A DNA stretch of 64,000 nucleotides from an uncultured Acidobacteriota bacterium (GTDB lineage Bacteria; Acidobacteriota; Thermoanaerobaculia; Multivoradales; JAHEKO01), in the NCBI GenBank assembly GCA_963713825.1, contig CAVQNG010000025.1, forward strand, positions 512,001 to 576,000. Direction: 5' to 3'. The notes under the pieces were generated by a model. It saw only the letters and a program-made list of their open reading frames with translations. It made no database searches and had not been told where the DNA came from. This document shows positions 1-64,000 of this stretch, piece by piece. The translations under genes were made by a program, and so were the position numbers. Each line of letters begins with the position of its first letter. The first letter of the stretch is position 1.

Positions 1-126
1 GAGACCAATGCCGGGGGCGAGCTCAAATTGTCGGTAACGATCCCTGCCCTGCAGCGCGGCAGCAGTGCCCTGATCGTGACTGCCAGCAGTGCGATTGGCA
101 CAGCCGAGATCAAGCAACTACTGTAG
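1..126 (+). CDS. 3' end of a host hypothetical protein (partial, runs in from the window edge)
   Basis: Frame 1 reads ETNAGGELKLSVTIPALQRGSSALIVTASSAIGTAEIKQLL* with TAG at 124-126. The mismatch between the two att copies at 54/12287 is synonymous in this frame (CAG/CAA). Confidence 0.6.
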   Translation, partial: ETNAGGELKLSVTIPALQRGSSALIVTASSAIGTAEIKQLL

Positions 127-148
127 GTAGAATAGCTTCGAATCTTCC

Positions 149-179
149 CTCTCGCACTTGACGCGAGAGCGTGTATAAT
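149..179 (+). promoter_or_regulatory. tRNA-Lys promoter region: TATAAT -10 and CTCTCGC-N7-GCGAGAG palindrome (also present in the right repeat)
   Basis: TATAAT at 174-179, 11 nt before the tRNA start. A 7-bp inverted repeat (149-155/163-169) lies over the -35 region. Confidence 0.6.
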
Positions 180-190
180 CCCCCGTTCGA

Positions 191-254
191 GGGCCGCTAG
201 CTCAACTGGCAGAGCAGCAGACTCTTAATCTGCGGGTTCGGGGTTCGAGTCCCT
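191..254 (+). pseudogene. 3'-truncated tRNA-Lys(CTT) fragment (5' 64 nt)
   Basis: Matches 12424-12487, then diverges (TTCTCC instead of GGCGGCTCACCA). It lacks the 3' acceptor strand and CCA. Confidence 0.9.
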
Positions 255-337
255 TTCTCCTTACTCAACACCTGCCGCTTTCTTCCTCCTCATGGGCCAC
301 CCATGGGCCAGTTGGTATTCAAAAAACCACCGAGAAT

Positions 338-601
338 CTAGCCTAGAGCCTTCGGCGGCAGCGTCCGTGCTTTCTTAGTTTCTTCGATCAGTTCCTGCAC
401 TTTCTCCCGCACCATCTCGCTGACACTGCGCTCGGTGTAGGCGGAGATGAGCCGCAGCGCCTTCCTTTCCTCAGGAGCGAGGTAGATGACTACCCGCATG
501 AGGCCGCCAGATGTGACGGTGGTCTCGCCACCTTTCGGGCCCTTTGGGACCTTGCCCTTGGCGGCCTTCTTGATACCTTTACCGCTGCTCGTTGGAGTCA
601 T
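338..601 (-). CDS. Ribbon-helix-helix (CopG/Arc-like) DNA-binding protein
   Basis: MRVVIYLAPEERKALRLISAYTERSVSEMVREKVQELI fits the beta-alpha-alpha RHH pattern after a Lys-rich N-tail. ATG at 601 chosen over the longer ORF start. Confidence 0.7.
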   Translation of the reverse strand: MTPTSSGKGIKKAAKGKVPKGPKGGETTVTSGGLMRVVIYLAPEERKALRLISAYTERSVSEMVREKVQELIEETKKARTLPPKALG

Positions 602-1044
602 CGCTGTTTCCCTGCCAGATGTTCCTCTTGGCGTTGGGCGTTGATGTGCCGCCCCTGCGGCTGCGTCATGCGGATGATAACATATCGGCAACATGGGTGC
701 ATAGGCATATGTGATTATGGGCCCGTAGAGACACGAACCCTGATCCCCAGCCACTCTTACCCTCAAAGATGATCAAAGTGGCCTCAGGGCGATTCTGAGG
801 CGATTGTGGGCTTGGTGAGGGCCTGCTCAGAGCGCGCACTCAGCAAGGGCGATTTAGTGGACTGAGGTCAACCTCGTTGAACCACCTGGGTTCAGTCCCG
901 ATGTCTCGCCTTCTGAATGAAGTGCATCAGTGGCTTGAAGGAGATTTCGGAGAACCATCGGCCAGACGCTCCAAGGTAGGATGGGTTTAGGAATGGCGAT
1001 GTGCCTAGTCGAAGGGCACCAGTTCGTTTTGAAGGAGGTGGGAA

Positions 1045-1362
1045 TTGCAGCTAGGCGCAGATGACACCGCCTTCGTGGTGATTACTGCTACGGTAGTTGT
1101 GGCGTTGTTGGTTTGTTGGTCTTCGCAGCGTTTCTTTAGGTACTTGAAACTTCATCATCGAGAGTTGTGGGATGAATTGGGAAGACCACATGCCTTTCTG
1201 AATCAATCGACCGATGCCACCAACTTTCTGCTACGAGGTCAGTATAGGCACCTCAAAGACCCTCGACTGAATCGTCATGGAAGCATTTGGAAGGTGACGA
1301 TGATGGGCTTTGTGGCAGCACTCTGGCTAGCACTCATATCCCTGGTGGTGAGTCAGTTGTGA
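1045..1362 (+). CDS. Small 2-TM membrane protein (UspB-like); paralog of 1417-1740
   Basis: GGAGG RBS; TM-LKLHHRELWDELGRP...FLLRGQYRHLKDPRL-TM. Confidence 0.7.
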   Translation: MQLGADDTAFVVITATVVVALLVCWSSQRFFRYLKLHHRELWDELGRPHAFLNQSTDATNFLLRGQYRHLKDPRLNRHGSIWKVTMMGFVAALWLALISLVVSQL

Positions 1363-1416
1363 CTCGAATCCAACTGGTGTGCCAGAGGTCATGAATGAAA
1401 TGAGAACCTGACAGCG

Positions 1417-1740
1417 ATGTGGAACGCACTTCTCACCACCACTTGGTCAGCGCTCGTGGTGCTTGTCGTGACTCTCCTCATTGTCTGGTATTTGCTCCTG
1501 CGACGCCTGCGGCACCACCATGAAGAACTCTGGCACTCCTTCGGAGAGCCGAGATTTTTCAGAACAACGATTCAGAAGCAGAATGATGTTCGGAAGTTCC
1601 TACGTTCGGGGGAGTACAGGAAACTCGGTGATCCTCAAATGGACCTGCTTGTACTTCTGGCAAAGATCCTAAACCCTCTTGCATCGTTGCTGTTTGTGGT
1701 CTGGGTCGTTGGAGAGTTGTTGATGTGCTGGGTCCCGTGA
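1417..1740 (+). CDS. Small 2-TM membrane protein (UspB-like); paralog of 1045-1362
   Basis: TM-LRHHHEELWHSFGEP...FLRSGEYRKLGDPQM-TM. Confidence 0.7.
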   Translation: MWNALLTTTWSALVVLVVTLLIVWYLLLRRLRHHHEELWHSFGEPRFFRTTIQKQNDVRKFLRSGEYRKLGDPQMDLLVLLAKILNPLASLLFVVWVVGELLMCWVP

Positions 1741-1763
1741 TTCAGTCCGAAAGAGAGGATTGC

Positions 1764-2387
1764 TTGAGAGTTGGAGCCCTCTTCGCGCTTGGTGATGCTC
1801 GCCTGCTTCTGGTGGCGCTGACGATGTTCTTCGGTTGTGGCCTGATGAGTGCCGCAAAAGAGGACACTCCAACCTACAGAATCAGCAGTCTTCCAGAAGA
1901 TGCGGTCCTTGAGTATGGGTTTCACGGAGGATACGGCTTAACGTCGCCTCGGTATCACCTGTACGGTGATGGGCTCCTAGTTCGGGAGGTGATCGACAAA
2001 ATGACTAACCGAGCAGTAACCACCAAAGAGCTTCAACTCTCGCTGCAGGATGTCGATGCCCTAATGCAAATGGTGGTTGAGTCTGGAGTGCCGGAATTGA
2101 CACAGCACAAGATTCGCGCTGTGGTTGGGCCGGGGTCGTTGGTCCAAGACGCATGGATGGTGGTCTTGCAGCTACGGTTCGAGAGCTATCAAAGAGAAGG
2201 GAAAGCGGAGATAGCCCCATTTGAGCCGAAGATTACAATGGAAACACCGTCACTGGTGGCCGAGGCGTTTCCTGATTTCCGAGAAGCACATGCTCTGGTA
2301 GCGCTCAACGAAGCGCTAGAAGAGTACTTCGAACAGTCTGGAACTGAGGCGGTGATGGAAGCCTCCCAGGGCCCACCCGGCAACTGA
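1764..2387 (+). CDS. Putative lipoprotein; paralog of 2402-3028
   Basis: Hydrophobic stretch ending FFGC and a YHLYGDGLLVRE motif shared with the next gene. TTG start follows GAGAGGA but is uncertain. Confidence 0.6.
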   Translation: MRVGALFALGDARLLLVALTMFFGCGLMSAAKEDTPTYRISSLPEDAVLEYGFHGGYGLTSPRYHLYGDGLLVREVIDKMTNRAVTTKELQLSLQDVDALMQMVVESGVPELTQHKIRAVVGPGSLVQDAWMVVLQLRFESYQREGKAEIAPFEPKITMETPSLVAEAFPDFREAHALVALNEALEEYFEQSGTEAVMEASQGPPGN

Positions 2388-2401
2388 CAGATGAAGGTGC
2401 T

Positions 2402-3028
2402 ATGAGGGGCTCGATGGTCATTCAGAAGTACGTCACCTGCCTAGGTCTAGTAGCCCTGCTTTTTGCGGGTTGTTCGCGAAGCGGGGCAGAAGAGTTCACG
2501 CCGAACGAGATGTCTACGGGTGTACAGGACGTTGACGCGATGAACTTGGAAAGGACATTCACATTCTCCGCAGATCCCGCAGTTGCGGTCCTTCAACTTC
2601 ACTGGAGCGGCGGCTTGCGAATGGATACCGTTGAGTACTCTCTTCTAGGTGATGGGCGTCTTCGCAAGGTGCGCAGGTCTAGGAGCGCTCTTCACGAGAG
2701 CGAAGAAGTGGAGTTGTCGTATGGCGAAGCCGAGGCTCTCCTACGGCTGGCCGTCGACGGCGGGCTGATGGAATGGGACTGGGACCGTCTTCGGGCGCAA
2801 TTTGTCGCTGCAGCGGGGCATGAACCCGCAGGTACGGACTCGAGGATCCTCCAATTTCGAATTGTCCTTGAGACCTATTCGGGGATTATGGAATCGCACG
2901 AGGGTTCAATAGCAAAGACGTTCTCGACCTCATCTCCCGCTCTCCTCAGACGAGAAGCACCTGAGATCAGAGAAATCGCAGCGCTTGATGAGTTGAGTCA
3001 GCAATTGGCGCGCTATTTCGGGCGGTAA
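2402..3028 (+). CDS. Putative lipoprotein; paralog of 1764-2387
   Basis: Lipobox LFAGC, YSLLGDGRLRKV motif, and a C-terminus (PEIREIAALDELSQQLARYF) resembling PDFREAHALVALNEALEEYF. Confidence 0.7.
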   Translation: MRGSMVIQKYVTCLGLVALLFAGCSRSGAEEFTPNEMSTGVQDVDAMNLERTFTFSADPAVAVLQLHWSGGLRMDTVEYSLLGDGRLRKVRRSRSALHESEEVELSYGEAEALLRLAVDGGLMEWDWDRLRAQFVAAAGHEPAGTDSRILQFRIVLETYSGIMESHEGSIAKTFSTSSPALLRREAPEIREIAALDELSQQLARYFGR

Positions 3029-3055
3029 ACGCGGCGGGGATAGCTCCCGACCTTG

Positions 3056-3143
3056 GCCGGTGGAGTTCCGGCGCGTGTGGCGCGCATACATTTCTCCTTA
3101 CCCCTGTTAGGGCTGGTGAAGGTGGGTGTAGGGTAGGGGGCTC
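3056..3143 (+). repeat. Dispersed 88-bp repeat, copy 1 (GCCGG-N7-CCGGC + G-rich tail)
   Basis: Aligns without gaps to 7151-7238 and 8970-9057. Confidence 0.9.
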
Positions 3144-3268
3144 AGAAGAGCGTTCCCTCAGTTGGGCTGCGCTGCAGCGTTTGGACGAATCCACTCACGA
3201 ACCTGCTTCTCACAGTCTCCACGTTTCTGCAGTACAAATGTGCCGACCAATCGCGGATCGAAAGCCAA

Positions 3269-3673
3269 TCAAGGTCCCGGTCTGTTCTGAAGGACTCGCC
3301 TTCTTCGGGGCCAAGGCAAGGGGACGTTTAGAAGACTCCAAGTCTTAACAGTCTTCCAGGTGGCACCGTCGGGTTTTTGCATTCTTGCCTTCGTCGCTGT
3401 CTTGCCTCTGTAGAACTCGACGATTCGGTAATCCCCTGACAGCAGCCCGGCGACCTCTTGGCGGCACAGTCGCCTAACGCTCTCTTCACCACATGGGAAC
3501 CATGAACCGCGAAAGGCGCCGGCTTCGAGAAACACCTCGTCAATTTGCAAGTTCAGGTTGACATCAAATAGCAGACCTCTCTGGCGGGGGATGTCCAGGT
3601 TCAGATCGAGACCACTTTCGGCAGGCTGCCTCAGCAGTCGGGCCGCTTCCTTCCGTGCAGTGTGGTCGATCAT
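3269..3673 (-). CDS. Hypothetical protein
   Basis: 134-aa ORF continuing the minus-strand gene run; no family recognised. Confidence 0.5.
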   Translation of the reverse strand: MIDHTARKEAARLLRQPAESGLDLNLDIPRQRGLLFDVNLNLQIDEVFLEAGAFRGSWFPCGEESVRRLCRQEVAGLLSGDYRIVEFYRGKTATKARMQKPDGATWKTVKTWSLLNVPLPWPRRRRVLQNRPGP

Positions 3674-3702
3674 TGGTGCGATTCTCGGCTCATCGCTTCA
3701 GT

Positions 3703-4635
3703 TCACTCGCCTGGCCGTGAGGCTCGTAACGCCCGAATCGTAGCCTCATACTGGTTGTCACCGAGAGCGACGACTGTCAAGAATCCCACCAGCTTCTGCC
3801 CATCGGGCGATTCCTGCTGGAATATCTGCATGTCGCTGACAGTCCCGCTCGACTCCGCGTCAGGAAGCCATCCCTGTTCCACCATCTGACCTCCGAAGTG
3901 CCTCGCCACTGCGACTCGAGACATGTCCACCTTGAACAGGTTGCTCCTGCTGCGGGAGTCTCCAAGACCCTGGCTGCCTGAGTTCCCCCCACCCCCGCCG
4001 CCAATCCAAACGGAGTCCTCGGGGAGATGTAGGGTGGGAAGGAAGCGTTCGAACTGGTCATAGTGGCGGTCCCCCACTAGTCGCCATCGGTCCGAACTGC
4101 CAGGCCAGCAGTCATCATCATCGAGAATGTCTAGTACTGCGAGAGTCTGATCCTGAAGCGGATGAACAACCACCGACAGCAATCTGTGGTCAGGGCCGCA
4201 AAGGGACACTTCTTCCGAGTCTGAATAGACGAACCCACCAGGCTGGGCAGGTCCCTTTTCAGCGGCTCGCCATTCCCCGCTCAACAGCGCCGCGCGGATG
4301 AGATCTCTCGCCTGGTCGGGTTTGCTGGGAACGCGTACCGCAACTCGCGCCCACGTCTCTGAGCTGGCACTTGCGACTACAGTGGCTCCGCTGGGAAGGG
4401 GGACCAGCTCTTGCAGCCCCGCCGGCATGCCTCCAGGCGTGACCGCCGGTACGCCACGAAACTTGGACGACAGCATTGCTGAAACCTCTTCTGCGGACAC
4501 GCAGTTCGACACTGTCTGCGAGAAGACCGGCATCACGAAGCAGCCCAGCATGAGACCGAGAAGGAGACCAACTCGTCCTTCGCTTCGGAAAAGAGCCACG
4601 GCACACCTCCGATCTTGGAGCGGTTGAAACCTCAT
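3703..4635 (-). CDS. Secreted hypothetical protein
   Basis: ATG at 4635 with a purine-rich RBS, signal-like segment VGLLLGLMLGCFVMPVFSQ, and a Gly-rich internal loop. Confidence 0.65.
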   Translation of the reverse strand: MRFQPLQDRRCAVALFRSEGRVGLLLGLMLGCFVMPVFSQTVSNCVSAEEVSAMLSSKFRGVPAVTPGGMPAGLQELVPLPSGATVVASASSETWARVAVRVPSKPDQARDLIRAALLSGEWRAAEKGPAQPGGFVYSDSEEVSLCGPDHRLLSVVVHPLQDQTLAVLDILDDDDCWPGSSDRWRLVGDRHYDQFERFLPTLHLPEDSVWIGGGGGGNSGSQGLGDSRSRSNLFKVDMSRVAVARHFGGQMVEQGWLPDAESSGTVSDMQIFQQESPDGQKLVGFLTVVALGDNQYEATIRALRASRPGE

Positions 4636-4720
4636 TCTACTGATCCCCCTCTGGAACATGTCCGACTTGTTCCCGTAGGTGACCTCAGAGACTGATATCA
4701 ACCCCGTTGAAGACCCGTCT

Positions 4721-4909
4721 TCAGTCCCGATCCCTTGAGTTTTCGCCCAAGGCGGCGAACCTGCCAACGAAGCCGAATATACCGACAAACGTCACCAGTC
4801 CCATCCAAAACCCCTTGTAGATAGCTACGTAGATTCCGGCGGCAAGACCCGCGATGAACGCGAACACGATCAACGCGAGAGGCAGAGTTCCCTCATCCCA
4901 ACGAGACAT
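4721..4909 (-). CDS. Small 2-TM membrane protein
   Basis: 62 aa with two hydrophobic helices and an AAGG upstream. Confidence 0.5.
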   Translation of the reverse strand: MSRWDEGTLPLALIVFAFIAGLAAGIYVAIYKGFWMGLVTFVGIFGFVGRFAALGENSRDRD

Positions 4910-5032
4910 GACGTACCTTAAAGGACTGTAGCACTAGAACCACTGCGACCCGACTTCGACGGGAGTCCCTCTACCTTCCCGGGAGGGTGGTGCATCGTTT
5001 ATGTAGTGCCTGCTAGGGTGCCTCCAGCAGAG

Positions 5033-5605
5033 ATGAAGCTAACAGGTAGATCGACTCTGTTGGTAGCTGTGGCCCAGGTCCTCCTGGCGGCCAGCTTTTC
5101 CTCCCCTCAGGGGAGATACCTCTCGGACGACGAGAGTGGCGTCAGGCAGATCAGAGAGACAGGAGATCAACGCATTTGCAGAGTTGTCAGCACGGTTGAG
5201 CACCCACACCATTCGGAGGAGGAACGCAGAGAGTTCGAGTCGTTCACCAAGCTGTTCCATCTCAGTCTTCTAGAGGCGGAAGGAATACAGGTCGGGAATG
5301 GAGACCCCTGTGAAGGCGGTACCCTCGAATTGGCGATGAGGACCGCCAAAGACGAAGAGCGCGAGTACTTCTTCACAACCGTGGTTGTTCAGTACTTCGC
5401 CCACGAACCGACCAGAGAGAACCTCGGTGAAGCTGAGCCGGCGTGGGTGAAAGCCGGAGCCATAGACCCGATTCGTTACAAATCGAAGGATGCAGACAGA
5501 GATGACTGGGTCTACTTCCTGACCGGCAAGACGCTCGAGCTACACCTGAAGCTCTTCCACGAATTCGTGTCAGATTGGAAGGAGGCTCACGGGACCCCCT
5601 CGTGA
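5033..5605 (+). CDS. Secreted hypothetical protein
   Basis: Signal peptide MKLTGRSTLLVAVAQVLLAASFS. Confidence 0.65.
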   Translation: MKLTGRSTLLVAVAQVLLAASFSSPQGRYLSDDESGVRQIRETGDQRICRVVSTVEHPHHSEEERREFESFTKLFHLSLLEAEGIQVGNGDPCEGGTLELAMRTAKDEEREYFFTTVVVQYFAHEPTRENLGEAEPAWVKAGAIDPIRYKSKDADRDDWVYFLTGKTLELHLKLFHEFVSDWKEAHGTPS

Positions 5606-5613
5606 GAGCTGGT

Positions 5614-5934
5614 ATGGACTCGCTGGGGTTGGCGGGTGATCCTGCCGCAAAGACCGGTATCGCAGCCTTGTCCGAGGAATACTTTGGATTGCCGCCAGAG
5701 GCCCTGGTGGTCGTAATCGTGGCCTCTGCAATTGGGTTCGGAGCGTCACTTCTGTTTACCCGCTCCTACCTCCGACGAGTAGGGAAACCTTGGACCTCGG
5801 CGTTGCATCCTCGGTTTATGCTTGATGCGGATTTCAACAAGAGAGAGCTGCTGATCTTGGGCGCCACGTTTGCCCTAGTATTTCTCTGGCTGTTGCTCTC
5901 CTCTTTCGTGAGGGGTTGGTTGAAGTACAGATAG
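5614..5934 (+). CDS. Small 2-TM membrane protein
   Basis: Two hydrophobic helices flanking a short basic loop. Confidence 0.55.
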   Translation: MDSLGLAGDPAAKTGIAALSEEYFGLPPEALVVVIVASAIGFGASLLFTRSYLRRVGKPWTSALHPRFMLDADFNKRELLILGATFALVFLWLLLSSFVRGWLKYR

Positions 5935-6140
5935 CTCCTGCACCATCCTTGTCTTTTTCGTTCTGGGGTGTGTTCCATGAGCGCTCCCTCCAGTCCAAAT
6001 ACCTTGGTAGTTAGGCCCGCCACTCAGACCGGGCATGACGGTTGAGTGGGGGTGCGGCATCGTGGTCCACTGGAGGGGTTCCCCAGGGAGGTCAGGGCGT
6101 CGGTTACACTTCTCTTGGTCAAATTGTGCGGAGGGGGCTA

Positions 6141-6674
6141 ATGCTCAAGCTGATCGGTTATCCCGCGATCGTAGTCTCGAGCCTGAGTCTGGTGGCTAGT
6201 CTGGCGATTATCCTAGCTGCGCCCACCGGATGGATAGACTCCGAAGATGTGGTCCTCCTAGCCATGATCTTGAGCATCGTTGTTCCTGGAGGAGCCGCGA
6301 TTCTGATCGTCAATACGGAGTTCGAGAATCTGTCTCAGCGCCAAGTGATGAAGCTGAGCTGGGAGTTGTGTCCTCGCTGGATGCGGCTTCTGGGGAGGAT
6401 CCTGATTGCCATGGGTTTTCTAGCCTTCCTTGGAGAGGTTGCGGTAGGAGCCATTGGAACCTCCTCTGAAACCGAAGGTTCCACAGCTCTCTCCACGGGC
6501 GGTTTTGGACTCGTGATTCATGCGTGGGCAATCGTCTTGATCTATGGAGCAATGCAGTTGCAGGAGAATCTAGCCCGGTCTCGGTGCAAGTTCGGTCACG
6601 AGGTCCCGTTGGGTGCGAAGTTCTGTCCCGAGTGTGGTGAAAGAGCTAACCCAGAAGGCGCTCGACTCGAGTGA
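6141..6674 (+). CDS. 4-TM membrane protein with C-terminal zinc ribbon
   Basis: GGAGG RBS, four hydrophobic segments, and CKFGH...AKFCPECG. Confidence 0.75.
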   Translation: MLKLIGYPAIVVSSLSLVASLAIILAAPTGWIDSEDVVLLAMILSIVVPGGAAILIVNTEFENLSQRQVMKLSWELCPRWMRLLGRILIAMGFLAFLGEVAVGAIGTSSETEGSTALSTGGFGLVIHAWAIVLIYGAMQLQENLARSRCKFGHEVPLGAKFCPECGERANPEGARLE

Positions 6675-6749
6675 GTACTCAGGTCGAGTCAAGTCAATCG
6701 CACTACCCGAAGACGTGGCGACTGCTGAGCAGCGTCCCGTTAGGCTGTT

Positions 6750-7214
6750 GTGGAAATGGTCTCAGCTGAAGGTAGTCTCCAGCTTGACGCCACCACCCGG
6801 ATGGCGATTGGCTGCATTGTCGCGGCACTGGCATTCGAGTTGTTTGCGGTGGGCGCGATGGTCTGGCAAGAGTCCCAAGCCGTCGGCCTCCCAGTCTTGT
6901 TAGGCTGCGTTGGGGTACTCGGGATGGGAGTTCTCTTGGCCTCCGTTTGCAGCTTCTTGATCTGGTTTCATCGAGCTTACAGGCGCTTGGAAGTCCTCGA
7001 GGTGGGGAATCGTAGGTACTCCGCCACTTGGGCTGTTCTGGGGTGGTTCATTCCGTTTCTAAACTTGGTTCGTCCGTACCGCGTGGCCATCGAAATCTGG
7101 GAAAGGACGGACTCCTACTGCTGCCTGCAAGCGGGCGGGCCGGCAGCTCCGCCGGAAAGTACCCGGCGTGTGTGGAGCGCATTCATCCGCTCTGAACCCG
7201 GTCGGGGCTGGTGA
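6750..7214 (+). pseudogene. DUF4328-like membrane protein, apparently 3'-truncated at repeat copy 2
   Basis: FLIWFHRAYRRL...WAVLGWFIPFLNLVRPYRVAIEIW resembles DUF4328. The expected C-terminal TM helices are absent and the stop codon lies inside the repeat. Confidence 0.6.
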
Positions 7215-7238
7215 AGGTGGGTGTGGGGTATGGGGCTC
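7151..7238 (+). repeat. Dispersed 88-bp repeat, copy 2
   Basis: GCCGG-AAAGTAC-CCGGC GTGTGTGG...GGGCTGGTGAAGGTGGGTGTGGGGTATGGGGCTC. Confidence 0.9.
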
Positions 7239-7584
7239 GGACCACCAGGCGCTCTGCTGTGCAACTAGGCAGCTGCTCTAGCGGGAATCCGAGAAGCGGC
7301 GAAAGAGAACGTGAGCCACCTCGGCGGCGGAGGGATTCGCATTCAGGGCCGCGACAAACGCTGGTGAGCCTCTGATACGGTGCCTGCCGGCAACGATCAT
7401 TTCCCGCCACGAGACAAGAAGCACTAGCCTGGCAGATCTTCTCGGGCAAGAGGGATGGTTGTTGGCTCTGTCGGGAGTCGTGGTTGTGGTCTAGCGAACC
7501 AGAAGTGGATCATGACGAGCACCCACCCAGTTGGGTAGTGCGTCGTAGTTGCTGATCTGGTAGTTATCAGTAGGAGCGAACTCG

Positions 7585-8970
7585 GTGAGCGTATCTTCTT
7601 TCTGCCAGCGGGTAACTAGTGGAGCAGTGAGAAATTATGCCCTCATCCTGCTGTCGTTTCTAATAGGGGCGCTGCTTCATGCTCAGGAGTCCATTCGTCT
7701 AGGCGACGAGTTCCAGGTCAACTCCTACACCCCGGGAAACCAATGGCGTTCCGATGTAGCAGTGGACGCCCAGAGCAACTTCGTGGTCGTCTGGCAAAGC
7801 CGAACGTCGCCCGGCACAGACGCGAGCTGCTACAGCATCCAGGCGCAGCGCTACGACTGCGATGGGACACCTGTCGGAGGACAGTTTCAGGTCAACTCCT
7901 ATACGACGAGCTGCCAGGAGATCCCCAGGGTGGCAACCGATCCACAGGGCAACTTCGTGGTTGTCTGGGAGAGCTATGGGTCGTACGGCTCGGACGCGAG
8001 CTACCACAGCATTCAGGCGCAAAAGTATGATGCCAACGGAACTCCTCTTGGGGGCCAGTTCCAGGTCAACTCCTACACCACCGGAAACCAATGGTGGTCC
8101 GATGTTGCAATGGACGCCCAGGGCAACTTCGTGGTGGTCTGGACAAGCTGGGGTTCCTTCGGCACAGACTCAAGCCCCGAGAGCATTCAAGCGCAGTACT
8201 ACGACTCCAGTGGCACGCCCGTGAGAGGAGAGTTTCAGGTCAATAGCTATACAACGTACAGCCAAATCCGACCCGCAGTGGCTGTCGACGCCCAGGGCAA
8301 CTTCGTGGTGGTCTGGGGCAGCTGGGGATCGTACGGCACAGACACAAACTTCTGGAACGTGCAGGGTCAGCGATTCACCGGCAAGGGCTTGGCTTTGGGT
8401 AGAGAGTTCCAGGTCAACAGCCTCAGTGAAGACATCCAAAACTCGCCCAGAGTGGCGGCGGGTGCGAACGGCAGCTTCGTTGTCGTCTGGAGAACAGACG
8501 GCGAGTCCCCCGGCACCGATTCCAGTGTCAGCAGTGTCCAGGGGCGGCGCTTCGACGCCAGTGGAAGAGCATTGGGTAGCCAGTTTCAGATTAACTCCTA
8601 CACCATTAACCGCCAGGAAGAAGCCGCAGTAGCCTTGGACACAGAGGGCAACTATGTGGTCGCCTGGGCGAGCTTGGGTTCGGATGGCACGGACACCAGT
8701 TCCTGGAGTGTCCAAGGTCAACGCTTCACCAGCAATGGCTCACCTCTGGGAGACGAGTTCCAGGTCAACAGCTACACCTCGATTCATCAGCGCCGCCCAG
8801 CTCTGGCTGTTGGACCAAACGGTACATTCGTGGTCGTATGGGAGAGCTATGGTTCGTACGGCACGGATACGAGCCAGGCCAGTATCCAGGCTCAGCTCTA
8901 CGCCACATCGATCTTCGCGGACGGCTTTGAGTCAGGGGATACGTCTGCATGGGACGACACCGTGCCCTAG
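7585..8970 (+). CDS. Secreted 7-repeat (probable beta-propeller) protein with C-terminal IFADGFE motif
   Basis: Signal peptide, seven ~58-aa repeats (FQVNSYT..Q...VA.D..GNFVVVW.S.GS.GTD), and the ending IFADGFESGDTSAW. Confidence 0.85.
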   Translation: MSVSSFCQRVTSGAVRNYALILLSFLIGALLHAQESIRLGDEFQVNSYTPGNQWRSDVAVDAQSNFVVVWQSRTSPGTDASCYSIQAQRYDCDGTPVGGQFQVNSYTTSCQEIPRVATDPQGNFVVVWESYGSYGSDASYHSIQAQKYDANGTPLGGQFQVNSYTTGNQWWSDVAMDAQGNFVVVWTSWGSFGTDSSPESIQAQYYDSSGTPVRGEFQVNSYTTYSQIRPAVAVDAQGNFVVVWGSWGSYGTDTNFWNVQGQRFTGKGLALGREFQVNSLSEDIQNSPRVAAGANGSFVVVWRTDGESPGTDSSVSSVQGRRFDASGRALGSQFQINSYTINRQEEAAVALDTEGNYVVAWASLGSDGTDTSSWSVQGQRFTSNGSPLGDEFQVNSYTSIHQRRPALAVGPNGTFVVVWESYGSYGTDTSQASIQAQLYATSIFADGFESGDTSAWDDTVP

Positions 8971-9057
8971 CCGGCGAATACCCGGCGCGTGTGGAGCCCA
9001 CTCATTCACAACTACCCCTGTGGGGGCTGGCCAAGGTGGGTGTGGGGTGGAGGGCAC
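8970..9057 (+). repeat. Dispersed 88-bp repeat, copy 3
   Basis: GCCGG-CGAATAC-CCGGC begins on the last base of the preceding TAG stop. Confidence 0.9.
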
Positions 9058-9690
9058 GCGTGAATCGCCAGAGGTTGGCCAGCGAGACCCTGCCTTGCTA
9101 GCTATACATTGCGAATATGTCGCAGATCTCTGCAAGGTGCTGTCTCACAGTAACTTACGTGCGTTACCGCTGTCTCAGATACTGCAAAGTACCCTGGTTT
9201 AGCCTACTCCCAGGAGTCCTCCAGAGCGGGCAGGAGGCAGAGAGAGGGAGAGGAAATCCCAATAGGCAAGGCTGGTGGCAGGCGGGGCGAGTGTTGACTG
9301 TTTGTAGTCCCAGCACTCCGAACGGCATCACGAAGCAGCGCACTCCGAGACACGCCTTGGGGGCGTGCTCGGTATTCTGCTGGCTAGCGGGATGCTCCCG
9401 AAGAGCGTTCTCAGTCAGCCGATAACTAGCCCAATTTGAATTGGGCTGAATCGGCTGCTAGCCAGATCCTCTAGTGGAAGGATTCGTAAGAGGTCCTAGA
9501 AAGTATCCTAGGCATATGAGCCCTGACTGCGCCCCAGCTCTGGGGGGTTGAATCCCCCAAGTCTGGGGCGCAGGAGGTGAGTGAGAGGGTAGAGCTGAAG
9601 GGTATAGATTGCTACTCTTCTAACCTCCTTCTAAGCCCTCTATACCTCCCCAGTTCCCCCCTCTTAGCACGAAGTGCCCCACCCCTCCAT

Positions 9691-11067
9691 TTACTGATTT
9701 TCTGTTCTTATCCCTAGGCTCTCCAAGTCTCTTCGAACGGTTCTCGGGTGGCTGCCGATCGCCGCTGCCAGCTGTCTCAGCGAGAAGGGCAGGGGGTCAC
9801 CGTGAGTCTCGGCGAGATGTTCAAGTGCCTCGTGTCGCCGCCGCTGCTCCAGCTTCCTTTTGCCCTTCTCAGGCCTATACTCAAAGTCGGGCCGAATGCT
9901 GAGCAGTTCAAGATTGTCGGCTTCCTCAACAGTGACCCCCAGGAGCCTGGCGACGGTCTTGTTCCTAGGCGGGTTCAGGTTTGAGAGTCCGCTTTTCATC
10001 TGAGTTCGCGCTTCATGCGGTGCCATCTCAGGATGGCAATGCTCTGCGATTTTCAGTACCTCTCTCTCGATCGCTTCGTCGGGGTACCCGATACCGCGCA
10101 GTATCGTGGCTGCTAGGTAACACGCATGCCGACGAGTACCCTGAGAGAACCCGCCTCTCGCGTAGCGGATGATCTGAAACTCTACCCACAGGCGTTCATA
10201 CCTGGCCTTTTGCGCCTTGCGCTTGGGTGCGAGCTGGGCGATCTCCTGGTCCGTTTTTTTCGGCCTTGGCCGTGGCGGCTTCTTTCTGACTTCTGGCTCT
10301 TTCTCAAGACCCAGGTACTCCCGTAATTCCTCCAATGTGTAGCTGGCGGGGAATCCGCTGTCCTCGAGGTAGACGAAGTACTCAACAGGCAACCCGACCT
10401 TGGAGTTGATACTCCCGGCAACTCGCTGATGAGTCGTCACCTTGACAGGATCCTCGTCGGGTTCAAGCTCAGGGCGAGTGGCATTCAACCTTGCGACTAG
10501 AGCCAGATTGATTCGTTCCTGAAGTCTCCTATTGCGATACCAAGCCTTTGGCGGCGATGTACCCAGCTGTCCCTGAATCAGCCTCGCTAGTTCGAGCGCA
10601 GGTGGATCACTCTCATCGACAAGAAACCAGTAGGGGCGGACTCCACGCCCAGTGCGCTCGATGGCCGAGATCGGAGGCACCAGTCTTTCGGATTCCAGTC
10701 CCTTTAAATACCCCATGGCTGTCGTGAAATCCAGCTGTTCGCAATCGCAATCTACCCAAACCGCTGTCAGACGGTGATAGCTTTTCTCCGTGGGCCATGG
10801 CCTCGGACCGTAGACAGTGTTGATGGATACGTAGGCGTCAGTCTTCAGCTGATTGATCACGGGCTGCCATGTGATCACGTACTCCAGGCGCTCAAGTGGC
10901 ACCGAGCCTCTGAACCGACCTGCGTACAGAAACCGTGGTTGGTCGTCAGTCTTTCTCCAGAAGTGAACATAGCGACCACCAAAGTCCAGATTCCAGCGGT
11001 TGCTGTGGAAGTACTTGAGGTGCCCAACACTTAGCCCTTCAGCGCCAAAATGCAGCTCCTTCTTCAA
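9691..11067 (-). CDS. Replication initiator, AEP/primase-like with PriCT-like and C-terminal HTH domains
   Basis: DAYVSIN, WVDCD, TGRGVRPYW, RVAGSINSK, GFSQGTRRHACY (PriCT-like) and SLRQLAAAIGSHPRTVRRDL (HTH). TTG start follows GGAGG. Confidence 0.75.
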   Translation of the reverse strand: MKKELHFGAEGLSVGHLKYFHSNRWNLDFGGRYVHFWRKTDDQPRFLYAGRFRGSVPLERLEYVITWQPVINQLKTDAYVSINTVYGPRPWPTEKSYHRLTAVWVDCDCEQLDFTTAMGYLKGLESERLVPPISAIERTGRGVRPYWFLVDESDPPALELARLIQGQLGTSPPKAWYRNRRLQERINLALVARLNATRPELEPDEDPVKVTTHQRVAGSINSKVGLPVEYFVYLEDSGFPASYTLEELREYLGLEKEPEVRKKPPRPRPKKTDQEIAQLAPKRKAQKARYERLWVEFQIIRYARGGFSQGTRRHACYLAATILRGIGYPDEAIEREVLKIAEHCHPEMAPHEARTQMKSGLSNLNPPRNKTVARLLGVTVEEADNLELLSIRPDFEYRPEKGKRKLEQRRRHEALEHLAETHGDPLPFSLRQLAAAIGSHPRTVRRDLESLGIRTENQ

Positions 11068-11101
11068 TAGTTGCCTCCCCCATGTGGGCCAGAAACAGTC
11101 T

Positions 11102-12208
11102 CTAGACAGCCCTGTAATCGCCCGTATTTGGCCTCTGTCGGACGTTCCCTCTAAACCCGAACATCCGCTCATTCATGCGGCTCACTACCTTGGTCGTGTG
11201 CTGATCGGACAGGTGACTGTACCTCTTAACTACTGCCAGGGTCTTGTGTCCGAGAACCTCGGCGATCTCGGCGAGGGTGGCACCGCTCATGGCGAGATAT
11301 GAGGCAGCCGTGTGGCGGAGATCGTGAAAGCGGAAGTCGTCGATTCGAGCCTTTCTGAGAGCGCGCTCCCATGCCTTTCTCGGGAAAGTCGCTTTTCCGC
11401 CTGGAGCAGGGAAAACGAGGTCGGTGTCCATCCGTCTGACCTTTCTCATCTCGCGAAGCAGCTCCGCCGCGTAGCCGGTCACGGGAACCGCCCTCCGTTC
11501 ACCGTTCTTGGTGTGATGGATGATAGCCAGGCCACGGCTGCTGTCTATGTCATTCCAACAGAGCCCGAGAAGCTCACTCTGACGGGCACCCGTGGAGAGA
11601 GCCAAGACCACTAGAGGATAGAGTCTCCGCTCACTGCTGCTTCGACAAGATGCGAGTAGTTGGTCTCTCTCGTAGTCGGACAGAAACCGTACTCGCCCGC
11701 GAGGCTCGCGCTCTCTGGACACGGATCTGACAGGGTTGGTCCCTGTCCAGCCCACTTCTCTGATTGCGAAGGTGAAGGCGTGAGAGAGCGCTGCAAGGTA
11801 TCGATTCACCGTGCCAGCTGCCCTTCGTGTTCCCTTCGGAGTCAGACCTCTGGAGAGTACCTTCTTTCGGCTCGCTACCAGCTCGGGTGTTACATGCGCC
11901 AAGCAGTAACCTCCGAGCTGGGCCTTCCACCAGAGCAGCTGAGCCCTTTGAACCCGAATGCTTGCCGGTTTGCCCGGCATGGCTTCGACAAGGTAAAGGT
12001 CTACCAGCTCGCCAAGCGTACGGCGCTGAGCTTGGCTAGTCCTGAGGTACCGCCCTTCCCGAATCCCGGTCTCTGTCTGCTCTGCCCACTGCTTGGCGAG
12101 ACTCTTCTTTTGAAAGGTCGCTGTCTGAGGGGGAAACCCCTTAATACGAACTCGAGCCCGGTAGCTGATGGTCCCTGTTTTCGATATCCTGCGTTGAATG
12201 GTGGCCAC
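11102..12208 (-). CDS. int: Tyrosine recombinase / site-specific integrase
   Basis: Full catalytic set: TGARQSE (R), TKNG (K), HDLRH, LGH, KRY. N-terminal arm-binding-like domain. GTG start with GAGGAGG RBS. Confidence 0.95.
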   Translation of the reverse strand: MATIQRRISKTGTISYRARVRIKGFPPQTATFQKKSLAKQWAEQTETGIREGRYLRTSQAQRRTLGELVDLYLVEAMPGKPASIRVQRAQLLWWKAQLGGYCLAHVTPELVASRKKVLSRGLTPKGTRRAAGTVNRYLAALSHAFTFAIREVGWTGTNPVRSVSREREPRGRVRFLSDYERDQLLASCRSSSERRLYPLVVLALSTGARQSELLGLCWNDIDSSRGLAIIHHTKNGERRAVPVTGYAAELLREMRKVRRMDTDLVFPAPGGKATFPRKAWERALRKARIDDFRFHDLRHTAASYLAMSGATLAEIAEVLGHKTLAVVKRYSHLSDQHTTKVVSRMNERMFGFRGNVRQRPNTGDYRAV

Positions 12209-12259
12209 GGAGACCTCCTCTTGGGTCTGTGGTCCACGGGTTGTCCAACGAGGAGGAAG

Positions 12260-12487
12260 ATTGTCGGTAACGATCCCTGCCCTGCAACGCGGCAGCAGTG
12301 CCCTGATCGTGACTGCCAGCAGTGCGATTGGCACAGCCGAGATCAAGCAACTACTGTAGGTAGAATAGCTTCGGATCTTCCCTCTCGCACTTGACGCGAG
12401 AGCGTGTATAATCCCCCGTTCGAGGGCCGCTAGCTCAACTGGCAGAGCAGCAGACTCTTAATCTGCGGGTTCGGGGTTCGAGTCCCT
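12260..12487 (+). repeat. Right att repeat (228 bp)
   Basis: Copy of 27-254 that continues into the intact tRNA-Lys 3' end. Confidence 0.95.
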
Positions 12488-12499
12488 GGCGGCTCACCA
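12424..12499 (+). tRNA. tRNA-Lys(CTT)
   Basis: 76-nt cloverleaf, anticodon loop CT-CTT-AA, GGTTCGAG T-loop, CCA end. Confidence 0.97.
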
Positions 12500-12553
12500 G
12501 CCTTTTCAATCTCTCCCCGGTGCATCAGCATCGCCTAGCCGGAAGAGTTCGGT

Positions 12554-12639
12554 GCGAAAGTGGCGGAATTGGTAGACGCGCTAGACTTAGGATCTAGTCC
12601 CGTAAAGGGGTGGGGGTTCGAGTCCCCCCTTTCGCACCA
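12554..12639 (+). tRNA. tRNA-Leu(TAG)
   Basis: Long variable arm, anticodon loop CT-TAG-GA, CCA end. Confidence 0.95.
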
Positions 12640-12694
12640 TATCGTCATTCCACGAACCCACTCATAGTATGGCCAGAAAGGACCTTCTGCTCCC

Positions 12695-14002
12695 GTGAGC
12701 GTAGTGCTATCCATCGAAGACGTCGGGCCCTGTCGTAAGCAGCTCAAGGTCGAGGTACCCGCACCGGCGGTAGAGGCCGAGTCGAAGCGTGTTGTCGAGG
12801 AGTATCGAAAGCACGCCAAGTTGCCAGGCTTCCGCCAAGGCAAGGTGCCGACAGAGTTGGTGAAACAGAAGTTCCACAAAGAAATCGAGCAGGATGTTGT
12901 CGAGCGACTCCTGCCCCGGTACTGGAAACAGGCCGAGGCCGAGAGCGAGCTGGATCCCCTGTTGCCTCCGAGCGTCGACGAGGTCGACTACCAACCCGGT
13001 GCCCCCCTGACCTTCGTAGCATCGGTCGAGACTCGACCCGAGATCGAGCTGGGGAGCCTCGAGGACTTCGAGCTACCGGATTTCGAGACCGAGCCCACCG
13101 AGGAGGAGATCGGGCAAGCGCTCGAGGACATGCGACGAGCCGTCGCCGAGTGGGTGGCAGCAGACAGGCCGGCCGCGACCGGTGATCTGGTTGCAGGCCA
13201 GCTGGCCCAGCTCGACCCGGAGAGCGGCGAGCCTGGAGCCGAGAAGCCCTTCAGCTTCGAGGTGGGCGATCCTCAGGTATGGGAAGAGCTCACTTTGGAA
13301 GTCACAGGCAAGCAGGCCGGCCAACAGGCCGATTTCTTCCGCCAGGAGGGCGAAGGGGACGATGCGGTCTCACGCCGCTTCCGGGTCAAGGTCGAGGCGG
13401 TTCGCGAGCGGGATCTCCCCGCATTGGATGATTCGTTGGCGGCCCAGTTCGGCGACTATGCAGACGTGGACGCGCTGCGACAGGGAGTGCGAGGGGAGCT
13501 CAGGCGCGGCAAAGCGTCGGAGCGCAGTCAGCAGCGTGAACGGGCGATGCTGGACCAGCTGCTCGAGCGTCACCCCTTCGAACTGCCACAGGGAGTCGTG
13601 GACAACGAGATCGAGGGTATGCTCAAGGAGTACGCCCAGAGTCTGGCCGGGCAAGGGGTCGATTTGGAGAACGCCGATCTCGATTGGCCTACCATGGCCG
13701 AACAGATCCGGCCGCAGGCCGAGCGCCGGGTCCACGCTCGACTGCTGCTCGATGCCATCACTTCCCATCAGAAGATCGAAGTCGGTGAAGAGGACTTCGA
13801 GGCCGCGTTGGCCGCCATCGGCAGGGCTCAGGGGCGAAGCGCAGTCAGTGTTCGGCAGGCTCTGGACAAGTCTGGCAACCTGATCGGCTTCAGGGCTCAA
13901 TTGGCCAGGGAGAAGGCCATCAAGAGTCTCCTCGGCGAAGAATCGGTCGAGCCGACACCCGAGAGTGGGGAGCCCGAGACCGAATCCGAGAACGAAGGTT
14001 GA
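12695..14002 (+). CDS. tig: Trigger factor
   Basis: PGFRQGKVP ribosome-binding motif; located upstream of clpP. Confidence 0.95.
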
Positions 14003-14022
14003 CTGGTACGGAGTCGAAAACG

Positions 14023-14613
14023 ATGCTGATTCCCATGGTCGTAGAACAGACGAATCGGGGCGAGCGAGCCTACGACATCTACTCGCGTCTGCTGAAAGAC
14101 AACATTATCTTTCTAGGTCGTCCTATCGATGACGATGTCTCCAATCTGGTCATCGCCCAGATGCTCTTTCTCGAGGCAGAGAACCCGGAGAAGGACATCG
14201 CTCTCTATGTCAACTCGCCTGGGGGTTCAATTACCGCCGGGCTGGCAATCTACGACACGATGCAATACATCAAGCCCGACGTCTCCACGCTTTGCGTCGG
14301 GCAGGCGGCATCGATGGCAGCAGTTCTCCTGGCGGCAGGTACCAAGGGTAAGAGGTCGGTCCTGCCCAACAGCCGAGTTCTGATTCATCAGCCGCTCCTG
14401 TACGGGTTGCAGGGCCAGCAGACGGACATCGACATTCACGCCAAAGACCTCTTGCGCATGCGCGAGAAGATCGAGGAGATTCTGGCTCAGCACACCGGCA
14501 AAACGATCGAAGAGATTCACCACGACACCGAGCGAGACAAGATTCTGGCGGCACCTGATGCCGTGGAGTACGGCCTCGCCGATCAGGTCATGGATCGTCG
14601 GCCAGCCTTCTGA
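14023..14613 (+). CDS. clpP: ATP-dependent Clp protease proteolytic subunit
   Basis: [25 protein letters not shown]. Confidence 0.97.
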
Positions 14614-14852
14614 TTTATAGCGAAATACGTTCTGATGCATAAGGAGATTTCGCTTCGATCTGCTATCATTCTCTCAGAAGAAGCACGGCGGCAAGCCCAT
14701 CTGCCGCGGCGCTCTGCGATCGTTTGTGCAGACGTTGGTGGCATGGAATAGGGAGTTGAGATCGGATTGTTGTGGAGAGTAACTACTGATGCGAGCTAGA
14801 GCCCATCGTGGCTCGGGTCATCGGAGCCAGCAAGCCGTTTCTTGGAGGATTG

Positions 14853-16088
14853 ATGCCTAAGAAGGACAACAGCGAAGACACACTGCGGTGCTCGTTCTGT
14901 AACAAGAGCCAGCGCGAAGTGAAGAAACTGATCGCAGGGCCGACGGTCTTCATCTGCGACGAGTGTGTTGATATCTGCCTGGACATCATCGCCGAGGATC
15001 GACTTCTCGAACAGCAACAGGAAACCGCACTGCCGAAGCCGCGGGAGATCGATGACTTCCTCGATGAGTATGTGGTCGATCAGCACATAGCCAAGAAGAA
15101 GCTCTCCGTGGCCGTCTACAACCACTACAAGCGAATCGATTTCGTCGAGAAGGCGCGCAGTGAGGTCGAGCTTCAGAAGTCCAACATCTTGCTGATTGGG
15201 CCGACCGGGACCGGTAAGACCCTGCTGGCGCAGACACTCGCGAAGCTGCTGTCCGTGCCGTTCACCATTGCGGACGCCACCACGCTGACCGAGGCGGGCT
15301 ATGTCGGAGAGGATGTCGAGAACATCATTCTCAAGCTCTACCAGGCTTCGGGCAATGACAAGGAAAAGACGCAGCGCGGCATCGTCTATATCGATGAGAT
15401 CGACAAAATCGCCCGCAAGAGCGACAACCCATCGATCACCCGGGACGTCTCCGGTGAGGGCGTGCAACAGGCGCTGCTGAAGATTCTCGAGGGCACTTTG
15501 TGCAACGTGCCGCCCCAGGGGGGACGCAAACACCCGCACCAGGAGTTTCTGCAGATCGACACCACGAACATTCTGTTCATTTGTGGTGGTGCATTCGTCG
15601 GCCTGGAAGAGATGATCGAGCACCGACTGAATGAAAAGACCCTGGGCTTCGGTGCCGAGATCAAGAATCACAAAGAGCGCCGGTCGAGCGAGCTGTTGCA
15701 GCACGTCACGCCTGAGGATCTGATCAAGTACGGGTTGATTCCCGAGTTCGTAGGTCGGTTGCCGGTCATCGCGACCCTCGGAGACCTGGACGAGGACGCG
15801 TTGGTTCGAATCCTCAAGGAGCCCAAGAACAGCCTGGTGCGTCAGTACCAGACCATGTTCGAGCTGGAAGATGTGGGTCTCGAGTTTACCGATGGTGCGC
15901 TGAGGCAGGTCGCAGCCGAAGCGGCGAAGCGCAATGTCGGGGCCCGGGGTCTGAGGATCATCCTCGAGGAATTGATGCTCGATCTGATGTACAACATCCC
16001 CTCGCAGCGGGATGTCAAAGACTGCGTAATCGACGAGGAGACCGTGTTGAATCGGAAACAACCGGCTCCTCTCAAGAAAGCCGTTTAA
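14853..16088 (+). CDS. clpX: Clp protease ATP-binding subunit ClpX
   Basis: CSFC...CDEC zinc finger, [11 protein letters not shown] loop. Confidence 0.97.
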
Positions 16089-16177
16089 GAAAGCCGTCGA
16101 GCCTGATAGGCTCTGGGTCGGCAAACCTCCGACTCGATCGGCTCCCCATAAATCGACGCAGACGGTAGTAGGCGAGC

Positions 16178-18604
<2,427 letters not shown>

Positions 18605-18747
18605 GCCGGTCCTCGAAATCGCTGCAGGCTCCACAGGTCTCGTGAGGGAGTCGCGTCGCAACCAGGAAGCCATTTCGACCGCCGACGAACGAGTTCGGTG
18701 GTCTTCCTCAGATTCAAGGGCGATGCAGAGAGGCAACGAGGGGGGGA

Positions 18748-19350
18748 GTGAGAAACCAGCAGGCTCTTTTCATCCGATCGGCTCCGACGCGAAAGGAATT
18801 TCTGGATGACGGTCGGGCAGAAGTGGCGTTCGTCGGCCGCTCCAACGTCGGCAAGTCGACCCTGCTGAATCGGCTTCTCGGCCGTAAGAACCTGGCCAGA
18901 ATCAGCTCGAGTCCAGGCAAGACGCGTGTCATCAACTACTTCTTGATCGAGTCGCGCTTCTACTTCGTCGATTTGCCGGGTTATGGCTATGCCAAGGTCG
19001 CCAGAAGCGAACGCCAGAGTTGGGCAAAACTGATGGAGCAGTATTTTCAGCAGGTGCAGCATCGAGTTCATGTCATTCAGCTGGTGGACGGCAAGGTAGG
19101 TGCCACCGAGCTGGATGTTCAAGCCAACGAATATCTGTCGAGCTTGGGTTGTGGGCGGACGGTGGTTGCCACCAAGATGGACCGCATTCGCGCCAACCAA
19201 CGAGCTCGTCAATTGGCGGGAATCCGCGACCAACTGACACTGCAAGATGAGTCACTGATCGCCTTCTCCGCCCAAACCGGTGAAGGCGTCAAAGAGCTCT
19301 GGAGGCAGATCAACCTTTTTCTCCAGCAGTTTGAGGGCGAGGCGAACTGA
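18748..19350 (+). CDS. engB: Ribosome biogenesis GTPase YihA/YsxC
   Basis: GRSNVGKS, DLPGYG, TKMD. Confidence 0.93.
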   Translation: MRNQQALFIRSAPTRKEFLDDGRAEVAFVGRSNVGKSTLLNRLLGRKNLARISSSPGKTRVINYFLIESRFYFVDLPGYGYAKVARSERQSWAKLMEQYFQQVQHRVHVIQLVDGKVGATELDVQANEYLSSLGCGRTVVATKMDRIRANQRARQLAGIRDQLTLQDESLIAFSAQTGEGVKELWRQINLFLQQFEGEAN

Positions 19351-19362
19351 GTGAGGATGAAC

Positions 19363-20952
19363 ATGGCCAAGTCAAACGAAGATCCAGCAACCCCCGAGAA
19401 TCAGCCCGAAGAGCCCAAGGCGGTGGAGCAGGCTGCAGAGCCGCACGAAGAGCCCAAGGCAGTGGAGCAGGCTGCAGAGCCGCAATCGGCAGATCAGCCC
19501 GAGGAGCCGAAGGCTACCGAGCCGACAGAAGAGGTGAAGGCTGCAGAACCGTCTCAGGATTCAAAGACGGCGGAGCCATCGGAGAGCGGGCCGAAAGACG
19601 GTGGACGGGGCCCCAGGGACAAGTCGGCGAAACAGGGCAAGCACTCCGATCGGCAGAGATCGAGGAATCGGCCGAATCGGGACAAGCGCACGGAAAAGAA
19701 GGACACCTTGGACATCAGGATTCTCAAGGAGATGACCATTTCCGACATGGTCCAGGTGGCCAAGGACCTGGGTGTCGAAGGTGCATCGACGCTGCGCAAG
19801 CAGGAGCTCATCTTCAAGATCCTCCAGGTGCAGACCGAGAAGAGCGGTCTCATCTTCGCCGAGGGAGTGTTGGAATGCCTGCCGGATGGCTTCGGGTTCT
19901 TGCGGGCGCCGGAGTACAACTATCTGCCGGGCCCGGATGACATCTACGTCTCACCGAGCCAAATTCGAAGGTTCGATTTGCGCACCGGTGACACAGTTTC
20001 CGGCCAGGTGCGTCAGCCCAAGGAGGGCGAGCGCTACTTCGCCTTGATCAAAGTCGAGGCGGTCAACTTCGAGCACCCTGAGGTGGCACGGAACAAGATC
20101 TTCTTCGACAACTTGACGCCGTTGTACCCGCTGGAACGGATCCAGCTCGAAAACACGGGGGAAATGTCCTCCAGAGTCTTGGACCTGGTAACGCCCATGG
20201 GCAAGGGGCAGAGGGCTCTGATTGTGGCGCCTCCCCGAACCGGTAAGACAATGCTGCTGCAGGCGTTGGCTCACTCGGTGGCTCAGAACCACCCGGACGT
20301 CGTCCTTATCGTTCTGCTCATCGACGAGCGGCCGGAAGAGGTCACGGACATGGAGCGCTCCGTGCAGGGTGAGGTCGTTTCCTCCACCTTCGACGAACCG
20401 GCGACTCGCCACGTGCAGGTTGCGGAGATGGTCATCGAAAAGGCCAAGCGGCTCGTCGAGCACAAGAAGGACGTCGTGATTCTGCTGGACTCGATCACCC
20501 GACTCGCACGCGCCTACAACACGGTTCAACCGCCGTCGGGCAAAGTGCTCTCCGGTGGTATCGATGCCAACGCCCTGCATCGTCCGAAGCGCTTCTTCGG
20601 CGCCGCCAGAAACGTCGAAGAGGGTGGCTCGTTGACCATCATCGCCACCGCCCTGGTCGACACCGGTAGTCGCATGGACGACGTCATCTTCGAGGAGTTC
20701 AAGGGTACCGGCAACAGCGAGATCCACCTCGACCGCAAACTGGTGGACAAGCGCGTCTTCCCGGCCATCGATATCAACAAGTCGGGTACTCGCAAGGAAG
20801 AGCTGCTCCTGAGCGAGGACGAGCTGCGCCGTGTCTGGGTGCTGAGAAAGGTCTTGAATCCCCTTTCGACCGTGGAGAGTATGGAGCTCCTTCTCGACAA
20901 GCTGAAGAAGACCAAGACCAATCAGGACTTCCTCAACGCGATGTCGAAGTAA
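19363..20952 (+). CDS. rho: Transcription termination factor Rho with disordered N-terminal extension
   Basis: [26 protein letters not shown]. Confidence 0.97.
19407..19484 (+). repeat. In-frame 39-bp tandem duplication in the rho N-terminus
   Basis: CGAAGAGCCCAAGGC(G/A)GTGGAGCAGGCTGCAGAGCCGCA occurs twice with one mismatch. Confidence 0.9.
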
Positions 20953-20961
20953 ACCAAGGGC

Positions 20962-21783
20962 GTGCCTGTGCGCGTCGGCATCGTCGACTACCTCAACAGC
21001 AGGCCTCTGGCATGGGCCTTTCGCAAAGGCGCCGAGGCAGGTGCCTTCGTGCCCTTCCACCTGCCTCCTGCGGCAGTGGCTGCAAAGCTGGCAGATGGAA
21101 CTCTGGACATCGGACTGATCCCCTCGATCGAGGTGCAGCGTATCCCCGGTCTGCGCCTGCTGCCGGGTTTGTGCATTGCGGCGACGCACGAAGTGCGCAG
21201 CGTCCTCCTGGTCAGCAAGGTGTCGCCCCGCCACATCCGCCGTCTAGCTCTCGATGAGAACAGCAGGACTTCCGTGGCGCTGGCCAAGATCGTCCTGCAA
21301 CGGGCCTATGGCGTCAGCCCAGAGTGTGTCTCGCGACCACCCGAGATCGAAGCGATGATGGACGAGGCCGATGCAGCATTGGTCATCGGCGATCCGGCCC
21401 TGCAGGTGTCGGCGGCGAGCTACTGCATCCTCGACCTGGCAGCCGAATGGCGGCGGCTCACCGGTCTGCCCTTCGTTTTTGCTGTTTGGGCGGTGCGATC
21501 CAATGTAGAGGTGGACGGCCTCACATCCGTCTTTACCCGCAGCCTCGAGCAGGGGATGAAGAATCTGGACAGTCTGATCTCGGAGGCGGCAGAGGACATT
21601 GGGTTGAGCTCGGATGAGCTGAGAGAGTATCTGACGGTCAATCTGTCGTTCGAGCTGGGTCACGACGAGTTGGCCGGTCTGAGAGAGTTCTACGCTCTGG
21701 CCGCCGAAATGAATCTCATTCCCGAAGCGCGGCCGATACAGTTCCTCGACGCTTGCCCATCCCAGACCGATTCCGTAGAGTAG
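20962..21783 (+). CDS. mqnA: Chorismate dehydratase (futalosine pathway)
   Basis: VDYLNSRPL, SRTS, IGDPAL, TGLPFVFAVW. Confidence 0.9.
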   Translation: MPVRVGIVDYLNSRPLAWAFRKGAEAGAFVPFHLPPAAVAAKLADGTLDIGLIPSIEVQRIPGLRLLPGLCIAATHEVRSVLLVSKVSPRHIRRLALDENSRTSVALAKIVLQRAYGVSPECVSRPPEIEAMMDEADAALVIGDPALQVSAASYCILDLAAEWRRLTGLPFVFAVWAVRSNVEVDGLTSVFTRSLEQGMKNLDSLISEAAEDIGLSSDELREYLTVNLSFELGHDELAGLREFYALAAEMNLIPEARPIQFLDACPSQTDSVE

Positions 21784-21791
21784 CGCTCACT

Positions 21792-22973
21792 ATGCACTTG
21801 GAGCCATCTGGCCGCCCTGTGGCGGAGATCCTGGGTGATGTGCAGCTGGGCGAGAGGATCTCTGCTGGAGATGCTCACACCCTGCTCGTGGACGGAGATC
21901 TTCTGGAATTGGGATTGGCCGCTCATGCTGTGCGAGCTCGGTGCAACGAGCCGGCGGTAGCAACCTACAACATCGATCGCAACATCAACTACACGAACGT
22001 CTGCGTGTACAAGTGCCGATTCTGTGCCTTCTACCGAGAGCCGGGTGACCCCCAGGGATATGTGCTGCCCTTCGATGAGATCGGCCGCAAGATCGAGGAG
22101 ACCTTGGCGCTCAACGGTACCGGAATCCTCCTCCAGGGCGGAGTGCATCCTGATCTACCCCTGAGCTTCTATGAAGATCTGTTGAGCTACATTCGAGAGA
22201 ACTATACGGCCATCCACTTGCACGCCTTCTCGCCACCCGAAGTCAGATTCATAGCCAAGAAGGAGCGTCTGAGCTTCTTCGAGGTCATCGCCCGACTCAA
22301 GAAGGCCGGTCTGATGTCGATACCCGGCGGGGGTGCGGAGCTCCTCTCGGACGCGGTGCGGAAGGAGGTCCTCGCCTACACGAAGGTCTCTGCAGACGAG
22401 TGGATCGAGGTCATGCGGCAGGCGCATGCAAACGATCTGCGCACTTCGGCAACCATGATGTACGGCATGGGCGAGCCGTTGGAGGCCCGGATCGAGCACT
22501 TGCAGCGGGTCCGGGACCTGCAGGACGAGACGGGTGGCTTCACGGCCTTCATCTCCTGGACCTTCCAGCACGAGCACACCGACATGCAAGACGTGCCGGA
22601 GACCTTCGCTCATGAGTACCTCAAGACGCTGGCGGTGTCGCGGCTGTTTCTCGACAACATCCAGCACCTCCAGTCCAGTTGGGTGACGCAGGGCAAGAAG
22701 ATCGGACAGTTGGGCCTGATGTTCGGTGCCGATGACATGGGCTCGATCATGATCGAGGAGAATGTCGTGTCGGCGGCCGGTACCTCCTACCGAATGAGTC
22801 AGGACGAAATGGAGCACTTGATTGCCTCGGCCGGATTCTCGCCGCGCCAGCGCACCAACCTCTACGAGCGTTTGGTCACCCGCGAGGAAACGGTCGAGTT
22901 GGCTCAGCGCTACCGTCACGCACTGACACCTCAGAACCGGGACCTGGCGTCTCCACTTCCCATCGTCGGTTGA
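21792..22973 (+). CDS. mqnC: Cyclic dehypoxanthine futalosine synthase (radical SAM)
   Basis: DRNINYTNVCVYKCRFCAF, IPGGGAE, FISWTFQ, SWVTQG; follows mqnA. Confidence 0.88.
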   Translation: MHLEPSGRPVAEILGDVQLGERISAGDAHTLLVDGDLLELGLAAHAVRARCNEPAVATYNIDRNINYTNVCVYKCRFCAFYREPGDPQGYVLPFDEIGRKIEETLALNGTGILLQGGVHPDLPLSFYEDLLSYIRENYTAIHLHAFSPPEVRFIAKKERLSFFEVIARLKKAGLMSIPGGGAELLSDAVRKEVLAYTKVSADEWIEVMRQAHANDLRTSATMMYGMGEPLEARIEHLQRVRDLQDETGGFTAFISWTFQHEHTDMQDVPETFAHEYLKTLAVSRLFLDNIQHLQSSWVTQGKKIGQLGLMFGADDMGSIMIEENVVSAAGTSYRMSQDEMEHLIASAGFSPRQRTNLYERLVTREETVELAQRYRHALTPQNRDLASPLPIVG

Positions 22974-23009
22974 TGGCCGACAGCGCGCCGGGCGTGCCGG
23001 GTAGTCGAT

Positions 23010-23471
23010 ATGCGTCCGAACAGCCGACCCGCTGATTCCGCAGGGCACAAGTTCGAAGGGCTATTGGCCGCCCTGCTGTCAGGGGCGTCGCTGCTGATCC
23101 TGATGGGATTCCTCTGGCCGGGATTGTTCAGCTGGGTGCTGCAGGCCCTGCTGGTCACGGCCATGCCGGTCCTCTTGATCCTGCTCTCGCGCTCGCGCTC
23201 GCTCTCCCGCACGCTTCTGATTGCCATGGCAGCTCTCTGGTCGCTGCTCGGTGGCAGCTGGGTGGTATTGATCTGGCTCGATGGAGGAGGAGTCCTCCGT
23301 TTCGGCGGGATTCCGCTGGCCCTCTGGATTCTGGTCTGTGGCCTGGTTCTCTTGCCACTCGCTTTGGTGTCCTGGGCCTATGCCGCCACATTCAGACCGC
23401 CTGCTCGGCCCTCCGACGGGGCTCGCCGTGAGGCCCTGTCGGCGAGATCCTCCGAGCGTGGGAGCTCGTGA
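23010..23471 (+). CDS. Small membrane protein, likely partner of the symporter
   Basis: Four hydrophobic segments and FGGIPL; overlaps the start of the SSS gene. Confidence 0.6.
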   Translation: MRPNSRPADSAGHKFEGLLAALLSGASLLILMGFLWPGLFSWVLQALLVTAMPVLLILLSRSRSLSRTLLIAMAALWSLLGGSWVVLIWLDGGGVLRFGGIPLALWILVCGLVLLPLALVSWAYAATFRPPARPSDGARREALSARSSERGSS

Positions 23472-24994
23472 TGGTGCCGCTCCTGGAGCAGCCCTGGCTG
23501 ACGGCGGCTACCGTGCTGTCGCTCGCCACCGTTCTGGTGATCGGAATATGGAGCGGCGCGCGCACCCGGACTGCGAGAGACTTCTTCGTTGCGGGTCGCC
23601 GAGTGGGGCTTTGGGTGATCGCCCTGGCGACAATGACTTCGGCTTTCAGTGGATTCGTCTTTCTTGGCGGGCCAGGCTTGACGTACAGCATCGGAGTCGC
23701 CTCTCTCTTCATTGTCGTGCCGGTGGGCTTCACGTCCGGTCTCCTCTGCTGGGTGCTGGCGAGGCGACTCGTCTTGCTCGCGGATCTGGACGAGGTCTTT
23801 ACGATCCCCGACGCTCTGAGCTTGCGCTTCAGGAGCAAGACGACGACTGCTCTCGGAAGCGTCGCCATCCTGGTCGGCACTGTTGGCTATCTCGCCGCCC
23901 AGCTGCTGGCTCTCGGAATTCTCATTGAGACAATTCTCGGGACTCGCCATTTCTTCGGTGAGCGGAGCCTCCTGGTAGCCATGTCCATCGGCCTCGGCAT
24001 CCTGGTCTTCTACAGCGTCCTTGGCGGCATGTTGGCCGGGGTCTATACCGACCTGGTGCAGGGTGCGGTGATGCTGGTCGGTTCCCTTCTGGTCTTCGGC
24101 CAGACCCTGAAAGCGGGTGGCGGCATCAGCGGGATGGCGAGCTCGATTCTGGCCAGCAAAGGGATGGAGGGTTTCTTCGAGCCCTTTGCCCGTGTCCCCT
24201 TTTCGGTCGCGCTCGGGTTCTTTTTCGTCTTCGGCGTCGGTGTGCTGGGTCAACCGCAGATGGTCCACAAGTTCCTCATGCTGGAGAGGGTCGAGCAGCT
24301 TCGGTGGATGCCGCTCGTTCTGGGCGGATCCCAGGTTGTCTGCCTCCTCATCTGGGTCGGCATCGGGCTCGTCGTGCCGGCCCTGGTGGCCGACGGTCGG
24401 CTAGCGCCCCTTGGCAACCCCGATGCTGCCACGCTCCAGTTCCTCTTGGAGTTTGTTCCGGATGCACTCGCGGGCGTGGTGATTGCCGCAGCGCTGGCGG
24501 CGATCATGTCGACGGCCGACTCGTTTCTGAACATCGGAGCGGCCGTGCTGGTTCGAGATCTACCGCGTCTTCTGGGTCGGCCAGTGCGCGCCCAACTGGC
24601 AGCGGGCCGGGTGGCGACGTTGATCCTGGCCCTGGTCGCGGGTGGGCTCGCCCTGACGTACGGTGATCTGATTGCATTGTTGGGGACCTTTGCCTTCGGC
24701 ACCTTGGCGGCTGCTCTGGCTCCGACACTGGCCGTCGGGATGAGCTGGTCCCGGGTCACTCCAGCAGCGGCGTCAGCCTCGATCGCGACGGGGCTGATCG
24801 TCAACCTCGGGCTGGAGATTCTGAGCCGGGTCCAGACGCTACCCGCCGGGGTGGCAGAGGCTCTCAGCGGATTCGCCATCCCATCTGCCGTGGCTCTTGC
24901 GGCTTCTTTCAGCGTTCTGAGCCTGGTGACCTGGCTGGGCGGGGCCTCAGAGACGGATGTTCCTGAAGCGGTCCTCGAGATCGTCGAGTCCTGA
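23468..24994 (+). CDS. Sodium:solute symporter (PutP/PanF family)
   Basis: DFFVAGR, SGFVFLGGPG, GGMLAGVYTD, AAIMSTADS. Confidence 0.9.
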   Translation: MMVPLLEQPWLTAATVLSLATVLVIGIWSGARTRTARDFFVAGRRVGLWVIALATMTSAFSGFVFLGGPGLTYSIGVASLFIVVPVGFTSGLLCWVLARRLVLLADLDEVFTIPDALSLRFRSKTTTALGSVAILVGTVGYLAAQLLALGILIETILGTRHFFGERSLLVAMSIGLGILVFYSVLGGMLAGVYTDLVQGAVMLVGSLLVFGQTLKAGGGISGMASSILASKGMEGFFEPFARVPFSVALGFFFVFGVGVLGQPQMVHKFLMLERVEQLRWMPLVLGGSQVVCLLIWVGIGLVVPALVADGRLAPLGNPDAATLQFLLEFVPDALAGVVIAAALAAIMSTADSFLNIGAAVLVRDLPRLLGRPVRAQLAAGRVATLILALVAGGLALTYGDLIALLGTFAFGTLAAALAPTLAVGMSWSRVTPAAASASIATGLIVNLGLEILSRVQTLPAGVAEALSGFAIPSAVALAASFSVLSLVTWLGGASETDVPEAVLEIVES

Positions 24995-25081
24995 TCGTGG
25001 CCGCTGTGGACGACAGGTTCCCTGTTCTGTAGAGTTCTGTTCTGTAGAGTTCCATGTGAACAGAGATTCAGATTCGCTTCG

Positions 25082-25963
25082 ATGATGATTCGCTTTCTCG
25101 TCAATCCATCGTCTGGCGGTGGCAAGGGCGCCAAGTCACTGCCGCAGATCCGTGAGCTGGCGGCTGCTGCCGGCAGCGAAGTCTGGCTGAGCAGGGATGC
25201 GGCAGACCTGACGCGCCTGGCGAAAAGAGCAGTCGATGAGGGTGTCGAGCGACTCGTTGTCGCCGGTGGGGACGGAACCTTCCATCAAGTCGAGCAGGGC
25301 TTGGCCGGTACGGAGTGCGCGATGGGACTCGTCCCGCTTGGCCGCGGCAACGATCTTGCTCGGACTCTCCAGGTACCCGAGGTCGTGGAAGAGGCTGTTC
25401 AGTTCGCTCTGCAGGAGTCGATCGCCAGTATCGACCTGGGTCGCGTCGGTTCCTATTGCTTTGCTGGGTACTGTGGAGTTGGCTTCGACAGCGAGGTTGC
25501 CGGATACGTTCATGCTGGCAGTGGACTCGTCAAGGGTCCTCTAGCTTATCCAGTTGGTGTCCTGCGCAATGTCTTGTTCTACCGCAGTCCGACAGTCCGC
25601 GTCGAACACGACGGCGGCGTCATCGAGGGCCCCAGGCTCTTCGTTTCGATCGTCAACTGCCGACGCTTTGGTGGGGGCATGATCATCGCCCCGGATGCCA
25701 GCCTGACCGACGGCCTGCTGGATCTCGTGGCCGTGGATGATATTTCACGGTTGGAGCTACTGCAGCTCTTTCCCAAGGTCTACAAGGGAGCCCATGTGGG
25801 ACACCGAGCCGTCGAGATCGTCCGCACCAGGAAAGTGCGTATTGCAGTCGATCGGCCGATGAATATGTTCAGCGACGGTGAACCCATGCTGGAAGTCGAC
25901 CAGCATGGGGTCACCGTCGAGATCTGGCCCGCTGCCCTGCGCGTTGTCGGGCGTCCGTGCTAG
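25082..25963 (+). CDS. Diacylglycerol kinase-family lipid kinase
   Basis: VNPSSG, AGGDGT, GRGNDLA, FGGG, DGE. Confidence 0.9.
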   Translation: MMIRFLVNPSSGGGKGAKSLPQIRELAAAAGSEVWLSRDAADLTRLAKRAVDEGVERLVVAGGDGTFHQVEQGLAGTECAMGLVPLGRGNDLARTLQVPEVVEEAVQFALQESIASIDLGRVGSYCFAGYCGVGFDSEVAGYVHAGSGLVKGPLAYPVGVLRNVLFYRSPTVRVEHDGGVIEGPRLFVSIVNCRRFGGGMIIAPDASLTDGLLDLVAVDDISRLELLQLFPKVYKGAHVGHRAVEIVRTRKVRIAVDRPMNMFSDGEPMLEVDQHGVTVEIWPAALRVVGRPC

Positions 25964-25975
25964 CTAGCCGGGAAC

Positions 25976-27520
25976 CTACCCGACGTCGAACTCTACGCCC
26001 TGAGCCAGCGGCAGCTGCCGACCGTAGTTGATCGTGCAGGTCTGGCGTCGCATGTAGGCCTTCCAGGAATCGGATCCGGCTTCGCGTCCGCCGCCGGTCT
26101 CCTTCTCCCCACCGAAAGCGCCGCCGATCTCCGCGCCCGAGGTGCCGATGTTGACGTTGGCGATACCGCAATCACTGCCGGCCGGCGACAGGAACTGCTC
26201 GGCCGAGAGCAAGTTGGTGGTGAAGACGGCGGATGAGAGTCCCTGCGGAACGCTGTTGTGGGTGGCGATGGCTTCGTCCAGATTGTCGAACTCGAAGAGG
26301 TAGAGGATCGGCGCAAAGGTCTCTTCGCAGGTGATCGGCATGTCGCCCGATGCTTCGACGAGGGTCGGCTCGACGAAGAACCCGGGTCCTTCCAGAACAC
26401 CGCCGCCGTAGAGAACCTTGGCGCCTTGCTGCTGCGCGGTCTCGAGAGCAGCAACCATGTCATCGACAGCCTTCTTGTCGACCAGGGGGCCCATCAGGGT
26501 TGCTGGGTCCATCGGATCGCCGATCGTGATCGACTTGTAGGCCTGTACCAGGCGCTGTTTCATCTCAGTGGCGATTCCCTTCTGCAGGAAAAGCCGCCGA
26601 TTGGTGGTGCAGCGCTGGCCCGCGGTACCGACCGCCGCGAAGAGCACGGCCCGCAGCGCCATGTCCAAGTCTGCATCGTCCGTCACGATGATCCCGTTGT
26701 TGCCCCCCAATTCCAGCAGGCTGCGACCCAGGCGTTGGGCCACGACCTGACCCACGCCTCGACCCATGGAAACAGAGCCGGTAGCGGAAATCAAAGGTAC
26801 TCGGGAGTCGGCGACCAGGTGTTGACCAACCTCCTTGCGGTCGCCGATCACCAGATTGAAGATCGGCGGGGCGTCATTTGCCTCCAGGACCTCTTGCGCG
26901 ATCTTGCTGATCGCCAGCCCACACAGAGGCGTTTTCGAGGAGGGCTTCCAGATCATGGAGTCTCCGCAGACCGCTGCCACAGTCGCGTTCCACGCCCAGA
27001 CGGCAACCGGGAAATTGAAAGCCGTGACGATTCCGACCGGACCGAGGGGATGCCACTGCTCGTACATCCGATGCTCGTCGCGCTCGGAGTGCATCGACAG
27101 GCCATAGAGCTGACGCGACATGCCCACCGCCAGATCGACCATGTCGATCATCTCCTGAACCTCTCCGAGCCCTTCACTGAGGATCTTTCCCATCTCCAGA
27201 GTGACGAGGCGTCCTAGGGCATCCTTCTTCTGGCGCAAAGCGTCGCCGAGCTGGCGAACCACCTCTCCCCGCTTGGGGGCGGGCCAGGTTCGCCACTCGG
27301 CAAACGCCTCGGCGGTGGCGGCGGCAACCGTCTCATAGTCGTCGGCGGTGGCCGCTCGGACGGTCGCCAGGACCTCGCCGGTGGTCGGATTGATGGACTC
27401 CACCTTCGTGCCCTGGGTGTCCAACCACCGACCACAAAAGGCTCCCGAGTTGTCGTCGTCGATACCCAGGCTGGTCAGGAGCTCTGAGACGGAAGAATCG
27501 GTCGCTGTTGTCATGGTCAT
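25976..27520 (-). CDS. Aldehyde dehydrogenase (ALDH7 / piperideine-6-carboxylate dehydrogenase-like)
   Basis: AFNFPVAVW, LELGGNN, GQRCT, EETFAP, SGAEIGGAFGGEK. Confidence 0.92.
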   Translation of the reverse strand: MTMTTATDSSVSELLTSLGIDDDNSGAFCGRWLDTQGTKVESINPTTGEVLATVRAATADDYETVAAATAEAFAEWRTWPAPKRGEVVRQLGDALRQKKDALGRLVTLEMGKILSEGLGEVQEMIDMVDLAVGMSRQLYGLSMHSERDEHRMYEQWHPLGPVGIVTAFNFPVAVWAWNATVAAVCGDSMIWKPSSKTPLCGLAISKIAQEVLEANDAPPIFNLVIGDRKEVGQHLVADSRVPLISATGSVSMGRGVGQVVAQRLGRSLLELGGNNGIIVTDDADLDMALRAVLFAAVGTAGQRCTTNRRLFLQKGIATEMKQRLVQAYKSITIGDPMDPATLMGPLVDKKAVDDMVAALETAQQQGAKVLYGGGVLEGPGFFVEPTLVEASGDMPITCEETFAPILYLFEFDNLDEAIATHNSVPQGLSSAVFTTNLLSAEQFLSPAGSDCGIANVNIGTSGAEIGGAFGGEKETGGGREAGSDSWKAYMRRQTCTINYGRQLPLAQGVEFDVG

Positions 27521-27543
27521 TCTCCTGGGCTCGAGGGCATGAA

Positions 27544-27739
27544 TTCTCCACAGGAGCTGTGGATATTTCTGCGGAAAAGAACCCCTGCCCGAGCCTTAGG
27601 TTGTGTAGGTACAACACTTTGAACCGTTTTGCACAGTTCCTTGTGCAATTTGGATAAACCCTTTGTTATCTGATGTTTACGAATCATGGCGAATTGTTCG
27701 CGAGGCGCTGGGTGAGCCGTATCTCATTGATTTTCCGCA
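27544..27739. promoter_or_regulatory. Cluster of DnaA-box-like 9-mers in an AT-richer intergenic region
   Basis: TTCTCCACA at 27544, TGTGGATAT at 27558, TGCGGAAAA at 27570, TTTTGCACA at 27627, TTTGGATAA at 27649, TTTTCCGCA at 27731. Confidence 0.65.
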
Positions 27740-27932
27740 GCTTACGAGCTTTGCCCTGTTTTCGCTGCAGCCTCAACGTCAGAAGTCGGAGTTTCTCGGC
27801 CGGGGCCAAACCAAAGATCGAACCTTGTACTTCGAGCTTTGACCGGAACGGTCGGGCGACGATGGAGCGGCAGCTACGCAGGTCCTCCAATACCCCTCGG
27901 CAGGAGAATGTAGCACCCGTCTGTCGCGGGGG

Positions 27933-29075
27933 TCAATCGAAACGACTGGGGTTCTGCGGGCCGCGCTGTACGAGCTCGGCAGAAACCGCGGTTCGGTTTC
28001 GGCCGGTTTCCTTGGCAACGTACATCGCGGCGTCGGAAAGACGCAACAGCGTACTTTTGCAGCGGTCGGTCGATTGCTCGGCGCTGGCATGCCGATTCAA
28101 CGACGCGATGCCAATGGAGCAGGTCTGCCCGGTCAGCCGCAGGACGTCTGGCTGGACTTCACCGGGCTTGTCGCAGAACGTCATGCTGACGATTGCCTGG
28201 CGCATCTCCTCGGCCAGATCGATCGCTTGCTCGAGATCCAGGGAGGGCGCCGCAATGACGAACTCGTCGCCACCATAGCGTGCTGCGAGCGCCCCGACCT
28301 TATGGCTCATTCCCTGCAGCAGCTGGCCCACCTCGCGCAGGACCTGACTGCCAGCCAGATGACCATGACTGTCGTTGACGCGTTTGAAGAAATCGAGATC
28401 GAGGAAGAGGAGCGACAGATCGACTTCCCGTTGTCGACAGTCTTCAATGGCCCGGCTGAGTGCGATGTGGAGATAACGGTCGTTGTAGAGACCTGTGAGA
28501 TTGTCCCGTTTGGCGATCTCCTGTGCCAGCCGGCCGTCGAGGACGTTCTGAATGGAAACCGAGATGTAGCCGGCGAAGATCTCCAACAGATTGACATCCT
28601 GCTGACTGTAGTCGCCGGCACCGCGGCGGTTGATCAGCTCCAGAACTCCGCAAACCTCCTGTTCTATGCGAATGGGGATGGCCACCAGGGAGTCGGGACG
28701 ATAGTCGTGTGCGTCGGCGAAGTCCCGGTTGAAGAACTGATCCTCTTGTAGATCGACGGTGCGATACGACTGGCCGGTGATGTAGACGTGTCCGCCGACT
28801 CCCTGGTCTGCGGAGACGGTCTGACCGACCAGGCGATCAGCCTTCTCACCAAATGTGGCGATGAAGGTGAGGCTGTTCCGATGCCGGTCTGGCAGCTTCT
28901 TCTTCGGGTTGTCGAGCAGGATGGACCCGGCCTCCGACGGGACGAACTCGTTCGCCTTCCGCAGGATCGCCACCAGAACCTCGGAGAGGTTCATCTCGAG
29001 GAAAATAGGGCTGGCCCGACGGCGCTCGAGGAAGCGCTCCAATCTGGGTAGCTCGAGACAGTGGAATTCCGTCAT
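27933..29075 (-). CDS. GAF-sensor diguanylate cyclase
   Basis: GAF domain, DNLTGLYN, DLDFFKRVND, RYGGDEF. Confidence 0.92.
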   Translation of the reverse strand: MTEFHCLELPRLERFLERRRASPIFLEMNLSEVLVAILRKANEFVPSEAGSILLDNPKKKLPDRHRNSLTFIATFGEKADRLVGQTVSADQGVGGHVYITGQSYRTVDLQEDQFFNRDFADAHDYRPDSLVAIPIRIEQEVCGVLELINRRGAGDYSQQDVNLLEIFAGYISVSIQNVLDGRLAQEIAKRDNLTGLYNDRYLHIALSRAIEDCRQREVDLSLLFLDLDFFKRVNDSHGHLAGSQVLREVGQLLQGMSHKVGALAARYGGDEFVIAAPSLDLEQAIDLAEEMRQAIVSMTFCDKPGEVQPDVLRLTGQTCSIGIASLNRHASAEQSTDRCKSTLLRLSDAAMYVAKETGRNRTAVSAELVQRGPQNPSRFD

Positions 29076-29262
29076 TCACCTGTCCTCACGGCCGGGACCT
29101 TGAAACCATAGCAGAAGCTTTAGAACCCGAGAATCGAGAACTCCACAGTGTCCGATAGACCGTCGGGCACCGGCATGAGGTCTGTTGTTCATTCCAACCC
29201 GGGCGCCCGGTCCTATGGCAAGATGGAGAGCCCTGCTGCCTGGCTGTCAGAAAGCGATTTCA

Positions 29263-30069
29263 ATGCCGCAACCCCAGCTCAAGAAACGACTCGGTCAGCA
29301 TCATCTCCGGCAGGGCTCCATCTGTCTGCCACTCATCGACTTCCTCGACCCGGCGGGGTCGAAAGTCGTGGAGATCGGGCCCGGTGGAGGAGTCTTGACC
29401 GCCGAGCTGCTGACGGCGGGCGCAACCGTCTTGGCCTGGGAGCTCGACCACGAGTGGGCCTTTGCCCTTCGCCGCCGGCCTCGGCTGCGGCAGGCAGCCG
29501 TCGTGGTTGGTGACGCATTGGACATGCCCTGGGCACTTCTGCCGGCTGGGACCCTGGTGGCCGGTAACCTGCCGTACCAGGTCAGTACCGTGTTGATCGG
29601 CCAACTGCTACCTCACTGGCAAGTCATTCCAAAGGCCTGCTTTCTGGTCCAGTGGGAGGTTGCCGAGCGCCTGCGGGCAACTCCGGGCGATCGGGCCTAT
29701 GGGGCGTTGAGCGTTCTGACCTCGGCGCGGGCCAGGGTCACGGTCTTATCGCGAGTAGCCCGCGAAGCGTTTTACCCGCCGCCCAAAGTCGACGGCGCAT
29801 TCGTCGGCTTGACCCTGGGCAAGCCACCCCTTCCCGAAGCCGAGATGGGAGCTTTCGCAGATACTGTGCGCGTGGCCTTCGCCCAACGGCGGAAAATGCT
29901 CCGCAATAGTCTCGCTGGCAGATGGGGGAGAGCGGCGGCGGTGGAAGCCATCTCGATCGTGGGTCTGGACCCCAAGTCCCGAGCCGAAGAGCTCTCTTTG
30001 AACGATTTCCTGGCCTTGCACGAGGCCCTCTGGAGTAGCTCCGGGGATCTCGTCTCCGGTGGAGCCTAA
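29263..30069 (+). CDS. rsmA: 16S rRNA dimethyladenosine transferase
   Basis: KKRLGQH, EIGPGGG, GNLPY, PPPKVD, FAQRRK. Confidence 0.92.
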   Translation: MPQPQLKKRLGQHHLRQGSICLPLIDFLDPAGSKVVEIGPGGGVLTAELLTAGATVLAWELDHEWAFALRRRPRLRQAAVVVGDALDMPWALLPAGTLVAGNLPYQVSTVLIGQLLPHWQVIPKACFLVQWEVAERLRATPGDRAYGALSVLTSARARVTVLSRVAREAFYPPPKVDGAFVGLTLGKPPLPEAEMGAFADTVRVAFAQRRKMLRNSLAGRWGRAAAVEAISIVGLDPKSRAEELSLNDFLALHEALWSSSGDLVSGGA

Positions 30070-30137
30070 AGATCTCTCAGTGCTAGACTTGCAGCCCTCT
30101 GGAGGGCAGCCGGCTGACCAAGCGCAAGAAGAAGAAA

Positions 30138-32498
30138 GTGGATTCAGGCGGGCGATTGACGCCTGAGAAGAGGTCCGAGCTGTTCGGGATCTCGTGGATT
30201 GTGGTGGCCGTTCTCCTCGGCGTCAGCCTCGGAACCTATCAGCCGACAGATCCCAGCTTCTTTCATCAGACTCCTCAGCCGGGGCCGGTGCAGAACCTGG
30301 CCGGCCGCTTCGGTGCCGAAGTGGCGGCCTTTGTCTTCGAGATCTTCGGCTTCACGGCCCTGCTCCTGCCGGTTCTGCTTCTGCTGACCGGGTGGAGAAA
30401 GTTCTGGAATCGAGAAGGGCAAACGGTTGTCGGCCGAGGAGTGGGAGCGGTCGTCGTGATGGTGACGCTGCCAGCCCTCCTGCAGTCCCTCCTGGGGGTC
30501 GTCACCTGGCGTGGCGTGGAGATGTCCGCAGGAGGTTTGGTCGGGAGCCTGGTTGGCGATTCCTTGGAACGCCTTCTCAACCCCGCCGGCACTCTGGTCG
30601 TGCTGGGTGGTGGGGTTCTGATCGGCTTCACGATGCTCATCCAATCGACGCTGGGCGACTTTCTGATCGCCTGGCGCCAGCGCCTGCTGTCGTGGTGGGA
30701 CCGGCTCTCCTTCGGGTGGGCGCGGCATCGAGAGAGACGCACAAAGGAACAATCCAGGCGCCGGGTGATGACGAAACATCTGGAGAGGGCCGCCGAGAAA
30801 AAGAGTCAGCAGGCGATGGCCACCAAGGTGACGAAACTGCCCTCGACGAGCGACTCCAAGGTCGATCTGCCGCTGCGAGTCGAGGAGAAGGAAGGCCAGG
30901 GTAGCTTTTCCGTCCGCAAGGTGAAGGTCGAGAAACCCAAGAAGGAGAGGCGCGAGGCGCCGAAAACGAAGCAGAAACGGATCGCCTTCGAGGACAAGGT
31001 GCCACCCATCGCCGAGGCCCTGCCGCCCCTGAACCTGCTGCAGCTGGATGCCATCGAGACCAGCGTCGACGAAAACGAGTTGGTGAGGTTGGGAGAGCTG
31101 ATCCGAGCTCGTTGCGCAGAATTCGGGGTCGAGGGCACGGTCGTGGCGATCAGTCCCGGTCCAGTGGTGACCATTTTCGAGTTTCAACCGGCGCCTGGCG
31201 TCAAGGTGAGTCAGATCGTCAGTCTGCAGGACGATCTCGCCCTGGCCTTGAAGGCCGAAGCGATCCGTATCGAGCGACTGCCCGGGCGATCGACGCTGGG
31301 CATCGAAGTTCCCAACAAGAAGAAGGCGATCATTCACCTCGGCCACCTGCTCTCGCAGGGTGAGTTCCGAAAGTCCCCATCGCCCCTGACGGTGGCACTC
31401 GGCACCACTCTGCACGGAGAGCCCTATTTCTCGGATCTGGCGGGGATGCCGCATCTGTTGGTCGCTGGAGCGACGGGCTCGGGCAAGAGCGTCGGTCTTC
31501 AGAGCATGATTACCTCGATCCTCTACAAAGCGACACGGGATGAGGTGCAGTTCATCTTCATCGATCCCAAACGGATCGAGCTCGGGGTCTACGCCAACAT
31601 CCCGCATCTCAAGGCCGAGGTCGTCGTGGAGCCGAAAAAGGCCGCCAATGCCCTGCGCTGGGCGGTCAGTGAGATGGAGCGTCGCTATCGGCTCCTGGCC
31701 GAGGCCCACGTTCGGTCCCTGGACTACTACAACCGGGCCATCCGCAACCCGGAGGTGCGCAAGCGACTGGCCTTGTCCGAAGGCGATGTCGAGGTCCAGG
31801 ACGCCGATCTCAAGCCGTTGCCCTACTACGTCATCGTTATCGACGAGTTGGCCGATCTCATGATGGTGGCGGCGAACGAGGTCGAGGCTTCGATCGCTCG
31901 TCTGGCGCAGATGGCTCGCGCCGTCGGCATCCATCTCATCGTCGCTACCCAAAGACCCTCGGTGGACGTCCTGACCGGGACCATCAAAGCCAACTTTCCA
32001 TGCCGGCTGGCCTACGCGACGGTGTCGAAAATCGATTCCAGAACGATCCTCGATCAAGCCGGAGCCGAGAAGCTCCTCGGGCGGGGTGACGCGTTGTTCA
32101 TGCCACCCGGGACCTCGAGGATTCTGCGCCTTCACGGCTCCTATGTCACCGAACAGGAGACGGCCGCACTGGTGCGCTGGATGAAGAAGAGGGGCAAGCC
32201 GGATTTCGACCCCGCCGTACTGGCTCCGCCACCGGAAGAAGATCGGTCGAGTGGTGGCTCTGGCGGTGGCGACGATCCTCTGTTCGAAGAGGCGGCCCGT
32301 TTGGTCGTGTCCGAGCGGCAGGGTTCGGCAAGCTTTCTGCAGAGGCGCATGCGAGTCGGCTTTTCGAGAGCTGCTCGGCTCATCGACATGATGGAACAGG
32401 ACGGGCTCCTGGGCCCGCCCCAGGGCAGCAAGCCGCGCGAGGTGCTGGTCAAGTCGGATTACTTCACCGAGGTCGACGAAGTTAGAGAAGAGGTCTAG
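30138..32498 (+). CDS. ftsK: DNA translocase FtsK
   Basis: 4-TM N-terminus, GATGSGKS, IDELADLM, gamma domain SFLQRRMRVGFSRAARLID. Confidence 0.96.
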   Translation: MDSGGRLTPEKRSELFGISWIVVAVLLGVSLGTYQPTDPSFFHQTPQPGPVQNLAGRFGAEVAAFVFEIFGFTALLLPVLLLLTGWRKFWNREGQTVVGRGVGAVVVMVTLPALLQSLLGVVTWRGVEMSAGGLVGSLVGDSLERLLNPAGTLVVLGGGVLIGFTMLIQSTLGDFLIAWRQRLLSWWDRLSFGWARHRERRTKEQSRRRVMTKHLERAAEKKSQQAMATKVTKLPSTSDSKVDLPLRVEEKEGQGSFSVRKVKVEKPKKERREAPKTKQKRIAFEDKVPPIAEALPPLNLLQLDAIETSVDENELVRLGELIRARCAEFGVEGTVVAISPGPVVTIFEFQPAPGVKVSQIVSLQDDLALALKAEAIRIERLPGRSTLGIEVPNKKKAIIHLGHLLSQGEFRKSPSPLTVALGTTLHGEPYFSDLAGMPHLLVAGATGSGKSVGLQSMITSILYKATRDEVQFIFIDPKRIELGVYANIPHLKAEVVVEPKKAANALRWAVSEMERRYRLLAEAHVRSLDYYNRAIRNPEVRKRLALSEGDVEVQDADLKPLPYYVIVIDELADLMMVAANEVEASIARLAQMARAVGIHLIVATQRPSVDVLTGTIKANFPCRLAYATVSKIDSRTILDQAGAEKLLGRGDALFMPPGTSRILRLHGSYVTEQETAALVRWMKKRGKPDFDPAVLAPPPEEDRSSGGSGGGDDPLFEEAARLVVSERQGSASFLQRRMRVGFSRAARLIDMMEQDGLLGPPQGSKPREVLVKSDYFTEVDEVREEV

Positions 32499-32516
32499 CC
32501 CGTGAGGCCATAAGCA

Positions 32517-33476
32517 ATGCGGGCTGAATCCCTGGACCGACTGGTCTTTTTTGGAACTCCTGATTTCGCGGTACCGACCTTGCGGGCACTGTGCGATGCC
32601 GGCCGGGCACCGGTCCAGGTGATCTCGCAGCCATCTCGCCCGGCTGGTCGTGGAAGACACTCAAAGAACCCACCGATCGTGGAGTGGGCACTACGCAATG
32701 ACTTGGCCGTGGTCCAGCCTCCCGATGTCCGGGACCCGGACTTCTTGGCGCTGATGAGTGACCTGACGCCTGCGGTAGCCGTGGTGGTGGCGTTTGGCCA
32801 GATCTTCCCCAAAGTCCTTCTCGAGATTCCGACTCGAGGGTGCATCAACCTACACGCCTCGCTGCTGCCTTCGTACCGCGGCGCTGCTCCGATTCAGGCT
32901 GCCATCATCGCCGGCGAGAGTCATACAGGCGTGACCACGATGCAAATGGAGGAGGGGCTCGACAGCGGTCCCATCCTGCTCCAAGAGGAGGTAGTGATCA
33001 GGCCGCGGGATACGGCTGCGGAGCTCTCGCCTCGTCTGGCCGAAGTCGGTGCGGGACTGATGGTTCGAACTCTGGAGGCCCTGGAGTCGACTGGTATCGA
33101 GAGGAGACCCCAGACTCATGACGAGGCGACAATGGCACCGCGCTTACGCAAGGCCGACGGGGAGCTGGATTGGCGCCAGAGTGCGGTGCGACTCTTCAAC
33201 CGGATCCGGGGAGTCACTCCATGGCCGGGGGCGTTCACGAAGTTGAGAGAACAGCCGCTGAAGATCCTCTGGGGCGAGGATCTAGAGGGGGCAGGGGTGG
33301 CGCGAGGCGGCGAGCCTGGCAGGTACCTGGGCATGATCGACGGGCGGATGGCAGTCAGCTGTGGTGAGGGGACCATCCTGGGCATCGAACGAGTGCAGCG
33401 CCCCGGCAAGAAGGCCCTTGAAGTGTCCCAGTTCGTCAACGGTGAACCGATCGAAGTGGGAGAGCGCTTCGGGTGA
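32517..33476 (+). CDS. fmt: Methionyl-tRNA formyltransferase
   Basis: FFGTPDFA, NLHASLLP.YRGAAPI. Confidence 0.95.
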   Translation: MRAESLDRLVFFGTPDFAVPTLRALCDAGRAPVQVISQPSRPAGRGRHSKNPPIVEWALRNDLAVVQPPDVRDPDFLALMSDLTPAVAVVVAFGQIFPKVLLEIPTRGCINLHASLLPSYRGAAPIQAAIIAGESHTGVTTMQMEEGLDSGPILLQEEVVIRPRDTAAELSPRLAEVGAGLMVRTLEALESTGIERRPQTHDEATMAPRLRKADGELDWRQSAVRLFNRIRGVTPWPGAFTKLREQPLKILWGEDLEGAGVARGGEPGRYLGMIDGRMAVSCGEGTILGIERVQRPGKKALEVSQFVNGEPIEVGERFG

Positions 33477-34816
33477 ATGCGCCGCGCCGAAACGTCCGCG
33501 CGCTGGCCTGCACGGTTCTCGAGAACACCCTGTCCTCTCTGGCGCCAGTCGATCCAGCTCTGAGGACGTTCGACCGCGACCTCGAGGAGCGCGATCGCCG
33601 CCTGCTTCATCAGCTGGTGTTCGGCGTCTTGCGCTGGCTGCGAAGAATCGACGACATCATCGAGACAGCCTCGTCTCGTCGCCTGGAGGCGATTGAAAGA
33701 GCACTCCATTGGTCGTTGAGAGTCGGTGTCTACCAGCTCGTATTTCTGGATCGAGTACCGGCCCACGCCGCGGTCAGCGAGTCTGTGAACCTCGCCAGGA
33801 AGCGGACCCATCGCGGCGGTGCCGGATTCGTGAATGCCGTTCTTCGGAAGGTAGCGGCAGCTTCGTCACTCGAAGACTGGCCCGTGACGGCCGAGGATCC
33901 CGTGCAGCGCATCGGCATCGAGACGAGCCACTCCGACTTTCTGATTCGGGAGTGGATCCGACAGTATGGAGAACGCCAGGCGGAAACACTGGCAAAGGCC
34001 AACAATCGGCCCAAGCCCTTGCATCTCTTGAGTTTCGCCGACCGTGGAGGCCGGGAAGCGCTGGCTGATGGCCTCGCCGCGGAAGGCATCGTCAGCGAGG
34101 TGTCTTCCCTGGCGCCGATGGGACTCATCGTCAGGCAAGGCAATCCGCTGGAGACAAGAGCCTTTCGGCAGGGCGATTTCTACATTCAGGACGAGGCGAG
34201 CCAGGCAGCCGCGTTGATTCCTCCACCCCGTGATGGCGAAACCATCTTTGACTCTGCGGCCTTTCCCGGCGGCAAGAGTCTCTCGTTGCTGGCTACCGGG
34301 ACAGATGTCAGGCTGCTGAGTGCCGATGTTGGATTGCCGCGGCTCGAGCTCCTGGTGGGCAATCTGCAGCGGCTCGGCCGCGAGATCCCGTTCATCGTCA
34401 TGGACGCAAGAGAACGCGCCATCGAAAAGTCATTCGATCGCGTCTTGGTGGATCTGCCGTGCTCGGGGACCGGTACTCTGCGCAAGCACCCGGAGCTGAA
34501 ATGGAGGGTGAGCTTGCCGGAGATCGAGCGGCTGTCGGCAATGTCCGTGTCCCTGCTCGAGGGTGCGGCGCAGCTTGTCGAGCCTGGTGGGATGCTATCT
34601 GCGATCACCTGCTCGTTGGAGGATACCGAGAACGAAAGGGTAGCGGACCGGTTCCTGGAGCGACACAGTGACTTCAGCCGCATGAACCTGGCAGAGCGGT
34701 TGACATCACCGCTCGCCAAGTTCGAGCAGGGTCCCGGCCTGTGGAGGATTCTGACGGGTGGCGACCACGATGGGTTCACGGTTCAGGTCTTCTGCCGGTC
34801 GCGAGGCGCTGTCTGA
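33473..34816 (+). CDS. rsmB: 16S rRNA m5C967 methyltransferase (NusB domain + RsmB)
   Basis: FVNAVLR, QDEASQ, DLPCSGTG, TCS; follows fmt. Confidence 0.9.
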   Translation: MNAPRRNVRALACTVLENTLSSLAPVDPALRTFDRDLEERDRRLLHQLVFGVLRWLRRIDDIIETASSRRLEAIERALHWSLRVGVYQLVFLDRVPAHAAVSESVNLARKRTHRGGAGFVNAVLRKVAAASSLEDWPVTAEDPVQRIGIETSHSDFLIREWIRQYGERQAETLAKANNRPKPLHLLSFADRGGREALADGLAAEGIVSEVSSLAPMGLIVRQGNPLETRAFRQGDFYIQDEASQAAALIPPPRDGETIFDSAAFPGGKSLSLLATGTDVRLLSADVGLPRLELLVGNLQRLGREIPFIVMDARERAIEKSFDRVLVDLPCSGTGTLRKHPELKWRVSLPEIERLSAMSVSLLEGAAQLVEPGGMLSAITCSLEDTENERVADRFLERHSDFSRMNLAERLTSPLAKFEQGPGLWRILTGGDHDGFTVQVFCRSRGAV

Positions 34817-35505
34817 TCGGTCGGCGTTCGCCGCGGCCGATAGAGCCTCGCGAGTCGCTCAGCCGGTACTCCAGCGAAGTAGAGGCCCCAAATCAACCAG
34901 TTGAGGGCGACGGTGCGCCCGATCCCGTCCTCCAGATATCGGCGCGCCGAAGTCGTCGCCTCGAGCGGCAGCACGACGACTTCGCCGCATTGTTTCATTC
35001 GTCGAATGAGGTCGAGATCCTCCAGGGCTGCCCAGTTCCGAAAGCCCCCCAACTCGTCGAAGGTGGTGCGGCGCACGAATTGAGCCTGATCGCCCAGTGG
35101 GGATCGGGTGAGGCGGGTTCGCAGCTGGACCAGCTTCGAGCCCACAGCCATGACCCTGTTGTCAGTATCGAAGCGCACCTGGAAGCCGCCGCCGATTTTC
35201 CCGCTGCCGATCGCTTCTCGAATCGCTGGAACGGCTCCAGGGGGAAGCCTTGTGTCGGCGTGCAGGAACACCAATACCTCACTAATGGTGGCAGCGACCC
35301 CACGGTTGAGCTGCGGTCCCCGACCCGCCGCCCCGGTTATGACCCGGGCTCCGAGCTCTTCTGCCGTGCGAAGGGTCTGGTCCCGACTTCCTCCGTCACT
35401 GACCACGACCTCATCGGCCGCTGAGAGGATCGCGGGGAGGCTCCGTCTGAGGGACGACTCTTCGTCGAGAGTGGGGATGATGGCTGCGACGGTAATGGTC
35501 GCCAA
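34783..35505 (-). CDS. Family 2 glycosyltransferase (TIGR04283-like)
   Basis: IIPTLDE, DGGSRD, FLHADT, GDQAQF, TSARRY. Confidence 0.85.
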   Translation of the reverse strand: MATITVAAIIPTLDEESSLRRSLPAILSAADEVVVSDGGSRDQTLRTAEELGARVITGAAGRGPQLNRGVAATISEVLVFLHADTRLPPGAVPAIREAIGSGKIGGGFQVRFDTDNRVMAVGSKLVQLRTRLTRSPLGDQAQFVRRTTFDELGGFRNWAALEDLDLIRRMKQCGEVVVLPLEATTSARRYLEDGIGRTVALNWLIWGLYFAGVPAERLARLYRPRRTPTDQTAPRDRQKT

Positions 35506-35538
35506 GATGGCGGAATGCTAGCATAGGCCTTTGCCCGC

Positions 35539-36015
35539 ATGAGCTCCTCGAACCCCTTCAGCCACTTGGATGACCGCGGCCAGGCCCGCATGGTCGACGT
35601 GTCCGAGAAATCGATCACGCGACGGGTCGCCGAGGCCTCGTGCAGGGTCAAGCTCTCTCAGGAAACCGTTTCGAGGCTAGGTGATTTGCCCAAAGGCGAC
35701 GCCTACACCGTGGCCCGATTGGCCGGTATTCAGGGTGCCAAGCGAACCGGTGATCTGGTCCCGCTGGCCCATCCACTAGGACTCGATCAGGTCGAGGTGG
35801 AGATCGTTCCCGAGGCCGGGGGCGTGAGAATTCGGAGCCGGGTGATCGTCACGGCTCGCACCGGGGCCGAGCTCGAGGCGATGGTCGCCTGCTCGACGGC
35901 GGCGCTGGCCCTCTACGACATGGTGAAGGCGGTCGAGCGGGATGCCGTCATCGGGGATCTTCGTCTGGAAGCCAAGAGTGGAGGGCGAAGCGGGGAGTTC
36001 AGGCGACAGGAATGA
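35539..36015 (+). CDS. moaC: Cyclic pyranopterin monophosphate synthase
   Basis: ARMVDVSEK, PLAHP, YDMVKA, KSGGRSG. Confidence 0.93.
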   Translation: MSSSNPFSHLDDRGQARMVDVSEKSITRRVAEASCRVKLSQETVSRLGDLPKGDAYTVARLAGIQGAKRTGDLVPLAHPLGLDQVEVEIVPEAGGVRIRSRVIVTARTGAELEAMVACSTAALALYDMVKAVERDAVIGDLRLEAKSGGRSGEFRRQE

Positions 36016-37193
36016 TTCTCACCGGTTTGGATCGGCTTCTGGCCGACGACGAGGCTCTAGCGGGCAGGAGTTACGGTCTCCTCGTCCACGGTGCGTCTGT
36101 GAGCGCCGACCTGGTGCCCGCGCATCTCGCCCTGGCGGGCGCCGGGGCCCCTGCCTTGCTGCTCGGGCCGGAGCACGGCCTCTACGGTATCGAGCAGGAC
36201 ATGGTGCCCTCGGCCGATCAGGTCGATCCCTGGACGGGTTTGCGGGTCGTCTCGCTGTATGGAGATAGCGAGCAGTCTCTGCGCGCCGACAGGAGCCACT
36301 TCAGCGATCTCGACCTGTTGATTGTCGATCTTCAAGATGTGGGTTCCCGCTACTACACATACGCGGCAACGGCGGTGTGGGCAGCGGAGGTGGCCCTGGG
36401 GGAAGGGTGTGAGGTTTGGGTGCTCGATCGACCGAATCCAATCGGCGGCATGGTGGTCGAAGGCAACCTGCGTCGAGAGGGCTTCGAGTCCTTCGTCGGG
36501 GCGTTCGAGATACCGGTGCGCCATGGCCTGACGCTGGGAGAGTTGATGCGCTTCGAGGCGGCGCGCCGAAACTGGCCGAAGGGCCTCCGTGTCTGGGGCA
36601 TGGCAGGGTGGCATCGTTCGATGCTCTGGGAGGAGACCGATCGCGTCTGGATGGCTCCCTCACCCAATATTCCGACGGCGCGAACCGCTCTCGTCTATCC
36701 AGGACTCTGCCTCCTGGAAGGAACCGAGCTCTCGGAGGGGCGAGGGACCACACGCCCGTTCGAATTGGTCGGCGCACCGGGAGTCGATGCGGTGCGGCTG
36801 GCCCATGAGCTCAACGCTCGCGGGCTGTCGGGTGTGCGATTCGTGCCGACCCTCTTCCGGCCCGTGTTCCACAAACACGCGGCAGAGGTCTGTGGAGGGG
36901 TCGAGATCAAGGTGACGGATCCGTGGGCCTTTCAACCCTATCGCTGCGGTGTCGAGGTCTTGTATGGATTTCTACGCGTCGCACCCGACGCCTTCGGTTG
37001 GCGCCAGCAAGCCTACGAGTTCGTCAGCGATCGGCCGGCGATCGATCTGCTGACAGGCAGCAGTGAGCTCAGGGAGATCCTGGAGTCTGGAGAGGACCCC
37101 GCAGCCTGGTGCGATTCGTGGACGGATCAAGAGGACCAGTTCCGACGCGACTGTGAGCCCTGGCTGCTCTACACCCGAGTGACAGGATCGTGA
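36012..37193 (+). CDS. DUF1343 / NamZ-like exo-beta-N-acetylmuramidase
   Basis: GPEHG, DLQDVGSRYYTY, LDRPNP, SEGRGT. Confidence 0.88.
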   Translation: MILTGLDRLLADDEALAGRSYGLLVHGASVSADLVPAHLALAGAGAPALLLGPEHGLYGIEQDMVPSADQVDPWTGLRVVSLYGDSEQSLRADRSHFSDLDLLIVDLQDVGSRYYTYAATAVWAAEVALGEGCEVWVLDRPNPIGGMVVEGNLRREGFESFVGAFEIPVRHGLTLGELMRFEAARRNWPKGLRVWGMAGWHRSMLWEETDRVWMAPSPNIPTARTALVYPGLCLLEGTELSEGRGTTRPFELVGAPGVDAVRLAHELNARGLSGVRFVPTLFRPVFHKHAAEVCGGVEIKVTDPWAFQPYRCGVEVLYGFLRVAPDAFGWRQQAYEFVSDRPAIDLLTGSSELREILESGEDPAAWCDSWTDQEDQFRRDCEPWLLYTRVTGS

Positions 37194-37603
37194 AGCGCAT
37201 CCATCTTCTCCGGGTCGAAGGAAAAGCCGATGAGTACGTCGACCTGATCGAGGCGCTGCGGGCCGACGGTAGGCGTGTCGGTTGGCTCGACCTCGGCCCC
37301 GTACAAGTCCCCACCGCGTTGACTCTCGCCTCCGAGACCGGCGTGCTCCGGGCCGTGGCCGTTGACGAGGGTGTGACGGTAGCCGTCAAACCTCGGGCCG
37401 GCAGTGCAGTCATGAAAGATCTGCTGCGCGAGTATTTCGTCGGCTGTGCGGTGGTACTGGTCAGAGGAGGTGAAGGGCTGCCGTGTCTCTCGGCAGAGAA
37501 GGGGCATTGGCTTCTGGAGGTGCCAGGAGCAGTGAGCCGAATGCTGGACACCGACGGTTTGGTTGCGGTCCTCAGAAAGCCGCGACCCTTCGGTTCTCGA
37601 TAG
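37190..37603 (+). CDS. Hypothetical protein, MobB-like fold lacking the P-loop
   Basis: LIEALRADGRRVGWL and GCAVVLVRG resemble MobB segments, but there is no GKT motif. Confidence 0.55.
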   Translation: MKRIHLLRVEGKADEYVDLIEALRADGRRVGWLDLGPVQVPTALTLASETGVLRAVAVDEGVTVAVKPRAGSAVMKDLLREYFVGCAVVLVRGGEGLPCLSAEKGHWLLEVPGAVSRMLDTDGLVAVLRKPRPFGSR

Positions 37604-37733
37604 CTGACACTCTCTCCACTCGACGCCGAGATGTATGCCCCCGTCACGGTTGACCCCTGAAGAGAGGCGGTGGCACAATGCCGCCGCTCGCAATTGAGAG
37701 ACCTTCCATTCCTTCCAGAGGTGAAAAAAGGCC

Positions 37734-38819
37734 ATGACACGCCCGTCCATTCAGTTCTTCCTTCCCGGCCCGACCTACGTTCTGCCGAGCGTTCGCGAAG
37801 CCATGCTGGCCGAAGTCGTTGGGCACCGCTCGCCTAGCTTCAAGGCGCTGTACGAGTCCATGGCGCCGCAATTGCAGTCGGTCTTTCGTACCAGTGGCGA
37901 CGTTATGGTGGCGACGGGCAGCGCGACGCTGGTCATGGAGAGCGCTGTCGTCTCGACGGTCGAGTCGCGTGTCCTGAACCTGGTTTGCGGCGCCTTTTCC
38001 GAACGCTGGCACCAGATCTGCCTCTCGCTGGGCAAGCAGGCAGATCGAGTGTCGGTTCCCTGGGGGCAGGCCGTGGATCCGGACCTGGTGCGGGAGGCAT
38101 TGCGCCGCCAGCGCTACGAGGCGGTGACCCTGGTCCACAACGAGACCTCGACCGGTGTGATCAACCCGCTGGAGACTCTGGCCTCGGTGGTGCGGGAGGA
38201 GAGTGATGCCCTACTGTTGGTCGACACTGTCTCTTCGCTGGCAGGAGCTCCCATCGAAACGGATCAGTGGGGGCTGGACGTCGTACTAGCCAGTGTGCAG
38301 AAGGCGATGGCAGCGCCTCCAGGTCTGACGGTGTTCAGTCTCTCGGAGCGGGCCGCCGCGCAGGCAGGTCGGCTGGAGAATCGTGGCTTCTACACCGATC
38401 TGCTGCGCTACCGTGACAAGCATCGAGCCGGCGGCACGATCACGACTCCAGCCGTATCGGTGTTCTATTCCCTCGACCGCCAGTTGGACAACATCGTCGA
38501 TGAAGGGATGGAGGCCCGATGGAGTCGTCACGCCGACCTCCAGGAGCAGACCGCTCGTTGGGTCGAGGCGCGAGGCCTGGACTGGGCCAGTGAATCCGGC
38601 AGTCGATCACCAACGATCAGTTGCCTCCGGGCTCCTTCCAATCGCTCTGCTCCAACAATTGTGGAAGGGCTCGCGCGTCTCGGCTTCACGGTCGGAGGAG
38701 GGTACGGGAAGTGGAAACCGGACACCTTTCGGATCGGCCACATGGGCGAGGTGCGGAGCGAGGACTTGGAGGGTCTCTTAGGGGCCCTCGATGCTGTGTT
38801 GGAGGTAGACGAGCGATGA
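37734..38819 (+). CDS. Class V PLP aminotransferase (alanine-glyoxylate/serine-pyruvate type)
   Basis: PGPT, HNETSTG, DTVSS, SVQK, FRIGHMG. Confidence 0.9.
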   Translation: MTRPSIQFFLPGPTYVLPSVREAMLAEVVGHRSPSFKALYESMAPQLQSVFRTSGDVMVATGSATLVMESAVVSTVESRVLNLVCGAFSERWHQICLSLGKQADRVSVPWGQAVDPDLVREALRRQRYEAVTLVHNETSTGVINPLETLASVVREESDALLLVDTVSSLAGAPIETDQWGLDVVLASVQKAMAAPPGLTVFSLSERAAAQAGRLENRGFYTDLLRYRDKHRAGGTITTPAVSVFYSLDRQLDNIVDEGMEARWSRHADLQEQTARWVEARGLDWASESGSRSPTISCLRAPSNRSAPTIVEGLARLGFTVGGGYGKWKPDTFRIGHMGEVRSEDLEGLLGALDAVLEVDER

Positions 38820-40396
38820 AGCGCATCCTGGTTGCCGACCCGTTGCATGGCGCGGGCCTGGAGATCTTGCGGCAGAGTGGTTCAGAAGTTCATCTGCTAT
38901 CGGCCGAGGAACGTTCCGGGCTGGGAGAGATGATCGGCGGTTTCGACGCCCTGATCGTCAGAAGCATGACGCAAGTCGATGCCGAGCTCCTGCGCCAGGG
39001 CAAGAACCTCAAGGTCGTGGGTCGGGCCGGAATCGGCGTCGACAACGTGGATGTGGCAACCGCAACCGAGCTCGGCATCCTGGTCGTCAACGCCCCTACT
39101 GCGAACCTGATCTCGGCGACTGAGCACACGTTCGCACTGCTGCTGGCACTGGCGCGCAACGTGCCAGCCGCCCATCAGTCTCTGTTGGCCGGCGAGTGGG
39201 AACGCAAGCGGTTCCTGGGAATCGAGCTCAACGGTAAGACCCTCGGGCTCATCGGCCTCGGCCGCATCGGGCAGAACGTTGCCTATCGAGCCAAAGCATT
39301 CGGCATGAAAGTCCTGGCATTCGATCCCTATCTGGATGCCTCGGCAGCTCGCCGTCTCGACGTCGAGCTGGCAGAGCTCGACGCGCTCCTGAAGCGGTCC
39401 GACATCGTTTCTGTCCACACGCCGCTTACGGAGCAGACGAGGGGCCTTCTGGACGACGCGTCGATTGCCCGTATGAAGTCGGGGGCCTTGCTGGTGAACT
39501 GTGCGCGTGGAGGGGTTCTGGACGAGGACGCAGCGCTCCAAGCCCTGGAGTCGGGACACCTTGGCGGCTTGGCCTTGGACGTCTTCGAGCAGGAACCTCC
39601 CGTCGTCTCCGAGCTGCTGAATCACCCGAGGGTCGTAGTGACACCGCACATTGGAGCTCAGACCCGAGAAGCACAGGAGAGGGTAGCCACCGAAACGGCA
39701 CGAATGGTGCTCGGAGCCCTGGAAGGGTCTCTGGAGTTGACGGCAGTCAACCTGCCGTTTTCGCCGACCGGCGGGCGTGCTCAGCACTTCGTAGCACTGG
39801 CAGAGCAGCTGGGTTCCCTGTGCACCTCGCTGTTGGGCGCGAGTGTCCTCGAAGTCAAAGTCGAGCTCTGGGGAATGGATGAGGACATTCGGGTGCCCCT
39901 GACCATCGCGGCACTCAAGGGAGCGCTGTCGCCTTTCCTTGGAGAAGCAGTCAACTTTGTCAACGCGGAGAAGATTGCCGAAAGCAGGGGCATCGAGGTC
40001 GTGCGCTCGGTCTATCACTCCTCTGGGGAGTACCCTGAGCTCGTGGGAGTGACACTCAGCGGCGAGAATGGCAGCGTCGAAGTCGCTGGTACCGTGTTCG
40101 GAGACTCCGATCCCCGGGTCGTGCGGTTGGAGGGCTACCGCCTCGAGTTTCGAGCCAAAGGACGTCTCCTGGTCCTCCGTAACAGCGATGTCCCAGGGGT
40201 GGTCGGTACGCTGGGTACATTTCTAGGCGAAGCGGGAATCAACATCGCTGAAATCCACCTGGCCCGCAAGACGGGTGGTGGGGAAGCGTTGGCAGTGCTG
40301 CGTCTCGATCAGGCGCCGCCCGAGGCTACGGTTGCTGCTCTCGAGGCGCTGCCGGAGGTCAGCCGAGTGCAGGTGGTCGATCTGGAGTCAAACTAG
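38816..40396 (+). CDS. serA: D-3-phosphoglycerate dehydrogenase (type I, with ASB and ACT domains)
   Basis: [29 protein letters not shown]-terminal ACT domain. ATG at 38816 overlaps the upstream stop. Confidence 0.93.
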
Positions 40397-40414
40397 CAGC
40401 TGGGAGACTGGGAG

Positions 40415-41491
40415 ATGGCAAGAGTTGGCGTTGCATTTGGCGGTCGAAGCGTCGAGCACCAGGTTTCGATCCGCTCAGCGAGGACGGTCATCGGAGCCCT
40501 CCAGGCGGCAGGCCATGAGGTCGTGCCGCTGGGCATCGCGCAGAACGGCCGCTGGCTCGATCAGGCTGTCTCACAGCGCGCCGTGAATGGTGACATCGAC
40601 AGTCTGGGGGTAGTGGAGGAACCGCTGGCTCCCACACTTGAGAATCTGCTGGATTCCTCGATCGAGGTGCTCTTCCCGGTTGTTCACGGCACCTGGGGAG
40701 AAGACGGTACCTTGCAGGGTCTATGCGAGATGCTGGATCTCCCCTATGTCGGAGCGGGTGTCGGCGCCAGCTCTCTGGCCATGGATAAAGTGCTCTGCAA
40801 GCGGCAGCTCGAAAGCTACGGGCTGCCCGTCGTGGAGTACGGATCGGTCAGCAGGTCGAGTTTCGAGGCCGACCCGGAGCGGGCCCTGAAGGAGCTCCCC
40901 GAGCTGCCGTTCCCGGTCTTCGTGAAGCCCAGCGTCGGTGGGTCGAGCGTCGGTGTTCGAAAGATCGCCGGTCCTGAGGAGCTGCCAGCGGCCATCGCCT
41001 TTGCTCTCGGTTTCGACAACACCGCGTTGGTCGAGAGGGGAGTCTGCGGGCGTGAGCTGGAGTGCTCGGTTCTCGGTGACCAACAGCTGCAGGCTTCGGC
41101 GGTTGGTGAGATCCTGCCGGGCAACCCGTTCTACGACTACGAGGACAAGTACCTTCTGGATGCGGCCGAGCTGAAGATCCCGGCCGATTTGCCGTCGGGG
41201 CTCGCCGAGCGAATTCGTTCCTTGGCGGTGGAATCGTTCGCCGCGGTCGGTGGTCACGGCATGGCTCGGGTGGATTTCCTCCTCGAAGGGGAAACCGGGA
41301 TCTTCATCAACGAGATCAATACTCTGCCGGGCTTTACCAGCATTTCGATGTACCCCAAGCTCTGGGAAGAGGCGGGGCTGTCCCTGCCAGAGCTGGTCGA
41401 CCGCCTGGTCGAGATCGCCATCAGCGTGCACCGCCGTCGTCGGTCCCTCGACCAGGGCATCAAAGACTGGCTCGCACAACTAGAGGGTTGA
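40415..41491 (+). CDS. ddl: D-alanine--D-alanine ligase
   Basis: FGGRSVEH, HGTWGEDG, GSSVG, YDYEDKY, NEINTLPGFT. Confidence 0.95.
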   Translation: MARVGVAFGGRSVEHQVSIRSARTVIGALQAAGHEVVPLGIAQNGRWLDQAVSQRAVNGDIDSLGVVEEPLAPTLENLLDSSIEVLFPVVHGTWGEDGTLQGLCEMLDLPYVGAGVGASSLAMDKVLCKRQLESYGLPVVEYGSVSRSSFEADPERALKELPELPFPVFVKPSVGGSSVGVRKIAGPEELPAAIAFALGFDNTALVERGVCGRELECSVLGDQQLQASAVGEILPGNPFYDYEDKYLLDAAELKIPADLPSGLAERIRSLAVESFAAVGGHGMARVDFLLEGETGIFINEINTLPGFTSISMYPKLWEEAGLSLPELVDRLVEIAISVHRRRRSLDQGIKDWLAQLEG

Positions 41492-41523
41492 AGCGCCCGG
41501 TCGTGCCTCCCGGCCGGTCCTTG

Positions 41524-41681
41524 GGGGCTTGGGGTTGAACCGTCCGTCGTCCCTCCGGCCGACAAAAGCGGTGACAGGCACGTCATTCCATGGGGCGCCG
41601 CACGAGGCTCTCCCCCGTCGTCCTGGGCCTCCGGCTGGAGACCTCGCACGCGGCCTTGCACCTGTGTACCCTCCAAGCCCC
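41524..41681 (-). ncRNA. Candidate structured RNA A (~160 nt)
   Basis: On the minus strand: closing stem GGGGCTTGG/CCAAGCCCC and inner stems ACAGGTGC/GTGCCTGT and GTGCGAGG/CCTCGTGC, which pair fully only with G-U on this strand. Confidence 0.5.
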
Positions 41682-41726
41682 TACTCCTTTAGGCCCCCCG
41701 AAGCCCTTGTTTTTTTGGCGGTGCTA

Positions 41727-41896
41727 GGAGGTTCGTTCGGGTGGTTCGACAGGGGGGCGCCGAGTCGAGCGCAGCGCAAGGTCCAAGATAGGCCACAGGA
41801 GTTGGGGCGCGAATACGAGACGAGGCGGCGGCCCCCCATGGAAGTCTGAGTAGCCGCCGCCGTCCGCCTGCGAACCACCCGGACGGGCCTCTACCA
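41727..41896 (+). ncRNA. Candidate structured RNA B (~170 nt; 6S-like size)
   Basis: ~21-bp closing stem GAGGTTCGTTCGGGTGGTTCG/CGAACCACCCGGACGGGCCTC with G-U pairs, a GGCGGCGGC/GCCGCCGCC hairpin, and an ACCA end. Confidence 0.55.
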
Positions 41897-41935
41897 GATA
41901 TCGGTTCGCTGACGAGAGCCCTGGGCGTGAGTCGA

Positions 41936-42583
41936 TCAGGTGCCGGTCTTCAAGACCGGGTAGTAGCCGAGCTGCCGCAGCTGCCGCTCAGCCTGTTGCG
42001 CTTGCTTCCTGTTTTTGAAGGGTCCCACTAGGACACGGTGCCACCCGCCCTGTGACTGCACTTGGACTTTGGGCTGGCTGGAATGCAGCTCGTGGCGCAA
42101 TTGCTTGGCGTGGGACTTCTCCTGGAAGGCCGCCACCTGCAACCAGAACCCGCCAGGCTGCGCCGCCAACTCTGCGGTCTGGAGGACTCTGAGCTCGATG
42201 GGGGCTGTGCCTGGTCCTAGCATGTCCAGATCTTCGGCTGCCGAGTACGACAGGTCGATGACTCTGCCTCGAACAAAGGGGCCCCGGTCATTGATTCGCA
42301 CCTTGGTTCGCTTGCCGTTGTCGCGATTGCGAACTTCCACGACGGTGCCAAGAGGAAGCGACTTGTGCGCCGCAGTGTGGTCGTACATGTCGTAGGTCTC
42401 ACCACTGGCAGTCGCACGACCGTGAAACCCGGGGCCGTACCACGAGGCGAGGCCGCGCTCGGTGAATCCGACCTGCCCTTCCTGGGCCCGCCTCCCCGTG
42501 GCGCAGGAGAGGCTATGGAGTAGAGAAAGTACGACCAGAATCAGCAGAGGTCCTGGGTTCGTCCCCTGCCGATGGAATCGCAC
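41936..42583 (-). CDS. rlpA: Septal ring lytic transglycosylase RlpA (DPBB + SPOR)
   Basis: ASWYG, TAAHKSLP, INDRGPF, IDLS, C-terminal SPOR domain. Confidence 0.92.
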   Translation of the reverse strand: MRFHRQGTNPGPLLILVVLSLLHSLSCATGRRAQEGQVGFTERGLASWYGPGFHGRATASGETYDMYDHTAAHKSLPLGTVVEVRNRDNGKRTKVRINDRGPFVRGRVIDLSYSAAEDLDMLGPGTAPIELRVLQTAELAAQPGGFWLQVAAFQEKSHAKQLRHELHSSQPKVQVQSQGGWHRVLVGPFKNRKQAQQAERQLRQLGYYPVLKTGT

Positions 42584-42585
42584 CG

Positions 42586-44010
42586 CTAGACCCTGGGCTC
42601 CTCGACCGCGGCTGCCTCGACGTCGGCCAGGGCCGGCTCGACGAACTCGTCGAGGAACTCCGTCACCTGCTCGGCCGAGCGGCCGATGAAGCGCATCGGA
42701 TCGAGACTGGCCTGGACCTCCTCCGGGTCCAGATCGAACGCCGGGTCGGCCAGCACGAGCTCGATCAGTGGGTTGTCTTCGCCTCGGGAAACCGCCTCAT
42801 GTGCCACCATGCTGTGCTTGCGCAGCAGCTCGTGGAGCTCCTGGCGGTCGCCTCCCTGCATCGTGGCGATCATGAGCAAGCTCTCGGTGGCCATGAAGGG
42901 GAGCTCGCGTCCAACATGGAACTTGATACGGTCTTCTCGAACGTTCAAGCGGCCCACCATGCCCGCAGCCAGCGTCAGGATGGCGTCACTCAACAGAAAG
43001 GCATCCGGTATCACCAAGCGACGGTTGGCGGAATCGTCCAGACTACGCTCCAGCCATTGGGTGGCGGCATTCATGGGCCCGTTGAGTCCATCGATCATCA
43101 GCCTTCTCGCCAGAGCACACATCCGTTCCGCCCGAATCGGGTTCCGCTTGTAGGCCATGGCGGAAGAGCCGACCTGGGTCGCATCGAAGGGCTCGGAGAG
43201 CTCACCCATTCCCTGCAGGAGGCGCAGGTCGGTGCCCAGCTTGTGGCAGGACTCGCCTATCCCCGTCAGGGCGGCAAGCACCTGCGAGTCCAGCTTGCGG
43301 GGATAGGTTTGACCCGTGACCGGGAAGCTGCCGGCGAAGCCCAACTTCTCGGCGAAGAGCCTGTCGAGCTCGCGAACCTTGGCGTGATCGCCACCGAACA
43401 GGGTCAGATAGCTGGCCTGTGTGCCCGTCGTGCCCTTGACCCCCCGGCACCGGAAACCCTGCAGAATCGCCTCGACGGCCGCCAGGTCCATCAGGAAGTC
43501 TTGCAGCCAGATACAGGCGCGCTTGCCGACAGTGGTCAGCTGGGCGGGCTGCAGATGAGTGAAGGCGAGGGTAGGAATCGAGCGGGTGCCGCGAGCGAAG
43601 GAAGCCAGCTCGCGGAGGACTGTGGCCAGTCGACTCCTGGTGAGCTCCAGCGCCTCCCGGTTGAGGAGAGCGTCGGTGTTGTCGGTGACGAAGGCGCTGG
43701 TGGCCCCGAGGTGGAGGATGCTGCCCGCGTCACCAGCCTGCTCGGCGAAGTGCCGCAGATGGGCGACGACATCGTGACGTGTCTGGCGCTCGATCTCGGC
43801 GACCCTGTCCAGGTCGAGGTCGCCCACCACTCGCTCGAGATCGTCGAGATGCTGTTGGGTGATGGAGAGGCCCAGCTCCCGCTGGCTGTCGGCCAGGGCG
43901 ATCCACAGCCGCCGCCAGCACAAGTACCGATGGGAAGCCGAGAAGATGTCGGCCATCTCCTGCGACGCGTAGCGTTCGAAAAGCGGATTCTGAGGGGGTC
44001 GATTGGCCAT
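42586..44010 (-). CDS. purB: Adenylosuccinate lyase
   Basis: RHDVVAH, HLGATS, GSSAMAYKRNP. Confidence 0.95.
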   Translation of the reverse strand: MANRPPQNPLFERYASQEMADIFSASHRYLCWRRLWIALADSQRELGLSITQQHLDDLERVVGDLDLDRVAEIERQTRHDVVAHLRHFAEQAGDAGSILHLGATSAFVTDNTDALLNREALELTRSRLATVLRELASFARGTRSIPTLAFTHLQPAQLTTVGKRACIWLQDFLMDLAAVEAILQGFRCRGVKGTTGTQASYLTLFGGDHAKVRELDRLFAEKLGFAGSFPVTGQTYPRKLDSQVLAALTGIGESCHKLGTDLRLLQGMGELSEPFDATQVGSSAMAYKRNPIRAERMCALARRLMIDGLNGPMNAATQWLERSLDDSANRRLVIPDAFLLSDAILTLAAGMVGRLNVREDRIKFHVGRELPFMATESLLMIATMQGGDRQELHELLRKHSMVAHEAVSRGEDNPLIELVLADPAFDLDPEEVQASLDPMRFIGRSAEQVTEFLDEFVEPALADVEAAAVEEPRV

Positions 44011-44106
44011 GATCAGGCATGAATTCTAACAGAGGGAGAAGGGCCTCGAACGGGCTCGGCAGGTCTGCTAGCATCGGCGCGGTCTTGTCCTAGGAGGGAG
44101 TCCACC

Positions 44107-45036
44107 GTGAAAGCCAGAAGCCTGATTTCCGTCGCCGATCTGACACCTGACGAGCTGCAAGGACTCTTCGCTTTGACCGCTCGAGTCAAGAGAGAGCCCG
44201 AGCGCTATCGATCTCGCCTGAGTGGCAAGAGCCTGGGCCTCATCTTCGAGAAGTCATCGACCCGTACGCGAGTGAGCTTCGAGGTCGGGATGTTCCAGTT
44301 GGGTGGGTTGGGGCTCTTTCTGTCGAGCCGCGACCTGCAGTTGGGACGAGGCGAAGCGATCTCGGATACCGCCCAGGTCTTATCTCGATACGTCGATGGA
44401 ATCATGGCTCGAACCTTCGCGCACCAGACGATCGTGGACCTGGCAAAGTACGCCACGATTCCCGTCATCAACGGGCTTTCCGACGACCTCCACCCCTGCC
44501 AGGCATTGGCCGATTTCTTTACCCTGAAGGAAGTCTTCGGCGACCTCATGGGTCGCAAGCTGGCCTATGTCGGTGACGGCAACAACGTCGCCCACTCGCT
44601 GATGATCACGGCGCCCATGGTGGGTATGGACATCGCTGTGGCGACGCCCGAAGGCTTCGAGCCCGACGACGCGTACCTGGAGAAGGCCCGGGCCGGTGCC
44701 ACCGAGGCAGGTACTGACATCGAGGTCACGAACGATCCCGCTGCTGCGGCGGCCGGCGCCTCGGCGGTCTATACGGATGTCTGGGCTTCCATGGGGCAGG
44801 AGGAGGAAGCCGCGCAGCGACTGAAGCTCTTCGACGGCTTCGAGGTCGATGCGGCGATGATGTCGCAGGCGCTGCCGGAAGCCGTCTTCCTCCACTGTCT
44901 ACCCTGTCATCGCGGTGAGGAAGTCTCGGCCGAGGTGGCGGACGGGCCCCAGAGTCGGATCTTCGACGAGGCGGAGAATCGTCTTCACGCCCAGAAGGCG
45001 CTGATGCTCTGGTTGATGGCTGGGGAGAGTCTCTAG
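44107..45036 (+). CDS. argF: Ornithine carbamoyltransferase
   Basis: STRTR, HPCQ, DVWASMG, HCLP, ENR. Confidence 0.95.
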   Translation: MKARSLISVADLTPDELQGLFALTARVKREPERYRSRLSGKSLGLIFEKSSTRTRVSFEVGMFQLGGLGLFLSSRDLQLGRGEAISDTAQVLSRYVDGIMARTFAHQTIVDLAKYATIPVINGLSDDLHPCQALADFFTLKEVFGDLMGRKLAYVGDGNNVAHSLMITAPMVGMDIAVATPEGFEPDDAYLEKARAGATEAGTDIEVTNDPAAAAAGASAVYTDVWASMGQEEEAAQRLKLFDGFEVDAAMMSQALPEAVFLHCLPCHRGEEVSAEVADGPQSRIFDEAENRLHAQKALMLWLMAGESL

Positions 45037-45647
45037 ATTTCGGGTCGCGCCAGTTTTTCCAGAAGGGCACTCCAAGCTCGACCGCGGTGACTCAAGCTAT
45101 CTTTGGCCTCGGGACTCAGTTCGGCGTAGGTCAGCTCTTCTCCCTCGGGTACGAAGATCGGGTCCCACCCAAACCCCTGATCACCACGTGGAGGTAGCAC
45201 CACCCGACCTCGCGTCTCGCCTACGGCAATGATCTCTCGCTCCGGCAGCAGGAGGAGGAGCGCGCACCGGGCCGTGACTCGATCGTCACCCATGGCGATG
45301 GCTGTCTTGGCGATGCCCTCGGCTCCGATCGCGGCGAGCATCCACTTCACCAGCGGTCCCGGGAAGCCCGCCATCGCGGCGAGCTCCAACCCGGTCTCTT
45401 CCACGACCAGTGGTCTTTGCAGGCGTCGATAGGCTTCTGCACCCTTCGCCTCGAGAACCTCGATCAGATCCAGCGACTGGATCTCGGGCAGGTCGAGCTC
45501 GACGGCTGCGAGCTCCGCGCCACACAGACGGCGAGCCTCTGCCAGCTTGCCCTGGTTTCCGGTCACCAGAGCCACACCCTGCAGGACCTCGGTCGCGGCT
45601 CGTCGGAGCTCCTCTTGGCTGTCGGGTCCCAGGTTGAGGTTTGTCAT
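45033..45647 (-). CDS. Non-canonical purine NTP pyrophosphatase (Ham1/RdgB family)
   Basis: TGNQGK, GFPGP, FGWDPIF, SHR. Confidence 0.9.
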   Translation of the reverse strand: MTNLNLGPDSQEELRRAATEVLQGVALVTGNQGKLAEARRLCGAELAAVELDLPEIQSLDLIEVLEAKGAEAYRRLQRPLVVEETGLELAAMAGFPGPLVKWMLAAIGAEGIAKTAIAMGDDRVTARCALLLLLPEREIIAVGETRGRVVLPPRGDQGFGWDPIFVPEGEELTYAELSPEAKDSLSHRGRAWSALLEKLARPEI

Positions 45648-46237
45648 CCTCGGCTGGCAGGCTTCAGCTGATCGATGATCTCATCGACCTGGCGCCGAAG
45701 GTCCTCGAGCGAACCGTTGTTCCACAAGACGTGGTGCGAGGCGTCGCGGCGTTGCTCTCCACTGCCCTGAGCCTCGAGTCTCCGCTGTGCCTCTGCCTCG
45801 TCCATGCCGCGACCCGAGGCCCGAAGCAAGCGAAGCTCAGGATCGGCTTCCACGGTGATGACCAGGTCACACTCGGCATTCAGGCCCGACTCGACCAGAA
45901 GAGTGGCCTCCAGAACCGCGACGGCTTGTGGCGCGGCGAACTCCTCGAATCGATTCCGGACCAGGGGGTGGATGGCCTCTTCCAACTGGCGCCGAGCCTC
46001 GTCGTCAGAAAAGACCAGTTCAGCCAGCCGCGGGCGATTCACGCTGCCGTCCTCGAGGAGGAAGTTCTCGCCGAAGAGGCTCTGGACCCGAGCCGCGCCG
46101 GCTGCGCCCGATCCATAGAGCTCCGCCACAACCCTGTCGGCATCCAGCACTGGAATGCCGGCTTCCTCGAGCCAGCGGCCGACCGTTGACTTGCCAGCCG
46201 CCAGCCCGCCGGTCAGCCCGATGCGCTGTGCACCCAT
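45644..46237 (-). CDS. coaE: Dephospho-CoA kinase
   Basis: GLTGGLAAGKS, DAD, IHP. Confidence 0.93.
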   Translation of the reverse strand: MGAQRIGLTGGLAAGKSTVGRWLEEAGIPVLDADRVVAELYGSGAAGAARVQSLFGENFLLEDGSVNRPRLAELVFSDDEARRQLEEAIHPLVRNRFEEFAAPQAVAVLEATLLVESGLNAECDLVITVEADPELRLLRASGRGMDEAEAQRRLEAQGSGEQRRDASHHVLWNNGSLEDLRRQVDEIIDQLKPASRG

Positions 46238-46244
46238 GGCGCCT

Positions 46245-47180
46245 CTACGATGCAGCCACCGAGATGCCTTGCCGGAGTCTGGCCGCCCGCAATGTGTTGA
46301 CCAGCAGCATGGCGCGGGTCAGCGGCCCGACGCCTCCTGGTACGGGCGTGATGGCCGAGGTCAGGGGAGCAACCCGGGTGAAGTCCACGTCACCAACCAA
46401 CACGGAGCCCTTGTCCTCGAATCGCGTCCGTCGCGCCTCGTCACCCGGGAAGAGCCGCTCGACTTCAGAGGCCTCAGTGATCCGGTTGATCCCGACGTCG
46501 ACAACCACGGCGCCCTCTTTGACGTGCTCGGGGCCGAAGAAGGCCGTCCTGCCGATGGCGCCGATCAGAAGATCTGCAGTTCGGCAAACTGCCGGCAGGT
46601 CCCTGGTGCGCGAGTGGCAGAAGGTGACGGTGCAGTTCTGGCGCAGGAGCAGCGCTCCCATGGGCTTGCCGACGATGGTGCTGCGACCCACGATCACCGC
46701 CTGTTGGCCTTCCAGCGGAATCCCACTGCGGCGCAGCATCTCCATGATGCCGCTCGGGGTTGCCGGCACGAAGCCAGGTTCATCGAGCCAAAGGTGCCCG
46801 ACGCTTTCGGGATGAAAACCGTCCACATCCTTGGCGGGCGACACCCGAGCCAGCGTCAACTTCTCGTCGAGCCCCGATGGCAGGGGTAGCTGTACCAGAA
46901 TGCCATCGATAGCGGGGTCGTCGTTCAGCTCGTCGATGAGGGATAGAAGCTCGTCTTGAGGGCAGTCAGGGGGCCGCCGAATGGTGCGGCTGAGAATCCC
47001 CACCTTTTCGCAGTCGCGGGCCTTCGATCGAACGTAGACCTCGGAAGCTGGGTTCTCACCGATCAACAGGGCCGCCAGGCCGGGCGGGCGTCCTCCACCT
47101 TCGATGAGCTCGGTCACACTTGCCGCCACTTCGCTTCGAATCTGCTTGGCGAGGGCGTTGCCGTCCAAGATCTTCGTCAT
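46245..47180 (-). CDS. folD: Methylenetetrahydrofolate dehydrogenase/cyclohydrolase
   Basis: YVRSK, VQLPLP, KDVDG, TPVPGGVGP. Confidence 0.95.
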   Translation of the reverse strand: MTKILDGNALAKQIRSEVAASVTELIEGGGRPPGLAALLIGENPASEVYVRSKARDCEKVGILSRTIRRPPDCPQDELLSLIDELNDDPAIDGILVQLPLPSGLDEKLTLARVSPAKDVDGFHPESVGHLWLDEPGFVPATPSGIMEMLRRSGIPLEGQQAVIVGRSTIVGKPMGALLLRQNCTVTFCHSRTRDLPAVCRTADLLIGAIGRTAFFGPEHVKEGAVVVDVGINRITEASEVERLFPGDEARRTRFEDKGSVLVGDVDFTRVAPLTSAITPVPGGVGPLTRAMLLVNTLRAARLRQGISVAAS

Positions 47181-47893
47181 GAATCTCGCCTTCCTGTGTA
47201 AAGACACACAATGCCACCGGTCAAATCATGCCAGTGGGCGTCACGGAATCCGACATCCTCCATCCGCCGGGTGAACTCTTCCCGCTGAGGAAATTGCATC
47301 ACCGAGTCGGGCAAATAGGTGTAGGCCGACCCGCGCGGGGAAAGCCAGCCACCGATTCGCGGCAGGATGTTGCGGAAATAGAACAAGTAGGGTTTGCGCA
47401 GGAGGTCGCTGCGCGGCAGGGCGAACTCGAGAATCGCCGTTTCGCCGTCGCTCTCCAAGACGCGGTGCATTTCGCGCAGGGCTGCGTCCAGATCGGCCAC
47501 ATTTCGCAGCCCGAAGGATACGGTTATGGCCCCCAGGCTCTTCGAGGGCAAGGGTAGCTGCAGTGTATCGCTGGCGAACCCGGCGGGCTTCGGAGCTAGT
47601 ATCCGACCGAACTTACGGTGGGCGATCCTCAGCATCGGCACCGAGAAGTCCGCTGCCAGGACTCTCGGGGTCCGCTTGCGGAGAGCCAGGGCCTGGTCGC
47701 CGGTTCCGGCGCAGACATCGAGAACCGGGGCGCCGTTGGCCAGAGTCAGGGCATCGGCGGCCTTGCGTCGCCAGCGTTGGTCCAGATTGGCTGAGAGGAG
47801 GCGATTGAGCAGGTCGTACCGGGGCGCCACGGCGCTGAACATGCGTTCGATCGTCTGGCCACTCTTGTCGACCGGCTGATTGTCGCCCTGCAT
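47177..47893 (-). CDS. menG: Ubiquinone/menaquinone C-methyltransferase (UbiE/MenG)
   Basis: MFSAVAPRYDLLN, DVCAGTGD, FGLRNV, AYTYLPDS. Confidence 0.88.
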   Translation of the reverse strand: MQGDNQPVDKSGQTIERMFSAVAPRYDLLNRLLSANLDQRWRRKAADALTLANGAPVLDVCAGTGDQALALRKRTPRVLAADFSVPMLRIAHRKFGRILAPKPAGFASDTLQLPLPSKSLGAITVSFGLRNVADLDAALREMHRVLESDGETAILEFALPRSDLLRKPYLFYFRNILPRIGGWLSPRGSAYTYLPDSVMQFPQREEFTRRMEDVGFRDAHWHDLTGGIVCLYTGRRDS

Positions 47894-47992
47894 TCGGTGA
47901 GTGTATATTCAAGCGCCAGGAGGGAGAAGCCGGACTCTGAAGGCCGCCACTGCCGACAGGGGCCACCCCTCGATTCGGCTGCCCTGGAGTGC

Positions 47993-48021
47993 TTGACATT
48001 CAAGCAGGGCCTCCTTAATAT
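47993..48021 (+). promoter_or_regulatory. Sigma70-type promoter of the rplM operon
   Basis: TTGACA-N17-TAATAT. Confidence 0.75.
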
Positions 48022-48087
48022 CAGAGGTCCTTTGCCTGGCAAGGGTCGGGCATTTTCTGTCAAGAACGAGAACGAACGAGCGACATC

Positions 48088-48519
48088 ATGAAAACGTATA
48101 GCCCCAAGAAGGGTGAAGTCGACCGCAATTGGTACGTCGTGGATGCTTCTGACCAGACTGTCGGCCGGCTCTGCACGCACGTGGCCCGTCTGCTCACCGG
48201 CAAGCACAAGCCACAGTACGCACCGCACATCGATACCGGCGACTTCGTCATCGTGATCAACGCCGAGAAGGCTGTCTTCTCCGGCCGCAAGGAAGACCAG
48301 AAGGTCTACTACCGGCACAGCATGCATCCGGGCGGCCTGAAGTCCAGGACGGCGGCTCAGATGCGCAGCCAGCGGCCAACCAGGCTGATCGAATACGCGG
48401 TGAAGGGAATGCTGCCCAAGAATAAGCTGGGTCGCCACCAGCTTCGGAAGCTCAAGGTCTATACCGGGGCGGAGCATCCACATCAGGCTCAGCAGCCTGA
48501 AGCGATTTCATTTACTTGA
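48088..48519 (+). CDS. rplM: 50S ribosomal protein L13
   Basis: WYVVDA, GKHKP, VKGMLPK. Confidence 0.97.
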
Positions 48520-48545
48520 AGGATGTAGCCTGGGAGGAGAGAGGT

Positions 48546-48938
48546 TTGAGTGATCTTCAGTATTACGGAACGGGCCGGCGCAAGACGGCTACTGCTCGCA
48601 TCTTCTTGCGGCCAGGAGCTGGCAAATGGACCGTAAACGGACGCGATCTGGAACACTACTTTCCCAACAGGGTGCTGCGCATGGTTGTCAGGCAGCCCCT
48701 GTTGGCGACCGAGACGGATGAGAAGTTCGATATCTATGCGACGGTGATTGGCGGTGGTCCGACAGGCCAGGCCGGTGCCGTTCGACACGGTATCTCCAGA
48801 GCTTTGCTGCAATACAACGGTGAGCTGCGCGAGCGCCTCAAGGCTGCCGGTCTGCTGACCCGCGATTCACGAAAGAAAGAGCGCAAGAAGTACGGGCAGA
48901 AGGGCGCCCGAGCTCGCTTCCAGTTCAGCAAGAGATAG
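48546..48938 (+). CDS. rpsI: 30S ribosomal protein S9
   Basis: [23 protein letters not shown]; TTG start. Confidence 0.97.
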
Positions 48939-48959
48939 GGAATCTGAAGGAGGAGTTCG

Positions 48960-49772
48960 TTGGTAGACATCAAGATGAGGGATCTGCTGGAGGCTGGAGT
49001 CCACTTTGGGCACCAGACTCGGCGATGGAATCCGAAGATGAAGCGCTATATCTTCGGCAAGCGCAATGGGATCTACATCATCGATCTGCAGCGGACCCTG
49101 GTGCTGTTTCGGCAGGCCGCAGAGTTCGCAAGTGGCTTGGGGCGGCAGGGACGGCGCTTGCTGTTCGTCGGCACCAAGCGGCAGGCGCAAGATGTGATCG
49201 AAGAAGAATCCCGGCGCTGTGGACAGTTCTACATGACACACCGCTGGCTGGGTGGAACGCTGACCAACTTCGTCACGATCCGCGCTTCCGTCGAGCGTCT
49301 GAAGGACATCGAGGCGCGATTGACCGATGAGAGCAGCCCGCTCACCAAGAAGGAGAAGCTGCGCCTCAATCGTGACCGCGAGAAGATGACCCGCAATCTG
49401 GAAGGGATTCGGGACATGACCTCGCTGCCGGATGCGGTCTTCATCGTCGATCCGAAGAAAGAGCACATTGCTGTCGCCGAAGCCAACAAGCTCGGCATTC
49501 CGGTCATCGCCATTGTCGACACCAATTGTGATCCGGAGGAGGTCGACTACTCGATTCCCGGCAATGACGACGCGATCCGATCGATCCGACTCTTCGCGTC
49601 GAAGATCGCGGATGCCTACCTGGAAGGCTCATCGGAGCTCGAGCAACAGATCGAGATCGAAGCCAAGGATGCAGGCGAGGTCGAAGAGGTCAAGCCAACT
49701 GAGGACAAAGAGGCGGCTGCACCGGGGGCGGAGGAGAAAGCCTCCGTCGAGAGCGCTGCGCCGGCCCAGTAG
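48960..49772 (+). CDS. rpsB: 30S ribosomal protein S2
   Basis: [25 protein letters not shown]. Confidence 0.97.
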
Positions 49773-49993
49773 GCGACCCTGCGAGGGTGCAGCTGTCCGC
49801 GCGGCTGCCAATCGATAAACGAGGTTCAGTTCCCGGTGCCGAGATCGGCGCCGGAGTGTTTCAACACACAGAAAGCCAAAGGATGCCGTGCCGCGAGGTG
49901 GAACGCTGCCGGCCCATGGGCGGAACTTAAAAGACTCTAGCCGGACCCTGCTTCGTGCTGGGCTGTAGAGATGTCAGAAAGAGGGATTCGACG

Positions 49994-50644
49994 ATGCAAG
50001 TAACGCCACAGTTGGTCAAGGAATTGCGCGAGCGTACAGGTGCGGGAATGATGGACTGCAAGCGGGCGCTGGTCGACACGGAAGGTGATGTCGAGAAAGC
50101 GATCGACCTGCTTCGCAAACAGGGAATGGCGACGGCGGCCAAGAAGGCTGGCAGGGTTGCAGCCGAAGGGATCGTCGGCTCCTATATTCATGCCGGAGGG
50201 AGAATCGGTGTCTTGCTCGAGGTCAACTGCGAAACCGACTTCGTGGCCCGAACCGATGACTTCCAGGCCCTGGTGAAGGACCTGGCGATGCACATCGCTG
50301 CCGCGGACCCACGAGTTATCGGTCGCGACGAGGTGACGGACGACATTCTCGACAGCGAACGTGCCATCTATCGTGAGCAGGCAATCGAGTCGGGCAAGCC
50401 CGAGAACGTCGTGGATCGCATCGTCGAGGGTAAGATTGAGAAGTTCTATTCCGAGTCGGTGCTCATGGAGCAAGCCTTCATCAAGAATCCGGACGTCACC
50501 GTTGAGGAGATGGTAACGGCGGTGGTCGCCAAGCTGGGTGAGAACATTCAGGTTCGCAGGTTCGCCCGCTTCAAGGTTGGCGAAGGTGTCGAGAAGCCGG
50601 CCGTCGATTTCGCGGCAGAGATCAAGGCCCAGGTCGCAGGTTGA
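49994..50644 (+). CDS. tsf: Elongation factor Ts (short form)
   Basis: LRERTGAGMMDCK, NCETDFV. Confidence 0.97.
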   Translation: MQVTPQLVKELRERTGAGMMDCKRALVDTEGDVEKAIDLLRKQGMATAAKKAGRVAAEGIVGSYIHAGGRIGVLLEVNCETDFVARTDDFQALVKDLAMHIAAADPRVIGRDEVTDDILDSERAIYREQAIESGKPENVVDRIVEGKIEKFYSESVLMEQAFIKNPDVTVEEMVTAVVAKLGENIQVRRFARFKVGEGVEKPAVDFAAEIKAQVAG

Positions 50645-50659
50645 GACGATTGTCGAACC

Positions 50660-51376
50660 ATGTCGGACAAACCGATATTCAAACGGGTCCTTCTGAAGCT
50701 CTCGGGTGAAGCCCTCATGGGCAGCCAGAGCTTCGGGATCGACGAGGCTATCGTCGCCCGAGTGGCGGATGAGATTCGAGATATCTGCGAGTTGGGCGTC
50801 GAGCTGGCAGTGGTCGTTGGCGGCGGCAACATCATTCGTGGTGTGACTGCCAGCGGTCGCGGTCTGGATCGAGTAACCGGTGACAACATGGGGATGCTCG
50901 CGACCGTCATCAATGCCCTGGCACTGCAGGACGCATTGGAGAAGCGCGACGTCACAACCCGTGTGCAAACGGCCATCGAGATCCGGGATGTGGCGGAGCC
51001 GTTCATTCGGCGTCGCGCCATTCGCCATCTGGAGAAGGGGAGGGTCGTCATCTTCGCAGGTGGCACTGGCAACCCCTACTTCACCACCGATAGTGCCGCC
51101 GGGCTGCGCGCCAACGAGATCCACGCGGAGGTCCTTCTGAAGGGCACCAACGTGGATGGTGTCTACACCGCGGATCCTGCCAAGGACAGCACCGCCGAGC
51201 TGCTGCGTGAAATCAGCTATCAGCAGGTATTGGAGAAGAACCTCCGGGTCATGGACACGGCTGCCATCAGCCTGTGTCGTGACAACGACATTCCGATCAT
51301 TGTTTTCCGATTGATGGAACCGGGAAACCTGAGACGAGTGGTGTGCGGGGAAGCAGTGGGGTCGGTTGTCCGATAG
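50660..51376 (+). CDS. pyrH: UMP kinase
   Basis: [18 protein letters not shown]. Confidence 0.97.
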
Positions 51377-51474
51377 AAGTTGGGTTTTGGGTGCAAGGCC
51401 GGATGCTGGCACAATAGGAAGAGTCGAACGTAGCGATTCGCAAAGAGGCTCGGACTGGCAATCGAGGAGGCAAT

Positions 51475-52029
51475 ATGAAAGAGCTGTTTCTTGAGATCGA
51501 GGTCAAGATGAAGGAAGCCTTGGACCACTTTCATGAGGAATTGAAGCACCTCCGAACCGGACGCGCCTCGTTGGCCATGCTCGACGGAGTATCGGTGGAC
51601 TACTACGGCACGCCGACTCCCATGAATCAGGTGGCCAAGCTCTCAGTACCAGAGGCCACGCTGATCCTGGCGCAGCCTTACGACTCTTCGCTCATTCCCC
51701 TCATCGAGAAGGCCGTCATGCAGGCCAACCTCGGATTGAATCCTTCCAGCGACGGCAAGGTCGTGAGGATTCCCGTCCCGCCGCTCACCGAAGAACGCCG
51801 CAAAGAGATCGTCAAGCGAGCCCACGACCTGGCCGAGACCGCCCGTAACGCGGTGCGGCACGCCCGTCGGGAGGGCAACGACAGGCTCAAGGTCATGGAG
51901 AAGGACAAAGAGATCGGGCAGGACGATGAGCATCGCGGCATGGACGAGCATCAGAGGCTCCACGACCACTACATCGGTGAGATCAATGCGACTCTCGAGC
52001 ACAAGGAGGAGGACCTCCTTACGGTCTGA
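51475..52029 (+). CDS. frr: Ribosome recycling factor
   Basis: RTGRA, PPLTEERR. Confidence 0.96.
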   Translation: MKELFLEIEVKMKEALDHFHEELKHLRTGRASLAMLDGVSVDYYGTPTPMNQVAKLSVPEATLILAQPYDSSLIPLIEKAVMQANLGLNPSSDGKVVRIPVPPLTEERRKEIVKRAHDLAETARNAVRHARREGNDRLKVMEKDKEIGQDDEHRGMDEHQRLHDHYIGEINATLEHKEEDLLTV

Positions 52030-52785
52030 ATGGCCGCTGAGGCGACCCGCAGATTTCTCTTGCCCCTCAGCGACCTAGCGGCCTCCACGAGTGTCTTGAT
52101 CCCCGCTGCCGGCCGGGGTGAGCGTTTCGGTGGTTCATTGCCGAAACAAATCACGCCAGTCTGTGGTCAACCTCTTCTTCGCTGGACCGTGCGCCGGTTC
52201 CTGGACGCCGGCCTGACCTCCATCACGGTGGCTGTGCCGCAGGAACTGCTTAGCGAAGCCCCTGTCAGGGTGCTGGACGATTCCAGGGTCAGATGGGTCG
52301 CGGGCGGAGGCTCGCGCCAGGAGTCCGTGCGGGCCTGTCTCGACTCGACTCCGGGAGGCGACGATGATCTCGTGATCGTTCACGACGGAGCGCGTCCCGT
52401 CTTGAAATCAGAGGATCTTCGAAGGGTAGTAGAGGCCGCAGCGAGCGCCGACGGCGCTGTGCTGGGCCGCATGGTCAGCGATACCCTCAAGGAAGTCGAG
52501 GACGGTTGGGTCGTTCGGACCATTCAACGGACTCGGCTGTTTCGTGCCGAGACACCGCAAGTGTTTCGGCGCTCTCTCCTCGAGCAGGCCCTCGACCGGA
52601 GTCGCCAGGACGGGTTCGTGGGTACCGACGAGGCATCAATCGTCGAGAGGCTACAGGGAGTGAGAATTCGGGCGTTGGAAGCGATCGGCCCCAACCCGAA
52701 GCTCACTGTGGCAGCGGATCTGCCTATGATCGAGACTCTCTTGTCCCGCTCCTCGGTTGCGGCGAGTCTGGATCCGGAAGGGTAG
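52030..52785 (+). CDS. ispD: 2-C-methyl-D-erythritol 4-phosphate cytidylyltransferase
   Basis: AAGRGERF, GGGSRQES, HDGARP, ETPQ. Confidence 0.93.
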   Translation: MAAEATRRFLLPLSDLAASTSVLIPAAGRGERFGGSLPKQITPVCGQPLLRWTVRRFLDAGLTSITVAVPQELLSEAPVRVLDDSRVRWVAGGGSRQESVRACLDSTPGGDDDLVIVHDGARPVLKSEDLRRVVEAAASADGAVLGRMVSDTLKEVEDGWVVRTIQRTRLFRAETPQVFRRSLLEQALDRSRQDGFVGTDEASIVERLQGVRIRALEAIGPNPKLTVAADLPMIETLLSRSSVAASLDPEG

Positions 52786-52801
52786 TCATGGGGAGTCTCG
52801 G

Positions 52802-53281
52802 ATGAGTTTTCGAATTGGCCAGGGCTACGACGTTCATCGACTGATCGAGGGCCGGCCCCTGGTCTTGGGCGGCGAGGTGATCCCGTTCGATCGGGGTCTC
52901 GATGGCTTCAGTGACGCCGACGTGCTGCTCCACGCTCTCGGAGACGCTCTGCTGGGTGCTGCCGGCCTGGGGGATCTCGGCAGACACTTTCCACCCGGCG
53001 ATGCCAAGTGGAAGGACGCAGACAGCTGCGACCTTCTCCGCGAGATCCTGTTTCAGGTGGGGGACGCAGGCTATCGCGTCGTGAACTGCGATCTGACACT
53101 GATCGCCGAAGCTCCCAAGCTGGCGCCGTATTCGAGCTCGATTCGACGTCGATTGGCGGACCTGATGGAGATGGAAGTCGACGCCGTCGGACTCAAGGCG
53201 ACGACCAATGAGAAGTTGGGCTGGATTGGCCGCGGCGAAGGGATGGCGGCCATGGCTGTCGTCCTGCTGCAGGGAAAGTAG
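52802..53281 (+). CDS. ispF: 2-C-methyl-D-erythritol 2,4-cyclodiphosphate synthase
   Basis: GYDVH, SDADVLLHA, KATT.E.LG. Confidence 0.95.
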   Translation: MSFRIGQGYDVHRLIEGRPLVLGGEVIPFDRGLDGFSDADVLLHALGDALLGAAGLGDLGRHFPPGDAKWKDADSCDLLREILFQVGDAGYRVVNCDLTLIAEAPKLAPYSSSIRRRLADLMEMEVDAVGLKATTNEKLGWIGRGEGMAAMAVVLLQGK

Positions 53282-53284
53282 CAG

Positions 53285-54022
53285 ATGAGCGAGTCGCCGA
53301 ATCTGGTCTTCGGGTTTCACCCTGTCAGGGAGGCCTTGCGCCACAACCCCCATCGGGTCCGCAAGGTCCTGGTGAGCAAAGGGCCTGCGAACCGCCGCCG
53401 TCGGGATATCGAAGATCTCTGCACGAAGTACTCGGTGAAGGTAGAGCAGGTGGCCGAGGGAGATCTGTCCCGAAGGGTGCCAGGAGTTCACAACGGCTTC
53501 GCTGCCGAGCTCGCGGCGGCCACCGCCACCGACCTGGAATCGACTCGCGACAGCGACCTCGTAGTGCTGCTCGAGGATGTCCAGGATCCGCGCAATCTGG
53601 GCGCCATCCTGCGGGTGTGCGAGGGGGCAGGGGTCGGCAGGGTCCAGGTCCGGGATCGGGGCTCAGCGCCCTTGTCGCCGACCGTCGTCAAGGCTTCGGC
53701 CGGAGCCAGCGAGTGGCTCGATGTGGAGCGCATAACCAACACGGCGGCCGAGATCAGCCGCTTCAAAGAAGCGGGATACTGGGTCTACGGAGCCGCTGCC
53801 GAAGGACGCCCAGCGTGGGAGATCGATCTTAAGGGTAAGGTCGTGCTCTGCTTCGGAGGCGAAGCGAATGGCCTGCGATCCCGAACGCGTGAGCTCTGTG
53901 ACGAGTTGGTGGCCCTGCCGATGCGCGGTCGGGTCGAATCCTTGAACGTCTCCGCAGCTGCCGCAGCCATCCTCTTTGAGGCGGTGAGGCAGCGCACCAC
54001 CGCGAAGAACGACGGGTCCTGA
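53285..54022 (+). CDS. rlmB: 23S rRNA Gm2251 methyltransferase (SPOUT)
   Basis: DPRNLGAILR, GGEANG, SLNVS. Confidence 0.92.
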   Translation: MSESPNLVFGFHPVREALRHNPHRVRKVLVSKGPANRRRRDIEDLCTKYSVKVEQVAEGDLSRRVPGVHNGFAAELAAATATDLESTRDSDLVVLLEDVQDPRNLGAILRVCEGAGVGRVQVRDRGSAPLSPTVVKASAGASEWLDVERITNTAAEISRFKEAGYWVYGAAAEGRPAWEIDLKGKVVLCFGGEANGLRSRTRELCDELVALPMRGRVESLNVSAAAAAILFEAVRQRTTAKNDGS

Positions 54023-54141
54023 CGAGCTTCGAGATCCCAAGGATGCTCGTCGATCCTGAGTTCTTGCTCGGGCGTCGGGCTGCGGCTACACTTCTGCGTT
54101 CCGACCAGGGCTGCGAGTATTCGGTGGACCGGGGTCGATAT

Positions 54142-54216
54142 GCCGGCATAGCTCAGGGGTAGAGCAGCTGTCTTGTAAACAGCAGGTCCTCGGTTCGAAT
54201 CCGGGTGCCGGCTCCA
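54142..54216 (+). tRNA. tRNA-Thr(TGT)
   Basis: Cloverleaf, anticodon loop CT-TGT-AA, CCA end. Confidence 0.95.
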
Positions 54217-54268
54217 AGTACCCTTCGCCGCCAGAGTCTTCTGAACGGTATTTCATGAGTCAGTTTGA

Positions 54269-56533
54269 ATGACCGATTCTACAAGTGACGAGTCCCTTCT
54301 TCAGAAGCTTCTGGAGCTGCGAGCGCACAGCGGATATCTGGCTCGATTGAGCGAGACGGAGGTGCGGGAGTTCGTCGGCGACCTCGAAGAGGTGGCCTGC
54401 GCGAAGGGCGACAGACTCATCGAGCTCGGCGAGACTGTCGACCGCGTTTTCATCGTTGTCCGTGGCAGCCTCGTAGCCAGCACGGTCGGCGAGGACGGTC
54501 GCGAGCTAATCGTCCGTGAAATGGCGCCAGGAGATCTCCTCGGGGTCGGCGCCCTGCTGGCCGGCGGAACCCATTCCGCGGTGGTGCGGGCAACCGCGGA
54601 CTGCAGTCTCGCGGCACTCTCCCGTCAGGGTTTCGACAAGCTTCTCGAGCGCGACTCGGAGACCTGGCTGAAGATCTCGGAGATGGTCATCGAGTGGATG
54701 CAGGAGTCGCAGCTCGCCACCTACCTGAACGAGCTCTTCGGGCCCTTCAAGGTCGACGAGCTCGATGTCCTTCGCGACCTGGAGTCTGAGGTCGAGCTCA
54801 TCACCCTGGCGGGCGGCGAGACCCTCTTTCAGCAGAGCGATCCCGGGGACTCGGCGTACATCGTGATGAGTGGGCGCGTTCGTGTGGTGATCGATCTGGC
54901 GGCCGGTGGGGAGCGCACTTTGAACGAGCTGGGCAGGGGTGAGGTGCTCGGTGAGATGGCCCTGCTGACAGGTGACAGCCGCTCGGCCACAGTCTACGCG
55001 GTGCGCGATACAGACCTGGCCCGCATATCGCGGCGGGGCTTCCACCGCCTGATCGAGAAGCGACCGGAGTCGCTGCGCAATCTGTCGCACATCATCGCCG
55101 ACCGCCTGCAACGCCACAGCCATATTCATGTACCAGGTCACAAGCGAGGATCATGCACTGGAATCGTTGCCCTGGATCCCGCTCTCGATCTCGTGCCGGT
55201 ACTCGGCCCGTTGGTCGAACACCTGCGGGTTTACGGCTCGGTCGCGGTTCTGACCAGTGACGAAGTCGATCGGGCACTCGGCGTCAGTCGGATAGCCCAA
55301 TCCTCAGACAGCGACCCGACCTACCTGCGCCTCTCTCGTTGGTTGCACGAGCGTGAGGAGAACTACCGGTTCGTTCTATACGTGGCCGATTCCACTTGGA
55401 CGGCCTGGACCGAGCGATGCGCCCGGCAATCGGATCGCTGCCTCTACTTCGCCGACGATTCGGGCGACCCGCGGACTGGAGAGATGGAGAAGCGGCTCGA
55501 GGCTCGGTGGCAGGGTGTCAGAGCCCCACAGCGTAGCCTTGTCCTGTTGCACCCACCCGATCTGGACAGACCTCGGAACACCGCCAGGTGGTTGGATTCC
55601 CGCCACGTCGAGTCCTGTTATCACTTGCGTCGGGATCACGCCGGTGACCTGGCTCGCCTGGCCCGCATCATCGGCGATCGGGCCGTCGGTCTGGTGCTCG
55701 GTGGCGGGGGAGCGCGGGGATTCGCACATCTCGGAGTCATTCGAGCGATGGAGGAGCTGGGTATCCCGATCGACATGATTGGCGGTAGCAGCATCGGTGC
55801 CCCGGTGGCCGGACCTACGGCTCAGGGACAGTCTGCCGAACAGGGGCTGGAGACGATCTCTCACCATTTTCGATCACTTCTCGATTACACCCTGCCGTTC
55901 GCTTCGCTACTGGCCGGTCGACGGATCACTGCGTCGATCGAGAAGGGCGGCGGGTCGTGGGATATCGAGGATCTGTGGATCCCCTACTACTGCGTTTCGA
56001 CCAATCTCACGACGGGCCGAACGGTGGTTCACCGGCGGGGCTCCGCGGTGCGCGCGGTTCGAGCCAGTGTCGCGATACCAGGAGTTCTGCCGCCGGTGCC
56101 GGAGGGCGACGATCTGCTGGTGGATGGTGGTGTGCTGAACAACCTGCCGATCGACGCCATGCGCGAGATCAATCCGAGCGGCCCGGTCATTGCGGTCGAC
56201 GTTCTTCCGCCCCGCGGGCCTCGAGCCAAGGGCGACTACGGGCTGAGTGTTTCGGGTTGGCGTCTCGCCCTGGGTAAGGTCCTGCCGGGACTCAAGTCTC
56301 TGCCCGTTCCGACTCTTGGGAACACCATCATGCGCTCGATGTTCGTCGGGTCGGAAGGCGCCCGCGCTGAGATGCTGCGCGAGGGCCTGGCCGACCTTTA
56401 TCTCAGCATCAATGCCTCCGGTATCGGTCTGCTCGAGTTCGATGCTGTCGAGAAGGTGGCGAAGATCGGCTATGAAGCGTCCCAGCGGCCGCTTCGGCAG
56501 TGGCTCGAGTCGGGGGGCCTCGCAGATCGCTAA
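54269..56533 (+). CDS. Tandem cNMP-binding domains + patatin-like phospholipase (NTE-like)
   Basis: Two cNMP domains (GEMALL..RSATV in the second), GGGGARG, GSSIG, DGG. Confidence 0.9.
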   Translation: MTDSTSDESLLQKLLELRAHSGYLARLSETEVREFVGDLEEVACAKGDRLIELGETVDRVFIVVRGSLVASTVGEDGRELIVREMAPGDLLGVGALLAGGTHSAVVRATADCSLAALSRQGFDKLLERDSETWLKISEMVIEWMQESQLATYLNELFGPFKVDELDVLRDLESEVELITLAGGETLFQQSDPGDSAYIVMSGRVRVVIDLAAGGERTLNELGRGEVLGEMALLTGDSRSATVYAVRDTDLARISRRGFHRLIEKRPESLRNLSHIIADRLQRHSHIHVPGHKRGSCTGIVALDPALDLVPVLGPLVEHLRVYGSVAVLTSDEVDRALGVSRIAQSSDSDPTYLRLSRWLHEREENYRFVLYVADSTWTAWTERCARQSDRCLYFADDSGDPRTGEMEKRLEARWQGVRAPQRSLVLLHPPDLDRPRNTARWLDSRHVESCYHLRRDHAGDLARLARIIGDRAVGLVLGGGGARGFAHLGVIRAMEELGIPIDMIGGSSIGAPVAGPTAQGQSAEQGLETISHHFRSLLDYTLPFASLLAGRRITASIEKGGGSWDIEDLWIPYYCVSTNLTTGRTVVHRRGSAVRAVRASVAIPGVLPPVPEGDDLLVDGGVLNNLPIDAMREINPSGPVIAVDVLPPRGPRAKGDYGLSVSGWRLALGKVLPGLKSLPVPTLGNTIMRSMFVGSEGARAEMLREGLADLYLSINASGIGLLEFDAVEKVAKIGYEASQRPLRQWLESGGLADR

Positions 56534-56758
56534 TTCGAGGACCTGGCTTTGTCGCCCGGAGCTCGGCACTTGCAGGGGACGTCGCCATCTGGCCGCAGCG
56601 AAGGTTGCGCAATTCGGATTGTCGGGTCCCTCGACCCCATTGTAAGATCTTAGGATAGGCCGCATAGATCGAGAGACTGCGCCTCGGCCATGATTTACGG
56701 GGCCGGCTGATGCAGTCTGGAATCGGCGCGGCGCGGCTAAAGTTACAGGAGATCTGTT

Positions 56759-57055
56759 ATGCCTATATTCCTGATCATCGCTATTGTTCTCGCAGCTGTC
56801 ACTGCTCTTTTCGCAATCCAGAATTCGACCGTCATCACGGTCTCTTTTTTGGGTTGGGAGTGGGATGCCTCACTAGCATTGATCCTGATTCTGACACTCG
56901 GTATTGGGATCTTGATCGGCTACCTGGCCGGTCTCCCGTCATCGTTGAAGAAGGGGAGTCAGTTGCGTCAGGTCAAGCGCGATCTGGGGGCACTGGAGGA
57001 GACCAACGTCAGCCTGTCGCCTCCACCAGAGGAGGATCGCGCAGGCGAAATCTGA
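56759..57055 (+). CDS. LapA-family (DUF1049) membrane protein
   Basis: LFAIQN...VSFLGW, second TM helix, coiled C-terminus. Confidence 0.8.
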   Translation: MPIFLIIAIVLAAVTALFAIQNSTVITVSFLGWEWDASLALILILTLGIGILIGYLAGLPSSLKKGSQLRQVKRDLGALEETNVSLSPPPEEDRAGEI

Positions 57056-57108
57056 GCAGGATTCGAGGTAAGATGAGCGACTGACCTAAACAGAAGGAGA
57101 GTTGAGCC

Positions 57109-57360
57109 ATGTGGGATCTGATTATCAGTTTGATCGTAGGCGGAGTCATCGGCTGGGCTGCCAGCTTGATTATGAAAACCAATGTGCAGATGGGAATCAT
57201 CGCCAATGTCATCGTCGGAATTGTCGGTTCGGCGTTGGGTTTCTGGCTGGCTGGAGTGCTGGGGATGGCCGCAGGCGGTGGCTTCATGCGTTGGTTGTTT
57301 GCGATCGGCGGGGCCGTGATTCTGATCGCCATCCTGAAGGCGCTGAACATCTTCAAGTAG
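57109..57360 (+). CDS. GlsB/YeaQ/YmgE-family stress membrane protein
   Basis: IGWAASLIM, NVIVGIVGS, AIGGAVIL. Confidence 0.88.
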   Translation: MWDLIISLIVGGVIGWAASLIMKTNVQMGIIANVIVGIVGSALGFWLAGVLGMAAGGGFMRWLFAIGGAVILIAILKALNIFK

Positions 57361-57617
57361 GACCAGAATCATCAACTCTCCAGCACCTGTCGCACTCGGG
57401 TGAAAGAGGTTTCGTGATTAGGGCTGGATTCCGCAGGGATTTCCATGTCGGGAGTCTCTCGATTACGCCGGCCGTCTTTTGCGACTTCACTGAAGAGCAG
57501 GACCTTTTCATCTTTGACCCCGGTATCGGAAGGTGTTTCTGAGCCGCTGGTCAATTCGAGCAGAGTCGGTAGCCAGGAGGCGGCCAGCGACTCGTCATAA
57601 TCTGAAAGGAGTAACCA

Positions 57618-57821
57618 ATGTCTGTAGCCAAAGTTACTGAGATTTCCTCATCTTCCAAGGAGAGCTTCGACGATGCGATCAAGAAGGGCATCAAGCGGGC
57701 CGACGAGACCCTGGACAAGATCCAGGGAGCGTGGGTCAATGAGATGAAGGTGAAGGTCGATGACGGCGAGATCGTCGAGTACCGTGTCAACCTGAAGGTC
57801 ACGTTCGTGCTCAAGGACTGA
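57618..57821 (+). CDS. Dodecin-family protein
   Basis: MSVAKVTEI, SFDDAI, YRVNLKVTF. Confidence 0.88.
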   Translation: MSVAKVTEISSSSKESFDDAIKKGIKRADETLDKIQGAWVNEMKVKVDDGEIVEYRVNLKVTFVLKD

Positions 57822-57825
57822 AGCC

Positions 57826-58431
57826 ATGGCCTCAGCACTCGATGAACTGATGAGTTCCCTGCAGGACTCGGGCGGTATCGGCCAGATGAGCCGGTCGACC
57901 GGTCTCGGGGAAAACGATGTCACTAAGTTGCTGAGCGGTGCTTTGCCGGCCCTGCTCGCTGGCCTATCCCGCAACGCTGCCTCGACCGACGGCGCGGTGG
58001 GCCTACTGGCCGCGCTCGACCGCGACCACGACGGCAGCATCATGGACGATGTGGCGGGCTACCTGGCGGGAGCCGGAGCTGCCGCTGCGGGTTCCGGGAT
58101 CCTTCGCCATGCCTTCGGCGAGCGTCAGGATCAGGTCGAGACCGCGCTCAGTCGGTCGTCGGGATTGGACCGCGGATCCGTCGGCCAGATGCTGGCGATG
58201 GCGGCACCGCTAGTGCTGGGATACCTTGGACGGCAGCAACGCGCTCAAGGCCTGGATGCGTCCGGATTGGCCTCCATGCTCGAGCGTGAGCAGGGTCTGA
58301 TCCAGTCGCGAGCGCCCGAGGCAGCCGGCATGCTGAATCGACTGTTGGATGCCGACCAGGATGGCAGCATCATGGACGAAGTCACCGAAATGGGTTCCAG
58401 CTTGCTCGGAGCCTTTCTCAAGCAGAGCTGA
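57826..58431 (+). CDS. DUF937-like protein with DxDxDG loops
   Basis: ALPALLAGLSRNA, LDRDHDGS, LDADQDGS. Confidence 0.8.
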   Translation: MASALDELMSSLQDSGGIGQMSRSTGLGENDVTKLLSGALPALLAGLSRNAASTDGAVGLLAALDRDHDGSIMDDVAGYLAGAGAAAAGSGILRHAFGERQDQVETALSRSSGLDRGSVGQMLAMAAPLVLGYLGRQQRAQGLDASGLASMLEREQGLIQSRAPEAAGMLNRLLDADQDGSIMDEVTEMGSSLLGAFLKQS

Positions 58432-58451
58432 CAAAGAGAGGAGATGGAGAG

Positions 58452-58772
58452 ATGACTGACGAAACGAAGAACACTTGGGACAAAGCCAAGGAGATGGCAG
58501 AGGGCGCGTACGAGAAGACCAAGGAGATGGGCGAGGAGGCCTTGGACAAGGCGGAGGAGCTGGCCGGAGAAGCCGGGAAGATGGCCAGCGATGCGGGCAA
58601 GGCGATCGCCGATACGGCCGAGGATGCCTGGGACGCCACCGCCGGTGCCGCCGACTCGGTTGCCGACAAGGCCAAAGAAGCCCTGGGAATGGCGGAGAAT
58701 GCCGCTGAAGATGTGGCTGACGACGTAGCCGATGCCGCCAAGGACGTAGCTGACGACATCAAGAAGATCTGA
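58452..58772 (+). CDS. LEA-like / general stress acidic repeat protein
   Basis: Roughly 11-residue periodic helices rich in A/D/E/K; GGAG RBS. Confidence 0.7.
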   Translation: MTDETKNTWDKAKEMAEGAYEKTKEMGEEALDKAEELAGEAGKMASDAGKAIADTAEDAWDATAGAADSVADKAKEALGMAENAAEDVADDVADAAKDVADDIKKI

Positions 58773-58785
58773 GGCCAGCTGACCA

Positions 58786-59655
58786 ATGCGTTGGACATCA
58801 TCGGGCAGAAGTCGAAACATAGAAGATCGCCGGGCCCAGAAGCCCGCCTACCGCCGGCCGGCACCGCTGGGTTGTGGAGGCATGATCTTCATCCTGGTGA
58901 TCAGCTATCTGATGGGCTGGAATCCGCTGCCACTGCTAATGATGAGCGGTGGTGGCGGTGGACAGCCGCAGCCGTCCTCGCAGGTCCAGGATGGTTCTTA
59001 CCAGGCAAACCCACAGGAAGAGGAGCTCGTCGATTTTGTTTCGTTCGTGCTCGACGACGTGCAAGCGGTTTGGGCCAAGAACTTGCCCCGTTATGGCGTT
59101 CAGTACCGTGATGCCAAGCTGGTGCTATTTCGAGACGTAGTACGGTCTGCCTGCGGCTTGGCTTCGGCAGCTACGGGACCGTTCTATTGTCCGGCCGATG
59201 AGAAGGTCTACATCGATTTGGGTTTCTATGACGAGCTGCGCCGGCGTTTCGGTGCCTCGGGCGATTTCGCTCAGGCCTACGTGCTGGCCCACGAGATCGG
59301 GCATCACGTGCAGAAGATCACTGGCGTCGAGCAGGAGGTTCGTCGAAGGCAGCGAGATCGACCTCGGATGGCGAACGACTTTTCAGTCCTGATGGAGCTG
59401 CAGGCAGACTGCCTGGCCGGCCTGTGGGGATACTCGACGGCGCGCCGCGATATTCTCGAAGCTGGGGATGTCGAGGAAGGTCTGAATGCTGCGGCAGCGA
59501 TCGGAGATGATCGCATCCAGAGAATGTCCGGGCAGTACGTGAACCCGGATGCGTTCACACACGGTTCCTCGAGGCAGAGGACAAAGTGGTTCCGACGTGG
59601 TTTGGAAACAGGCGATCTGGATGCCTGTGACACGTTCGGTGCGCCTGGATCCTAG
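58786..59655 (+). CDS. Neutral zinc metallopeptidase (YpfJ-like)
   Basis: GPFYCP, AHEIGHHVQ, ELQADC, FTHGS. Confidence 0.9.
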   Translation: MRWTSSGRSRNIEDRRAQKPAYRRPAPLGCGGMIFILVISYLMGWNPLPLLMMSGGGGGQPQPSSQVQDGSYQANPQEEELVDFVSFVLDDVQAVWAKNLPRYGVQYRDAKLVLFRDVVRSACGLASAATGPFYCPADEKVYIDLGFYDELRRRFGASGDFAQAYVLAHEIGHHVQKITGVEQEVRRRQRDRPRMANDFSVLMELQADCLAGLWGYSTARRDILEAGDVEEGLNAAAAIGDDRIQRMSGQYVNPDAFTHGSSRQRTKWFRRGLETGDLDACDTFGAPGS

Positions 59656-59774
59656 AACGACAGGCGCTCGGCAGCTTTGCGAGGACCTCGGATCCTCCTG
59701 GATTGTTTTGAAGGCTTGTTGATGAGGGGCTCGCACCCTCCTGAGACGATTGCAACGACTGAAAGGAGAAGGTA

Positions 59775-60260
59775 ATGGGATTTTTCGATTTCATGAAGGG
59801 GTCTGGGAAGGACGTCAAAGCTCCGGAACCCAAGGACATGACTCAGCAATACAGCGCAGCGGAGAAGCAGGACATCAACAACCGGCGGCGGGCCATGGCC
59901 CTCGCCAACGAAGTCGAGAGTCTTGGGCTGGAAATCCAGGAGCTGGCGGTCAAGGTCGATGGTGACGTCGCCACGATCAGCGGTACGGTCGCCGGCCAGG
60001 CCACCAAGGAGAAGGTGATTCTGGCCGTCGGAAATACCGTCGGAATTGCCAGGGTCGACGATCGGATCGAGGTAAGCGCTCCTGAGCCGGAGGCGCAGTT
60101 CCATACTGTAGCCAGCGGTGAGAGCCTTTCGTTGATTGCCAAGAAGTACTACGGCGATGCGATGAAATACCCGGTCATCTTCGAGGCCAACAAGCCGATG
60201 CTGACCGATCCGGACAAAATCTATCCAGGTCAGGTTCTGCGCATCCCGCCGGTGGAGTAG
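59775..60260 (+). CDS. BON + LysM protein (YgaU/Kbp-like)
   Basis: BON domain, then LysM (HTVASGESLSLIAKKYYG...IFEANKP...IYPGQVLRIP). Confidence 0.9.
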   Translation: MGFFDFMKGSGKDVKAPEPKDMTQQYSAAEKQDINNRRRAMALANEVESLGLEIQELAVKVDGDVATISGTVAGQATKEKVILAVGNTVGIARVDDRIEVSAPEPEAQFHTVASGESLSLIAKKYYGDAMKYPVIFEANKPMLTDPDKIYPGQVLRIPPVE

Positions 60261-60336
60261 GACGTCAAGGCCGAAGAGCTCGGCCGAGCGCTCGACTGAC
60301 TGGGGTATAGTCGGCGGCCCTAGAGGCCGGCCGAGA

Positions 60337-60366
60337 GGGGCGCTGGTTTGGGCGTCCCGTCTTTTT
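60337..60366 (+). terminator. Possible intrinsic terminator between the LysM gene and mscS
   Basis: GGGGCGCT/GGCGTCCC stem followed by GTCTTTTT. Confidence 0.4.
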
Positions 60367-60402
60367 GCCTGTCAAATCGATGTTGACCGGAGGGTAGATG
60401 AC

Positions 60403-61233
60403 ATGAATATCGAGGAAGTTACGGCTGTGTCCGTGGAGCTGCTCACTCAGTGGGGTCTCAAGGTCGTCGGTGCCATTGCGCTGTTGATCATCGGCCGCAT
60501 GGTCGCTGGGCTACTCCGCAAGCTCACCCGCAGGGCCATGACCAAAGCTGAAGTCGATGCGACTCTGATTCCGTTCTTGAGCAGCATGGTTTACTACCTG
60601 GCGATTGCGGTGGTTCTCATCGCCGTGCTCGGTCTGTTCGGAATCCAGACGACTTCGCTGATCGCCATTCTCGGTGCCGCCGGCCTGGCCGTCGGTTTGG
60701 CGCTGCAGGGTACCCTGTCCCACTTCGCGTCGGGGATCATGCTGTTGATCTTCCGGCCCTTTCGGGTGGGTGATGTCGTCGAGGTTGGCGGTACCCTCGG
60801 CACGGTGCAGGAGATCGGTATTTTTACGACCACATTGACCAGTCCCGACAACATCAAGATCACGGTGCCCAATTCTCAGGTCTACGGCACCACGATCAAG
60901 AACATGAATGGCTACGAGACCCGCCGTGTGGATATGGTCATGGGAGTCTCCTATGACGACGACCTGGGGCTTGCCATGGAGACCATGCGGCGCGTGATTC
61001 AGGAAGACGATCGCGTCCTGGCAGATCCAACGCCACAGATCGCGGTGGCCGAGCTCGGCGACTCTTCAGTCAACTTCGTTGTCAGGCCGTGGTGCAAAGC
61101 TGAGGACTACTTCGGCGTGAAGTTCGATCTGACGCGACGATTCAAGGAAGAGCTGGAGGCCGCCGGTTGCTCGATTCCCTTTCCACAACGCGATGTCCAC
61201 CTGTATCCGGAGGCCGGGTCAGCTGAGATGTAG
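60403..61233 (+). CDS. mscS: Small-conductance mechanosensitive channel
   Basis: GAAGLAVGLALQGTLS, RPFRVGD, IPFPQRDV. Confidence 0.93.
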   Translation: MNIEEVTAVSVELLTQWGLKVVGAIALLIIGRMVAGLLRKLTRRAMTKAEVDATLIPFLSSMVYYLAIAVVLIAVLGLFGIQTTSLIAILGAAGLAVGLALQGTLSHFASGIMLLIFRPFRVGDVVEVGGTLGTVQEIGIFTTTLTSPDNIKITVPNSQVYGTTIKNMNGYETRRVDMVMGVSYDDDLGLAMETMRRVIQEDDRVLADPTPQIAVAELGDSSVNFVVRPWCKAEDYFGVKFDLTRRFKEELEAAGCSIPFPQRDVHLYPEAGSAEM

Positions 61234-61367
61234 CAGGCGGCCGTCTGGAGCCAGGCGAAATCTGAGAGTTGCTGTCTCCTTAGGCTGGGTGCCAAGGGAG
61301 AATTTGCGACGAGTGGAGAACGAGACTGGTTGACGAGGTTCGAGTTTGCTACTATTCGCGACTGCGT

Positions 61368-61454
61368 GGAGGTGTAGCCGAGTGGTCAAAGGCAGCAGAC
61401 TGTAAATCTGCCGGGCAAAGCCCTACGGTGGTTCGAATCCATCCACCTCCACCA
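61368..61454 (+). tRNA. tRNA-Tyr(GTA)
   Basis: Long variable arm, CT-GTA-AA, CCA end. An extended -10 (TGCTACTAT) lies upstream. Confidence 0.96.
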
Positions 61455-61466
61455 TTTTCTCTTCAA

Positions 61467-61541
61467 GCGGGAGTAACTCAGTGGTAGAGTCTCGGCCTTC
61501 CAAGCCGTTGGTCGCGGGTTCGATTCCCGTCTCCCGCTCCA
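61467..61541 (+). tRNA. tRNA-Gly(TCC)
   Basis: Cloverleaf, CT-TCC-AA, CCA end. Confidence 0.96.
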
Positions 61542-61728
61542 TTCTGAATCCCGAGCCTCGTTCCCGAGGAGACTAGAGGCCCCCCGGGCTCCCTGCAGGA
61601 GCTGTCGGGTCTATTGCCGGCTCCTGGGGTTGTGGAGATGGTGGGAATCTGAGAGACTCCCGCTGCGCATTGCGACGCCCCCCGGACAGGCCCTCAAGGG
61701 TCGGCGGGATGGTCAAGGAATTCGGGGC

Positions 61729-61757
61729 TTTACAGGCGTAAAAAGAAGGGCTATACT
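61729..61757 (+). promoter_or_regulatory. Sigma70-type promoter for tRNA-Thr(GGT)-tuf
   Basis: TTTACA-N17-TATACT. Confidence 0.7.
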
Positions 61758-61819
61758 CACAAATTCCGCTAGCCGCTCGAAGGATGCCGAGTGGCAAGGG
61801 GGTTTGCGGTCTAGCCGAC

Positions 61820-61894
<75 letters not shown>

Positions 61895-61981
61895 GGCGCA
61901 CCGAGACACTATTGAATTGAAATTGAACCGCTGCAACTACCTGCAGGGTCGCTAACCTTTCAGGAGGAGAACGGAACCGCC

Positions 61982-63175
<1,194 letters not shown>

Positions 63176-63210
63176 GGGGTCGACTCGAGAGACAGGTAGG
63201 GGGGCAGTAC

Positions 63211-63287
63211 AGGCCAGTAGCTCCAACTGGTAGAGCGTCGGTCTCCAAAACCGAATGTTGGGGGTTCGAATCCCTCCTGGCCTGCCA
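63211..63287 (+). tRNA. tRNA-Trp(CCA)
   Basis: Cloverleaf, CT-CCA-AA, CCA end. Confidence 0.96.
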
Positions 63288-63413
63288 TCGTCTCCACGGG
63301 TTTTGTTGAAGAGGTTGTAGAGATTCTGAGACTCACTAGTCTTGGGCGAGGCTCGCAAGCCGTCCGGGACGTTGGGAGTCGGAATCGATGACTAGCCGTC
63401 GAGAGGCCAGGAC

Positions 63414-63626
63414 GTGGTATCGATCAGCGAAGGCTACAGGAAGATCAAGACTTTCTTGTCCGAGACACGGTCGGAGTTGAAGAAGGTGACCTTCCCGCCG
63501 CGGGACGAGGTGATCTCCACGACGATTGTCGTAATTATCACCAGTGTCATCTTCGCCTTCTATCTCTGGATGGCCGATATCGTGATCATCAAGCTCTACG
63601 AAGGCATTATCAGGGTGCTTGGATGA
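63414..63626 (+). CDS. secE: Preprotein translocase subunit SecE
   Basis: ELKKVTFP plus one TM helix; lies between trnW and nusG. Confidence 0.93.
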   Translation: MVSISEGYRKIKTFLSETRSELKKVTFPPRDEVISTTIVVIITSVIFAFYLWMADIVIIKLYEGIIRVLG

Positions 63627-64000
63627 TGACTACGGCGACAGGCAACGAGGCCAGCAATGGTAGTGCAGAGCCGGGGAAGCCGGGCATGAGGTGGTACATC
63701 GTTCATACCTATTCCGGCTTCGAGGACAGAGTCAAAGAGACGCTGCGCCAGCGAGCCGAGGCCCTGGAGATGGGCGAAGCTTTCGGTGAGATCCACATTC
63801 CCACCGAGACCATCGTCGAGTATCGGGGTGGCAAGAAGAAGGAGACGCAGCGCAAGTTCTTCCCTGGCTACATCCTGGTTGAAATGGTGATGTCGGACGC
63901 CGCCTGGCACGTGGTCAAGAACACCCCGAAAGTTACGGGGTTCGTCGGTAGTGGCAAGAAGCCGACGCCGCTGACGCAGGAAGAGGTCGAACAGATTCTG
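63623..64000 (+). CDS. nusG: Transcription factor NusG (partial, runs off the window)
   Basis: WYIVHTYSGFE...KFFPGYILVEM...VKNTPKVTGFVG; not in the supplied ORF track because it is incomplete. Confidence 0.95.
   Translation, partial: MMTTATGNEASNGSAEPGKPGMRWYIVHTYSGFEDRVKETLRQRAEALEMGEAFGEIHIPTETIVEYRGGKKKETQRKFFPGYILVEMVMSDAAWHVVKNTPKVTGFVGSGKKPTPLTQEEVEQIL

Follow-up and report, generated by a model that had tools for sequence, protein, structure and literature searches.

The window, i.e. the whole stretch of 64,000 nucleotides from an uncultured Acidobacteriota bacterium that was analysed, carries an element of 12.2 kb that is inserted at tRNA-Lys(CTT) and flanked by direct repeats of 228 nt. 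All three full copies of an 88-base repeat are found within this element. The features are as follows, in coordinates of the window:

27-254, plus strand: left 228-nt direct repeat, comprising a host gene 3' end and the 5' three quarters of tRNA-Lys, without the 3' acceptor strand
2402-3028, plus strand: 208-aa lipoprotein-like gene, with which plus-strand block 1 ends
3056-3146, plus strand: repeat copy 1, 27 nt past the stop of the 208-aa gene, between convergent genes
3056-3072, 7151-7167 and 8970-8986, no strand: 17-bp inverted repeat GCCGG-N7-CCGGC, perfect in all three copies
3110-3140, 7204-7235 and 9022-9054, plus strand: G-rich tract with four G-runs (a G-quadruplex-type motif), one per copy
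6750-7214, plus strand: truncated DUF4328 gene, homology ending at about 7139 and profile match stopping at position 93 of 166
7151-7241, plus strand: repeat copy 2, from which the truncated DUF4328 ORF takes its final 21 codons and its TGA
7585-8970, plus strand: 461-aa secreted repeat protein gene with 174-nt tandem units and a host-type C-terminal tail
8970-9060, plus strand: repeat copy 3, overlapping by its first base the TAG that ends the 461-aa gene (ORF 7585-8970)
9527-9573, no strand: 47-nt palindrome (z = -6.0) in the 633-nt non-coding stretch from copy 3 to the Rep-like gene
9691-11172, minus strand: Rep-like protein, 458 aa in its called form P0001, with a C-terminal HTH-like part
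11102-12346, minus strand: tyrosine integrase ORF, the real start of which is likely near 12208
12260-12487, plus strand: right 228-nt direct repeat, 99% identical to the left one and running into the intact tRNA-Lys(CTT) at 12424-12499

The 228-nt identity ends in the T arm of the tRNA (CGGGG-TTCGAGT-CCCTG), which is probably the crossover region of the integrase. The integrase is encoded at the far end of the element, on the strand opposite to the plus-strand gene blocks, and its best-scoring models are generic Xer-type models, all under their cut-offs. With the integron-integrase models it reaches 44.2 bits for TIGR02249 (cut-off 265) and 25.2 bits for NF011946 (cut-off 435), in agreement with an earlier note on this DNA, which saw no IntI-specific features. 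The plus-strand genes form three blocks (1045-3028, 5006-7214, and 7585-8970), each of which is closed by one repeat copy in sense orientation. The blocks comprise four, six (on both strands, in block B), and one genes, and have their own divergent intergenic regions. The intergenic regions that harbour copies 1 and 3 are convergent.

The repeat units proper occupy 3056-3143, 7151-7238, and 8970-9057 on the plus strand of the window and can be aligned without gaps. Re-alignment and a recount agree with the earlier note on the three same-orientation copies and on 57 of the 88 columns being invariant; pairwise identity is 74-76%. The motif scan likewise recovered the perfect GCCGG-N7-CCGGC and the spacers reported there, TGGAGTT in copy 1, AAAGTAC in copy 2, and CGAATAC in copy 3. 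Local alignment including 400-nt flanks gave sharp edges, at GCCGG on the left and at about 3141-3146, 7241, and 9055 on the right, with flanks unrelated to one another. Within the inverted repeat all ten arm positions are invariant versus none of the seven loop positions (Fisher p = 5e-5), and the variable positions of the whole repeat are clustered (27 runs, permutation p = 0.00075). Such block-wise variation at about 75% overall identity suggests constraint or selection. The conserved arm is one-sided, extending for about 70 nt 3' of the 5-7-5 core, and includes a strictly conserved GYGTGTGG block. The four G-runs are also invariant in all copies. The element has only these three G-quadruplex-type motifs, all on the sense strand, while the genome background is 0.10 per kb for the two strands taken together.

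In the window, the 25-nt 5' motif with up to two mismatches has three matches versus 0.02 expected, with none of 100 shuffles reaching three, and the 3' motif with up to three mismatches has three matches versus 0.00 expected. In the 5.42 Mb genome there are 44 occurrences of the bare 5-7-5 palindrome. Full copies are restricted to the three of the element, and one diverged half copy is present on contig C35, 31 nt past the stop of a co-oriented gene in a second integrase-bearing island, whose integrase is 30% identical to that of the tRNA-Lys element. Thus, the REP or MITE scattered over the genome, which had been named as an alternative in the earlier note, was not what the genome scan returned, all copies being in integrase-bearing islands. 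A known Rfam family, the other alternative considered there, did not match the repeats at gathering score, nor even at E<=1 in 2900-9700. A comparable repeat was not found in relatives, genome contigs of 185,579 species, viral contigs, plasmids, and phages, and matches in 60 relatives stayed at or below the level of the reversed-pattern control. Judged by these sequence searches, the repeat is previously undescribed and private to one 12.2 kb element within the data searched.

Sharp unit edges, unrelated flanks, a hairpin at one end of the unit, and the location at gene 3' ends would be expected if the copies were left over from a small mobile repeat of the non-autonomous kind (MITE, REP, or PATE-like) or from a duplicated 3' flank, without present function. 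The interruption of a gene by one copy and the diverged half copy elsewhere in the genome are also in line with such an origin. However, the number of full copies is low for a mobile repeat, terminal inverted repeats and target duplications are not visible in the directly read flanks of the three copies, and no transposase family matched the element ORFs scanned. DUF4328 is not resumed after copy 2, which is therefore not a simple insertion, and the block-wise conservation argues against neutral decay. Relics of this kind are an improbable explanation.

As had been claimed before, the copies are found at the 3' ends of plus-strand genes, 27 nt after a stop codon, inside the ORF 6750-7214, and on a TAG. 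We tentatively regard the repeat, an 88-91-nt cis element of this mobile element that is maintained by selection, as a transcription-unit boundary that is recognised by a factor and that doubles as a rearrangement joint, a reading which is quite possible but falls short of being probable. A short GC hairpin or dyad at or just past the last stop codon would be followed by the GYGTGTGG block and the tract of four G-runs, and these parts together would stop or insulate plus-strand transcription. The halt would keep plus-strand transcription out of the next block or out of genes that converge with it (3269-4788, and Rep/Int at 9691-12208). Because the primary sequence is conserved, and not merely a stem, the site would be read not just by RNA polymerase but by a factor, protein or RNA, that comes from the element or the host. 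Secondly, the shared sequence may have acted as a joint in the rearrangement of blocks, copy 2 adjoining the truncated gene.

This boundary function is favoured by the sense-orientation placement at block ends in three of three cases together with the half copy behind a co-oriented gene on C35, by the clustered variation, the invariant arms, and the invariant G-runs on the sense strand, and by the precedent of the mycobacteriophage stoperators (PMC9283540). The lack of an ordinary terminator at the plus-strand block ends is a further argument: in a consensus scan of 1-12700, none of 12 terminator-like sites was at a plus-strand block end and none at 3056, 7151, or 8970. Several other genes of the genome are, by eye, followed by a hairpin with a T-run. 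On the other hand, a T-run follows the 5-bp hairpin in none of the copies, and no copy folds better than shuffles: z ranges from -1.39 to +1.27 for RNA and from -1.63 to +0.94 for ssDNA, where only the 5-bp stem recurs. The consensus folds show two-sided changes at two pairs on the plus strand and at one pair on the minus strand, and their covariation term lends no support to structure. A length of 88 nt is large for a protein site. In addition, sub-motifs of the repeat are absent from the divergent intergenic, putative promoter regions 767-1044 and 4789-5005 and from near the element ends, unlike what an operator or stoperator network would have. A boundary also does not by itself predict the loss of DUF4328 homology 12 nt before copy 2. 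In the one RNA library, element contigs are found only over 3732-4563 and 9902-10133, in addition to the tRNA region 12422-12639.

All copies being on one strand, each with a hairpin and a G-rich tract on that strand, could also mean that they are strand-specific replication or maintenance sites, used for ssDNA priming or bound by a Rep-like or ribbon-helix-helix protein in a replicating excised element. The element does encode a Rep-like protein, the Atlas look-alikes of which carry the name "Replication protein" (score 0.96), and distant Rep-bearing loci have hairpin repeats of their own. A replication role of this protein is a lead. Its family is homologous to residues 274-672 of the 703-aa P0007, whose N-terminus is a Pfam Prim-Pol domain; as the aligned part is outside this domain, primase activity is unsupported. 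Its structure is poorly modelled in the N-terminal half (mean pLDDT 54.5). Moreover, the copies, found at gene ends and 1.8-4.1 kb from one another, are not clustered near rep, and they have no ssDNA fold beyond the 5-bp stem. What obviously resembles an origin is the palindrome at 9527-9573, a candidate for an origin or for a bidirectional terminator. A replication function of the repeat is very unlikely.

A live rival of the transcriptional boundary, which remains the best reading, is that the copies are recombination sites for the exchange of modules, with an accessory arm on one side of the 17-bp 5-7-5 core, and bound exchangeable gene blocks. They would be used by the tyrosine integrase of the element or by a host recombinase and would be nearer to dif modules than to integron cassettes. 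We regard this as rather unlikely, and slightly less likely still that the repeat, with its core and its arm of about 70 nt carrying a G-quadruplex-type tract, is the site of an undescribed module-exchange system of small integrase/Rep elements. Inverted arms around a spacer of 6-8 bp, the core expected for a tyrosine recombinase, are present in all three copies, with invariant arms and a free spacer. The confinement to integrase-bearing islands fits as well, and so do the genes next to the sites. DUF4328 homology stops 12 nt before copy 2, and the missing 75-80 or so residues are not encoded elsewhere, either in the element or in the genome. The 461-aa gene, the sole gene between the direct copies 2 and 3, is of host type, with paralogs on four host contigs and a C-terminal tail matching a tail motif at 57 ORF ends in the genome; a gene between two direct copies would be the product of a circle inserting into a resident site.

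In addition, cargo looks variable among relatives. Rep and the 208-aa protein have relatives with 86-90% identity on contigs of 11-13 kb, and the only relative of the 298-aa protein, encoded between copies 1 and 2, has 55% identity and is on a 61.6 kb contig. This suggests that cargo differs among related elements. Fixed cargo had been listed as counter-evidence in the earlier note; the cargo looks variable instead, as judged from protein searches.

Concerning the spacers, all three differ, whereas tyrosine-recombinase partners are expected to share theirs. The earlier note had seen an obstacle in this. The difference stands, but the worry is weaker than stated because, in Acinetobacter, the pdif sites of one plasmid also differ in their spacers and recombine with partners of identical spacer (PMC13141974). 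The differing spacers might keep the array stable in cis, with exchange taking place between elements that have a spacer in common. If so, sites with the same spacer would swap blocks between elements or capture them from the host, and such events would have left their traces in the host-type 461-aa gene between copies 2 and 3 and in the DUF4328 gene cut short at copy 2.

Against exchange it has to be considered that the stretch conserved beside the spacer is only 5 bp on the left versus 13 on the right, that all copies are direct repeats, and that the blocks comprise one to six genes, in block B on both strands and with divergent intergenic regions of their own. The probable crossover of the integrase has arms different from those of the repeat core. 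Copy 2 looks mosaic, its 5' part resembling copy 3 and its 3' part copy 1, but this is not significant (permutation p = 0.079). No joint linking two repeat copies was among the 15 of 40 joints listed, a weak negative since it comes from contigs only. The cassette capture proposed in the earlier note is not borne out by these data, given this missing product in the contigs, the 5-bp left arm, the size of the blocks, the integrase score, and the lack of an attC-like hairpin. The description given there holds in that the repeat is confined and matches no Rfam family, cargo does not look fixed, and DUF4328 is cut short at copy 2; a cassette system is a possible interpretation.

Among known systems, integron cassettes are mostly promoterless single ORFs read from one promoter beside the integrase, and their attC sites form a long imperfect hairpin on one strand, with paired R and L boxes and extrahelical bases. 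The element resembles them in the order of gene and site, in the single orientation, in the site starting at the stop codon or close beside it, and in the sites being imperfectly alike. In contrast to attC, however, the repeat has no long imperfect hairpin on either strand (ssDNA and RNA folds) and no R and L boxes. The absence of RYYYAAC is as stated in the earlier note; that of GTTRRRY, likewise stated there, agrees with our reading of the 3' end of copy 1 (GTTAGGG), the only copy inspected by eye. Its blocks hold up to six genes, and the integrase is distal and on the opposite strand. Membership in the integrons was thus rejected, based on the 44 bits of the integrase versus the cut-off of 265, the missing long hairpin, and the multi-gene, two-strand blocks. 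REP/BIME and MITE repeats are present in tens to hundreds of copies genome-wide. They share with our repeat the hairpin and a location behind genes or in the gap of a convergent pair; the repeat differs in having three full copies, all in one 12.2 kb element, and no visible terminal inverted repeats or target-site duplications. As in an intrinsic terminator, a stop codon is directly followed by a GC stem, but the T-run is missing, the stem is only 5 bp long, and 70 further nucleotides are conserved.

The dif modules of Acinetobacter plasmids have pdif sites in alternating inverse orientation, in which a spacer of 6 bp separates an XerC arm from a different XerD arm (11-6-11); their rearrangements have been demonstrated by PCR and sequencing, and module content varies among related backbones (PMC13141974). 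Like the element, these small replicons of about 10 kb are divided by short two-arm sites whose spacers differ within one replicon. In contrast to pdif, the core is palindromic (5-7-5) with G+C-only arms and a one-sided conserved arm, all three units are direct on the plus strand, and a rearrangement product was not seen in the contigs. The stoperators of Cluster A mycobacteriophages lie in short intergenic spaces, are asymmetric and oriented in line with transcription, and have been proposed to halt elongation; they are 13-mers with more than 20 copies, are also found at promoters, and have a known repressor (PMC9283540). Although our repeat consists of three 88-nt units, none of them at putative promoter regions, and its binder is a putative factor, it is like the stoperators a dispersed asymmetric intergenic site of an integrated element that is sense-oriented in three of three cases.

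The repeat unit of 88 bases is present three times, always on the plus strand, in a 12.2 kb element that is integrated at tRNA-Lys(CTT) and lies within positions 1-12500 of the window.

Features of the element (window positions)
1045-3028, plus strand, plus-strand block 1: four genes, closed by copy 1
3056-3146, plus strand, copy 1 of the unit
5006-7214, plus strand, plus-strand block 2: four or five genes, closed by copy 2
7151-7241, plus strand, copy 2 of the unit
7585-8970, plus strand, plus-strand block 3: one gene, closed by copy 3
8970-9060, plus strand, copy 3 of the unit
9691-11172, minus strand, Rep-like gene
about 11102-12346, minus strand, integrase gene
12424-12499, intact tRNA-Lys(CTT) at the integrase end of the element

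The copies align without gaps, and a recount confirmed what the earlier note had counted by hand, namely 57 invariant positions of 88 and a perfect GCCGG-N7-CCGGC at the start of every copy (spacers TGGAGTT, AAAGTAC, and CGAATAC). Pairwise identities are 74-76%. Local alignment with 400-nt flanks gave sharp edges, with GCCGG on the left and positions around 3141-3146, 7241, and 9055 on the right, and the flanks are unrelated. Exactly three matches in the window were found both for a 25-nt 5' motif (up to two mismatches) and for a 25-nt 3' motif (up to three mismatches), while 0.02 and 0.00 matches, respectively, are expected from shuffles. The 5-7-5 palindrome by itself is common and occurs 44 times in the genome. 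The positions that vary lie in clusters (27 runs, p = 0.00075), and the arms of the inverted repeat are invariant at 10 of 10 positions whereas the loop is invariant at none of seven (p = 5e-5). Such block-wise variation would fit selection on particular blocks and not the decay of a recent duplication. The 3' block contains four invariant G-runs, and the only G-quadruplex-type motifs of the element are three, one per copy and each on the sense strand; across the genome, such motifs have a background of 0.10 per kb, counting both strands.

In the 5.42 Mb genome assembly from which the window comes, the 3' motif with up to three mismatches matches at these three places only. The scan with an HMM or covariance model that the earlier note had proposed for this genome and its relatives was run and located full copies in this element only, plus a half copy in an integrase island on another contig, C35. 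With the nhmmer profile, the three copies have E ~1e-25 and the C35 match, over model positions 2-52, has E 0.0023; nothing further lies below E 7. Among 60 other genomes of relatives, the pattern with up to three mismatches gave three single matches (2-3 mismatches each, in 3/60 genomes), and a reversed control pattern gave 11 matches in seven of the same genomes. A covariance model built from the unit and run over 150 relatives matches in 113 of 151 genomes (the window's own included) at E<=1, which is noise only: the best foreign match reaches 30.8 bits compared to 108-110 bits for the true copies, and the conserved blocks are absent from the four foreign alignments listed. The exact 20-base pattern has no match in IMG/VR viral contigs or in genome contigs covering one genome for each of 185,579 species, and blastn of copy 2 gave no match in plasmid and phage collections. 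Rfam reports nothing over the repeats at gathering score, nor at E<=1 over 2900-9700. The earlier note had weighed a REP/MITE scattered over the genome and a known Rfam family against its own idea; because the genome contains only three full copies, and neither the relatives nor Rfam provide a comparable match, the unit is neither a REP/MITE, for which the copy number is wrong, nor a described RNA family. We conclude that the unit is real, constrained, previously undescribed, and private to a rare integrative element.

The element is bracketed by a 228-nt direct repeat (27-254 and 12260-12487, 99% identical), which takes in the final 99 nt of the host gene upstream, the promoter side of tRNA-Lys(CTT), and three quarters of this tRNA from its 5' end. 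In the left copy, which reaches 35 bits as tRNA, the 3' acceptor strand is missing. The intact tRNA is found at the integrase end and the cut-short one at the far end. Usually, such an element carries the 3' part of the tRNA, and the polarity here is the reverse. The window contains seven intact tRNA genes (regions 12424-12639, 54142-54213, and 61368-63284), and tRNA-Lys and tRNA-Leu are located immediately upstream of the trigger-factor gene at 12695-14002. The tyrosine integrase (PF00589, E 5.8e-30) is of a generic type; on the integron-integrase model, it reaches 44 bits where the cut-off is 265. In addition to the integrase and the Rep-like protein, the element encodes a weak ribbon-helix-helix ORF (338-766) and about 11 further ORFs, one of which matches DUF4328 while none of the others is above the curated cut-off of any family; several look by eye like membrane or secreted proteins. 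G+C contents of the three blocks and the core (53.9, 57.4, 58.5, and 57.1%, compared to 61.5% in the host part of the window) are uninformative on separate origins of the blocks. Between copy 3 and the Rep-like gene there is a non-coding stretch of 633 nt (9058-9690) with a near-perfect palindrome of 47 nt (9527-9573), which folds as ssDNA with -24.1 kcal/mol (z = -6.0) and is a candidate for an origin or for a bidirectional terminator.

A replication role of the Rep-like protein is a lead rather than a finding. Its look-alikes in the atlas are clusters named 'Replication protein' (score 0.96), and a protein of 703 aa aligns through its residues 274-672 to the family (probability 99.6%), the Pfam Prim-Pol domain of that protein (residues 14-166) being outside the aligned part. 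The structure model is poor (mean pLDDT 54.5, N-terminal half disordered), and a profile search of the PDB gave only weak matches to sigma-54 C-terminal regions (E 0.05). The element is rare, and the Rep-like protein has eight database relatives with a single close one.

Closest database relatives of three proteins of the element
Rep-like protein, after copy 3: P0002, 86% identity, on a 12.9 kb contig
208-aa protein, in front of copy 1: P0012 at 90%, on a 12.1 kb contig, and P0015 at 87%, on an 11.0 kb contig
298-aa protein, from the stretch between copies 1 and 2: P0010 alone, at 55%, on a 61.6 kb contig

These relatives suggest that the cargo between the copies may vary among close relatives of the element. 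Within the order, 15/300 genomes match the Rep-like protein (the window's own included), the best foreign match being 30% identical. A search of metagenome contigs with the Rep alignment identified six short loci that are distant (25-34% identity), and the same search gave none in genome contigs, viral contigs, plasmids, or phages. When a looser nhmmer profile was run over all loci collected, these six yielded only a chance-level match in one of them (L009, E 5.9). Five loci with distant Rep homologs carry repeats of their own without this unit. In another genome of the same order, G299, the loci whose distant Rep homolog is 31-33% identical contain their own clusters of 33-nt hairpin repeats, GAAAGGGYGCA..TGCRCCCTTTTC, which are unrelated in sequence to the unit (L053, 8883-9010; L054, 7510-7715, 9442-9513, and 11169-11356).

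Every plus-strand block is closed by one copy in sense orientation (3/3), and copies 1 and 3 sit between convergent genes. Because this sense placement at the end of a block is the one regularity that is true of every copy, we rank first, tentatively and as a possibility short of probable, that the unit is a boundary of plus-strand transcription blocks. A precedent is provided by the stoperators, oriented intergenic sites proposed to stop elongation (PMC9283540). It counts against such a boundary that a promoter-proximal copy of the unit was not found in the search for one, and that no copy folds better than its shuffles, whether as RNA or ssDNA and on either strand. The consensus folds (alifold) contain almost no covariation, and a structured RNA or attC-like fold is supported neither by these nor by single-sequence folds of either strand. 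Also in favour of a boundary, a consensus scan for terminators gave none at the ends of the plus-strand blocks. An intrinsic terminator is rejected for the missing T-run. Block 1 consists of two tandem paralog pairs, the membrane proteins of 105 and 107 aa (38% identical over 42 residues, E 1e-6) and the proteins of 220 and 208 aa (27% identical, E 1.5e-9), and the 208-aa family is found in 38/300 genomes of the order including the window's own.

The earlier note had proposed that the unit serves a non-integron cassette array. The first part of this proposal agrees with the integrase score and the lack of an attC-like fold, and membership in the integrons fails on every feature testable here. 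The regions between the copies appear unlike integron cassettes. The one from copy 1 to copy 2 additionally has two genes on the minus strand (3269-4788) and one intergenic region that is divergent. Capture of cassettes is a possibility only. A form of the note's idea that would be nearer to dif modules than to integrons, with the unit as a site of module exchange, is the second reading that remains and seems rather unlikely to us, with several observations in its favour. The DUF4328 gene at copy 2 is truncated. Its ORF matches the Pfam profile at positions 16-93 of 166 only, ending at 7139, while four homologs of the same order match from positions 4/5 to 164/166 (113-128 bits). According to the alignment, the protein is without about 75-80 C-terminal residues, and a tblastn search for the missing part gave no convincing match, the best E being 0.046 in the rest of the element and 0.6 in the genome. 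Therefore, the unit starts 12 nt past the point at which the gene is cut, and copy 2 supplies the final 21 codons and the stop of the ORF. Next, the 461-aa gene between copies 2 and 3 looks like host-type cargo bracketed by two direct copies of the unit. It has paralogs on four host contigs (C1, C3, C13, and C15; 64-72% nucleotide identity) and appears complete, copy 3 beginning at its stop codon, and its C-terminal tail fits a GFE.G[DN]..W-type motif that is present at 57 ORF ends in the genome. This tail, followed by at most 12 residues and the stop (window 8920-8970 in the present case), resembles a C-terminal tag for secreted proteins that is specific to the lineage. The 461-aa protein (7585-8970) is built from about seven units of 58 residues, ..FQVNSYT..GNFVVVW.S.GS.GTD.S..S.Q.Q.., with a period of 174 nt.

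Exchange of modules would also agree with the variable cargo and with the confinement of the unit to integrase islands. Contig C35 starts with an integrase gene that is 30% identical to that of the element, and in this second island (202-3742) the integrase is accompanied by three ORFs on the plus strand, after which comes the half copy (3692-3742). The half copy corresponds to the 5' half of the unit and is located 31 nt after the stop of a gene. This gene is otherwise unrelated but shares its last 19 residues with the 461-aa gene (18/19 identical). The earlier note had worried about the differing spacers; this concern has become weaker, given that differing spacers in cis, within one replicon, are normal in dif modules (PMC13141974). 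Against an exchange stand the left arm of just 5 bp, the direct orientation of all copies, the multi-gene content of the blocks, and the lack of a recombination product from copy to copy among the contig joints listed. Copy 2 has the look of a mosaic, its 5' part resembling copy 3 and its 3' part copy 1, but a test for this did not reach significance (p = 0.079).

Word matches to the element were listed for 20 of 24 public sequencing runs, from 11 studies, and three DNA runs (salt marsh, marine sediment, and marine) contain near-identical copies of it when compared as contigs at 85% likeness. A piece of run X3 (6789-7268, 0 differences) spans copy 2 and a piece of run X4 (8349-9339, three differences) spans copy 3, both in the order of the window. 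Joints linking two copies are absent from the 15 listed of 40, and the comparison comprised 923 further pieces beyond those listed; because contigs drop rare variants, it neither supports nor excludes excision. An unexplained hint only is that X3 contig ends adjoin edges of the repeat: two contigs abut exactly at 3051, which is 5 bases short of copy 1, and a third ends at 9062, just past copy 3. The repetition of the unit within the element does not explain these breaks because the copies share no 31-mer. The metatranscriptome X20 has contigs at 3732-4563, 9902-10133, and the tRNA region 12422-12639, none over the repeats; those at 3940-4563 and 9902-10133 agree fully with the corresponding parts of the 298-aa gene and the Rep-like gene, respectively, and could derive from DNA carry-over.

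Several other roles were considered and rejected. Two frames are open through all three copies. A coding role is rejected given 8/12/11 variable sites by codon position and a variable middle that alters every residue. The consensus scan found no sigma-70 promoter at the copies, the minus strand being by eye without usable -35/-10 spacing, and a sigma-54 promoter was dropped for its wrong GG/GC spacing. A diversity-generating retroelement was dropped because no reverse transcriptase family was found among the ORFs scanned and the differences in the alignment are by eye not confined to adenines. The loop is not conserved as expected for a rolling-circle nick site, and the 8-mers of the unit are at most 4.6-fold over first-order expectation, so that a Chi-like site was dropped as well.

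The closing of transcription blocks, which we rank first, and an exchange of modules are not exclusive, as a boundary sequence that is shared can double as a recombination joint. The near-identical copies in three sediment and marine DNA runs and the word matches in further runs would make comparative and read-level tests feasible once the contigs of the relatives are read. Known systems built on dispersed oriented repeats in small mobile elements are the integron attC sites, the pdif sites, and the stoperators. The unit shares features of its layout with each of them, but by its tested features it belongs to none. If it were a boundary signal, it would point to a factor for sequence-specific termination or insulation in a lineage that has received little study, and if it were a site of exchange, it would add a third kind of system for cassettes or modules to the integrons and dif modules.
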